Below are positions 1 through 64,000 of a stretch of 64,000 bases of DNA, piece after piece. The stretch covers positions 23,808,001 to 23,872,000 of the forward strand of contig OZ210885.1 in assembly GCA_964658305.1 (NCBI GenBank), written 5' to 3'. The position numbers were made by a program, and so were the translations under genes. The stretch is from Leptogorgia sarmentosa (taxonomy: Eukaryota). Below the pieces are notes generated by a model, which searched no databases, was not told the DNA's origin, and was given only the letters and a program-made list of their open reading frames with translations. The first letter of the stretch is position 1, and every line of letters starts with the position of its first letter.

Positions 1-3000
1 CTAGGTCCCTTTCGTTATCGTCCGCCGTACGTTTTAGTGCAAAATTTGCATATGCAGGGGATGAAACCGCACCAAACAGATGCACTGTCATTCTAAATTC
101 CTCAGGCTCATTTGCAAGATCGCCGTCTTTCCACCACAGGAACTTTCACCTGGCAAAACGTGGCCTCGATATCGCACATCACCGCGACTGGCTCCTTCCT
201 AAACCTCCCGAGGACACCAACCAGGTTATTCGTCAGGTCGGGACCTTGTAATAACTGTTGATTAAGCGACTGGCCTCCAAACTCCGCAGAACAATCAAAA
301 ACTACTCGAATTTTCCCCGGCTTCTTTGGGTGATAAACCCCGTGATGGGGAATAAACCATACCCTTTTTCCACTTTTCGCTTCTACTGGGGTAGCCTGTT
401 CCGCGTATCCTTTCGCAATCATGTCGTTCATAAATTTAACATAGTCCTGTTCGTATTGTTTATCCCTTAGAAACCTTTTCTTCAGCTGGATCAAACGCCG
501 TAAAGCTAACTCACGATTGTTTGGTAAGTCGGGATCTTGTTGTTTCAAGGGAAGCGGCATTTTGTAGCGCCCATCGTCGCACCGACTGATACCCTCTTCC
601 GCAATTTCATAAATCTTCGATCTTCTTGTGAAAGTCCCCGTGCTTCGACATTCCGTTCTGAAAAATCCGCTTCAAACATTTTCTTTACCGCAGCAGGGTT
701 TATTATTTCTTTGCACCTACTTTCAACAACGAAGGCGTGACTTGCGTTCTTTGATCCAGAAATTTCTCGGGTAACGATCCTACTACACATTGCCAGATCT
801 TCGCGGCTCTCTTGTTTCTCATCACCATGTACTGGACCAATTATTCCCCAACCCAGAAGTGTCCTAATGGCGTACGGGTCATCTCCCTTACCTAAAATCA
901 CTTCTCGAGGTTTAAGAGCTCTCGGACAATTGCATCCTATCAAAATTCCCACGTCAACGTCGGGTTGATAAGGATAAATTTTGGTGTTTATTCTTTTGAG
1001 GTGGGGCCATCTTTCCGAAGTTTCTGGCGTGGGGATCTGGTTTCGTCTAAAGGGAATCCTTTCCTTCGAATATGCCTTTGGGAGTGGTATCTCCACCCTT
1101 TTATCCATGCGTCTTACGACAAGGCCATCAACTCTTTGTGTTGGGATTTCTTCTTTCCCAAGCATTGTGGACAGATTGAGCTTCACATTAACTCCTGTAA
1201 CTCCCAAGTCTTCAAGGACTTTCTCAGAAACAAAGGTAGTGTCACTGGCGTCGTCGAGGAGCGCGTACACCATAATTTCGTGGTTTGTATCGTTTTTGTG
1301 GTGCAACAGCACCTCTTGCTTCACGAATACGACTAAGTCATGGAATTGAACTAGTGCTTCTTTCCTTTTCCTAAGCTCAAAGGCGAGACGACACCACTTT
1401 ACGCAAGCATAAGATGGTAGCTTCGCGCTGACGTGTTTTAGGGTTTCCGTTGAGTTTAAATCATCCATAAATTTCATTGTTTTCATAGCTTCCTCGCACC
1501 GTGACATAAAGTCAGACAACTCTCGCAATCCCTTGCCGTCACCTTCACTGACTGGTGGCCATGATTTCAATTTTGCTTTATAGGATTGAGAGACAAGATA
1601 CGGATCCCCAAAGCATTGTGACAACAGCTTCTTTGCATCCTTATAGCCATTCTCAGAATTCGACGATACCCACGCTTTAATGATTTCGTTTGCCTTTCCA
1701 GTGGTGTACTTGTTTAGAAAGTACAGCCTCTCTGTGTCATCCAATACTCTCTTTTCAATTATGATTTCAAAGGCTCGCATGAAGGAGGGGAAATCAAAGA
1801 AGTTCCCATTGAAAATAGGGGGCTCTTGTACCGGCAATGATTGCCTTCGTTGTTGCTCTGCGATCATAACACTCAGTTCGGTCTGCTTGTTTTAAAGTTT
1901 AATCATTTCTTGTAAGGCAGTGTCATTAGCAGCTAATGGGAAGCTTATTGTAGATTGATTTATGACGTTATTATCCGTGCCGTTTCTGGGGTTTGAATCA
2001 CAGTGTTCTGTGCTTTCATCGTGCTGAGGTGTAACATTCATGGTAAAGGGAGGGATAATTGGTTTTAATTCACCCCTTTTATCGTGCTTTACCTCTGTGC
2101 TTGTAGTTGGCATTCGTTCAATGTTCATATTAGCTGAAGACTCCTCAGGAACAGCGCTAGCACTTTCCATGGTCTTATCAGGATTAGTATGAGAAGGTAG
2201 AATACCCTCTTCTTCTTCGATCTTTAACATGGCTTGTTCCTCAGCATTCGCCATTTCTATTTGTTTCTTTATCTGAAGTCGTTCAAGTTCAACCTCCTGA
2301 TCGAGGAACTTCATTTCTACTTTAAGCTTGGCTGCAGTCGCTGCTGCCTTGACACGTCTCGAATGGGCTGAAGAACTTGATGACATTGACCGCACACTTG
2401 ATCTAATACTACTCGGTTTGTTATATAATTCCCTCTCCAACTCATGAATCCGTTCACATACCTTAAGTCTACATTGATCGTACTCTCTATTTCTTGTCTC
2501 GAACCATTGGTAAGAATGGTCTCTATCTTCTGTTGATATTAACAGATCATTGTATCTACCATGCACCTCGACAAAACTCTCCATTCTATGATCCAATTCA
2601 TCCCTAGCATGTCCAAGGTCTTCCATATTAGCACCGTCCTTAAGCAAGTCCTTTATTTTCTGAATATAAAGCAATAACTTCCCGTGCGCTGCTGAGCTGT
2701 TGCGTTTCAAAAGCTCAATTTTGTAATCCATACCCCTTTCAGTTGGTTTCCTTTGCCGTTTTGGACATACTTGATCCTTATCGATTGGTAACGCATATAA
2801 CTGTTCGTTATCTCGGATGTCCACGGTCGGACCTGATCTTGAACCGCTCTTATTTTCCGCCATTTAAACGTTCTCGCGGCCGTTCCTGTATATTGATACT
2901 ACATGAAGTATTACCATCTACCACTAATTCCGTATAATACTTTTACCAATGAACACGAAACCACATTTTTAAACAGCGTTAGACTCTAAAGTTTCCACTA

Positions 3001-3250
3001 TTCGGTGTAAGTCATCAAAGCGAAACCACGATGGAGATATTTTACTGTAACAGCTCTGGCTGATTAGTCTCAATACCCGCAAGACCACGCGACAAAACCG
3101 AGGTTTGAAGCAAGTCAAGCCATATATTAGACAATTTACGTAAACTACAAAATACAGAAAATTCACTTACAATAACACCTACAACTAGAAAACAATAACA
3201 AATAACAACTTACATATCTGACCCGCTAAGTGGTCCCCTTGAAGCTTACA
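1..3250 (-). mobile_element. BEL/Pao LTR retrotransposon, 5' half (runs off window start)
   Basis: Minus-strand gag-like ORF 1892-2863; ORF 545-1867 with gag core and protease (YALLDDASDTTF); RT start in 108-560 (WFIPHHGVYHPKKPGKIRVVFDCS, LLQGPDL, DIEATF). Stops and frameshifts lie between the ORFs. Confidence 0.95.
3046..3250 (-). repeat. 5' LTR of the BEL/Pao element (205 bp)
   Basis: Bounded by TGTAA...TTACA inverted ends; the internal region starts GTAAAA immediately after it on the minus strand. The partner LTR is outside the window. Confidence 0.75.
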
Positions 3251-3369
3251 ATCCTTATCCTTATCTTTAAATATTTATAATAATAATGTTCGCGAGCAGT
3301 CAACCATGCGTTCGCTCTTTCACCGTCCTAATATCCTTCATTCTGCATAAATTAATGAAATTATGTTAA

Positions 3370-6300
3370 TGCATGCAGCTACAGTCATCATTGTCATGGC
3401 ATTCTTCTGTTGCTTAATTGATCTCACCCACTGCATCCGTTTATCTCATCACCTCATCAGGCTCAATCGCGAGACAAAACAGGACTTAAATGTGTGGCTA
3501 TCGTTTTTTAGCAAATTACAATGGCCGGTCATTTTTTCTCAAGGAACGCTGGGCAGGTGGAATTGGTTTTGGCGCAATTTTTGGCACAGAATATTACCAT
3601 GGCCTGACGAATGGCATTATCGTAACATTGCAATCTTAGAGTTTTATCTGATTGTACTCGGTGTCTGCTTATGGGGTAATAAGATGGTGAACCACAGTGT
3701 TCTATTTTCACTGATAACAAAGCTTTGGTTTATGTCATCAATAAACAGTCATGCAAGGAAGGATTCTGATCTGGAAACTTGTTCTTGTATGCCTACAAAA
3801 TAACATTCTGTTCAAAGCAAAGCGTATCCCTGGGATGTATAATCGTTTGGCTGACCTGTTGTCTTGCTTTCAGGTTCAAACTTTTCAACGCAAAACATCA
3901 GCCTCGAGGAATTCTTGCGCGACAGACATCCCCCAAGCTCTGCTGCCACAAAATTGGGAAATATCGTTTCCCTCTGCAGCGCTCTTCGATTCTTACCTAT
4001 CAACGTGCTTGTAAACTTTTTGACCAGTTCTATTTACAGATATCCAATACTATTTCCTACACATTGCTTATTTCACCTCATACTTTGGCACTTTTCATTG
4101 CGTACATGTTTGTACGCAACTGTCAACACATATGTCTCCGCTCTCCGGTACTCACATAAACTTTTCAATTTGACTGATCCAACAAAAGTCTTTCATTATG
4201 CAAATGCTAAAGCTCTATGGAAAACTGGGCTTTTGCTTAGATAGTCGGTTACCAATAATCCTTCCAATCCTTACCCGCACCCGATTACTTATGGCTGCTT
4301 CACAGTGTATTACAGACATGTTAAAGTCTGTGTTATCTAGGGATATCATAAACAGTCTCGATAGCATTTTTGCAAGACATGGGATTCCAGAGTCCATGAA
4401 GACAGATAATGGACCACAGTTTATTTCAAGAGAATTTAAGAATTACTTGGTGACCAACGGTGTCAGGCATGTTACTTCCACTCCATTATGGCTGCAAGGA
4501 AACGGCGAGGTGGAAAGACAGAATCGTTCTTGCTGAAGTCCATGAGAATTGCTTACGCAGCAGGAAGAGACTGGAGACAAGAATTATGTAAGTTCTTGAT
4601 GGCGTATCGTAGTACTCCACATACAACAACTGGTGTCAGCCCAGCGAAATTGTTATTTGGTAGAGAAATTTGTACCAAAGTTCCCTGCTTGAAACTTCGA
4701 AAGTTCCGAACTTCGAAAGAAGTTCAACAACGGGATGGAGTTGCTGAAAAGGATAAGTTGATGAAAGATAAAGGAAAAATTTACAGTGATTATATAAGAC
4801 ATGCGACGGACAGTCAAGTTGAGATTGGGGATGCCGTTCTATTAAAGAATACGAAGCAAAAGAATAAGTTATCTGCTACATTTGAAGATGAATTATACAA
4901 AGTAAAAGAAAAGAATGGAAGTGAAGTTACGGTTGAATCGTCTGATGGGGTAAAGTATAAGAGAAATTCAGCTCACGTTAAAAGGTATGAAAGTGAACAG
5001 AATGTAAGTCTGCCCAGAGAGGATGATATTGAGACTTCTGATGATAATCAAGCATTGAGTAGGAATGAACCTGAACAGCTTGTCGAAAGACCTAGAAGAG
5101 AGCGTCGGGTTCCTAAGCACTTTGATGAGTATTTATTATATAAATAGTTAGACATAAGTAATTAGGTAAAGTAGGTTTGGTTAATCTTGAAAAAAAAAAC
5201 GTCGGAAAAAAATAGAACTTTAAAATTAGTAACATTGAGATACTGTTAATGACAATTACTGTAGAATTGTGGTTAACTCTTCAAGATCGAGGAGGAAAGG
5301 GATGTAGTGTATTTGCATATTAGAATACATAATTAATCTAGATAGTATAAATATGTAGCATAGTTAATTAAAGTGGTCTTACTGTTTGTCTGTCGTCTGC
5401 TTGTGGAATACTGAAAAGCTTAGTTAAAAGTATAAATCGAATCCAGTGCAATCTGCAATTTATTTGGTGTTAGAACACTACAATGTGTGCTCTGGCATTC
5501 TTCGCCTTTCTACGTATTGGTGAACTCACTTAAACATCAAAGCAGTCTCCTACTCCACTAAATTTAAACCAACTCACCAAACTCTTAAGAGACGGTGAAG
5601 TAATTAGTTTTAAAATAACCTTCACCAATTATAAACACAATTACAACCAACGCCCGTCCAATCTTCATCACTCCTGTGGGGGCGACGGTGCAGAGAAACA
5701 TGTTTATTTCCTACCTCAATCAATGCTTAAAATTTTGCAACCTCAATCTTACGGTTTATAAATCTCACAGTTTCTGAATTGGCGCAGCATCATTCGCAGC
5801 TGAACAGGGCTTCTCTGATGAGCAGATTCGTGTCTTGGGTTGTTGGAAGTCCAATGCATTTCACATATACATTCGAGTTTCAACCCTTACAGCATCATAA
5901 ATTATAGCTATTTAACCCTCCCCCAGATAACAATGCGGGGTGTTGTCTGGTGGAGGCTTTAACAGTGGCAGGGCGATGTTGCATACAGCGGCTGACAAAA
6001 CCTCTCTGCCACATTTTTCTTAGGTTTACCAAATTATTTGCTGGTTGCACTTGCAACTCGCTTTGTGCTATACGGTTCAGGCTTGTTTCAGCAGTTCGCA
6101 AGGGCAGCTGCCATTTTTCTTTTTGTAATAATTGTTTAACAATGACAAGACAAGTTAGCAGGGGCTACTGCTATGACGTTGTAAAACATGTTCCAGACAG
6201 CTTGCAAGGGCGGCTGATCAACGACTTTGCTAGGTATACAGTACATTTATACCAGTTTCCATATATCGAGTATGCTAGTTTTGGAGCACTCTGCAAGGGC

Positions 6301-6390
6301 GACTGTCTTCAATTTTAATAACTTTTGAGGTTTATATGTCGTGACGTTTTTATTTCCATGATTGACCGGTTTATGTCATAAAATAGATGA
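3370..6390 (+). mobile_element. DIRS/Ngaro-type tyrosine-recombinase retroelement remnant, interrupted by a Gypsy fragment
   Basis: RNase H-like pieces (RLNRETKQDLNVWLSFF, WPDEW..NIAILEFY, IPGMYNRLADLLS). YR N-part (TVNTYVSALRYSHKL, DSRLPI) runs to ~4310 and resumes at 5483 (MCALAFFAFLRIGELT), with C-terminal motifs SFAAEQGFSDEQIRVLGCWKSNAF..YIR at ~5790-5880. Outer boundaries are approximate. Confidence 0.85.
4310..5482 (+). mobile_element. Ty3/Gypsy 3' fragment (integrase, PPT, 3' LTR)
   Basis: Integrase motifs FARHGIPESMKTDNGPQF, GNGEVERQNR, YRSTPHTTTGVSPAKLLFGR; PPT GAGGAGGAAAGGGA at 5289-5302; LTR 5303-5482 with perfect 8-bp inverted ends TGTAGTGT/ACACTACA. Confidence 0.92.
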
Positions 6391-6397
6391 CTATATA

Positions 6398-6981
6398 CAG
6401 GGTGTCTCAAAGAAAAGGTAATCGAAATTTGGCATGCCATTGTGTGTTAATTACTGGGTGTACGAACGTGATTTTTGCATAGTCATAAAGATCAAGGTCT
6501 TAGCAGTTGAATGACATATTTCTTGTACGATATGGAAGAAAATCAGGCAAATGCGAGCGTGTTGGAAAATCTCAGTGAAAAACGCATTCTTTCACCTCTG
6601 TGCCAAATTGAAGCAGTGCATAACAAAAGAAAAATGCAATTCATCACGAATGTGTCATGGTAACAAAGATTTTATCAGGATTATTAATATTTATGCATAA
6701 TCAGGTCGATTGTTGAAGGAAGGTCGTCATCTTCGAGTCCCAGAGGGAGTAAATTTTGAATAAGTTTAGCTGCAATTCTCAGAGGTGAAAGAATGCGTTT
6801 TTCACCGAGATTTTTCAACACGCTCGCATTTGCCCGATTTTCTTCCATATCGTACAAGAAATATGTCATTCAGCTGCTAAGATCTTGATCTTTATGACCA
6901 TGCAAAAATCATGTTCGTACACCCAGTAATTAACGCACAATGGCATGCCAAAGTTGGATTACCTTTTTTTTAGGCACCCTG
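6398..6981. mobile_element. Tc1/mariner-type MITE with ~200-bp TIRs
   Basis: TA|CAGGGTG...CACCCTG|TA; 6398-6600 is the near-perfect reverse complement of ~6780-6981; no coding capacity. Confidence 0.92.
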
Positions 6982-7041
6982 TATGTGCGTCTGTGTGCGT
7001 GTGCAAATATGCGAAAAACAATGCAACATAGTTAAAAGGTT

Positions 7042-7550
7042 TCAAAACAAGTCAGAAAACAGTTTTACCCAAGGGAGCTTTTTGATACCACACGGGATTC
7101 TCTGGCTTTCCTTTGTGATTGATAGCGAGGAAAAATAGTGCTTCGTCATATTTGTTTTTTTCAGGGTGTTTTCTGGACGCTTTGATAAAATGAAATCTTC
7201 AATGTCGCTCGTAATTTCTTCACGATTTGTATTGTCAATATGACTTGTTGAAGCCGAAATTGGTTTATTTTCTATGACGTTCACCTCGTGTAGATAATAG
7301 AATTCACTCCAACTATGAGAGCTGTCGTGAGAGTGCATTTCGCTGGCTTATTGAAATTTACATGGCTTTTTAATTAACTTTAGAAATTTAAAGGGTGTCT
7401 TTGTAAACAAACTAAGTCGCTAAAAAATGACACTTTTGGAGCACGGTCAAGATATCGTAAAAAGCCACCCGCTGCTGCAGCCAATCAGATTGCAAGAAAT
7501 CAAAAAATATCACTAGGCATGCACAAATAAGAAAATAAAATATGTTATTT
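7042..7550 (-). mobile_element. Possible Crypton-like (DUF3504-type YR) 5' fragment
   Basis: Peptide EEITSDIEDFILSKRPENTLKKT resembles the N-terminus of Crypton/DUF3504 recombinase-like proteins; no catalytic region is visible. Confidence 0.45.
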
Positions 7551-7659
7551 CATTAAATATTTTCAATAAAGCAGCTATATTCATAGCCAAAATGTTCCCC
7601 ATATAACTGTTGTCTAAACCTTGTGCCTGCATTCCAGTAAACCAAAAGGGAAGAAAGAA

Positions 7660-8260
7660 AGGGAAGGTGGAGACATAAATAACAGATTATTAAATTTTCT
7701 TGATCAAAATGATATACCTTTTGAGAAACAATTTGGTTTTCGCTCAGGTCACTCCACTGACCATGCCATCCTTTGCATAATTGATAAAATTCAGAAAGCA
7801 ATATAGGACCGTAGTACCTCTTGTGGAATATTTTTAGATTTTAGCAAAGCTTTCGGTATGGTTAATCATAAAATACTTATTAACAAATTAGAACAAATTT
7901 ATTTAATTGGAACATTACGGTATTCGTGGTGAAGCTAAAGATTGGTTCACTTCATATCTTAGTGATCGAACACAATTTGTCCCTCTGAATACTGTTACAT
8001 CAGATCAACGTAATATTTGATGCGGAGTTCCACGGGGATCTGTTCTTGTCCCCGTATTGTTCTTATTGTATATAAATTACTTTCACTTTGCTCTAATTTT
8101 TTTGAATTTCACTTATTTGCAAATGATCCTAATTTGTTTTGCGAAAATAAGAATAGTTCAATACTGTTGGCTAATGCTAATTCATACTTGGCTGTGTGCT
8201 AACAAGCTATCCCTTAATGCATGAAACGTATATTATATTCCATCTACAACAAAGGAAAAT
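7660..8260 (+). pseudogene. Decayed LINE (CR1/L2 group) reverse transcriptase fragment
   Basis: KQFGFRSGHSTDHA, GIFLDFSKAF, GIRG..WFTSYLSDRTQFV, CGVP.GSVL, LFAND; multiple frameshifts and stops. Confidence 0.88.
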
Positions 8261-8575
8261 TGGGGTTGGTACAAAACCTGGACCCCCACATTTGGACCCC
8301 CATATGGATTGCATTATAATAATTCATTACAAATCAAGCACATTCAGGTTTAGCATATTTGACCAGGGGAGTCTTATTTTTTCACCTATGATCATGCATC
8401 AATTAAAGCTTTTTAGAAGCAAAAAACCACTTTAGTATCTTTGGACACTCTCCTCTCTTAAATTTTCCAGGCATAAATTCTAATTTTATTCTTAACCATG
8501 GCCAGAAATTGTGGACATTCGAGCCTGCGTAACATTCTGCGGTTAACTAGCAGAGTCACAGTTATGCAATAAAAA

Positions 8576-9473
8576 ATCGCGTCGGCTAGTGGAGTTCGGA
8601 AAAGAAACTTAGTGAACTACAGACAACTGCATTTGTTGTCTTCAGTAGTGCTTTATGACAATGCTCCTAAAATCAAGAAAAGGGATAGGATTTTTTGAAG
8701 TGGATAGGATATTAGCCAAACAAAAGATAAGATTTGTTAGTATATAGAGTCAGTTTGTCAGTTGCACATTTGAGATATTTTAAAATATCATATGTTTGAG
8801 GTCAATAACCTTTTTTTATTTTATTTTGAATAGGACCATGAGTATTTAATCAAGTGGAAAGACTGGCCACTTGATGCTTGCACTTGGGAAGTATCAAGTA
8901 ACCTTACTTCAGATTTAATAAGGCAAGTTTATTGATTATAAATATATAATTTGTTCTTCAATATAACACGACTTTTAAATTTGTTAATTATAAAACGGCA
9001 ATATTTATAAAGCGCATATCTTGGTGCACTTGTATTCTACAAAGAGTGATTTTTCATTTTCATATTTACAATTTTATAACTAAATCAAATTTCTTCCAAC
9101 TCGCCGAAATTATGAGAAGCCAAAAAATATCAGTAATACAAGGCTGGAACAGGCTTGTCGGCAGTTTGCATGTGGTGTGCTAAGTGCATTAGAGAGCCCT
9201 TCGATACAAGAAAGGGAAGGCATCCAAACATCAAGGACATACTTTGCTTGCAAAAGACGATTTTTCAAGGCTTAACTATTTGTCTTCGCACTGGTGGTAC
9301 TATATGAGTGACAATGGGGAGGGGATGGCTGTTGATTTTCCTCTAAAAATGAAGCCACTGTTGTCATGGTCTCCTGCTCACAGCTATGTAAATAAAGGAA
9401 CTGATTCCCACTGGAAAAAAATTGTGTAACACTTGTCAAAAAACCATGTAATGTGGATAACTTATACATGTGA
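8576..9473 (+). pseudogene. Spliced chromodomain-protein gene, decayed
   Basis: Exon 1 ~8576-8735 (..RKRNLVNYRQLH..IFEVDRILAKQK; 1-nt slip in a T run; start ATC in AAAATCGCG context); GT..AG intron; exon 2 8834-8922 (DHEYLIKWKDWPLDACTWEVSSNLTSDLIR); GC donor; exon 3 ~9107-9473 (NYEKPKNISNTRLEQ..WWYYMSDNGEGMAVDFPLKMKPLLSWSP) with a degenerate acceptor and frameshifts. Confidence 0.82.
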
Positions 9474-9560
9474 ATACCATAGTAAAACAGATGTTGATAA
9501 CATGACCTAGCAGTTTTTGTTAGGTTAACCTTGGCTGGTTAGTTTTTGGTATTAAGCTAA

Positions 9561-12500
9561 CTAACGAGTTTGGAATTGCTCATCTTGTAGTTTCTTCAGT
9601 GATCTAAGGCGGGTGGAAATTCCCTTCCCCTTTAGCATGACCTTTATTTCTTCGGCTGTCATGCTTTCCACTGTATTCTCACCAAGCTCCAAGATTTCCT
9701 CAGGACATTCTGTGCATATTCATACTCACTTTGAAATGCTTAAAGATCTTATTGTGGAACTAGAAAAGGTATTTGATGATTTTTGTGTTACAACCGAAGA
9801 ATACGAGTTATTAGTGTCCGATGAGAAGTTTGTTGAACACCGGGTGGTAAATGGAGATGACCTAAAAATGTATAAAATGAACGTTACACAAACATACCAA
9901 GAAGCAAGAGAAGTTTATACTCGAGTAAAGTGGGACAAAGATAAATAGAACAAAATATGACAATGGCCCCTCTAACAACAGCCATAAAGAGAGACATGAG
10001 CAGACTGAGAAATATTATCTTAGCTGTGGAGACCAATTTATCTACAGAGAACCCCAATCCTGACAGCTTGCATATGGATAAGGGGGACATGGAAAGGTTA
10101 TTAGATGAAATCTGTGATAAAGTAGCTGAACTTAGTGCAATGCAGCAAGATACTCAGTTGCAAGAAGATGTAGAGGCAATCATAGATACAGCTTACAAAA
10201 CGTTAAGAAATATAAATTTGAGTTTGAGGAAGAACCAAAATACAGAAACGACTGCCGTGTTAAATGATAGAGGGTCCCCCACGAATGCTGAAAGCCATTC
10301 CAGTAATACCTGTACATTGACAACCTTTGAAACCAGTCATACTCAAGCCCAAGCAAGCAGCTCAACCTCAGCTCCAGTTGAACCCATGTAGCCCAAATTT
10401 CCAACCGATGAGAGTTCCAGCTGTAAGTCTACCGGTCCCTACTGTTTATTCCACCATGGGCTTCACATCGCAACAATACCATCCGGCTAGTTCCATGCCT
10501 TTGGTTAGTTCAGTGCATTTGCCGAATAGTCAGCCATCAACATTGCCCTCCATTGCACCCCACTTTCTTGGCATTGCAACTCACACTACCACCAGCCCTG
10601 ATTTATTGAACCCAGCATACATTCTGCCAACGAATCCAAGATCAGAATTGAATACATTCCTACAAGCTAGTGGACCCTTAACCCAATCCTGGTATTACAA
10701 TGCAACACCACTTACACCATCAAATAGTATTGGTTATACCCAACCAGTTCGATCAGTTCAACCCCCTGTCCTCCACCCACCTTGTCCAGACACAACACAA
10801 GTTGGCACAAATGCAAATGTTAATTTGAAGAAAACTTCCTTGGCAGTATTTAGTGGCCACAGAAGAGATTGGCCAGAGTTCAAGGCTGTGTGGAAGCAGC
10901 TAGCTGAGTCTGTATACACCAACAAGACAGCTCTAGCGCACGAATTAAAGAGGTCCGTGAAGGGAGAAGCCAGTCAACAAATTCGCTCCGTATACATAAC
11001 TAGACCAGAAGCCTATAATGAGATGTGGAGAAAGCTGGAGGCCCACTATGATGATGCAAGTGCCAGCGTCCAAGCAGCTTTGTCTGGTTTTCAGCAGTTG
11101 AAACCTGTGGAGAGCGAGGACTATAGATCATTAGTGGGATTGGTTGACGAAGTAGAAGCGGCCTTCTGTCAGCTGCAGGAGCTTGACCATTTGAACATTC
11201 TCACCATGAGAGATGTTGACCAAATTAGCAAGTTCTTACCAACCCATGTAAGAGTTGAATGGATTAGGAAGTATCAAGACATGCCTTCTTCTGAGAGAGT
11301 CAAGCCCTTCCCATATTTCATGAAGTTCTTGGAACGGGAGCGAGAGGCTGTAGCCAGACTGGCAGAAAGTCAACCACTGAAGAAAAATTTTTCTAAGCAG
11401 CACTATCAAGCCAGTGCTACTGGTCATTCGGCAAAGTTTTATCAGTGTGCCTATCTGGCACACAGGAAGGACAACATCAATCACACAACAAGTGAGTGTA
11501 AAGAATTTCAGAAACTCCCAGTGTCTGGCAAACAGGGAAAATATGAGGTCCTGAAACAGATAAACGCATGCTTCAAATGTTTTGGCAACCACAAAAGACA
11601 AGAATGCCCAAAGAAAGACCCCTGTCCAGCCTGTGGAAGTCAGTTGCATCATGTTCTACTGTGTAAGGAGAAGAATCGTTGGGAAAAAGCTGAATTCGTA
11701 CCCGCGTCTGAACAGCCGAAACCCCATGATGACAGCCGTGAAGAAGCAAACAGCCATATGGTCCAAAGTGATGCCATGGCCCTGTACCCCATTTACCAGG
11801 CAATTGTAGTGGAGAGTGGTAGAGCAGTAAGCATTTTCTGTGATGGTGGATCAAACTCAAGCTATATCACCCATTGTGCGGCCAACAGTATCAAAGCGAA
11901 AACGATAAGAGAGTTAACACTTGACGTGACCAATGGGCAATGTAGAGAAATCTTACAGCACACGCGAGTACCAGTTTACGATTCGAACATGTACCGGCAA
12001 GAAAGTTACTGTCAATGCCTTCGGAATGGAAAGAATAACTGGCCCCATTAGCAAACTCAACCTTGATGTGTTAGTCCAGTTGTTCCCGGATTATGACCCG
12101 GAGTCCTTGCAAAGAAAATCTACCAACATCGACGTGTTACTGGGATGCGATCATTTTGGGCTTCACCCCAAGCAGGAGGAGGCACGGTGCGGTGAGAATC
12201 TCAGCATTATGAACGGAGAGCTGGGGATTTGTCTGCAAGGATCCCACCCAGACCTTAAAGAAGAAACACGCTATGACACAAATTTGGCGAAGACAATCCA
12301 TGATGTTCGACGCAAAGCACAAACTTACTTTGCCCGTGTCGGAGACCATCCAGAGTTCACCCGTCAAGCCATGTTGGCGGACAGTTCGTACCAAGGCGAC
12401 GACGCGTTCCCTTGCTTGTTACATGCTGCCAGGTCCAAAATTGGCAGAGAAAAGGACAGTCAAGTAGAGAATTTTATCCGGGGAGAAGAGCTTGTCACAG

Positions 12501-15500
12501 AAACGTCACCCAGATGTGGTGGTTGCCGATGTAATAAATGTCCAACCGTGGGACATACTTACTCCTTTAGAGAGGAGCAAGAGCTCAAGATGATACAGGA
12601 AAATCTGGAATACGACGAGAAGAGTCGACGAGAGAGTGTTGGAAGACAAGCTATCCTTGGCTGGTTAACCCGACCAGTCTTCCCAACAATTACAGTACTG
12701 CCCTCTCAACCCTGCGCAATACAGAAAGAGTCTTGTCTAAGGACAAAAACTGGGCCGAGACGTATGAAGAGCAAATGAAAGATATGCTAGATCGTCATGT
12801 CGCCCGCAAATTGTCGCCCAAAGAACTCGAGGAGTGGAAAGGTCCCGTATTCTATATTTTGCATCTTGCCGTGGTTAATCCTCGTTCCAATTCCACACCG
12901 GTACGTATCGTCTTCAATTCTAGTCAGAGCCATCACGGTGTGTCGCTGAATTCCTGCCTAGCAAAAGGCCCAGACGCATACATCAACAACCTGGTTGGAA
13001 TTTTACTTCGTTGGAGAGAAGAGCATGTTGCTTTCATGGGAGATCTGAAAAAGATGTTTAATTCCATTCACCTAAAAGCTTTGGAGCAACATTGTCACCG
13101 ATTTTTGTGGCGTGACATGAACACTGAACGCGAGCCAGATATCTTCGTGATGGAGAGAGTCAACATGGGCAACTCGCCAGTGCCAGCTATAAGTACGGAA
13201 GCAGTTCACAAGACAGCAAACTTGTTTGAGGAAGAAAGTCCGAAAGCTGCTGAGCTGTTAAGAAGGTCCAGCTACGTGGATGATCTGATCGATTCCCAGC
13301 CCACCAAGTCCATGGCACTGAAATTAGCGCAAGACACAGAGAACATACTAAGAGAACATACTAGTCAAAGGCGGCTTTGCCCTCAAGTGTTGGCAATTCA
13401 GCGGCGAAGAGAAAACGCGTTTGAGTGGAGAACTCGCTGAACAGTACCACAACACAGATTTGGAACATGAGCCAACCGACCTTACGCGAGGGCGTCCAAT
13501 GCTGAAAGGATCTGATGACAATCTTCGTTTCTTGGGTGTGGGGTGGAGACCGAAACAAGATGTCATTGTCTTCGAAGGTGTCTTTAATTTTAGCCTGAAG
13601 AGAAGAGGAATACGAACTGGTCCCAACCTGACCCTCGCTGAGTTACCCCAGGCAATACCGGATGTCCTAACCAAACGAATTGTTCTTCAACAAGTGATGA
13701 GAATATACGACCCCCTCGGATTGGTGAGTCCATTTACCCTGATTGGAAAGATCTACCTCCGAAAAACCTGGGCCCAAAATCTGGGATGGGACGAACAACT
13801 TCCCGCGGATCTACGGGCAAAGTGGGTCAAATTTTTCATCTCGATGCTCCAGTCAGAAACGATGAATTTATCACGATGACTTTGACCTCCAAATGCTGTT
13901 GGCGAACCTTGGTTGGTGATACTTAGCGATGGTAGCGACATTGCCTATGGTTTTGTGGCATACATCAGATGGTTGTTGGAGGACAATACCCCGTGGTGCC
14001 GATTAGTCATGGCTAAGAGTCGGGTGGCCCCAGTAAATAAGTTATCAATCCCCCAGATTGAGCTGAATGCGGCGGTATTATCAGAAGAGAGGACGGAAAG
14101 TCATCGAACAGGAAGTGAGATTTAATTTCGAACGCGTGCTCCAGATCGTTGACTCAGAAACAGTCTTAAACACGATAAACAAAACCAGCACACGGTTTAA
14201 AGTCTACAAAGGTGTCCGATTGGGAGAGATACAAGCTGCTACCGAGGGGGATATGAGTTGCTGGGCATGGATGTCCGGCAAGAATAACATAGCAGACAAG
14301 AGGACGGCCCCCACAAGAGCTGGATGAGCAATCAGAGTGGTGGAATGGTCCGGCGATCCTGTACCAGCCATTGGAGGAATGGGATCTTAGATTTGGTTCC
14401 CAGAAAGAAGAATGCCTTCCAGGAAAGAAGTTACGTAGCACATCTACAGCTATATCCAGTCCCTCCTTACTCGACTACGAAAGATTTAGCGACATCGACA
14501 AGGCTATATGGGTAGTGGCAAGAATTCTAGGTGCTTTGCAAAACAAATCCTTTCGTGGTGGAAGGACAACGTCAGTAACACCGGAGTTGTTACATAGCGC
14601 GGAGACGGTTATTGTCAAAGATGCTCAGAAGTTAATGAAAGAAGAATTGTTCAAAACCGATAAGAAGGGACGAAAAGGAGTACGCTACACTTAATCCTGT
14701 TTTAAGTAAAACAGGACTATGGCTAGTCGGGCGACGTCTCAAACAACACAACCCTATGACCCTGGACTCAACCCTCTAGAAGTTGATGCCATACCCTAGC
14801 CGAGTCACTTACCTTTTCATGCAAACAGCACATCGTCGAGGACATAGAGGGCGTGACGGCACTCTAGCAAAATTCCGAAAGAATTGGGTTCCACAAGGAA
14901 GCAAGTTAGCTCAAAAGGTGAAGCACAACTGCCAGCTGTGTAAACTCCGCCAAGCGAAGCTCTTACAGCAAGAAATGGGGCAACTCCCCGAAGCCCGCCT
15001 CAAGCCAGCCCCTCCGTTTACCCACGTGATGCTCGATATGTTTGGTCCGTACATCGTAAGAGGAGAGGTCCAGAAGCGCGTAATTGGAAAGGCCTACGGA
15101 GTTATCTTCACGGACTTGGTGGTTGGAGCTGTACACATTGAAGCAGTGTATGGTTATGACACGCCGTCGTTCTTATTGGCATTAAGAAGATTTGCCTCAG
15201 TCCGTGGCTGGCCATCGACCATATACAGTGACCCGAGCTCCCAAACTTGTTGGGGCGGACCGGGAATTGAAGGAGACTTGGAACAAAATTGATCGCGAGC
15301 AATTGTATAAAGATGGGGCACAAAACGGACTGACATGGTTGTTCGGGCCCATCGATAGTCCATGGAATCAAGGCAAAGTGGAGTCAAAGCTGCCAAAAGA
15401 GCAATTCATTTTGCAACACACAAAAGTCGTCTTTCCGTGCCTGAATTCCTCACGATATGTTACGAGGCTGCCAATCTCCTCAACGAAAGACCAATTGGTA

Positions 15501-17470
15501 CGCTACCCGATACGGACTCTCACCTGAACATTCTAACACCGAATACCCTTTTGTTGCGACGGGCATGTGCCAAGAACCCCGGCAATTGGGAACCTCACCG
15601 ACAAAGCATAACGAATCGTTATCATCTGGTCCAAGCAGTCGTAAACGAATTTTGGAGTAAATGGATAGAGCTGTGTGCGCCAACGTTGGTGAACAGTTAT
15701 AAGTGGACCACACCTAGTCGCAACGTGAGACCTGGAGATGTCGTTTTGATAGCGGATAAGAACTCGTTGAAGGGAGATTATCGTCTCGGAATAATTCAAG
15801 AAGTTCGCCCCAGTAAAGATGTAAAAGTGCGAAGTGCGTCAGTTAAATACAAGAATTATAAAGCAGGCGAAGAAGTGGTCGTATCTCGCAGCATCCATCG
15901 CCTAGCACTCCTGGTCCCAGTGGAATTTGACCAAAAGAAACTAGAGACAGATAAATAAAGGAACTGCGCTAGTGACTGTATAATTATACTGTTGTAGAAA
16001 TTACATTTGTTCATGTTTTGTTAAAGAACGCGATTGCGTCGACCCTCACCCTCCTGGTGTGTTAGGATAATTTATGCATGCACATCTCAAGCGATCACGA
16101 GAAGGAGAACACGAGGCAGCAAGGACGGCCATATTGAGAGCTATATCATAAACAGTGTTTTACCGATTTTTACGATAAGTTCGACTATTGTTGTGTTAAA
16201 ACATGTTTTAGATTTGTCTATATTAAAATACATTAAAGGTAAACAAATACTGCAACCCAGTACAATCCCATTTGTTAGATCGCATTAGATGAACTCTTCA
16301 GCAATCGTCATTTAACTTTTCAACTCCTATAAGAAAAACAGATTTATTTGCAGCAACTATAGTCTCTGTGCAAACATAGGTTATTAAATCCAAAGCCTAT
16401 GCAGCTGGCAATTTTGAACCTGGGGGAAAAAGGCTTGAAAATCTTAATTTTCCTCATAGGGTGTTTGGACACAAGTGCTAGTTAGTGCAATACTTTCAAT
16501 ACAATGCCAGGAAAGCAATTTATATTATATGAACTTCCCATACGACCAACATGAATATTTCTGTCAGTGCCTGCAGCCAATAACTTTAACCTAGTTTTCT
16601 CAGTCCCATATTACCTTGAAATCAATAGAGATTTCTTATATTACAAACAGACATGCAGATTTGCTTTAAATAATTTATCTCTGACCTTGCCCAGTAAACT
16701 TTTTCACGCCTCCATGCTTTGCCATAAATCGTAGCAGGTGATACACCATTGCGTGCATGTATGGTGTCACACGTTGTTTTTCATAGCCTTCACATTTGCC
16801 ACCAAGTGAGTTGAAAAGTGTTACCCACAACTGGTATAAGCATCTTACTCTGTAGAATGCCAGACGACTCAGTTTTTTTGCATATGTATTGTATATTGGA
16901 TAAGTTACCTTCTCAAAGAAATCTGTGACCTGGTCATCAGTCGGGTTTCTCTGTCCCATTAGATTATAAAGGGCATCAAATTGTTTTGATTTGGATGTTC
17001 CAAGAGTAGGACTGCAAGAGTTGGCCTGAAAGGGCAAAGGCATCATCCCTATAGACACTTTGCTTGTGAGACATCTTTGGACAGTTTAAAATGGGCCTTG
17101 AAAGGGTATTGAAAAACTCTTGTCCCAGATTGGGGGCATAGTCTATATTAGTTTATATTTAAATTATATCTCAAGTATCATTATAACTGTCTTTATGGAT
17201 AGCTTCCAAATTTAACCACTGTAGCACTTGTTTCTGGTTTTGTTACATTCTCTAATTTAGAGGCATTCTCAGTAACAACTTTTTCGATGAACCCATCAAA
17301 CTTGTAAAATCGTACTGATCACTGCTCCGTCTGTCAGCATTAGCTTTTCCCCACATGTTAAAAGTTACACCACAGCTTCGTATGGCTTTTAGAACCGATT
17401 GTAGGTGTTTGCCGGACCTTTGGCAAACAGGTTTATCAAGATTTTCTTTCTTGTCCCATTCTAGCGCTTC
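9561..17470 (-). pseudogene. Spliced RAG1/Transib/Chapaev-like DDE transposase, split by a BEL insertion and 5'-truncated
   Basis: Exon pieces: 17470-17260 (AIRSCGVTF..YDFTSLMGSSKKLLL); ~16985-16686 (FFEK / WVTLF..VTPYMHAMVYH..HGGVKKFTGQG); GT donor at 16685, AG acceptor at 16327; 16326-16265 (GVEKLNDDC*RVHLMRSNKWD); probable C-terminus 9712-9561 (MTAEEIKVMLKGKGISTRLRSLKKLQ..stop). The TPYMH..H and FTGQGVEKxN motifs parallel RAG1 TNYFHKTLAH and ASEGNESGN. Confidence 0.78.
9714..16264 (+). mobile_element. BEL/Pao LTR retrotransposon lacking its 5' LTR
   Basis: Gag with Cys/His knuckles (CFKCFGNH..CPACGSQLHHVLLC), protease (IFCDGGSNSS), RT (HLAVVNP..TPVRIVFNSS, YVDD), RNase H (SDGSDIAYG), integrase (H..H..C..C, DMFGP, SDP, NERPI); many frameshifts. 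The 3' LTR is ~16060-16264 (TGTT..GTACA), and transposase sequence resumes right after it. Confidence 0.95.
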
Positions 17471-17472
17471 TA

Positions 17473-18081
17473 CAGAGTGTATAAAAAAAATGGTAACATA
17501 AATGTGGCGCGCCATATTTCACCAAATCGTTGATGGATTTCATCGGGTTTCATATCATTCGAAAGTTCAGTTCATTAGCTTTTAGATGACATGTTTTACG
17601 TGGTATTTAGTTAAGAAACCAGCGAGCAGTGCTTTGGTGAACGTTTTAAGTGAATATCGCATATTTCCACAGATGGGAATTGCACGCGTTTCTTTTGAAA
17701 TTTAGTCCCAAGAGGTTTAAACATCTTAATCATCCTGCAATTATCATTGCAATTCAAATATTCAAATTAGTGCGAGTTTTCATATTCAGCAAGCGACAAA
17801 AGTGAATCTGAATGATAAATATGTAAATCTTTGAAAATTTGTTGATTAAAAATTCATATCCATTGTCCCGTTTATTCCCATCGGTGGAAATATGCAATTC
17901 TCACTTAAAACGTTTACCGATGTACTGCTTGCTGGTTTCTTGACTAAATGCCGCATAAAACATGTCATGTAAAAGAGGAACAATTGAACTTTCGAATGAT
18001 GTCAAACTCGATGAAATCCATTAATGATTTGTTGAGATATGGCGCGCCACATTTGTGTTACCATTTTTTTGATACACCCTG
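17473..18081. mobile_element. Tc1/mariner-type MITE, same family as 55751-56331
   Basis: TA|CAGAGTGTATAAAAAAAATGG...CCATTTTTTTGATACACCCTG|TA; ~200-bp imperfect TIRs; high similarity to 55751-56331. Confidence 0.92.
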
Positions 18082-18083
18082 TA

Positions 18084-18287
18084 GTTTGCCATACCGAGAA
18101 GGCTTTGTACATCATGTACACTTTGTAGTATTTGGGCGTTCTGTAAATCTTAGGATCAGGTTTGCAACAGTGGGTTGAAAAGATTTGTCCGAAGAATTCC
18201 AGTGTTGAGCTGAGAAAGCTGCATTTCGCTTGGTTAAGACATAGGCCTTTGCTGTGAATTCTCTTCAAACACTGTTCAAGATTCATG
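18084..18287 (-). pseudogene. Short Gypsy RT fragment
   Basis: LEQCLKRIHSKGLCLNQAKCSFLSSTLEFFGQIFS..PDPK. Confidence 0.8.
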
Positions 18288-21200
18288 CAGGGGCGGATTT
18301 TCTGGGGGGGTGCAGGGGGTGCGCACCCCCCTAAAAATTTTGTAGCACCCCCCCAGAAAATTTCCAAAATGTGTATAATTTAATATCATATGCTTTATTA
18401 GTTTATTTTAAAGAAACCTATTAATTACTTATACATTTAGCGCTTAGCAGTAAGAAATTTCACTGCAAGTCTAACTTGAACGTCCGAAACGAAACCAATC
18501 ATTTACAACACATATTGTAAGATGAAGTACTTTGCGTGTTGTTTTGTAACCGCTGACAGTAAATTCCCAAAATGCAGTTGAATTTTGTGAAATCTCTTTA
18601 TAACAATGAAAAGGCGTCAACCAATGCTCAGCGACTTTTTTCGAAAGAAAAACAAAGGTTAGTATCCATCGTTTAGTAATTATTTGTTCTAAATTACTTT
18701 ATTACACTTTGATTTTCAATTTTAATCATACACGGCTAATGCCGTTTTGCGATTTTTTTCGTGCGAACAAGCAATGTGATTGGTGGTGATGTCGTAACAT
18801 GTGTTTGTCACCAGCCTCTTTTCTCTGTGGGCGTGAACAAATTTGCAAAGTGGAAAACAGGCTTCAGTGTTGCCACACTCGTTTGTTCAATTCATGTCCC
18901 ACATAGTATAATCGATCATAGAGGCTTTTTTTCTAGAATCATTATTCGCCGTATACATACATGCAAGCAGTTATTGATATTTGGTGTTTGGGCCGACTTG
19001 ACTATATGTTGCTGATCACTGTTAATTGCTTATCATTTTTACATTCAGAATCAGACCCACATGCTCAACTAGATGATGCCTAAGCCGAACCAGTTATTGA
19101 TGAACATCAAGAACAAGACGATCATATAAATAGTGAACAAGATGATGGTGAAGAACATGGTGCTGAGTCAGACGAGGTTCCTACGAGTTGTGATCCAGAA
19201 CGTGAAGAGCCGCAGCAGAAATCGACTCCTCAATCTAGCCATTCAAGCTCCTGTGATCAAGAATTAGGTATTGAACCATCACAACCGAAACTCCACAAAT
19301 TTCCAATCAATACGAACTTTTCAAGCAAGAAAACGAGATCTTTCAACGCCAACTGGTTCAATCGATTCGACTGGCTTGAATATAACATTGAAAGCGATGC
19401 AGCATTTTGCTTTGCTTGTAAAAACTTTGGCGTAAGAAGTTCCCCAGACAGCACATTTACCGTAACTGGCTTTAACAAGTGGCCTAATGCGCTAGACAAG
19501 GATAAGGGTTTTATGAAACACCAGAAATCACAAGTTCATAAATGTTGTTACGAGAAATGGAAGGCAAAGGTCCGAATATTAGATAGACAAGATACAAGTA
19601 TAGTTGAAAAACTGGTACCAGACCAAGCAAAGACAACTCAAAACAACAGGGAGTATTTTAAACTTCTGTTCCAGTATGTAATTTGGTTTGCGACGAGCGA
19701 AATAGCATTCCGGGGCCACGACGAGGCGGCTGATTCGAAGAATCCAGGCAACTGGACAACTTTTATAAAGATGCAACTAAAGACCAACAAGGAGTTCCGA
19801 AGTCTCCACCAAGCGATAACAGAAAAGAAGCTTTTTGTGCACTATACAAGTAAAACGTCTCTCAATGAAATGTTGTCTATACTCGCGGTTCATATACGAA
19901 ACCGGATATGCCATCAGATCGCAGCTGCCGGTTGCTTCAGTGCACTGATCGACGAAAGCAAAGACAAAGGCAAGAGAGAGGAGCTCGCTTTTTCTGTTCG
20001 CTATTACACCGAGAAAGTTCAAGTTTCTCTCCTTGACTGCACTCACCAAATTTGATCCAGAAGCCATCTCAGCAGTTGCAAAAGACCTCATCTCAAATCC
20101 AACAAAAATCAAATGGATCGCCTGTTATCAGTCTTGGTGTAGATGGCGCTAGCGTGATGTCGGGACGGTTGGCAGGAGTGGCAGAACTGCTACGATCGAG
20201 ATATTTTGAATGGCTTGTATATATTCATTGTACTGCTCATCGTTTGAACTTGGTTGTGGTGGATATGCTGAAGGCATCTTTGTCATCAACTGATGTTATG
20301 ACCACAGTGAAATCCTGCCATACACTGTTCAATAAACCAAAGATCAGACAGAAGTACGAATCACTCCACAAAGAAATGTATCCTAACAAGCAAGTTAAAC
20401 ATATTACACAACAAATTGATATTCGTTGGGGATGCAAATATGAAGCCATTGATGTTATGTATCAAAGATTTGATGTTGTCCTCACGACCCTGATAGACGT
20501 GGCAAACAATCCTGGTGGAAGTGAAGAAGATGACGAGTATGGGTATACGAAATCACAGGTAGAGACAGCAGCTGGATTGTACCACAAATTGATGTCAGGA
20601 AAATTCATCGTCAGTCTGACAACACTTCGTAAGTATCTTGGCAAACTATACTTCCTCAATAAAGAACTTCAGGCCGGAGAAATCGATTGGACAGACGTTC
20701 AGCACGAGATGACTCGAACTCGCGATTCAATTAACAACATCAAAGACGAGGACATATTCATTGAGTCGAACGAAATTTCAAGAAAGACTGGAAACCCCTT
20801 AGCTCTTTGTGATACAATGCCCATTTACAATACTAGGTCCAGAGCTACAACAGTTACGACACCCGATGACCAGGACCATCAGATAAAACTAAAAGAATTT
20901 ATTGGAGAACTCAACAATGAGTTCAACATCAGATTTGACTCAAAGAACATGAACCTCTTGAGAGCTATCAATGCCCTTAATGCAGGTTCAGATACCTACT
21001 TGAACTTAAGTGAGTTTGATGTGCTACTGAACACCTTCAGCTGTCTCAACATTAACAGGTCTATCCTTGAACTAGAAGTCAAAAGAGCCAAGGTTGATTA
21101 CCGTCTTGGTCTACCAATGAATCCAAACAGACTCCCAAATTTGAGAACTCTAATTGCAGTTAAGAACACTATCTCGACCTCAACTGCTTCAGTAGAACGA

Positions 21201-21540
21201 GCATTTTCCCGTATGAATCGTATCTGCACAAAGTTGCGATCCACTCTTCTACCAGAAAGATTAAGTGATATTTTATGCATTTCCTTAAACAAAGATGTTG
21301 CTGAATTGCTCGATTTGGATGAAGTCGTAACAGCATGGGGAAACATGCGCAATAGGAGGGTTAAAGTGTGAGTCATTAACTGACTAACTATAGTTTACCA
21401 GTAGAAAAGAAAATTAAACTAAATAATGAATAACTGTAGTTACAATTTAATTGGAAACTTGAAAAACTATTTATCATTCCATTTATTGAATATTTATTAA
21501 TAACTTTGTTATTGTTTGTTACGTTAAAATTTTTATGAAT
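18288..21540 (+). mobile_element. hAT DNA transposon (ZMYM1/TTF-zinc-finger type), right TIR not found
   Basis: Left end CAGGGGCGGATTT with a GC-rich subterminal region, inserted into the Gypsy fragment; contains the hAT transposase below. Confidence 0.8.
18606..21371 (+). pseudogene. hAT transposase (2 exons)
   Basis: Exon 1 18606-18657 (MKRRQPMLSDFFRKKNK, GT donor). Exon 2 from 19049 has a stop at 19081, a TTF-type finger (WFNRFDWLEY..AFCFAC), AFRGHDE, LIDESKD, DGASVMSG, YIHCTAHRLNL, RW and dimerisation motif SVERAFSRMNRI; frameshift at ~20052. Confidence 0.93.
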
Positions 21541-22209
21541 TTAATTTGAATATTGATATTTTCGGGAACCTACTGTATATCTACTACTACTCTACTACTA
21601 GAGTCTACATGTATTACCTAGCAATTAGTATACCAGTAGCCAGTGTACTATTCAAACTGGTAAAATATTCCGCGGGAACTGATTAAGCATTAAAATGTGC
21701 AGAAATCATGTATGTAGTGCATAAATAATGAGCTGAGATAGATAAAAGGCGATAACTTGCGCTTACACATCCTCTTTTACTGATCGCCACGGGTCGAAGA
21801 GCTCGAGTCAAGAATTTACTGTCCCATTTTTCTTATCGCTGCCATATGGCTCAGAGGCCTATTCGACCACCGCTCCCGCAGAACCATGTTCCGCCAGAAG
21901 TTGTTGTGCCACAAGAAGTTGTTGTTCCACCAGAAGTCCTAATCCCACCAGCTATTGATCCGAATCCAGATATCGCTGTCCCTGGTCCAGTTCATCCCCC
22001 TCAAGCTCAGCGATTAGAGGTACTATGTTTTATCAAATTGGCGTGCTCTGTATCACGATCGCTAATCTGTCTCATATAGATCTATCGTCCTGCTTTGTTT
22101 ATACCCTACAAGCCGTTGCGATTTACACTACCTTTCCTTACTTTACGCCTGGGTCGCATACTTAAGATCTTCACTTACGCTTCACACTTGAGTAATACTT
22201 GAGAACATA

Positions 22210-22677
22210 GTTAACGCCTGTGTGGAGTATTTCAGATTAATAGTGAACGCTTGTTTGGCATATTAAGGCAATAGTTAACGCCTGGGTGGCCTACTTAAGA
22301 CAAGAGTTAACGCATGTGTCGAGTATTTCAGATTAATAGTGAACGCCTGTTTGGCATACTAAGGCGATAGTTAACGCCTGTGTGGCATACTTAAGACAAG
22401 AGTTAACGCATGTGTCGAGTATTTCAGATTAATAGTGAACGCCTGTTTGGCATACTAAGGCGATAGTTAACGCCTGTGTGGCATACTTAAGACAAGAGTT
22501 AACGCATGTGTCGAGTATTTCAGATTAATAGTGAACGCCTGTGTGGCATACTTAAGACAAGAGTTAACGCATGTGTCGAGTATTTCAGATTAATAGTGAA
22601 CGCCTGTGTGGCATACTTAAGACAATAGTTAACGCCTGTGTGGCATACTTAAGACAATAGTTAACGCCTGTGTGGAA
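22210..22677. repeat. Minisatellite of 31-33-bp monomers with higher-order organisation
   Basis: About 14.5 units each starting GTTAACGC or GTGAACGC; three 96-bp ABC trimers, then two 65-bp dimers, then 32-bp monomers. Confidence 0.95.
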
Positions 22678-22682
22678 GTTAT

Positions 22683-23114
22683 ATGTTCAGAAATGCGTTC
22701 TTCTTTGAAAGAAACATTAACACTACAAAAGATACAGGGAAACATGAAAACAGTTTAGCAGTCAATGGAACATGTAACATTGAGATGCCGAAATTTTTAA
22801 TGCACCTATTTCGTTCTCCAAAAGTTTGGGACGCTGGTAGAAGGTCAAAATTCATTATTAAACCGCTTTGCATGCAATTAGCCAGTATCCTCGTACACCA
22901 GGTCAGACATAGTGGAAATTACGCCCGGTATGTGGTGCCACCAGATTATGCTTTGCTGAACCACTATCGAAAATTTCGTAGAAACGTGGTGCTTCTTGGG
23001 GAAAATGTGAAAGATCTCCGTATTCTAGATGAGCACACTTTTGCTTATCAAGAGAAGATTGTTACAAGATTGAATAAACGTTTGTGTGGTCTAAAACCTG
23101 TCCTAGGCAAGTGA
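22683..23114 (+). CDS. Hypothetical 143-aa ORF of unknown function
   Basis: ATG-to-stop ORF with protein-like composition immediately after the minisatellite; no family recognised. Confidence 0.35.
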   Translation: MFRNAFFFERNINTTKDTGKHENSLAVNGTCNIEMPKFLMHLFRSPKVWDAGRRSKFIIKPLCMQLASILVHQVRHSGNYARYVVPPDYALLNHYRKFRRNVVLLGENVKDLRILDEHTFAYQEKIVTRLNKRLCGLKPVLGK

Positions 23115-25339
23115 ATCCGATCAAAAACACGAACAAAAAGGAGCCATATCAATTCGATAAACTCAGTGTAGGTACTTAATTAACACTAGCGAGTTTAAGT
23201 TTGATGCCAGATACCAATACCGATGACTCATTCTCATCCTTAGTTCTACCACTAGTTTGAATTGTACAAATTATTAACATGTAATCCAATGCCAAGGTTG
23301 AAATGAAGAATTGGACAACTGATGATTGTCTTGAGAAGACAATGCTCTTTATTTTCTACTATAATACTATTACTGATAGCGAGCTTGTATAAATTCTATG
23401 TTTATGGTATGCCGTACATGTGGGAATTTAACAGGGTTTGTCTGTCAAGTTGTTGCAGCAATAGGAGCATGTGTTTTAACTTTTAAATAATAACGGCAAA
23501 TATGGAGCATATGATTACAAGGAATTCATGGGAGACGTCACCACATCAACTATTACCTCATCGAAATATCACACAGACATCCGAGCACCGATTAATACTA
23601 TCAGTCACGCATGTGACGTCACTGCTGTTCATTAGTATGACGTAACGTGTGTAACTGACAGTATTTGTTGAGATGCCGTGAAAATATCGTGTTCGTAATC
23701 TAACTGTGAAGTTTGGCCATTTATATAATAATCCTATATGTCTTTACTGAATGGTTTCATTCCAACAACTTGTGGAAATAACAAATATACAAATGGCTTG
23801 TTTCCCTTTGTTCATAAAAACAGGTGTACCTGTTACAACAGCTAAAGAATTTTGATTTAAAATAATTTTGCATACATATATTTCATCTTAGTTTCAGTTC
23901 TAAATTTAGCGTGTAAAAGTGAATGAGAATAATCTATTCCTACGATGTTATGAAACTGTTTTAAAATCAGGAAAAATCAAGTTTGGTGATTGCAAAAACT
24001 TTTATTTGAAGCAGGTATATCTCTGCTTTTATTTATATACATATAGAGAGTGCTATTTGTTTATATATATTATAACATTGTTGAAAAAATATTGTTTTAA
24101 TATTTATCTAATGACGATGTTACTAACACGACTAAAAATTAAAACTTCGACATCTCACCTTTACGAACAGTACCGTGTGAACACTCTGCAGCCGTAGGTT
24201 TGTAAAGTGCCATATAGACTGAGGTATTATATTCAAGGCGTTAATATAATGCAGTTCCTCATTATAATCAGTCGCTTCTTCTTCCTAGCCCGATTAGCTC
24301 ATCCCGGTGGAAAAGTCATATTCAAATCACACATTCATTCGTCTTGTAAACAACTGAATAAATATTTCAATCTCTAAATATAGGCATGTATTCATACTTG
24401 TTGTTAATTTCAGATTGAAAATTATTATTTTGATTATTTAATGAAAACATAAAGACTTGCAGGATAATCTTCCGGGATTTATCGACTGTTTAAGCTAAAC
24501 GGGCTACAAACCCGTCCCGTATACAAATATATACACTGACATTTTTTTCAAAATGGCGGTTTACCGAATAGCCATACTGTGAATCACCTTTAATTGTAAT
24601 CACATGGCCTTCGCGAGTTAATCACAACTTTCGCATCTAGATGTAATCGGGACTAATCGCGACTTTGTGGCCTCGATTGGGTATAAAGTTATAGGATTAG
24701 CGATAATGAGCTGCAATTCTACAAAACATATAGTTGATGATAAGCTGCCACGATTGGGTTTCGGGTTAGGATTAGTGAGCTGCAATCTACAAACATGTAG
24801 TTCATGATAAACTGAAACATATGAAATACAAACTGGGATGCATAATTATAACAGATTTAAAAAAAAAACGAAGGCTGAGTCGCTGAGAAACTAAAGAGAG
24901 TGTTTGATATGATTGCGGGAAATATCAAAATATACGAAAAGTTCAAGGATTAAAATACACATGAAAAATGAAGCTATATGATTAAAATATATACGATTAA
25001 ATGACAACGAGAGATTATGATTTCAATAATATCACTCGCACTGTACGTAAACAAGATTATGTGTTTGGTAATGAAACTCCTGCCTTCGAAAACTAGCATG
25101 AGTGAAACATGAGTCGAGTGTGAATCAATGATTATCCGGAAATTGACGCATGTATATAGTTACAGTTGCTAGGTAACGGACTAGCAAAATTGTAATATTG
25201 CATAAATTTCAATTCATAGTCAGCGGGAGTCTTCTCTTAAATGTTTAAAAAAAATCAAAAACGACCAGATTTTCGAGGAGAGAAGGGAAAATAAAAAAGT
25301 AACAATTCAAGTTTAGTTGGAAAATGATTTGTCCACTTT

Positions 25340-26713
<1,374 letters not shown>

Positions 26714-26714
26714 T

Positions 26715-28100
26715 TAGAGAATGGCAAGGATGTATTCGAACATGGTGCGAATAAAATGTCCTTGTTTGGCTCTGACAATTTTAATACTGCAGTACTGTTT
26801 CTTCTGTTAGACGGCGGCCAGTCGGTCGTTGGAACGTAGGTTCGTTCGTACGGACAATAGTGGAAACTTAGTAGTTTTTTTCTAATCTTACAGGATACAT
26901 TATTTTTTCCGAGTGTGGTACCAGAAGTTTCCGATCCAGCCCTTGGGCAGAACATTCCAACGCGATTGATAGAGGCTGGAGCTCCGTCAACAGTCGATAG
27001 ATACTCTAGAGCTTTCGTTGCATTCAAGGTTTCGACGGAAAAGTTCGCTGAGTTGAAAACCTTCCCAGCAGTTGTCTGGACTGTATGTCTGTATTTTGAA
27101 CATCTTGTTCAAAATAATTGCCCCTATTCTAGACTTGAATCTGCATTTTATGGCATAAATTGGGCTCATGATTTGTACGGTCTAGAAAATCCTTGCGCGT
27201 CAAAGCTTGTCAAAAATTACTTAGAAGCTACTGAAAGAAGATTAGCTAAGTCAGTCAAGAAGAAGGAACCTGTTACAATGGAAATGATCACCCAACTTTG
27301 TCACAAATTTGCAGGGGATGATGCTAGTCTTTCAGATCTTCGTCTTGCTGCTATATGTGTGACCAGTTTTCATGCCTTTAAGGTTCAATGAACTCGCCAG
27401 TTTGCGTTGTTGTGATGTGACATTTGTCAGTCATGACACAAATACGCGTTTTGTAGAATTATATATGGTCGTGTACAGGGATGGCAACAAAGTGCTTATG
27501 ACCGAATGAAATGATAGTTGTTGTCCTTTCAATATATTATCAACATATGTGAAGATTTCGGGTATCAATTTAACTTCGACGGAACCGTTCTTCAGAGCTG
27601 TCTATTTTTGTAAGTCTAAGGGAGTGTATAGGTTGCGTTCGACTGGACTATCCTATTCAAGGACAAGACAGATTGTCCTGGCTGCGTTTGCTGCCTTAGG
27701 ATATCCTGTTAACGTTTTTGGGCTTCATAGCCTCCGAAGTGGCGGGGCAACTTTGGCAGCTAATGCGGGCGTGAATGACCGCTTATTCAAACGGCACGGT
27801 CGCTGGAAATCAGAAACTGCCAAAGATGGTTACGTGAAGGATAATCTAGATTCGTTACTTTCTGTCTCAGGTTTGCATGTACGTTAAGTTTGCATGATTA
27901 TGTGTGTTAACATTAAATAAATGCCCTTTTGTTATTCGTTTTTAGCTTTCTTTATAAGTGGGCGTAACAATGAGATGCCCGCTTCCTACACTGTTTTCTG
28001 TTGTTTTGTTCTAATGCAGTTTAGCTAGAAAATAATTTATACTCGGTCACAGGGTGTTAGAGTATAAATGAATTTTTTAGCGTTACGGAATGTAAATGTA
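26715..28100 (+). mobile_element. DIRS-like element 3' remnant with tyrosine recombinase
   Basis: APSTVDRYSRAF, SAFYGINWAH, KKEPVT, DLRLAA..F.RFNEL, GLHSLRSGGATLAANAG..FKRHGRWKSETAKDGY (R-HxxR-H-Y catalytic set); frameshifts and a stop. The right boundary is approximate. Confidence 0.9.
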
Positions 28101-31100
28101 TTCTGTATTCTGTACAATGGTAGAACAAGGCAATAGGTATTTTGGGATTACAGCTAGTGAGTATTTAAAGATCTTCGTAAGTGAGCAAGTCATTCAAAGG
28201 CATCTCTCAACCATGCATATATTGACATGAATTTATCTTTTAAGTGTCTCCACGGCTGAACAGATCATTCAGATCACTTTTCAGGGATATCACGTCAAGC
28301 TCAAGGCGGTTGGATACCGGAATCTTTGCTGAACAAGAATAATCTACAAAAATTGGCTGAACTTATGCTAGATGGTGCATGTGAACTGACCGATGAAATG
28401 AACTAAATAAATGAACATTGAAGAGAAAATTGTTCAAGACAATGTGTGAAATCACAGCCTTGACAGGACTCTTGACGTTGCATGTGAAAAGGCCTAATTT
28501 GTCACAAAGAAAATCATTCAAATGCATCCTGATGTGGTTGCTTTTTCATTTTACCGTAAATACTTGCTGGTTTTATTTCTCAGTTGGGATCCCTTATGAT
28601 TTTACATGTATAATGCAAATGAATTTTCTTGTCAAACAGGGGCCAAACCACACGCATTCAGCTGATGGCCATGACAAGCTAATGGATTCATGAAGTCCAC
28701 ATTCCCATTAGCTGTATATGGATTACAAGATGCTTTTAGTGGCTTTACCCTATATTTAAAAATATGGCCAAGAAATTCCGATCCAAAAATTATTGGCCGA
28801 TGGTACTTGGAGCATTTATACCATGTAAAGAGTAAGATTTTTCATGAATTCCTCCATTGGTATGAATGTTTTCATTTATTTATCTGCTATGTTAAAATGT
28901 GAATTTCAACTCCAAACAGGATATAGGATCGAGACACATAATGTGTAAATTTATGCAAAAAGGTGCCCGGATGTTGGCATTTCGTATTCCATGTGCTCGG
29001 TATATTTTTGCACATAGTTTGACTGGTGGTTTTTTTAAGTCGTTTATCCTTATTTCAATTTATTAAGCCATATAAGGTAAAGTGTTATTATAGTCTATTG
29101 GTGTATTGCTTGTTCAAAGGGATATAACGGTTCGGACTGAACAATAATTATTTATTTTAGAACCGTACAATCCATTGCTGTATATTGCCGTGTGTTAAAT
29201 AAAACAATATTAAACGGTATTGGGTATGTGTGTCTCGTACTAGGTCAACAACATAAGCTGGGTTTTATTTCGGAGCTTATACAGGAGAAGGAACTGATTT
29301 AATGTAAAGTGTAAATGTACTTGATTTTTTTGTAGTGATAAGCAAACACCTCAGGTTAGATAAAGGTACTGAGACGGGACACATGGCTACCATTCATGCA
29401 TTTATAAGGCAGGCACAAGGTGATACTGATGAAGCAGCTGGCACAGTTCGCTATGGTCCATCTACCAGCAACAAGGTATAGCAGAAGCCTGAGACTTGAT
29501 ACACTTGGTACATAATATATGCTGTAATTTCTATTTTAATTTAGATTGAGAGATGGTGGCAAGAGCTACACCAGCGATTAGAGAAATTTTTCAAAACGCA
29601 GCTCATGGTGTTGTTAGACAGGGCCATTATGACCCTGACCCCGAATGATATACGACTCCTACCATGTAATGTATGATGTATGTCCTTGAATGTATGCACT
29701 ATGTCGATTGATTGTCTGAAAAAAGTATATTCTAGGATGTACCTATATTAAACGTATACGATTCTATTTGCAGCTTTTTTATTGGTATAATCCAGACTAT
29801 TTTGCTTCAATTATTAATTAGCTGCAAATTACATTTACACATTTCAACAAACTACTGTTGGCATTCATTTACATTCCTGTAATCAAAAAAGAATTGGAAA
29901 CTTTCCGGGAAACTATATGGAATTCGCATCGGGTGAGGAGTAAAAAAGAAGCCAAAAGGAATGCCGAGCCATCTTTATTCCTTTCCAGAACAATATGGAG
30001 CAGAGGAATATTGAGGAATATGCAGTAGCCGCAGTATAATCTTGGACAAGTGTAAGTGACACTTATACATATCGAGTAAATAATTATTTGGGTTATTTAG
30101 TTTCTGATTAAAATACAATAAATCCTGAAACCAAGTTTGTACTGTTAAATTTCTACGTATTCGTCGCTACATCATCTGAAAACTTATCATCAGTTGTGGC
30201 GAAGTCCTCGTAGAAAGATGTCAGAAGACAATAAGGAGAAAGAGAAGGCCAAGAATGTCCGTAGAGCTGCAAAGGGAGTGCTTACGAGGGTTCTTAATAC
30301 AGGAAGAATGATGCTACAGGCAAAACGCTCACAAGCCGAAATTCAAGTTACAGCACAGGATGCAAAGAACGCTTACGACAGTCTAGCGAGTAAACACGAC
30401 GAGTACACAATGTTTTTAGATGACACAGGGTACGAAGAAGCTGAAAACTGGATGGACCAATGCACACACGAGTACACTGAATTTATGATTACATTTAAGG
30501 ACTATGAGAACCATGAAATGAAAGGAACCCCTGTAACACCGCATCAAGAAGTATATGAAGTAAATGAGGTTTCGAGCGACACTGGAAGCGAACAAGATTC
30601 GAATGAACATGCCCCACTACAGGAGAGTGACGAACCTAAGGACGGTGAAAGTAGTTCAGCTAAGTCATTCTCATCAAAGTCCAGAGTATTGAAGCATGAA
30701 AGACCTAAGCCCCCCCAATTCTTAGGCGACGTTCGAAAATATTTTATATTCAAAGCTGATTTCCAACATGCAATTGAGTCGCAATGTTCTGAGAGAGATG
30801 CCATTACCATACTTAGTTCCTGTCTCGGTCCAGAGCCCTCCAAGTTAGTCGAAGGTATAAGCACAGAATTGAAAGTGATGTGGCAATATTTAGATCAAAA
30901 CTATGGGGACCCAAGAATTATTTTGGACACTGTCACTGCCGACATTGAAAAATTTAAGCCCATCCAAGAGGGAGAGGATCACAAATTTTGTGAGTTGGTC
31001 AATCTTGTGAGAAGAAATATAAGAAATATCATATAAGAAATATCTTGTGATAATATTTTGAAAGAAATAAAACGACCTCAGGATATCAACAACAGTCATG

Positions 31101-33076
31101 TTATCTCGCTCATTGAACGTAAAATGACCAAAGATGATATAAAGATTTGGGCTCGCCACCAGCATGCTCAAAAAATAGAACCGCCTTGGAGAGTCTTCTC
31201 AAATGGATGGAAGATGAAATGAGTGCCAGGTTGCGCTCAGGTGCAACTATTCGAAAGGTACGATCATCCGTAAGTACAGCCGTGCGGAGCCAAGAGCCAG
31301 GTCGGAACAAGACTACCTGCTACGTGTGCAATGCCGTACACTACGTTTATGAGTGTCCGAAGTTTCTAGCCATGTCCACTAATGAAAGATGGAAAATAGT
31401 TAAAGAGCAAAAGGGCTGCTTTTCCTGTCTAAAACGAAGTAAAGGACACTCAGCAACTAACTGTCTACGCAGGCGAGAATGTCCCGAGAGAAAACAAGAT
31501 GGGAATCAATGAAAGAAACCCCATCATAAGCTCCTACACCTGGACGAAAGTATCTCCCCTAACCGTGTCAGCTGTGTTCAAGACGACAGTCAAGTTTTAC
31601 TGCCTACCATTTCTGGAAGGGTAAAGGGATACAACAGCGAAGTAGTTGAAGCCAACATCTTCCACGACAGTGGAGCACAAATCAGCATGATACGGAGTGA
31701 TTACGTGGAGTCATTAAATCTGGAAAGCAAGCCAATCTGGATTTTCATCACCAAAGTTGGCGGAGTAGAAGAGGATATGAACACAAACCTGTACAAAGTG
31801 CCAGTCTGTAGAGAATAAGGTAGTAGCGTTCAAAGGATATCGGAAGACATGCCAGCTGTCAACGTAAACCACCTGTCTGCCATCCTCGCAATTCCGCAAT
31901 GCAAACTGAAACGCAAACCAGGCCCCATAGATCTGCTCATAGGAATCAACTATTCCCGGTTTCATACTGGAGAGACAAGAGTGAAAGGGAATCTGGTGGC
32001 AAGAAACAGTCCCATAGGCTGGGTTGTCTTTGGTTTGAATGCAGAGTGTATTATGCCAAACATCAAGCAAATTCTCCATATCTGTGTTGCTACTCCAGTT
32101 GACCTTACATCCTTCTGGAGCACCGAATCCATGGGCGTTGCCATATCGCCATGTACCTGTAAAGAAGCAGAGCTCCCTCCAGCAGAAAGAGTGGTGCTCA
32201 AAGAAATCGAAGAATCCTGTCAAATGCAAAACGGAAAGTGGATAATGAAATATCGATGGAAGAAGGATCCGCAATCTTTGCCGAATAACTACCGACAAGT
32301 GCTGAAAAGGCTTGAAACCACTGAGCAACGACTGGCCAACCAACCCGAATACGCTAACAGCTATAATGAGCAAATCGAAGAAATGGAACAGTTAGGATTT
32401 GCAAGGAAGCTCAACAAGAAAGAAATGCAAGAGTGGAAAGGTCCAGTCCACTACATCTCCCACCATGCCATAGTTCTTCCGGAGAAGAAGTCCACCCCGG
32501 TGAGAATCGTGTTCAATAGTTCTGCCTCGTTCAATGGCCATTGTCTAAACGATTACTGGCACAAAGGACCCAATCTGCTGAACAACCTGTTTGGTGTCCT
32601 CCTACGATTCCGCGAAAACGCAGTCGCAGTATTTGGAGATATAGTAAAGATGTATCACATGATTGGAATCACCCCACCTGATCAACATGTTCATAGATTC
32701 CTTTGGCGAAGCTTTGAGACCGATAGAGAACCCGACACGTATGCCAAGACCGTTCTAACATTCGGAGATTGCCCCTCTCCCACAATGGCCATCACGGCAA
32801 TGCGAAAGACTGCAGACATGAACCAAGAAAGTTAGCCCAGAGCCGCCAAAGCCATAAATAAGAACACCTATGTCGACGATATATGCGACTTAGTTTCGTC
32901 TGCAGAAGAAGCGTCAACCCTAACGGCCGACATTGACGAAGTGCTCAAATCAGGTGGATTCAGCGTAAAGAAATGGATTAAAAGTGCAGAAACAAACGGA
33001 GTCAATTTGGACGAAATTGTGCTAGATAACAAAACTGAAGCGTAAAAGGTTCGTGGCGCAGTTTGGAATCCAAATG

Positions 33077-36000
33077 TATAGTGTTGTCAGCTCACACACA
33101 GATACAGATAACTAACTTTATTGCTAAATGTACATGGCTTATATAGCCCTAATAGATTAGCTAATGTATGTTAATATATTCTAATTAATTACAAATATTA
33201 TATCCCTTCCCCCTTTTTTTTTGTCTTTTTTTTCAAAAGCAAATTGTTCGACTATTTATTATAAAGTTAATGTTTATAAATACGGTTCGATTATTTGTCT
33301 ATAAATTTAAGCGTTCGGGAGCTTTCCTACGTCCTAATGGATACCTCCGCTGTGGTTGAACTTCTTGTTGTACCGGATCCTGTTGTGCTGGTTCTGCGTC
33401 ATCATCTGTGGAATCGTTGTCTGACTGTTCATCATTCACCGCATATTTCCTGATTAACTTAAAGTGAGACGAGTTCCTAGTTATCTCATGGTCCTGTCTC
33501 TTTGCAGTCACCATCGTGCCTTTTACTGCTACTACTCTGTAAGGCTTCGGATCAAATGGTGTCATCAACTTGTTACATTTCTTTTGTCTAACAAAAACGA
33601 TATCTCCAGCCGTTATCTCTCGTGGTTTAGCATGATTGGTAAAGTCTGCATTCTTCTTCATCTTTCGCTTGTTCTTGTCATCTTCTTCTTGAGCTCTTTC
33701 ATGTAATCCATTCTGGGTTGTTGACATACACTGTGGCAGCTTGGTTCGAAGTTTCCTTCCAAATAACAGTACCCCTGGAGAAAGCTTAGTCGTCGAATGT
33801 GGCGTCGCTCTATAGTTCCTGAGAAACTTCGGCAACTCTTGTTTCCAGTCTCGCCCTTGAATGTGTTCTGTTCTTATCGCTTTTTGGACGGTCTTCATAA
33901 AGCGTTCTGCTTCTGCATTCGCTTGCGGCCAGTAAGGTGTTATCTTTCTGTGCCTAAAATTAAACTCTTTCGCAAAATTAGCAAAATCCTGACTGTTGAA
34001 CGGGGGCCCATTATCTGACTTCACTTCTAGTGGAATACCGTATTCCGCAAAAATCTTATCTAGCTTTGCCAACACTGTTTTTGCAGTTATTGATCTTACT
34101 ATTTCTACGATTGGAAACCGAGAGTATTTGTCAACTAACACGATCAAATATTCTCCAGTTGGCATGGGGCCACAAAAGTCAATATCAACCTTTTCCCAAG
34201 GTCCATCAGGTAACTTAGACATCTTGAGAGGTTCTGTGCTATTTTTAGGAGTGGCAGCTAGGCAGGGAATACATTGGCCTGACTGTCTTTCAACTAATTT
34301 ATCCATTTGAGGAAACCACACCTTCTCTCTAAGTAATGACTTAGTTTTTGACATACCCTGATGGCCTTCGTGAGCCAATGTTACTAATCTGTTCTGTAGC
34401 TTAGACGGAATAACAATTCGTGACCCTCGTAATACCAGTCCTTGTAATGTGACAGTTAATTCACCAGTGATTTCAGGTCCTCAAGGTTTTCAACAGTAAT
34501 GGTTCTACCAACTTCATACCATTTTCCACTCTGAATAAGTTTTTTCACTGTTTGTAAGGTTTCATCCTGGTTCGTCTCTTCAATGATCTCCTGTAAATTC
34601 ATAGCTTTTGGTACTGCGTGAGTCGTGAGAAAATTGACATATTGTTCAGTTAGTTTCTGTTCCTCGTTTGCTGAGGGCTTCCAGGGATGTCTAGACATAA
34701 AATCAGCTGGATTACAAGCCCCTGGTCGATATTTGACCTTAAAACTATATTCTTGCAAATGTAATCCCCAGCGTTCAATCCTAGCTGGTGGTTTGGACTT
34801 TGGGTTATTAAATATAAGCTCCAATGGCTTATGATCAGTAATTAGGTCAAATGTTGTTCCATAAAGATATGTATGAAACTTTTCACAGCCCCAAACTATT
34901 GCGAGAGCCTCCTTCTCCGTCTGTGAGTACCGACTTTCAGTATCGGAGAGTGCTCTACTTGCATAAGCAACTACCTTGAATTGATTAACCTCCGATTGTT
35001 TTTGGGCTAATATCGCACCCAGTCCCCCTGGACCAGCATCAACTATTACTTCTGTTTGTTTACTTGGATCAAAGTACGCCATTACTGACCTGCTGGTGAG
35101 ATTTCTCTTGATTTCGTCCAAAGCTTGTTGATGTCTGGAATTCCATTGCCACCTAGCGTTCTTCCTAGTAAGCTCTCGTAATGGTGCTGTTATTGACGCA
35201 TAATCAGGTATAAATCGTGAAACGTAGTTCACTAATCCAAGTAGACTACGGAGCTCTGTTGCATTTCTAGGATTGGAAGCATTTTGAATGCTTTCAATTT
35301 TCTTTGGATCTGCAGAAACACCTTTGGCAGAGAACACATATCCATAAAATTCAATTGTTGTTTTGTTAAACTCACACTTGTCTTTGTTTAAAGTTAAATT
35401 ATGCTCCCAAAGTCGTTGTAACACTGCTACTAATGCTGCATCATGCTCTGCTTGGGTTTTACCATATACTATAATGTCATCGGATATGTTTTTCATCTAC
35501 TGTAGGAGTTAAGTGGCGTTCACGTTGCACTGCCATATTCGCTTTTCGCATGTCCACACATATGCATACTTCATCAGGGTTCTTAGGTTTTGGAAAAACT
35601 ACTATAGGACTTACCCAAGGTGTTGGACCATTTGCTTTTTCTCTAAATCGTCAAGGGAAGTTTCAACTTTCTTTCGAATGTGGAATGGAATTCTTCTGTG
35701 ACGTTGAGCTACGGGTTGCACCGACTTATCAATATGAATCTCCACTTGATGGTTTTTTAGTTTACCAATTCCCTGAAAAACATCTGTGTAGCTGTCCACC
35801 AACTCTTGTTGAACTGTATTAATATCATGAACTTTGATCAATCCAAGTTCTTGGGCCGTTTCATATCCCAGAAGTGAGCCACTAGCTTTGCTTGCAACAA
35901 AGAAAGTTCCAATAGTTACTTTACGCTTAGATTCAACTGCAGCTTGAAATTGTCCCAGGACTTTGATTGGTGTGTCAGACCCATAGGAGTTTAGCTTGAT

Positions 36001-37248
36001 TTTAGACGGTTGTAATTTGATCCATGGTCTCTTGCGTGATAGAACTTGATATGCTGCTTCATCGAGAATGTTTACACTTGCACCCGAGTCGATAAGCATT
36101 CTGATTTCAGTCGTTTCAAATTTCACTGTAGTCTTTGGCAACTTATTTTGACCCTCGAGTTTCTCTTCATTGGTTGCATTCGCTACTTGTGGTCGAACAG
36201 CAAATAAATACTCGTCGTCTGAACTAGAACTGTCCTGATACGACTGCGATAATCCAGGTTGCTCAACCACCTTATTCACGTTGTCGATTGGTGTCTCGAC
36301 ATTTTTTTGCTGTGGTTCTACAATACTTCGCGAAATGATTTAATTTATTACACGCTCGGCAAGTTTTCCCTTTCGCAGGACACGGCTTTTCTTTAGGATG
36401 TGGAAATTTCCCACCACAATTGAAACACCGTTTTGACCTTTGACCATTGCACTGCTCTTTGTTCTTGTTCGGTCGACCATCACGCCTCCGTCCTGACTGA
36501 TATATTAGCTGTTGTTTTTGAACGCTATCTTGATCTCGTTCCATCTCCGATGCTTGAGTTTCTGACGTTTCTTGAGCCCTTCCATAATGTAGAAGTTCTT
36601 TAAGTGTTAACTTGGGATTCCTCAACGCTCTTCTGCGAAGCCGCGATGACTGACCGTTCCATACGATTTGTGATTTGATTTCTGCAGCTATGTCGGTAAA
36701 ATCACATGTAGATGCGAGCTGTCTTAGTCGTGTATAATACTGATCAAGTGTTTCGCTTGGTTGTTGTTGTGATCGACGGAATACATATCGTTCATATTCA
36801 ATGTTCTGCTGTGGTTTAAAGTACTCTGTTAGCTTTGCTTTCGCAATGTCGTAGTCCTTCGCCTCTCCTGTCTCCTCGAGCGTACGAAAGATTTTGTAGA
36901 CGTCTTCGCCTGCAAAGTGAATCATCATTGCTCGTTTTCTTGTTGCATCTTTGATATCCATTGCTGCCAAATAATTCTCAAAGCGATCCAACCACTCATT
37001 CCAGCGACTACCAACAGCAGTGGGATTATCCCCAATGATAAATGGTGGAAAGACCGGCGGTATTAACGAATGAGCCATCTTTGCTTCAAAATTTTTATTA
37101 AATTTTCATCCTCGTCGCCATTTATAGTGTTGTCAGCTCACGCACAGATACAGATAACTAACTTTATTGCTAAATGTACATGGCTTATATAGCCCTAATA
37201 GATTAGCTAATGTATGTTAATATATTCTAATTAATTACAAATATTACA
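33077..37248 (-). mobile_element. Ty3/Gypsy (Mag-like) element with both LTRs, nested in the BEL pol
   Basis: 126-bp LTRs at 33077-33202 and 37123-37248 differing at 2 positions; 5-bp TSD AAATG at 33072-33076 and 37249-37253; PPT; gag 36272-37078 (double Zn knuckle), protease LIDSGA, RT/RNase H (ISDD, DAGPGGLGA), integrase 33299-34378. Confidence 0.97.
37107..37120 (-). promoter_or_regulatory. Primer-binding site, complementary to the tRNA-Ser(GCU) 3' end
   Basis: TGGCGACGAGGATG, 2 nt inside the 5' LTR; matches the ...CATCCTCGTCGCCA 3' end of metazoan tRNA-Ser(GCU) as I recall it. Confidence 0.85.
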
Positions 37249-39759
37249 AAATGGAGATAAATTCTTGTTCAAAGTCAAGGACACGTTTACCAAAGAATCA
37301 CCAGAAAGTACACCATCAAGCTCGTCACAGTCGATGAAGCTGACCAAACGTCGAATTCTCAGTCAGATCTCGGGCATTTTTGACCCAATCTGAGTTGCTG
37401 CAGCAGTTCTCGTCAAGTCAAAGATCGCCATGCAAGTGTTATGGTGTCATTATATACCGCCAGACGAAGAACGAAAGTGGCTAAAGCTGTTCCAAGAGAT
37501 GCTCGTTCTCAACCAAGTAAAGTACTCAAGATGCCTTACACCACCTGGAGCCATCGGGAAGCCCACGTTGATAGTTTCCTGTGATGCATCACAGCTAGCA
37601 TTCGGAGCATGCGCATACGTTAGATGGAAATTGAGCAAGGGCAATTTCGGTGTCAGATTTGTCGCCGCGAGATAACGAGTTGCTCCTTCTAACAATTCCC
37701 CGACTGGAGCCACAAGACGCAGTCGTGGCCAGTCGTCTCGGTTAGACTATCATCACTGAATCCCGCCTATTGTTCGAGTCAATAATCTACTTTTCTGACA
37801 GCTGTGTTGTGCTCGCCTAGATCAAGGGCCAACTTCGAAGCTACAAGCCATTTGTGGCCAGCCGAATCAGTGAAATCCAAGACAAATCCCAACCCGATGA
37901 ATGGCTCCATTGTCCAACCCTCCTGAATGTTGCTGATGATGTTACAAAAGGAATCATGTGCGAAGAAATTAACGGAAGATGGTTAAACAGCCCCGAGTTT
38001 TTAAAGCAACTCATCGATCAATGGCCAACTGAGCAAGATGTACCGGATAAGAACGAGGTAGACAAAGAACGGCGAAAGATACGGATCACCTGTGCCACAA
38101 CAGTTCCAGAACCAGTCATCAAGTGCAAAGATTTTTCCAAATGGAGACGATTGTTGAGAGTTACTGCATATGTTATAAGGTTTGGTCGAAACACACAAAT
38201 AAAGAGAAAACACGAAAGCGACGAAGAAGTGACCCTTGGGCCTCTGACACCAGAAGAAATTGAACGAGCGGAGAACTACTGGTTGAAAAAAGCACAGGCC
38301 GACCTTGTGAAGAAAATGAAAGACGGAGAATTGAAATCGTTGACACCATTCCTTGATAACAAAGGAATCATTCGCGTAGGAATCATTCACCCTCTCTAGT
38401 GTCATATAACGAAGCACATCCGGCACTCCTTCTGTATAAACATTGGATATCAACACTGGTAATGCGAGAAGCTCATCAGTCTGGCCACTCCGGTGTAGCG
38501 ACTACAACAGCGAAAGTTCGAAGAAGATATTGGGTCATCAAAGGGCGTAACCTCGCCAAAACTGTTAAGGAACACTGCACCTTTTGTAAAGAGATGGAAA
38601 GAAAACTCCAAGAGCAGTTCATGGCCGATTTACCTCCTCAGCGAATGCAACCCTATACCCCTCCTTTCCTATACACATCCTGCGATTACTTTAGTCCGAT
38701 GATGGTGAAAATAAGTCAAAGCAAGACCGCGAAACACTATGGGGTCATTTTCACGTGTCTAAACACCCGCGCCGTTCACTGTGAATTAGCAACTGATGCC
38801 AGTTCCATGGAATTCCTGCAAGTACTCCGAAGATTCTTTTCTTACCGTGGCTATCCAAAATTAATGTTATCCGACAACAGTCTGCAAATGGTTGGGGCGG
38901 AACGCGAACTACGTCTTATGATAGAAGGCTGGGAAAAGGACAAGCTGAAAGAATTCTGCGCGGAATGTGGTATAAAGTGGCAGTTCACCACCCCTCTGGC
39001 CCCTCATCACAACGGTGCCGCAGAATCGATGGTCAAGTCTGTCAAGAAGGCACTGAAGTGTGCGATTAGGGAGACGAAGTTAACGCCATTCGAGTTGTAC
39101 ATGTGTCTCTTGGAAGCGGCAAATTTAGTTAATCAGCGTCCGATAGGCCGGATACCGCACGATCCAGAGGATGGCACATATTTATGTCCCAACGACATTC
39201 TTATGGGACGAGCAACTAATGATGTACCACAAGGTCCATTCCGCTCAACAAAGAACCGCGACAGAGAGTCGAATTCTGTCAGAGATTGGTTGATGTGTTT
39301 TGGAAAAAATGGTCGCGTGACGTGTTTCCACAGCTTGTACCGAGAAAGAAATTGGCGACAGAAACGAGAAACGTACAAGTAGACGATGTTGTAATTGTCG
39401 CAGAGCCGAACGCAATCCGCGGAAAATGGAACATAGCCAAAGTGCAGGAAGTATTGCCAGGAGAGGACAGCAAAGTACGCAGCGTGAAAGTGAAAACAGC
39501 CAATGGAGTCTATACAAGGCCTATTACAAAGATCTGTGTGGTATATCCAGCTGAAGGATACAAAAAGAAGAATGGGGAAACCCCATTGCGGGGTTGAATG
39601 TTTCGTTGAGTATCGGAACACGTCGGAAAACCATGCACACAAAGAAGCACGCCATTTTTTGTAAGACCGAAGACAAATATATTTTATATGATTTATATGT
39701 TGATATTAATAATGCATTAGCCGCAGTATAATCTTGGACAAGTGTAAGTGACACTTATT

Positions 39760-41342
39760 ATCGAACACTAGACATTTTATTTTAATTTTATTTATTTACA
39801 AGCTTCGTCAAACCTGACCGGTGATCCCTACAGAGCGCATTGCTCCATTAACAGGGTACCTAAATTTTTATACAACAATATTTAAAAGATAGTAGTTGTT
39901 TCGCTGTTCTCAGAACGATAACCGGAGCGATGAAGGACAAGTGAAATTTCCTAATAATAGCCTATTTATAAACTTTTCTTAATTCTGACAACGAAAGCCT
40001 GGAGTCGGTTGTATCAACCGATCCCAGATGGGTAAATTTAGGAAATATTCTGAATTCAGCGAATCAATCAGTCTATCTACTTACAACACATTTTATCTGC
40101 AAGACTAGACAATGGACGACATGAATGACATTTAACACATATAGTTTTAAACGTTTGTGGAACATCAATGTCGTATACTAGTTCGGTCATCTTATGGTAA
40201 TAGTTCAATAAGTATGATTTAAATTGACGAATGTTAAACATCCGATCCACGGATATGCGACGGTAGACAGTTGAACACTCTAGGAGTTCTGTTATAATAG
40301 CTGTTCTGGAAAGTTAAAGTGTTTACTCTTGGTATATTTACACTGATACCTTTATTTATCTCACTCCTAGTGACACGACTACTTGATTTAAATGCGATGT
40401 TTTGGTCGTTCGTCAACATTGCTTTAAAGAAATATATTAAGTCCAAGTATTCATGCCAGTAACTTAATGGGAGCAATCCTGTTCTCAGCAGCCGGTCTTT
40501 GTAGCGGGTTTCGGATCGATATCGCAGCGACAAGATGACTCTTGTTGCTCGTTTTTGATCCTTTTCCATTTCAAGGATTAGTGAAACAGACTGTGGTGAC
40601 CAGACTTGACAGCTGTAGGCAAATTGACTTCGTACCAAGGTCTTGTACAGCGTACAACGGATACGAGGATAGGTCATGTTGAGGGTAGATCTTCTTACAA
40701 ACCCTAGCGTTCTGTTGGCTTTAGCACATACCGCTGATACCTGGTGGTTCCATTTGAGATCTGGGGTGATGAAAACTCCGAGGTCTTTTTGCACAGTTCG
40801 CTTGTTGATGGTTGAGGTGTTGGTGGGGTCATGACTGGCCAGGTGGTAGTTTGACGGAATTTGCTTTCGGTTTCTTGTCACACTGAGAAGACCACATTTT
40901 GATTTGTTGAGGTCCATACGCCACATCTGACACCACTCATTGATTCCATCGAGATCACATTGAAGATGCTGAACGTCCTCTGTTGTTCGTATCGCACGAT
41001 AACACTTGGTATCATCGGCAAAAAGGGCTACGGACGACGATGTGGTGTTTTTGGGTAGATCATTGACGTAAACAAGGAATAATAATGGACCAAGGATTGA
41101 ACCTTGAGGAACACCTGACAGCACTGGTATTCGTCGCGATGTCTTACCCAGGACTGTTACTTGTTGATGGCGATCAGTGAGATAGTTTTCAAACCAGGCA
41201 AGCAAGTTACCACCAACACCGACAGTACGTAATTTTTTTAATAGCAGCTGATGATCCACTCTGTCGAAGGCTTTAGCAAAGTCCAAGTAAAGAATGTCAG
41301 TTTGAACTCTTTTATCGAGCGACTCCCCAATCTCATGAAGAT
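39760..41342 (-). mobile_element. 5'-truncated LINE (CR1 group) inserted in the BEL 3' LTR
   Basis: ORF 40234-41286: DFAKAFDRVDH, SGVPQGSILGP, LFADD, KDLGV, VWSP; A-rich tail at ~39775-39797; LTR sequence resumes on both sides. Confidence 0.93.
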
Positions 41343-41777
41343 TATATACATATTGAGTAAATAATTAATTGGGTTATTTAGTTCGATTAAAATACAATAA
41401 ATCCTGAAACCAAGTTTGTACTGTTAAATTTCTACGTATTCGTTGCTACAGTACTAATAATTTTAAAATGTTTAATATTTGCCAAGGCTTACCTGTGAGC
41501 AATGAAACTCTGAATGAAGTAGCTGAAATTTCTGGAGTTATGGCATTTGGTGAAGATTACCTACCACGACATGTGCGAGCTGAATGCGAAAGAGTCATTC
41601 CGTTTGTGGATGATGTTAAACCAGCTGATGCAGCAGACACATTTCTCTTTCTTAAGGCCCATTACCAGCACATAAGTAACTAGCTGAAATATCAGATTTG
41701 TGATATACTTTAGATATGGATGTTGATTTTTTTATTTTTAAAAATTTTTTTGAACTAAATTAAAACATAGCAATAGC

Positions 41778-41960
41778 TTGTTCCAGTAAAGATCTGTACT
41801 CCCCCAATGGAGGAAATTTCTGCCATCTGGATTGGGAAGGGAAAAACTTTTTTCTTTGATAATACCTAATGTATTAGGATATCCAAAAAGGGTAGGAGGT
41901 AAATTTCCTATCAACTCTGTGGGGGGTGGTGCAGATCTTTATCTTCTGGAATGACCCAAT
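41778..41960. mobile_element. Degraded short MITE
   Basis: Imperfect inverted ends (TTCCAG..AAGATCTGTAC..CCCCC / GGGGG..GCAGATCTT..CTGGAA); TSD not resolvable. Confidence 0.45.
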
Positions 41961-42124
41961 GTAACACCATGCAAAAGCAACACAAACTACTGTATCAGTA
42001 ATACAGTCCTTACATGAATGTTCTAAAAACACTGTCTGTAGTCAAACTTCAAAAGAAATGTCAAAAAAATTTCTAGATAAAATCCTTTTATGTTTTAATG
42101 AAGCACTATATATTCTTTGTTCTC

Positions 42125-42960
42125 TTACAGGCCCATCATTGCACACAGTATTTATTGCATTTGTGTGCAGCAAGAAAGGCATTAGGGCCATTTATACGAG
42201 GAAGAATAAGCCGCGGCTTAAATAGGCCGCGGCTAAAATAAGTCGCGAACGTTCGTATAAATGCACAATTTCTTCGCGACAAAACTAAGCCGCGGCTAAT
42301 TTTAGCCCAGGGTTCCTGGCTCGTCTTAAATTAGCCGCGGCTTATTTTAGTCGCGAAGAAATTGTGCGTTTAAACGGTTATGTTCACGACTTATTTTAGC
42401 AGCGGCCTATTTAAGCCGCGGCTTATTCTTCCTCGTATAAATAGCCCTATTGATCCCAACAGAGGAACAATTGCCACAGCAGAAATACACCTCGTCATCA
42501 TTTTCATCCTGCACCTTGTCAGTTGCAATCTCTGGGTCAAACAGTTGATATCCAGTATTCCAGTTCCTTGGATGTCCAACAACATGAACTTTCTGTTAGA
42601 AAATTCATGACTATGATGTACTAAACATTCAGCTTTCTGTAGTATTTGTTTGAGACCATCATCAGCATCCTCTCCAAATGGGATAATAATACCATTGTTG
42701 TTGATTATCTTGGCAAACGATCCTGGGACAAACTCCTCAATTGTCGCTGGTCGATCATTAATTTTTGTGTTATAGCACTGATTATACTTAAAACACTCTC
42801 CAAAATCAGCAGGCACTTTTGAGTTGAATTTTCCTGTTATATGAGTAGCGACTGCATGCATTTGAACTTGTTTCCTACAGTGATCCTCCACTGTTGAATC
42901 CAATGTCTCTGTTATTGATGCAACAGCCTTTGCATTATAGTACTTTCCAGCTGTCTGATA
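42125..42960 (-). pseudogene. Alpha-kinase (eEF2K/TRPM6-7/MHCK family) catalytic domain, truncated and MITE-interrupted
   Basis: RKQVQMHAVA, TIEEFVPGSFAKIINNNG, KAECLVHHSH, MLLDIQG, LFDPEIAT, FCCGNCSSVGI[MITE]NAFLAAHKCNKYC (Zn-binding C-terminus); small duplication frameshift after DIQG. Confidence 0.9.
42184..42448. mobile_element. PIF/Harbinger-like palindromic MITE
   Basis: AGGGCCATTTATACGAGG...CCTCGTATAAATAGCCCT with an ATT duplication on both sides; internal AAGCCGCGGCTT palindromes. Excision restores the kinase GIxxF spacing. Confidence 0.88.
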
Positions 42961-43812
42961 CATTTTCTTAATTCAAAAGTTTGTCTAATTTGGCTAATGT
43001 TCCAGGTTTTAGATAACTTTTTTAGATATCTACTGCGCATGCACCAGTAACACTATGCTACCGTCTGTGTAAGTTAAGCAACACCAATACACAGACGGCG
43101 ACGAAGTTAGCCGATTGTTACACATGGAACCATTGCCATCGCCTATTCGTTTTTAAGCATTTTAGCCGGGAGATGTTATAAAATGTGCACCCTAAACATC
43201 CTAATGTGCATCCAAGCAATGTCTTCATAGAGTTTTTGAGAATGCAATTAATGGTGATTGGACTGTGCCCGAGGCGTTTTTGCATTTATTTATTACTTAT
43301 AATTATTACAAAAATGTCCTGGTAAAATTTTAATTGTCTGTGCTGAAAGGCCGACAACAAGCGTGTTGTTTTCATGTATTTTTTTCTTGCAACGATCGTT
43401 GATGAACAATACAGCGAATATATTTTAAATATTTCTTTGTTCCGTGACCTTGAACACTTTTTAAATAAAATTTCAGAACATTTACTCTACCCAAAGCTAG
43501 CGAACAAAATTGCAGTCGTTCTGTTTACCAGCTATGCTTTTCGACAAGTTCTATTTTCGCACATGCACAATGAAAGTAAACATTGCACACATGGCGGTCT
43601 ACGAATGGCAGTGTGACAAGACGAGACGGGTCGATCTGCAAAGCACCATACAAACCAAGCACAAGAGTATTTGCAATTACAAAGTGAGTGAACTTTTCGG
43701 TTGACAACGCTGCCGCTGGAGGTCTGGCACTGGACAAAAGGAAATCCATCATGGCTTCCACGCTGCCAGGTTTCAAACAAGCTTTGCAAAAAAGAAGCTG
43801 GATGACCATGAG

Positions 43813-44417
43813 ATGCCACCGTTCGACTTTCGATGTATTGAAGAGAAAAAAGTCATAGGACGTGGCTCCTACGGTATTGTTTATAAAGCTCAATATATCA
43901 GCGAAGATGTCATCGTCAAGAAAATACTCAGTGAATCAATCGATGAAGAGGACAGTTTTATCAAAGAAGCAAGATTAATTAGGTCTCTAAAACATCGAAA
44001 CATTGTATCTTTCAAAGCATTCTGCACTAGCCCACTTGCAATAATGCTGGAGTATGTCTATTTTGACTTTGCTCCCTTCGAAATTACCAAGAAAGTTAGT
44101 AACTTGGTTGACTTTTTGAATTTTTCGGATAAAATACATGCATTTGAATAATTCGATTCCAAGATGTTAACTACAATATGGCACGACGTGGCCAAAGGTT
44201 TGGAATACTTGCATATGAATGACACTGCTCATCGTGACTTGAAAGCGAAAAACATACTGGTGAGTAACCAACATTACTCCAGTGTTTGTAACGAGGATGA
44301 ACGACACTCCATCTACCAAAATATTCCAATCGTTTGTAAACTTGCCGATTTTGGGAAGAGCAGATCCACGTCAATACAAACAGCCCAACTTCATTCTACA
44401 ACAAAGCATGTTGACAG
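43813..44417 (+). pseudogene. Protein kinase exon (Ser/Thr or TKL-like, subdomains I-VII)
   Basis: IGRGSYGIVY, VIVKK, FIKEARLI, LKHRNIV, MLEY, GLEYLH, HRDLKAKNILV, KLADFG; in-frame TAA at 44149-44151; GT donor at 44418; later subdomains not found. Confidence 0.9.
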
Positions 44418-45079
44418 GTATGTTGTGTATAGCAGCAAATGACTGCAACCCATTCATTCTGATAGTATATTTTCATGACGTCTCGAGCAATCAAATCTTT
44501 ATGTGTTATACTTAATTAAAAAAATCTTTTATCTATTTATCACGTGATTAATCAAGAATATAGTAGTGTTTATAAAAATAGTTTCTTGTCATAGTTTTTC
44601 ACAGTGTTACAATAGTAAAAGGTCACACCCTCATTAACCCACCCATACTATGATACAAATTATAAAAATAATATTTAAAGTTCTATATCTAGCATACACA
44701 AGTGGGTGTGTTGCCTACTCACCCAACCTCCCAAAATCCTTCAAAACTGAAGTTCATTTCAAACTTTTTCAGTAGCATACCGAAAAGTTCCTTTTGATCA
44801 GTTTGTTTTCAACCTTGCAGACAACATCATTTTATCCTGACTTATATATAGAATTCTTAATAAACATGTTGAATGAATATAATAATATAATAATAATATA
44901 GGCAATAAATCTATTTTTATGAACTTAGGCACATTGAGTGGGCACATTAAGACAGCTCCAGTTGGAAACTTCAGTTTGAAGCTGAAACCCCTCGATTCTC
45001 CTACACCGATTAACATGACCAACAAAAAAATCGAATTTGAAAGGTAAAAATATAAATTGAACTTTTGAGGATGTATAAA

Positions 45080-48000
45080 GAGGTGAATACTTGAAGGTAA
45101 ATGATGTTCATTACTTTGTAAAGGCGCGCGCAGCAGCACCTACATGAACAAGATCCTCTACCAATTGATGTAACAGGAGATAACGATTCCATGGATTCAT
45201 CGGATGAGGGTGTTGTCACTGAATCATCCAATTCATCACTTGAAATAGTGGAGAAAAAAATTGGCCAAAAGGAAGCAAACTTTATAAAGCGGTAGGGAAT
45301 TATACAGTATCATGAGTAAGGAATTCCTTAATGTTGACAGTCATACTTTTCAAAGTATTGGAAATTATCTAGAAAGAATGTTTAAAATATCATTGTTGCC
45401 TTGCAGTTGTATTGAAAAACGTGTAGAAGACGTAGAATAATCTGGTCCCGAGTCTACTTGTTTGCAACCATCAGCCTGTTAACGTGGAACATAATCGCTT
45501 GTTCTTAGTAGATTTAAATGCTTTAAAATCAAAAAGTGATATCAAGTGCGACGATTCTGGTTGCTGGATAAATAACAGCTGCAACAAATTCCAGTTCGTG
45601 AAGTATGAAGATAATTGGACACAGTGCGGCCATGTGGACTCTGATCACGGTAGACAAAAAATAACCCTGAAGCGAACGTACTACCGCTTGAAAAGCGATG
45701 AAAGTGACGACTTTCGATGGCGAATTGATTTGATTGAATGTATGTTATTGATAAATTTTTCAGTTAATTATTCTTACTGATATAATTGACAAAGGCGGGA
45801 TGCATGCATTCTGTTTCTTTAAAGATCCACTGTGATCACCCTAACATTACTACCCAAAGGGGCTGTGCATTGATTGCAAAGCATACCTATACTTTGAAGC
45901 TTTGCATTGCGGATTTGTTTGGTTAACACCATGTGAATTTTAAAACAACTGTATTGAAATCTAAGCTTTCTGCTAACCTCACGCTAACATCAGTTATTCA
46001 AATTACATGATTAAGAGATGGATTTTAAAACGCTATTTATAATATTTAATGTACGCGTGATTAACACGCCATCCTATACCTATATGCTCACATATATCCC
46101 ATATAAATCGTAACTTTGAAAAAAGTGGTCTTGTGTCTTAACACAAAGGTCCAGTATCTTTTCACATTTTTTTTCTTTTTATCTTTTTGTTTATAGTGTG
46201 CACTGGGGAACTTCATAGGTTCTGCTTAGTTCAATACTTGTTTAAAGGCGATACTGAGCATCCTATCATACCACAGCCTCATAAGAACTCCAAACAGGTA
46301 TCACAAACATACGTCCGAACATGGGAAAGCACAAAATTACTGCTAAAGAGTGCTCCGGAAAGAATGACGCCTCGTGATGTAGTATATACGACCGTGACAA
46401 ATGAAATTGGGGGAATTTCAAAATGTTCAAGCTCTGGTCAGTTGCCAAGAGGCCGACAGCAAGTGAAGGATTTTTCACGGTATGCAAAACAACAGAGAAC
46501 GCAAAACACTTCTGAGCAAGTTAAAGACGACGATCCATGGTTTCGGCTACTTGCTGAAGGTAAGAAGCAGGCTTCATCAAGAAAGACTGCCTTCATTCGT
46601 GACCTTTATGCGTATTGGCGACTGATAGACAGATTAATGACCTAAAGCGTTTTTGCTGCCATCCAACTGAACTTAAGCCTTTTACAGTCGATCCTACATT
46701 TAATATTGGTGAGTATGACCAATCACCTACTGATCTGACTCCGATCACCTACCGATCTGACTCCGATCACCTACCAACATCTAATACTGGAAAACAAAAG
46801 AGATGGGAAACACCCGTCGTTGATAGGACCAGTAATGATTCATGAGAAAAAAACCAAAGACACTTACGCTGCATTCAGTGGCACTCTGAGAAACCTAAAG
46901 CCTGAGTTACGAGACATACTTGCTTTCGGCACGGATGACGAAGAAGCATTACACGAAGGGTTTAAGAACAATTTCGAACGCTCTATCAATCTTTTATGCG
47001 AAATACACCTTAAAAAATCTGTTGAGAAGAAGCTGATCGAACTGGGAATAAATTGGAACTATATACGAGAGTGGTTTGATTGTCACAGTCCTGTTCGTCA
47101 AAGAGCGGGTTTAGGTTTTCCGCCAGAAAAGTTTACGACAAATCGTTCTGAACAAACAAATAGGTCAATCCAAGAATTTGTCAGAAAAGAATGCAAGGAA
47201 CAGAAGAAAGTTGACGAGTTCTCCTTCTGCGTGGCTTTAAATAAGTTAGTAAAGATACAAAAGCAAGAAATAGAATTGGCAATAGTTGGAAATGGAGAAT
47301 ACAGGAACAGAGATAAATATCAACAGCTTAGTGTACCCCCGGAAAAGTGGAACAAGATGAATGAGAAGCAAAAAGAGATTGCAGTGGAAAGGATTCATTC
47401 TGTCGCATTTGAAGAAAGTACATCAAACGTGAGTGTGATTACTAAAGCCGTCAATGATGGAGAGAATTCCCTTTGTGCGAAAATGGTTGAAGAAGGTATC
47501 GACTGGATTCCCAGGACTATCCTCGAGCAATTGACTGGAAAAGCCGTTAAGTTATCAAAAACACCAGGAGCTTTGGTTCAACAGTCTGTGGATACTATTG
47601 TCGTTGCATCAAATTCAGACCCAAGAAAGCTGCATATCGTCAATCTATTCGCAAATGGCTGAATTGAATGTAACAGTTGCCCTGGCTTCTCATCTCTATC
47701 GGTATGTGCTCATGTCGTTGCGGCTTGCATCAAGGCGGACAGAACAGACCAGTTTCTATGCTGGCTTGTTTCCTCAAAACGCAATAAACACACCGGTATT
47801 AATTGGTCGAAGGCAATAACTTTTGGTATGCCTGAAGGCAGAGGGAAAAAGGGTGAAAAAGCACCGCGAAAGTCCAAACTATGGACAATTTATCATTTAT
47901 TTATTACAGTGCTGCCCAAGGCAAACCACTAAAAGGTGGTGCTGAAATAAGAATGGCGCCCAATGACCTAGTCATTGTTTCAAAGATGTCAAGAGAATTT

Positions 48001-48145
48001 ACTTATAATGGCACTCCTCAAAGTAAGTTATCAAATGTCTACTTTCATTGTGACATTAGATGTGTTCGGCGAATGCTGCCCAACTTCCAAGCTAGTTGTT
48101 GTACAGTTCCGCCAAGTATCAAGCCTCACCTTCTTCACATTCACT
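45080..48145 (+). pseudogene. Spliced Mutator/MULE-like transposase with SWIM finger, decayed
   Basis: DIKCDDSGCW, PHKNSK..YVRT, LPRGRQQV, FTVDPTFNIG (D), AFGTDDEEAL (D), LLCEIH (CxxH), FTTNRSE (E), SWIM-like ECNSCPG..VCAHVVA at ~47665-47725, C-terminal PNDLVI..NVYFHCDIRCV; frameshifts and deletions. Confidence 0.83.
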
Positions 48146-49223
48146 CAGGGGAGCTTAATAACGCTGCCTATTACTTTTCTCCATTTGGTGATGTGAATGA
48201 AGATAGCAAATCTATAACAAATGGCTCTTTAGGCAAGGATGTTGCATGCACATGGCACCCATGGGACTATCAAGAGAGAATCAATTCTGCCCAAAAGGTT
48301 GCCAATGAAAAAGAAAAATTGAATAAAAGTAAGCTGTCTGATACAAGCAAGCGAAATAAGCTTTTAAAGTTTATTAGAGAGCAGAATTCTAGGCAGGAGT
48401 ATGAGCCCATCCTGGGTAACATAATTGAGCATGGGTTTGCAGAGCCACTTCACAACAGTAACAATGCCTGGGCAAACTTACATTGTATCATGTTAGAAAT
48501 GCTATAGCTAAGTCAAAAATCCCACCTAGTCTTACTAAGATCAATAGTCTGCCTAGTCAGTGCAAATACTGCAGGATACTTTGGTTTTCAGATGGTCGAA
48601 AGAAGTCTTTCAGTTATCGATTCACTGGAAAAGAGACAAAACAGTTTTGTCAAAAATTTGCATTTCTTTTACAAAGCGTTGGAGATGAAAATGACCCTCC
48701 AGAAGTGAAACAGAAAATTTCAGCCATACATTTCTGTTGCATACAGCTTCGAGATGCTACTGCATATTTTTCACGTGAAATTGAGAAATGTAAACAAGCC
48801 TGTCAGTATTTCTTTAACATATATGCTCTCATGTTAAGGACAGTAACACCAACAGTATGGACCATTGGGTATGCTATACCCGCACATTTGGAAGTTCTTT
48901 TTGGCAGATATACATTAGGTTTAAGCATCAATAGTATGCAGGGGAGAGAGGCAAAGCATGTTCGTCTCTCCCAATTTGCAAAACATTCAACAAGGTCTAA
49001 TCGGTGGGCCATGGTTTTACGGCATGGTTTTGTTTCCAATGTCTGGATTCGCAAGCAAGACCCCTCTTATTCTACCTATACAAAGTGCCAGCACAAATAC
49101 ATACCTAAGGAAATAGTATTAGATATATTTTGCTACTGTGGCTTTCCTTTAGAACAAGGTACTGAGTGCTCTCTTTGTAATTCATCAGTTCATAAGGCAA
49201 TTGCTAGGAGTGCTATATGGTGA
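48146..49223 (+). pseudogene. Divergent transposase-like fragment, tentatively RAG1/Transib-related
   Basis: GELNNAAYYFSPF, AEPLHNSNNAW, YRFTGKE, VTPTVWTIGY..H, SINSMQGREAKH, C-terminal CYCG..C..C; fused by deletion to the MULE C-terminus; frameshift at ~48500. Confidence 0.6.
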
Positions 49224-49224
49224 G

Positions 49225-49705
49225 ACGAACAGGCGATGTCCAAAAACTGGATTTTGCGTTCTTTCCTGCGTGATTACCGATTAATTTATGCATAATTGGA
49301 TATTTGCATTAATTACCAATGCAAATTGCAAGCTAAAGCCAAGCCAAAGGTCCGTAATTACACGAAGAAATTGCGGAAATTCCAGTTTTCGGACATCGCA
49401 CGTTCGTCTCAGCGTGCACCAAATTTCTCAAAACTTGAATAGCTTGCATATCATACTCCATATTTTCACGCGATTAAATCAAATTGTGTGAAGAAAACTT
49501 ATTTTTTCTGCGCAAGCCGTTTTTAATGGGCCTTTCAGTAACCACATTTCCCATCCTAAAAAAGTTTGTTTTTTAAATAAACTTAGTGCTAGATATACCA
49601 GAGGGTGCTAAACTACCCATGCTGACCGAAATTTTTTGGAAATTTTAAACACTCGTTAGTTTAGAGAATGTTTTTCATCAGTAAACTTTTTTTTGATACA
49701 CCCTG
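49225..49705. mobile_element. Right half of a mariner-type non-autonomous element
   Basis: Ends TTTTTTTGATACACCCTG|TA, the same terminus as the 17473 and 55751 MITEs; left end missing. Confidence 0.6.
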
Positions 49706-49789
49706 TATAATTGTTTCACACCTATATATAGACTAATACAGTATTTCAATACTATGAATTTCAATATTGCAATAATATATAAAGGCTGA

Positions 49790-49920
49790 GGCCCGTTTCA
49801 TACGTCGAATTTTGGTCACATCGAATGCAATTCAAACAATGGGTAATGAAGTAAGTCATCTCATTATCTATTGTTTTAATTGCATTCGGCACGACCAAAA
49901 TTCGACGTATGAAACGGCCC
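49790..49920. mobile_element. PIF/Harbinger-like MITE (131 bp)
   Basis: GGCCCGTTTCATACGTCGAATTTTGGTC...GACCAAAATTCGACGTATGAAACGGCCC; flanks TGA/TAA (TWA-like). Confidence 0.85.
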
Positions 49921-50004
49921 TAATACAGTATTTGGATACTGTGGAAATATTTTCAACAAAGGGTAGTCCAAAGCTAAGCTGATCCTTGACAGTAAGAAAA
50001 ATAT

Positions 50005-50133
50005 GTTATTTACCGGCTGGGAGGTCCATACTGGAAAATATTTTGTCGAGGTCTCAAAAACAGCCCGAGGCACGTTTTTGAGACCGAGACAAAATATTTT
50101 CCAGTACGGACCGACCTAAATGGTAAATAACTT
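50005..50133. repeat. Imperfect hairpin (~130 bp)
   Basis: GTTATTTACC..TACTGGAAAATATTTTGTC..GGTCTCAAAAAC mirrored by GTTTTTGAGACC..GACAAAATATTTTCCAGTA..GGTAAATAAC. Confidence 0.8.
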
Positions 50134-51164
50134 ATTTATTTTTTCCCCCTCGATGTTATGATAAAATTCGTCAAAAATTCCAGTGTTGCGAATATATTTT
50201 GAGATCAGTTTGTTTGTTTACTTTGCTACTCTATCGCAAGTATGGCTGCTAAACAGCCAAGACGAAGTGAGAAAAAACCCTTCAATATTGACGCTTTTCC
50301 ACTCAACATTACTACGAAAAAGGTAAACTTATTAAAATTATTTATTTTTCCGGACCGGAAAAAAATAAAAACTTTTATGTTACCAATATCACAAAACACA
50401 GACCTTAACAGCAGGCTGCTTTTTATGAATTATGTTTGCATGTTGCAAAATTATAAATGTTGTAAAAGGTTAAATATCTTCTTAGATGTTTTTAGTTGTA
50501 AATAAATATCTATTTCATGATATTTTTATTAAACAAATACTACATCTTGATTGATAGAACTTCTGATTACTTGATAGCCTACCTAACTTAAAGCTGTTAC
50601 AAAATGTCTGCAAACCATTTAACTCCACTATGTACTCTGTGCTGTTGGAGGTAACAGCAGGCCAACTTAAACAATGTCAACAATCAAGGTACTGTGTGTA
50701 AGAAAATAGTTTGCTTTTAATATTGCCTTCATCCTTCTCTTGATGATGTTGTTCCACTGCAGTAATTCCCTCGATAAAATTGGATAAAGCGGAGCAACAT
50801 AAAACATACAAGCATTTCCCCCATCCCACAAATATTTCTTTGCAACTTCTCTAGATCGAAGGAGGATTTCAGAGCATATTTCACCAGCGATATCTTTGTT
50901 TTTTGCACGTTTTATGTACTCGTTTGTCAGTTCATGTAATTGAACAATAAGTGATGCCATATTGAATTTATGCTGTTTTCCACCCACAGTCGCAGGTAAC
51001 TGGCTAAAACTTTAAAAAACAGGTTAAAATTAAGTGGCCGATTCCCCGGGAGTTTCAGCCCGGCGTGGATTGCTCTCAAAGTTTGTGCCCTGATCTGAAT
51101 GGACGGTGGGTGGGCCAAAACACGAGAAAACATTGCTAACAAGTGTTCGTGTCACAGTAGACGC

Positions 51165-54100
51165 TTTCTAAAGCGAAAATGATGAAAGAACGGACCAGTT
51201 TGCAACACGACTTCGCAAGCTCGCATCCCACTGTGAATTCCATGTTGTAGACCATCTGCAGTAACTAAATTGCTGATCTAAACATCTCAGGCGGTATGCG
51301 TTACGACAGGATAACCTTACTCTTAAAGATTTATTATCGAAAGCTAGAGCATTAGAAAACAGCGAACAACAACCACAAGGTATTGAGGAACGTTTAGCAT
51401 CGACAAAGATTCGAGACAACGAATTGAAGTGAATGTAGTAAATCGTAGGCCTAGTGGCAACAATGTCGTAATTGTGGATTATGGACAAACGTGTTGGTAA
51501 TGCAATAAACAAAATCATTGCATTCGAGTTTGTCGTAGTCAACTCAACCAAAGTCAAAATAAACAATGTACATGTTCGAATGATCATAGACACAGGAGCA
51601 TCGACTAATATTATTGATGAGAATACTTTTAAATTCATCAACATGCGCAACCCTACATTATTGAAACGAACACGCACCAAACTTTTTGTATATGGTTCCA
51701 AATGACTGCTGCTACCATTCATGTTGTAAAAGGCAGGTATGGCCCGTTGTTAAGTTATCAAACTGCGGTAGAACTAAATCTAATTCAAGTTAATACTAAC
51801 AATGTCACAGCAAAGGACAAAAGTAAACAATCTACCTCCTCCCTCAAAGACAAAACGAAACAATCTCAGTCCTCCCTTAAAGACAAAATCCACAAAACAT
51901 TTCCAAATTTGTTTAAGGGAATTGGACAGCTAAAAAATTTTGGGGCACTTTGCACATAGACCCTGCTGTAGTCCCTGTAGCACAACCAGCACACCGAATT
52001 CCATTTCATTTGCGACAGAAAGTTGCAGCCACCCTTAAGCAATTAGAAAAGATGATATAATCAAGAAAGTTCAGGGGTGTACACCATGGATATCATACCC
52101 TTAGTCGTTATTCCGAAAAATGATGGAACTGTTCGCCTTTGTGTGGATATGCGGAAGGCCAACCAAGCTATCCAACGAGAACAACACCCGAGTCCCACAG
52201 TTGACGATCTTATACATGCCATGAATGGTGCTCAAGTTTTCTCGAAACTTGATCTGCGTTCTGGTTATCATCAGTTGCTGTTAGCAGAAGAAAGCAGGTA
52301 TATTACAATGTTTGCCACCCATAAAGGTTTGCTACAAAAGGCTCAATTTTGGAACTAATTCAGATAATGAACTGTTCCAGAAAGTCATTTATGATCAAAT
52401 TCAAAACATACCGGGAGCTATAAATATTAGTGATGATGTCATAGTATATGGTAAATCTCAATGTGAACATACATTGCTCTTCATGCTGTTTGGCAACGTT
52501 TTTCCCATGTGGGTCTCACTTTAAATGCAGAAAAGTGTCAATTCAGCCAAAACAGATTGACATTCTTTGGGATGGTGTTCTCAGCAGAAGGGATTTCCCC
52601 AGATCCTAATAAAGTTTCGGCAATATGGAATGTGGCACCACCAAGCTCTATCAAAGGTGTACGTAGTTTCTTAGGAATTGCCACCTATTGCGCAAAATTT
52701 ATCCCACAGAAATGCACAATTTCGTTGGACAGAGTGTGAACAACATTCGTTTGATAACATTAAAAATGCACTAACAAGTGAGACTGTAATGGCGTACTTT
52801 GACCAAACCAAACAAACCGAATTAGTCACTGATGCATCACCTTGGGGATTATCAGCAATACTAGCTCAAAAATCATCAAAACATGATGATCGACGGATTG
52901 TGGCGTATGTGAGTCAGTCCTTATCCGAGGTAGAACAAAAATATTCACAGACTGAACGCGAAGCACTGGCTATTGTGTGAGCATGGAACGTCTGCAAATC
53001 TATTTTGGTGTCGGTAAGTTTACACTACATACTGACTGCATTCTTGGAAATCCAAAGTCTAAACCACCCGCACACATAGAACGCTGGAACTTAAGAATTT
53101 TGACATAGTGTACACGAAAAGGTAATGACAATCCCTCAGATTTCTTATCCCGCCACCCCTACTCAGAAACAGACAACACACATGAAATGCCTGCCGAGCA
53201 ATAGGTAAATTTTGAGTGATAAAACATTACAGACTTATTCAAATTATCCACACACAAGCATGAAACTCAATGACACTGCAACAACTGGAGAAGACATTGG
53301 TGGATTTGAAACTATGGGCAAAAACCAAACAATTAATTTGGGAAAAATATGGTTTCCCATAATTGATAAGGCTGTAGAAACACTGATTCGTGGTTGTATA
53401 CCCTGTCAGGCAAATAGCACATCCAGTCATCCTGTCCCCTAAAGGATGAATGAACTACCACCCAAAGCATGGCACACAGTTCATGTAGATTTTTGTGGGC
53501 CATTTCCGACAGGGGAATATACCTTGGTAGTCATAGATGCTTACTCCCGTTTCCCAGAGGTGGAAATTGTTCGGTGTACCTCAGCCACATCTACCATACC
53601 TAAGTTAGAAAGAATTTTTGCAACCCATGGGCTGCCAAATATATTAAAGTGATAATGTTCCCCCTTTCAAAGTAATGAATTTAAGCAATTTATGAAAGAA
53701 AATGGAATAAAACATCAATGTATCACCCCATTATGCCCTCAAGCAAACTCGGAGGCGGAGAACTTCATGAAACCAATGGAGAAAGCCATTTGTGCCGCCC
53801 ACGTTGATTAAAATTATCGTGCCACGCCCCACACAACAACAAAGTTCGCACCGGCTGAACTTCTATTTAATTGAGAAATTAACACGAAGGTACCAAGCAA
53901 AATTAACACCTAAAAGACCAATATTGATGATCAAGTTCGAGAAAATTATAAGGCTAAAAGAAACATGAAAATAAATGCAGATAGGTTGGCTAATGCCAAA
54001 GAACATACTATTAACGTTGGTGATACAGTATTGGTACATCAAAGGAAAAAGAACAAATGGTCAACATCGACCATCAACGTTTGATCCCAAACCATATTGT

Positions 54101-54250
54101 GTAACACGAGTAAAAGGAACAATAGTAACTGCTACACGTCCTGTACATTATATTACAAGGAACAGTTCGGTTTATGAGAAAATACCACAACAAGAACTTC
54201 AGCAACAGTCGGAGACAGAGAATGACGGAAATTATAGCAAAGTAATCACC
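51165..54250 (+). mobile_element. Heavily decayed Ty3/Gypsy internal region
   Basis: Gag remnant, protease MIIDTGAS, RT (VRLCVDMR, FSKLDLRSGYHQ, ISDD), RNase H (VTDASPWGLSA, YSQTEREALA), integrase (VDFCGP, VIDAYSRFPEV); many indels; no LTRs found. Confidence 0.93.
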
Positions 54251-55750
54251 AAGAACTCCTCTGGAGACAAATATTCATCAAACAACTCCATCATGTTCTC
54301 CTCCTTTCAACTTTAGTAATACATGTATAGAAAATAACAGGCAAAACAGGTGGGAAATTTGTCGGCGCTGACCAAAAAATCGCGGGCACATTGTGTTTAC
54401 ATTCCAAAACATGGCAGAAAGTTAGCAAACGACTGTTTTAGCTGACAAATTTTTGCTTTTTATTCAAATGATGTCTAACTTAGTGCTTAATCTTTTAAAA
54501 CCGATCATGAATTCCTTGTTTTGCGGTGGGTTTTTTTGCAATCGAGTGCGTGGAAGAAGTAAATATGGCGACGTTAAAATAGGAGCAAATGAGTGGCAAA
54601 TACCGTAAATGTGGAGATGTGGCTTGTTTGAAACCGTAATCAACGAGGAAAACGTGATATGAGAATGAAATGAAAGTTGAAATTATTCTTTTTTTTCTCA
54701 AATTTCCCATAATTTGTTTGTTAGTGTAACTTGTGCGATTTATACTCGAAGTACTAGCTCGCGAAATTTGACGAATTTTGAAAATTTGTGAAAATAGCTT
54801 GACTTTGAACTGTATTTTTGTAAAAATCGCTGGTGGCCTCAATTTAAAATATAGCTAAATGAAAAGAAACACTTCTTTGGCATTTAGTGGTACCAAACCT
54901 ATCAACAGGAAAATAGGGCTTCATGATGCTTTAGTTAAGTGTTTGAGACCCACTTGCTTCACACATGTTGTGGTGAAATTCTAACCAAGAATCAAAGACC
55001 CAAAAGTTAATTTACATCATCAAATCTGCTTCGAGAAAGGTCTAGTTTAAAAATATAGCTTTTAATTTAGATTTCGTGAGCATAATTTGGTTAGAAATGA
55101 AATATTTTTGTATTTGATGAGATAGACAAAATTTTGTGTTTATTCAAGTCAGGCTTCAGTGTAATTATAATGATAACCGGCAATGAAATGAAGATATTTC
55201 AAAAACTGGCGGTGGCCTCACGATCAAACATTCCAAAAATACTCTCCACTTCATGTATTTTCTTGTGATACCTTACTGGTAAGCGTCAAAATAGGGCCTT
55301 GAACAGGCCCGGGGTTTGTATTTTAGCCTTCGGTAGAAGTGAAATCTCACGCCTCATCACAAGTTATTTTGCTCCGCCGTGATTTGTGCTCTGTCGCTGA
55401 TATTTAAACCTTTATGACATAAATATTGTCATCCTCGTTACGATACGAACATTTCACAGAAAATTCTAATTATTGCAGATTAACTTGTGACTGTAAACAG
55501 TAGGTAGAAGTATGCCATTCAGAATCGACACAAGATTTGTTTTGATTGTTCGTGAAATGTACATTTCTTCTTCCCGCAAAATACATGCACGTCTCGTGGG
55601 GATTTCCCGCGCATGCTCAGTCAATTTTCCTACCTGTTAACAGGCAACCAATTCCTTTCAACCAGGATGAATACAATCTTGTAGAAAGTACACCAGTACA
55701 ATTCACAAATAATTCTCCACTGGGTGAAGAAGAGTTGCTACTCTATTCTA

Positions 55751-56331
55751 CAGGGTGTATAAAAAAAATGGTAACACAAATGTGGCACGCCATATTTCAC
55801 CAAATCGTTGATGGATTTCATCGAGTTTGATATCACTCGAAAGTTCAGTTCATTAGCTTTTAGATGACACGTTTTATGTGGCATTTAGTTAAGAAACCAG
55901 CGAGCAGTGCTTCGGTGAACGTTTTAAGTGAATATTGCATATTTACACCGAAGGGAGTTGCACACGTTTCTTTTGAAATTTAGTCCCAAGAGGTTTAAAC
56001 CTGCAATTATAATTGCAATTCAAATATTCAAATATTCAAATTAGTGCGAGTTTTCATATTCAGCTAGCGACAAAGGTTAAAAACATGGGTCAATTGACAA
56101 TTGTTGATTAAAAATGCATATCTATTGCCTTGTTTATTCCCATCGGTGGAAATATGCAATTTTCACTTAAAACGTTTACCGATGTACTGCTCGCTGGTTT
56201 CTTGACTAAATGCCGCATGTAAAAGAGGAACAACTGAACTTTCGAATGATGTCAAACTCGATAAAATCCATTAATGATTCGTTGAGGTATGGCGGGCCAC
56301 ATTTGTGTTACCATTTTTTTGATACACCCTG
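55751..56331. mobile_element. Tc1/mariner-type MITE, second copy of the 17473-18081 family
   Basis: TA|CAGGGTGTATAAAAAAAATGG...GATACACCCTG|TA with long imperfect TIRs. Confidence 0.92.
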
Positions 56332-56899
56332 TATGATGACCTTTGTCTTTCCAGTGCCCCCCTTTGTTAAAAGTTATGCACCCAATAAATATGATACCAT
56401 GATTAGACAGCAATCAAAGTGTCAGGAACTGGAACTATTTCAATAGAGTTAGCACAAACAAGGTAAAGGGTGTTGGAAAAACACAAGGTATATGCGGAAG
56501 GTCTATTACAAGGAGAATATAAGGCTTTTCCTAGATGAAAACAAGCATGTTCTCACTCCAGCCTTACAAGGGGAACAACGTGATGACAACAATTAATGCT
56601 TTGGCATGTGGGCCGAAGTCCCACTACACACACCAGTCTGAAGAACAAAGCTGTCAGTAGCACGAAATTCAGTGAAGGAGATGAAATATTGGAGACAAAA
56701 ATGTCAGTGATTAGATGAATACAGAGATAAAATGGAAACAGTGGGGACAAAAACTGCAGGCTATTTTCAAAAAGATGTATAAAGGTATTTATGAAAGGAA
56801 ACACGTTCTACAAACCCCAGTATGCAAATGGCAGGCCAAGAAACATATAGAAAAAATGACACAGCTGGCATTGCACCAATAAATAGAAGATACTACTGC

Positions 56900-58420
56900 T
56901 CATGGGAAACATCTGACAAGAACTACAGTAAAATAAAATTGCTGCACAATCAAGGGAACACACAGGCTATGCAAGATCAAGCAACAGCATTACATACCCC
57001 TTCAAAACATATGAGATGGCATCCGCTGGTAATTCAATGGTGTTTAAAAATGTAGTGTAAGCTACATTCTGTGTATAAAGGATTGCGTTCATCTGGAGCC
57101 TTAAAACTACCAAGTAGCAGAACCCTTCCAGATAAAAACTTCAATTCCCCCCAGTCAGGACATAGGTAGCCCAACGCACGCATGACGTAACATTCAGTAG
57201 TATAATATGACAAGGTTGGCAAGTAAACAATAATATGACTCGCTACCACTTAAAACAAGTCGAAAAAATCAACCTCTTGAGAACAAACTTCGCTAAAAAA
57301 TAGCAGCCCCTGCTTCTTGGATAGTATTACTAAATATATACAACGTTTTTTGGCAACAACAACAAAACGTGTGAAAAAGTCGAAAAAATACGAAAAGTTT
57401 CTCTTAATTTGCTGTGTCTCGATGCTGGATGCCTGTTGCCGTGCAAAAATTGCCGTTTGAAATGACAAATACGCGATCCTATTGGTTATAAATAAACCGA
57501 CAAAACAACCCACCAATAGGATAGCGTATTCGTTATTTCAAACGGCAATTTTTGCACGGCAACAGGCATCCAGCATCGAGACACGGCAAATTAAGAGAAA
57601 CATTTCGTATTTTTTCGACTTTTTCACACGTTTTGTTGCCAAAAAACGTTGTATATATTTAGTAATACTATCCAAGAAGCAGGGGCTGCTATTTTTTAGC
57701 GAAATTTGTTCGCAAGAGGTTGATTTTTCCGACTTGTTTTAAGCGGTAGCGAGTCATATTATTGTTTACTTGCCAACCTTGTCATATTATACTACTGAAT
57801 ATTACGTCATGCGTGCATTGGGCTACCTATGGTCAGGATGGCAATCCAAAACAATCAAACACATGGGAAACAAATTCAACAACATGAGAGCACCAAAGCA
57901 TGGGAAATTAGGAAGACTATTTTTTGACGAAGTGAAGATAAAAGAAGGGCTGGTATTTGATAGCAGTACCCGGGAACTGATTGGTTTTACTGATGCATTT
58001 ACAGAAGAAAAGGACCAAAAGCTGGCACCAACAGACAACCTGGCAACACATGTCCTACATTTTTGCTACTGAAGTATATTTTTTAAATTTGACTTTCCAT
58101 GTGCTAATTTCTTAACAAAAGGAGCGACAGCTGTTCAAATCAATCGTATGTTTTTTGAAATCATGCTTGTATGCTGTGATGGAGCTTCAACAAATAGCAC
58201 ATTCTACACAATGAACACAAATAATCAATTCCAGTCAGAATGCTTCAATCCATTCACAAATCAACCCATTTTCTTTATGTCTGACCCACCTCAATTGATG
58301 AAAAAAATGAGAAAAAACTTATTTAACAGCGGTTTCAAGAAGCACAGGAGGTTTACAAGGAAAATGACAAATAATGGCAATTACATTTTGTGGGATCATG
58401 CCAGTGATGTTTACAATCAG
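56900..58420 (+). pseudogene. P-element/THAP9-like transposase, decayed and split by a foldback element
   Basis: MRWHPLVIQWCL, LKLPSSRTL, FFDEVKIKEGLVFD, LIGFTD, LATHVL, VCCDGASTN, FMSDPPQLMKKMR, YILWDH. Upstream coding sequence (~55600-56900) is probable but not resolved. Confidence 0.88.
57161..57831. mobile_element. 671-bp foldback non-autonomous element (P/Galileo-like)
   Basis: CATAGG...CCTATG ends; arms 57161-57486 and 57512-57831 are near-perfect inverted copies around a 25-nt loop; 7-bp TSD GTCAGGA at 57154-57160 and 57832-57838. Confidence 0.95.
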
Positions 58421-59089
58421 AAAGGTTATGCCTTCGGAGTTGACATATCAACCTCAATTTTCTACCTCAGTTAATATTTATAAAATTCCCCGGGAATTGA
58501 ACTTTGGTAACTTAGCATGTGAACAACTGATGCAACCCACAACTACAACGATCAGAAACTCTATTGCCGGTTTTTTCCAGGGTTTTTACCTCACACACAT
58601 GAGAACAATGGTTCCCCTTTTCCCAAAGGGAATTTTTACTGCAGTTCATGCACAAGACCACAAGCACTGCGTTAACAACGCTGGTCAAACTTCCAAAAAA
58701 TATAGTCAAACTAATTTGAAGATTCGAAGTGACTGTACGTACGAAAAACCCTGGAATACAAAAAATTTTATTGTCCAACTAGTACTCAACATTAACGAGC
58801 TGACTGACCTTAGACGGGGGTTCGCCTGTCCCCCTGTTATCTAGAGGCCCACTTGTTCCTCTAGCAAAACCTATAGTTTTTGCATGCTCTGTCAGGTCTT
58901 GAGTACCCTTACTGTCTCAGTATACCAATGGTGGTCCCCAGACCATCAGGACTCAACTTGCTGTACAACATGCACAGAGCTGCGTCACTCCCTCTGCAAT
59001 CTAGAGGTCCACCTGTTCCTCTAGAAAAACGTAGGTTAGTTAGAACCTCTAGACGTTTTGAACACTTCCCTGCCCAGATTATGTGCCAC

Positions 59090-59700
59090 CTGTCAAACGT
59101 GGCAAAGAATTTATGTGTTGACTGATTCCATCCTTAACTTCTTGTTGAACCATGTTGTTCTTGCTCCTGCCCCACTTCAAATTGTCAGGTGTTTCACACA
59201 TACTTTGTTTATTTTTGTGGTAATATTGCACATGTTTGTGGTTCATATCTAACGTTGAAAGATAAAAGACTTTGCAGACACGAACATTTTGACTGTTGAG
59301 AGGAAGACTATAGCTAATGCTCTTGCTTCTACGGCTAGCAGTTCCGGGGGCTGTTGGTCTGTTTTGCCATAGAAATGCAATTTTTCATTGTCACTCATCC
59401 CCCAGAATTCTTTAAAAATAGCTGCTCTATCTTCCTCATTGAAATTAATACAGCATCAAAACTTGCATTTACTACAATCTTTCCTTGTTTTCACTGTCTG
59501 GCTTCATGCTTCTTTCCTTGGCTATCAACATACTCCTCTCCAGACTGCCTGAGTTTCTTGTGGACATTACACTTACTGGGGTCACATTTACACTTTTTTG
59601 TGAGGATATTTCCAGTGCGTGGATGGAGGTGGACTGGTCTCGTCTGTTCCACAGCAACGGTAGGTGGAACGTTGTCATCTGATAAGCATTCTTCTCCTTA
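59090..59700 (-). pseudogene. Sola1-like transposase N-terminal fragment
   Basis: Across frameshifts: KKLRQSGEEY, CSKCKF..C, EEDRAAIFKEFW, RRSKSISYSL, VRVCKVFYLSTLD, KDGISQHINSLPR. Confidence 0.65.
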
Positions 59701-59759
59701 AAATAATTACAATTTAAACATTATCTTGTATAGTGACTTGTTACCAAAACATGAGCCAG

Positions 59760-61635
59760 GTGTACAAAGTCCAAATGGCTCAGCCATTCAAGGGATTGGT
59801 GGTGGTGGTTTCATTAGATGGCACTTGGGAAAAAGAGACTTGTTCAAGGTATTCCATTAATATATTGGTTATTTTTCGCTTGGATGGGTATAGCTATTAA
59901 GGTAAAGAACCAATCCGATATAGATTGCTTTTCGGGCATATTTGCAATTTGATTAATTTGTAGTGCCTTGTTTTGTAAGTCCCTATTAGTATCGTGAGAC
60001 GGCACACTTTCAAGGTCCGTATTAGTTACAGGAGCAGGGATGAAAGGTTGTAAACTGACGTTTTGAGGTTTGCATTGATTTAATTCATTGTTGTTATGAT
60101 GACCATTGTTTCGGTGACCATTTCTGTTGTTTTTGTTCAAAAGAGTGTTTTTATTAATCTTACTATTGTTATTGTTCATCGGAGCAGCAAATTTAGATGC
60201 ATTTTTATTCTCCAGGGAAACAATGGTCAGATTGAACTTTTCAGTTTCAAGGGATCGTTCTTTCACAAATAAACTCAACTCAGATTCAAGCTTTTCAGAT
60301 CGCTTTCTCAATCGAAACTTCACTCTGAAGATGATCAATTTCTTTATCTTTATGAGAATATTCGGTATTACCATTTGCAATCGGATCGATTCTGTTAGAT
60401 AGGGTAGTAATATCTAATTTAACTCCCTCAACATCAGCAGCTAGAAACCCACATGAACAGCGACAGTTCGACAAATAGTTGGAATTGTCACCTATAATGT
60501 CTAGACAAACCTGTGTTGCGGCATCAACTTTTGGTTGGCAGGTCTTGATATAGGTGTAGGCTCCAAAATATTTATATGGGTGGATTCCAAAATATGTTAA
60601 GCATGGTTAACTTCATTGGGGGAGGCAGTTTTGGAGATGGGATCTAAAGGAATGCTGGTGGCACTGCTACTAGGAAAGTTAACCTCATTAATGACAACAT
60701 CATCAATGCTTTCTTTGAAGCATATGGTATTATTCGATAGATCCTCAGAGAGTACTTTAACTTCTAATTCAGCCAACTGTGACTTCAAATTCAGATTTTC
60801 ATCAGATAATTTGCATATATCCTGTTTACTTTTATTTACAATTTGGGTCTGTTCTGAAAGATTATTTATCAAAACTACAATATAGGACTCAATCTTATCC
60901 TTGAACATGCAAAATTGTTTCACTGTAATGCCTAACTTAGTCTCATCTTGCGTCCAAACTGGGGTAGAGCTGTCAATAGATTGGGCAGAAGAAATATTAG
61001 TATTATTATTTTGCATCAGAATATTCGCATTTTGAAAAGATTGGTCAATAACATCCTCAAGCTCATCAAGGGTTGAACAATCTGCCGTTAATATCTCATC
61101 TATAGCTTGATCACTATAACCACCAGTAGATACTTTACTAGCCTCAAGCATGGTCAGATCTTGTACTATTTGACTAACACTAACCAATTGTTGTTTGGGT
61201 TTGACTGATGTTCCAGCCAACACATGAAATAAACAGCTCTCGTCAGTATCAGTTCGCTTAACACATTTTGAGATCAAAACACTCAACAACCATGTCTTAA
61301 AAGATTCGCCATCCCTTCCGTTAAATGTAAGCAAATTTAGTCTGCCAGGATACCAGGTCATAAAAAAAATTTGAATTTGAGTTGGTGAACTGTTTAGATT
61401 TACTTCCGCTTGATCTCCATGTACCAGAAGCCCGGTCACATTTTCAACAAAATTCTGCAACGAACGAAAGTCTCAAGACCATATAACTTGTTTCCCATCA
61501 TAAACTAAGTCAGCTTGATCCTTTAACAAATTGATGGAATTGATATCAATGCTTTCGAACGATAATTTTTTATATTTTGGTGAAATCAAAAAAATAATAC
61601 TTCGTTCCAAACTTTACAATATTCACTGCCGCCAT
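59760..61635 (-). pseudogene. LINE ORF1-like coiled-coil protein, disrupted
   Basis: ATGGCG start at 61635; TWYPGRLNLLTFNGRDG; coiled coil (DENLNLKSQLAELE); CRCSCGFLAADVEGVKLDI; Asn-rich linker. This resembles ORF1 of invertebrate CR1/L2-group LINEs; ORF2 is absent. Confidence 0.6.
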
Positions 61636-62153
61636 GATTCACGATCTAAGATTCACAGCTCTGAAAACGTATTTAATTTTTGTTATCATGGTCGAACAAT
61701 AAAATGGGAAATTTACTGTTTAAGTGTACTAATCCAGGAGGTATGATTGATTATTTAATTGTAAATGTCGTCCTGTCGATATATTTGCATCGAAGGTAAT
61801 TGTAATTGCAACCATATCCTGCTACATTTTACATTTATAGTGAGAAGATTGTCCGCAGCAAAAGTTTTATTCTTGAAACTATTTCTAGTGACTTGAACCA
61901 ATGAACTCTTCAGTGGTGAATAATACAAACATTTTATGTGTAAATGTGCTTGTAACTTCCAATACACATACGATGTTCAATTTCATGTTTTGTAATGTTT
62001 ACATAAAATGTAACAGACCGACTGTGCGATATTGTTTATATTGCAATTGCATTACATTATAGCATTTCACTTCCGCTTCTTTCTACCGGAAATAACAACG
62101 CAAACTCAAGTTTCGTTCAAAACTCAATTTCTTATGTCTATCTAGCTGCTTTG

Positions 62154-64000
62154 TGTTATGCACATCGCATAATAATATTTACGTTTATTCAACAAAAATA
62201 ATACATATCCAAAACTTAAGAACTACAAAGTTCTCCACAACAACAACATGCTCTAAAAGTACATAAATTATAATATTTAAAGTGACCGGAAGTAAGTAAC
62301 ATAACCCAACTGTAAAATAAATTAAATTAAAGCCAAAAGGCAAAGTCCATTACACTCCCGACGTTGATCACGTCCAGTGATCAAATCGATTAGCTGTTCG
62401 ATTGTCGCAAAAGTTCTCCAATCACAGCAGCAGTTCTTCTTGGTCGTTTTCGAGTCTTATCTTCTTCCACTGTATCTTTACTCTCACTCATAAATTGGGG
62501 AACCGTTGCCGTATCTGGACCCATTGTCAGTTCCAAAGGTATTAAGTGTTGAACTGGTCGATGTAACTCAGTCAATCGACGTTTCGTAGGATTAACCATG
62601 CAAACCTTCGCAGCTCTAATCACACCGTCTTGGCTTGCGACAAGCCCCTTTACTCTTGCCAATTTCCACAAGACTTGAGGGGTAAGATCGTTTTTTAACA
62701 CAACTATGTCACCGACGGCGATTATCTGTCCTTCGGGTCCATGAAGCAAGCGTGAAGTCTCTCGTATACTTAAGAGGTATTCATTTCACTGCTCCAATAA
62801 TCGTTTCTGATTTCTTGCTTTCCTGGTTAACTATCGGTTTGTACTGATGATTTCGAACTGTCGTTCGTATAAGTTAGGGGACGATTGTTAATCGTAACAA
62901 AGTTCATCACTGTCCTCGTTCCAACTAATTCCCAAAATTTTGACACAACTTCGCTTAGATGAGGAATGATTTTGTGACAATCGACGTGGCAAGGTGGTCT
63001 TGACTATCGTTTCTCCTGAACTTGTATCGGACTTCTGTGGACTCAAGTCGCAAATTGGGTCGTCTTCACCACGGGATGTAGTACGCTCGTCGTCGTCGCT
63101 GATGACAGTTCAAATGTGCGGCGAACTTGCCGTTCAAATATGCCACTTTCGAAGCTTGAATCCTCCTCTGCTCATTATGTCTTGAGATTGTCGATATACA
63201 CGTAAAGCCTTGTTATCGCTATTAGCTCCACCCGCGAAATCATCGACATACAGTGACCCGAGTAGTAACGAGACTGTCTCTGGATCAAATTCTTCGTATT
63301 TCGAAAGGTGGTGACGAATAATGGTGGATAAAATAGCAGGACTTGGGGTTAAACCAAATGGCAGCCGTCGAAACTCGTATTCCTTTGGAGTGAGGTGTTC
63401 TTGGGTGATATCATCAAACCAAAGAAACTTCAACATCTTTCTATCCTAAGGAGCGATTTGAACTTGATGGGATGCCTTTTCAATATCGGCGACAAGTCCG
63501 ATGGGATAGCCTCTAAAATTGATGACGGTATCAGATAAATGTGGGACTAAATTCAGACCCTTCTCCAGACAAGCATTCAATGACGGATCATCTTTTGTGC
63601 CCTTCGCTGAACCATCAAAGACCACTCTAAGCTTTGCGGTTTCTTTGTCTTCCCGAATTACGCCATGATGAGGTAGATAATAACTGGTTTCATCTGGACC
63701 AGTCACTGAATCGATAATTCCCATTTTCTCTTGATCCTTAATGATTCTGTCATATTCTTGCAATACGAGTTTGTCTTTATCGAGACGAGACTTCAGTTGA
63801 TGTAGATGTTTCAGGCACAAACCATAACTGCTCGATCGGGGAATAACGTCAGTTTTCCAGGGTAGATTCACTTCGTATGTTTTTTCGTCCTCGAGATATT
63901 GTATATTCTTCAGAAACTCGTTATCACTCGACTCTTCATGGGATTCTTGAATGCCCATGGATTCTATCTCCCAAAACCGATTCAAGCACTTCGACAGATC
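62154..64000 (-). mobile_element. BEL/Pao 3' portion with a large internal deletion
   Basis: RT (YYLPHHGVIREDKET.KLRVVFDGS, ADIEKA, RLPFGL, LYVDDF) jumps at ~62890 to the integrase C-terminus (VGDIVVL..WKLARV..DGVIRAA..RPVQHLIPLE); PPT-like GGGAG; 3' LTR ~62154-62354 with TG..CA ends and AATAAA. Confidence 0.92.

Follow-up and report, generated by a model that had tools for sequence, protein, structure and literature searches.

The 64,000-nucleotide stretch of Leptogorgia sarmentosa DNA analysed here (hereafter the window) contains the 3′ portion of a dead copy of a two-gene cut-and-paste transposon, in which a transposase gene faces a gene for a chromodomain protein, called here the partner. 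In the reading that I prefer, and in which I place about as much trust as doubt, the chromodomain protein of this element would tether the transposase to methylated histone H3 and so bias insertion.

On the partner side the element is bounded by a terminal inverted repeat at 8497..8510 (plus strand), CATGGCCAGAAATT, whose motif is shared with both ends of the two-ended copies L005 and L063-L067. The initial annotation had placed the start at 8576; the element extends further, to this repeat. The partner gene lies on the plus strand in three exons. Exon 1 (8576..8735; tblastn match to residues 1-84 of protein P0095) encodes an N-terminal motif and the first chromodomain strand, with F as cage residue; exon 2 (8834..8922), which has a GC donor, encodes the chromodomain core KWxxW..TWE (Pfam Chromo, PF00385, matched at 8834-8926, E 1.4e-9); and exon 3 (9107..9473) encodes a conserved alpha/beta domain of ~140 residues (P0095 residues 84-226). 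The stop codons of the partner (9471-9473, plus) and the transposase (9563-9561, minus) are 87 bp apart, and both the coordinates and the Pfam match agree with the three-exon chromodomain gene originally described on the strand opposite the transposase.

The window transposase consists of four decayed minus-strand exons, running from 17470 to 16265, plus a C-terminal piece at 9719-9561. Its reference is P0002, a 782-residue protein of Acropora cervicornis and the longer protein matched by window exon 16678-17085, which maps onto the window at residues 488-586, 578-654, 654-675 and 721-766 with 47-82% identity. The first exon (17206..17470; residues 488-586, 52%) carries TSLMG; its 5′ end is cut by a MITE and its 3′ boundary is approximate. 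A short exon (16909..16986; FDALY..FFEK, residues 578-603) has a decayed acceptor, an approximate 5′ boundary and a GT donor at 16908. It is followed by the exon bearing the TPYMH-x4-H zinc ligands and FTGQG (16686..16830, also matched by P0002, 5′ boundary approximate) and by the exon bearing the third catalytic residue, GVEKLND..RSNKWD (16265..16326; residues 654-675, 82%). The motifs TSLMG, TPYMH..H and FTGQG|GVEKLND reported beforehand are directly visible in the DNA. The intron between the last two exons (16685-16327) is of the GT-AG type and joins 16686 to 16326. Splicing does assemble the final motif, as had been claimed, but the codon for the catalytic Glu is not created by it, lying wholly in the downstream exon. 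An intron splits GQG|VEK at the same place in 16 related loci, whereas 22 others have the motif uninterrupted; three further sites flagged in L011, L012 and L053 are no introns and were excluded. Because P0002 residues 721-766 map to 9561..9719 (minus strand, 54% identity), this piece, which encodes a SAP-like domain, is the true C-terminus of the transposase, as the initial annotation supposed.

Two foreign elements interrupt the gene. A BEL/Pao-type LTR retroelement remnant (9720..16264, plus strand; Pfam DUF1759, DUF5641 and, weakly, RVT_1) is inserted into the transposase and ends in ..ACA at 16264, adjoining the exon that ends in RSNKWD. This edge is where it had been drawn, whereas the other one, put at 9714, has to be moved: transposase similarity runs to 9719 and the junction is near 9720. 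The suspected loss of sequence at the insertion is borne out, about 45 transposase codons (P0002 residues 676-720) being missing at this junction; an LTR pair or a 5′ LTR was sought in the window and not found. At the other end, a TA-flanked MITE (17473..18081, no strand assigned) truncates the transposase; the first ~487 codons and the second terminus are absent from the window, and the far flank of the MITE is unrelated sequence. A second copy of the MITE lies at ~55746-56333; recombination between two MITE copies would explain the loss of the 5′ half. Both genes are pseudogenes, because the partner has ATC in place of a start codon (8576-8578), a frameshift in exon 1 and CG as exon-3 acceptor (9105-9106), and the GVEKLND exon of the transposase has one in-frame TGA. 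Exon 3 of the partner also contains internal deletions.

P0002 residues 290-782 match 83 proteins, of which the named ones come from corals, sea anemones, octocorals, a mussel, a sponge and glomeromycete fungi, and a transposase profile matches 1,215 cluster representatives at E <= 1e-30, counts at looser cut-offs being possibly inflated by the coiled coil. No relatives were found among the viral contigs searched, and no Pfam family matches the transposase core. Seven residues (D310, D391, C410, C413, H631, H636 and E656) are each kept in at least 90% of the aligned rows. RAG1 was not found when P0002 alone was searched against solved structures but was the top match of the profile (E 1.2e-4; ProtoRAG RAG1L, E 0.0023), which aligns the second Asp (D391), C-x2-C, H-x4-H and the final Glu (E656, equivalent to that of RAG1 GNE) with their RAG1 counterparts; D310 was assigned by motif and position. 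The model of P0002 (pLDDT 90.8) matches RAG1 in Foldseek with E 7e-14 and superimposes on it with Z 27.6 (rmsd 3.4, 437 aligned residues), on ProtoRAG with Z 24.4 and on HzTransib with Z 22.6 (rmsd 4.1 over 408 residues); the P element (Z 12.9) is the next unrelated transposase, and Hermes scores 9.3. A wide structure search gave the same ranking, and in the Atlas the core lies near RAG1 clusters, ranked behind cnidarian and fungal ones. Identity to the RAG/Transib structures is only 13-15%. Outside the core the protein has an N-terminal alpha/beta domain, a long coiled coil and the SAP-like tail (residues 731-778 match 3′hExo chains 4l8r and 1zbh, Z 6.2 and 5.6; the Pfam SAP match on P0028 and P0045 is below cut-off). 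The transposase is therefore predicted to have the RAG1/Transib fold, and this model, taken with the conserved D-D-E, C-x2-C and H-x4-H residues, argues for an enzyme of the active type.

Association of the two genes was assessed in 81 loci gathered with the transposase profile alone, namely 79 metagenome contigs (from the best 80 of 229 confirmed stretches) and 2 genome contigs. Window-only queries detected a facing partner, downstream and on the opposite strand, in 23 of them; with a partner profile, built partly from these same loci, a facing three-exon chromodomain gene was detected in 27, which form 18 clusters at 90% and 8 clusters at 60% transposase identity. Among loci that include the transposase end, the partner is present in 23 of 29 with at least 1 kb downstream and in 18 of 20 with at least 1.5 kb. 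Convergent co-occurrence of the genes in diverged copies is what the initial annotation anticipated. The copies missing it at 1 kb are L010, L024 and L029, which belong to the same anthozoan-like clade and appear rearranged or truncated, and L025, L055 and L059, from different lineages; in L032 the partner lies upstream, in a rearranged fragment. The anthozoan-like copies devoid of a facing gene and the arrangement in L032 were counted against tethering. Pairwise identities of transposase and partner correlate (rho 0.40, 1/2000 permutations; 19 copies, 136 scorable pairs), and the nearest locus to the window, L073, is the same for either gene. Since kinship by itself would produce a correlation of this kind, the result speaks for joint inheritance and not for contact between the proteins.

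Inverted repeats with the consensus CAT-D-R-CCAGAA enclose both genes in L005 (5.2 kb) and in L063-L067 (6.8 kb). The termini read CATAGCC..GGCTATG in L005 and CATGGCC..GGCCATG in four of L063-L067, the left end of L065 being altered; single ends of this type occur in about ten further loci. Repeat-like motifs found in G001 lie in bacterial-looking sequence and were put down to chance, except for one beside the L081 transposase. The shared terminal repeats sought on the initial annotation's suggestion do exist, although not with the CAC ends of Transib and RAG: in the window and in all two-sided elements they begin with CAT and not with the Transib CAC heptamer. Contigs from three sequencing runs begin to match the window at 8493-8497 and show several different flanks before that point; by 8577 many of them have diverged once more, which is the behaviour expected of non-autonomous relatives. 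In a run assigned to another organism there is a ~95% identical copy of 8497-9403 that is free of several of the window lesions; the copy in run X20 (~95% identical) departs from the window at 8578 and in a single base at 8685, and has 50 extra letters at 9203/9204 relative to exon 3 of the window.

Could the two genes be a fixed host gene cluster, or neighbours by chance, instead of a mobile unit? Consistent with this, L024, L028, L029 and L076 have one left flank in common, and no target-site duplication of at least 3 bp was seen within any of the six two-ended contigs, whose flanks may have been mispaired by assembly; the matches obtained (one of 2 bp in L067, one of 3 bp between contigs) are at chance level. 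TA adjoins neither end in five of these six contigs and both ends in none. Against it, inverted repeats are present at both ends, homology drops sharply, and the genes co-diverge. In addition, the five L063-L067 copies, which are 99.6-99.96% identical, have four different left and five different right flanks, which points to recent mobility, transposition being deduced here from flank diversity in collapsed assemblies. On these four grounds the gene pair is one mobile unit inside one pair of terminal repeats, and the host-cluster or chance reading, which I consider highly improbable, is already largely refuted. Since the genes co-occur convergently in diverged copies, the 9561 piece is the C-terminus of an intact homologue and the predicted fold is that of RAG1/Transib, the interpretation originally given to this region is supported, with a qualification of the lineage (below) and with the steering of integration to marked chromatin kept as a conjecture.

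The partner family comprises 71 proteins; its full-length members, in Desmophyllum and Paramuricea, are 219-229 residues long. Locus L011 is devoid of exactly the two partner introns carried by L012, so that the spliced form does occur in a natural record, and the exon boundaries in the window agree with this comparison. In seven diverged pairs, dN for exon 3 is 0.22-0.73 and dS is 1.8 or saturated; by these estimates the partner is under purifying selection. The model (pLDDT 88.9) consists of a chromodomain and a small alpha/beta domain. The chromodomain is closest to those of HP1, Chp1 and Polycomb (Z 6.8-7.1, all below 8), or CBX7 and CDYL in another fold search; Atlas matches score below 0.9. 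HP1 has its aromatic cage at Y24, W45 and Y48, and the corresponding F/Y/W, W and W/Y are found in the window, in P0095, P0109 and P0114, and in every locus in which the exon was matched. The partner chromodomain likely reads methylated histones; a chromodomain fold does not by itself fix the ligand. The ~140-residue C-terminal domain has no Pfam match and no sequence match among solved structures; fold searches with the partner returned chromodomain-like matches only, sampling this domain barely, which is no argument for a new fold. A RAG2-like identity was rejected: Chromo is the only Pfam match, neither kelch nor PHD was matched, and the protein is too short for a six-bladed propeller. The suggestion that the partner, unlike RAG2, carries a different methyl-lysine reader is upheld to the extent that an intact cage predicts one. 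Purifying selection, the spliced form, the intact cage and the HP1/Chp1/Polycomb-like chromodomain together argue for a functional partner.

A pathway can be proposed on this basis. By analogy with RAG/Transib biochemistry, the transposase would bind the CAT-D-R-CCAGAA ends, nick them, form hairpins on the flanks and insert the element elsewhere. The C-terminal domain of the partner would dock on the transposase and its HP1/Polycomb-type chromodomain would bind H3K9me or H3K27me, so that insertions might be steered into repeat-rich heterochromatin, where harm is least. Targeting of this kind has precedents: LTR integrases are directed to heterochromatin by their chromodomains (PMC6839031 and PMC12477816, citing Gao 2008), and the RAG2 PHD finger sets RAG binding sites through H3K4me3 (PMC10462144).

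In a quickly built tree without outgroup (44 rows, each near-identical set represented by a single locus, neither RAG1 nor Transib being included), the window groups with P0002, L040 and L073. In L018, L025 and L042, a remote form of the C-terminal domain is encoded directly upstream of the transposase and on the same strand (0-1/1000 shuffles; profile match to the partner domain with probability 93.8, E 1.8e-7). The upstream ORF of L041 is marginal in this test (14/1000), and those of L021 and L022 fail it, so the tandem labels of these three loci in the tree lack support. The downstream ORF of L081, with its weak Tudor-knot hint (E 0.14), gave no match to the partner profile. In fungal-like loci the transposase has a C2H2 protein as its neighbour, in convergent orientation in L055 and L059 and in divergent orientation in L075; the C-terminal part of this protein resembles the partner domain weakly (4-5/500 shuffles, two of three loci). 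The order of the genes is thus not fixed, and it may be the C-terminal domain that is older and constant. One possibility is that this domain serves transposition as an obligatory cofactor, either structural or DNA-binding, comparable to the RAG2 core or the Harbinger Myb protein, and that the chromodomain is a lineage-specific addition that tunes activity or stability, not target choice. The upstream and fungal-like arrangements favour such a role, but the fungal link has no significance by profile comparison (E 0.24), the tandem loci may also hold chromodomain remnants, and the cage is strictly kept in anthozoan-like copies; I regard this explanation as unlikely.

Another possibility dispenses with contact altogether. 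The partner could be a self-protection factor that binds H3K9me or H3K27me on silenced copies, where it either acts as a competitor of HP1/Polycomb or brings in activators by means of its C-terminal domain, without ever contacting the transposase. Such an anti-silencing or self-regulating role fits the same linkage, selection and cage data, and the DNA transposons ESTA, Plavaka and EnSpm of the CMCT clade carry separate chromatin-acting TET/JBP passengers, according to PMC12730594. The same source, however, describes these passengers as clustering by host genus and moving between superfamilies, whereas the partner co-diverges with the transposase; moreover, even in distant lineages, where the genes are ordered differently, the C-terminal domain is still found next to the transposase. 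I rate this role as improbable, and tethering remains the reading that I prefer.

If tethering is correct, a cut-and-paste DNA transposon would use chromodomain targeting, a mechanism described in the literature searched only for LTR retroelements. A broader and tentative view, which I find possible though doubtful, is that the element represents an undescribed superfamily-level branch of the RAG1 fold in cnidarians, other animals and fungi, in which the constant second gene would join a new transposase-binding domain to an exchangeable N-terminal reader (chromodomain in anthozoan-like, C2H2 in fungal-like loci), and hence an independent invention of a RAG1 enzyme with a histone-reading cofactor. 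Any account of the origin of adaptive immunity still has to explain how the RAG1 transposase came to need a second subunit that reads histones. That a remote lineage of the RAG1 fold shows the same convergent layout with an unrelated reader suggests that this design arose at least twice. Intact pairs (L002 and the near-identical L063-L067 family) suit tests of whether the partner is needed in cutting or targeting; if the invention was independent, the young copies would allow a direct test of a cofactor retargeting a RAG-type enzyme.

Relation to known systems was considered class by class. The initial annotation called the element RAG1/Transib/Chapaev-related. As far as the RAG1/Transib fold goes this holds, but membership probably does not: by its CAT ends, 13-15% identity and a partner devoid of kelch repeats, the element appears to form a distant lineage of its own, outside Transib and RAGL and probably outside Chapaev. 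The N-terminal Chapa zinc finger that marks Chapaev, with or without a RING, was sought: the first 300 residues show no conserved Cys/His column and no hit to the Pfam families searched, of which Chapa was not one. Conserved residues D310, D391, C410/C413, H631/H636 and E656 agree with the motifs of the CMCT clade, and the termini with its 5′-CA..TG-3′ ends; target-site duplications in the clade are 2-5 bp (PMC12730594). ESTA has CAC ends and TA duplications, whereas here the ends are CAT and the flanks are not TA; among the 25 of 88 entries compared in the supplement of the same paper, all ESTA starts begin with CAC. PlavakaB ends in CATCA, in contrast to CAT-D-R-CCAGAA. The comparison with ESTA, Plavaka and Chapaev covers such described ends, duplications and domains. 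No chromodomain partner of ESTA, Plavaka or relatives is described in the accessible portions of the literature searched; nor is the pairing of this transposase with a chromodomain partner in that literature, which lies outside Repbase, where an entry under EnSpm, Transib or Lanisha is possible. The string "chromo" does not occur in PMC7204232, and in the available parts of PMC12477816 and PMC6839031 chromodomains come up only in connection with LTR elements. The element stands for a real two-gene lineage, apparently undescribed, within a known clade.

RAGL/ProtoRAG and the RAG1-RAG2 locus share with the element a RAG1-fold transposase (Z 24-28) and, for RAGL/ProtoRAG, a convergent gene pair bounded by a single set of terminal repeats; RAG2 also places a methyl-lysine reader in the second gene, as predicted for the partner (PMC7204232, PMC9435367, PMC10462144 and PMC4411706). 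They differ in that identity to RAG1 and RAG1L is 13-15%, that the RAGL second gene is RAG2-like (kelch propeller and PHD) and not a chromodomain joined to a ~140-residue domain, that RAGL ends are CAC and not CAT-D-R-CC, and that the transposase here has an N-terminal alpha/beta domain, a long coiled coil and a C-terminal SAP-like domain. Transib (HzTransib, PDB 6PQX) has the same catalytic fold and D-D-E with C-x2-C and H-x4-H, but is a single gene with a CACAATG heptamer and 5-bp duplications (PMC1131882), in contrast to two genes and CAT ends; identity to it is 15%, as against an average of 26% for RAG1L and Transib cores (PMC9435367), figures obtained by different alignment methods. Chromoviruses, finally, also carry a chromodomain, on Gypsy integrases, and provide the precedent for heterochromatin targeting; they are retroelements in which the chromodomain is fused to the integrase, whereas here it has a spliced gene of its own and belongs to a cut-and-paste DNA transposon.

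The copy at locus L011 carries the spliced form of the chromodomain partner gene and the 3' part of the facing transposase on a single contig, as would the assembly of overlapping convergent transcripts. Such an overlap could give rise to double-stranded RNA. In loci with a fungal-like transposase of this family, a neighbouring gene encodes a C2H2-finger protein; this gene is convergent with the transposase in two of three loci (L055:3411-3983 and L059:2966-3529) and divergent from it in the third (L075:624-1319). The 2.5-Mb contig in which another family member, L081 (G001:C4:2371300-2393381), lies belongs to a bacterial MAG. The transposon genes of this stretch, a member of the transposase family and a BEL element, are spliced and eukaryote-like, and the stretch is probably mis-assembled host DNA; one of its ORFs (14295-14915) gives a weak Tudor-knot hint.

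The window also contains a hAT-family transposase gene (19084-21371, plus strand; Pfam DUF4371 and Dimer_Tnp_hAT) with only one frameshift, whose element has its left end at about 18290; a short RT-like fragment (18085-18290) adjoins the gene. A succession of frameshifted plus-strand ORFs (46142-49223), without any Pfam match, looks like a further decayed transposase. MITE-like elements with long inverted repeats lie at 17473-18081 and 55746-56333, 57161-57831, 42180-42452 and 6409-6971, the last having a very high copy number in other runs. A minisatellite (32/65/96-bp) and a long ATCT microsatellite occupy 22139-22686 and 26512-26715.

Surrounded by transposon remnants, an alpha-kinase fragment (42391-42972, minus strand; E = 3e-14) and a protein-kinase fragment (43705-44151, plus strand; E = 1e-11) are arranged back-to-back. 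Finally, plus-strand ORF fragments at 26861-27887, which gave no match in a Pfam search at a 0.01 cut-off, carry an HSLRSGGAT motif that we take to be tyrosine-recombinase-like, and are probably a DIRS-type remnant.
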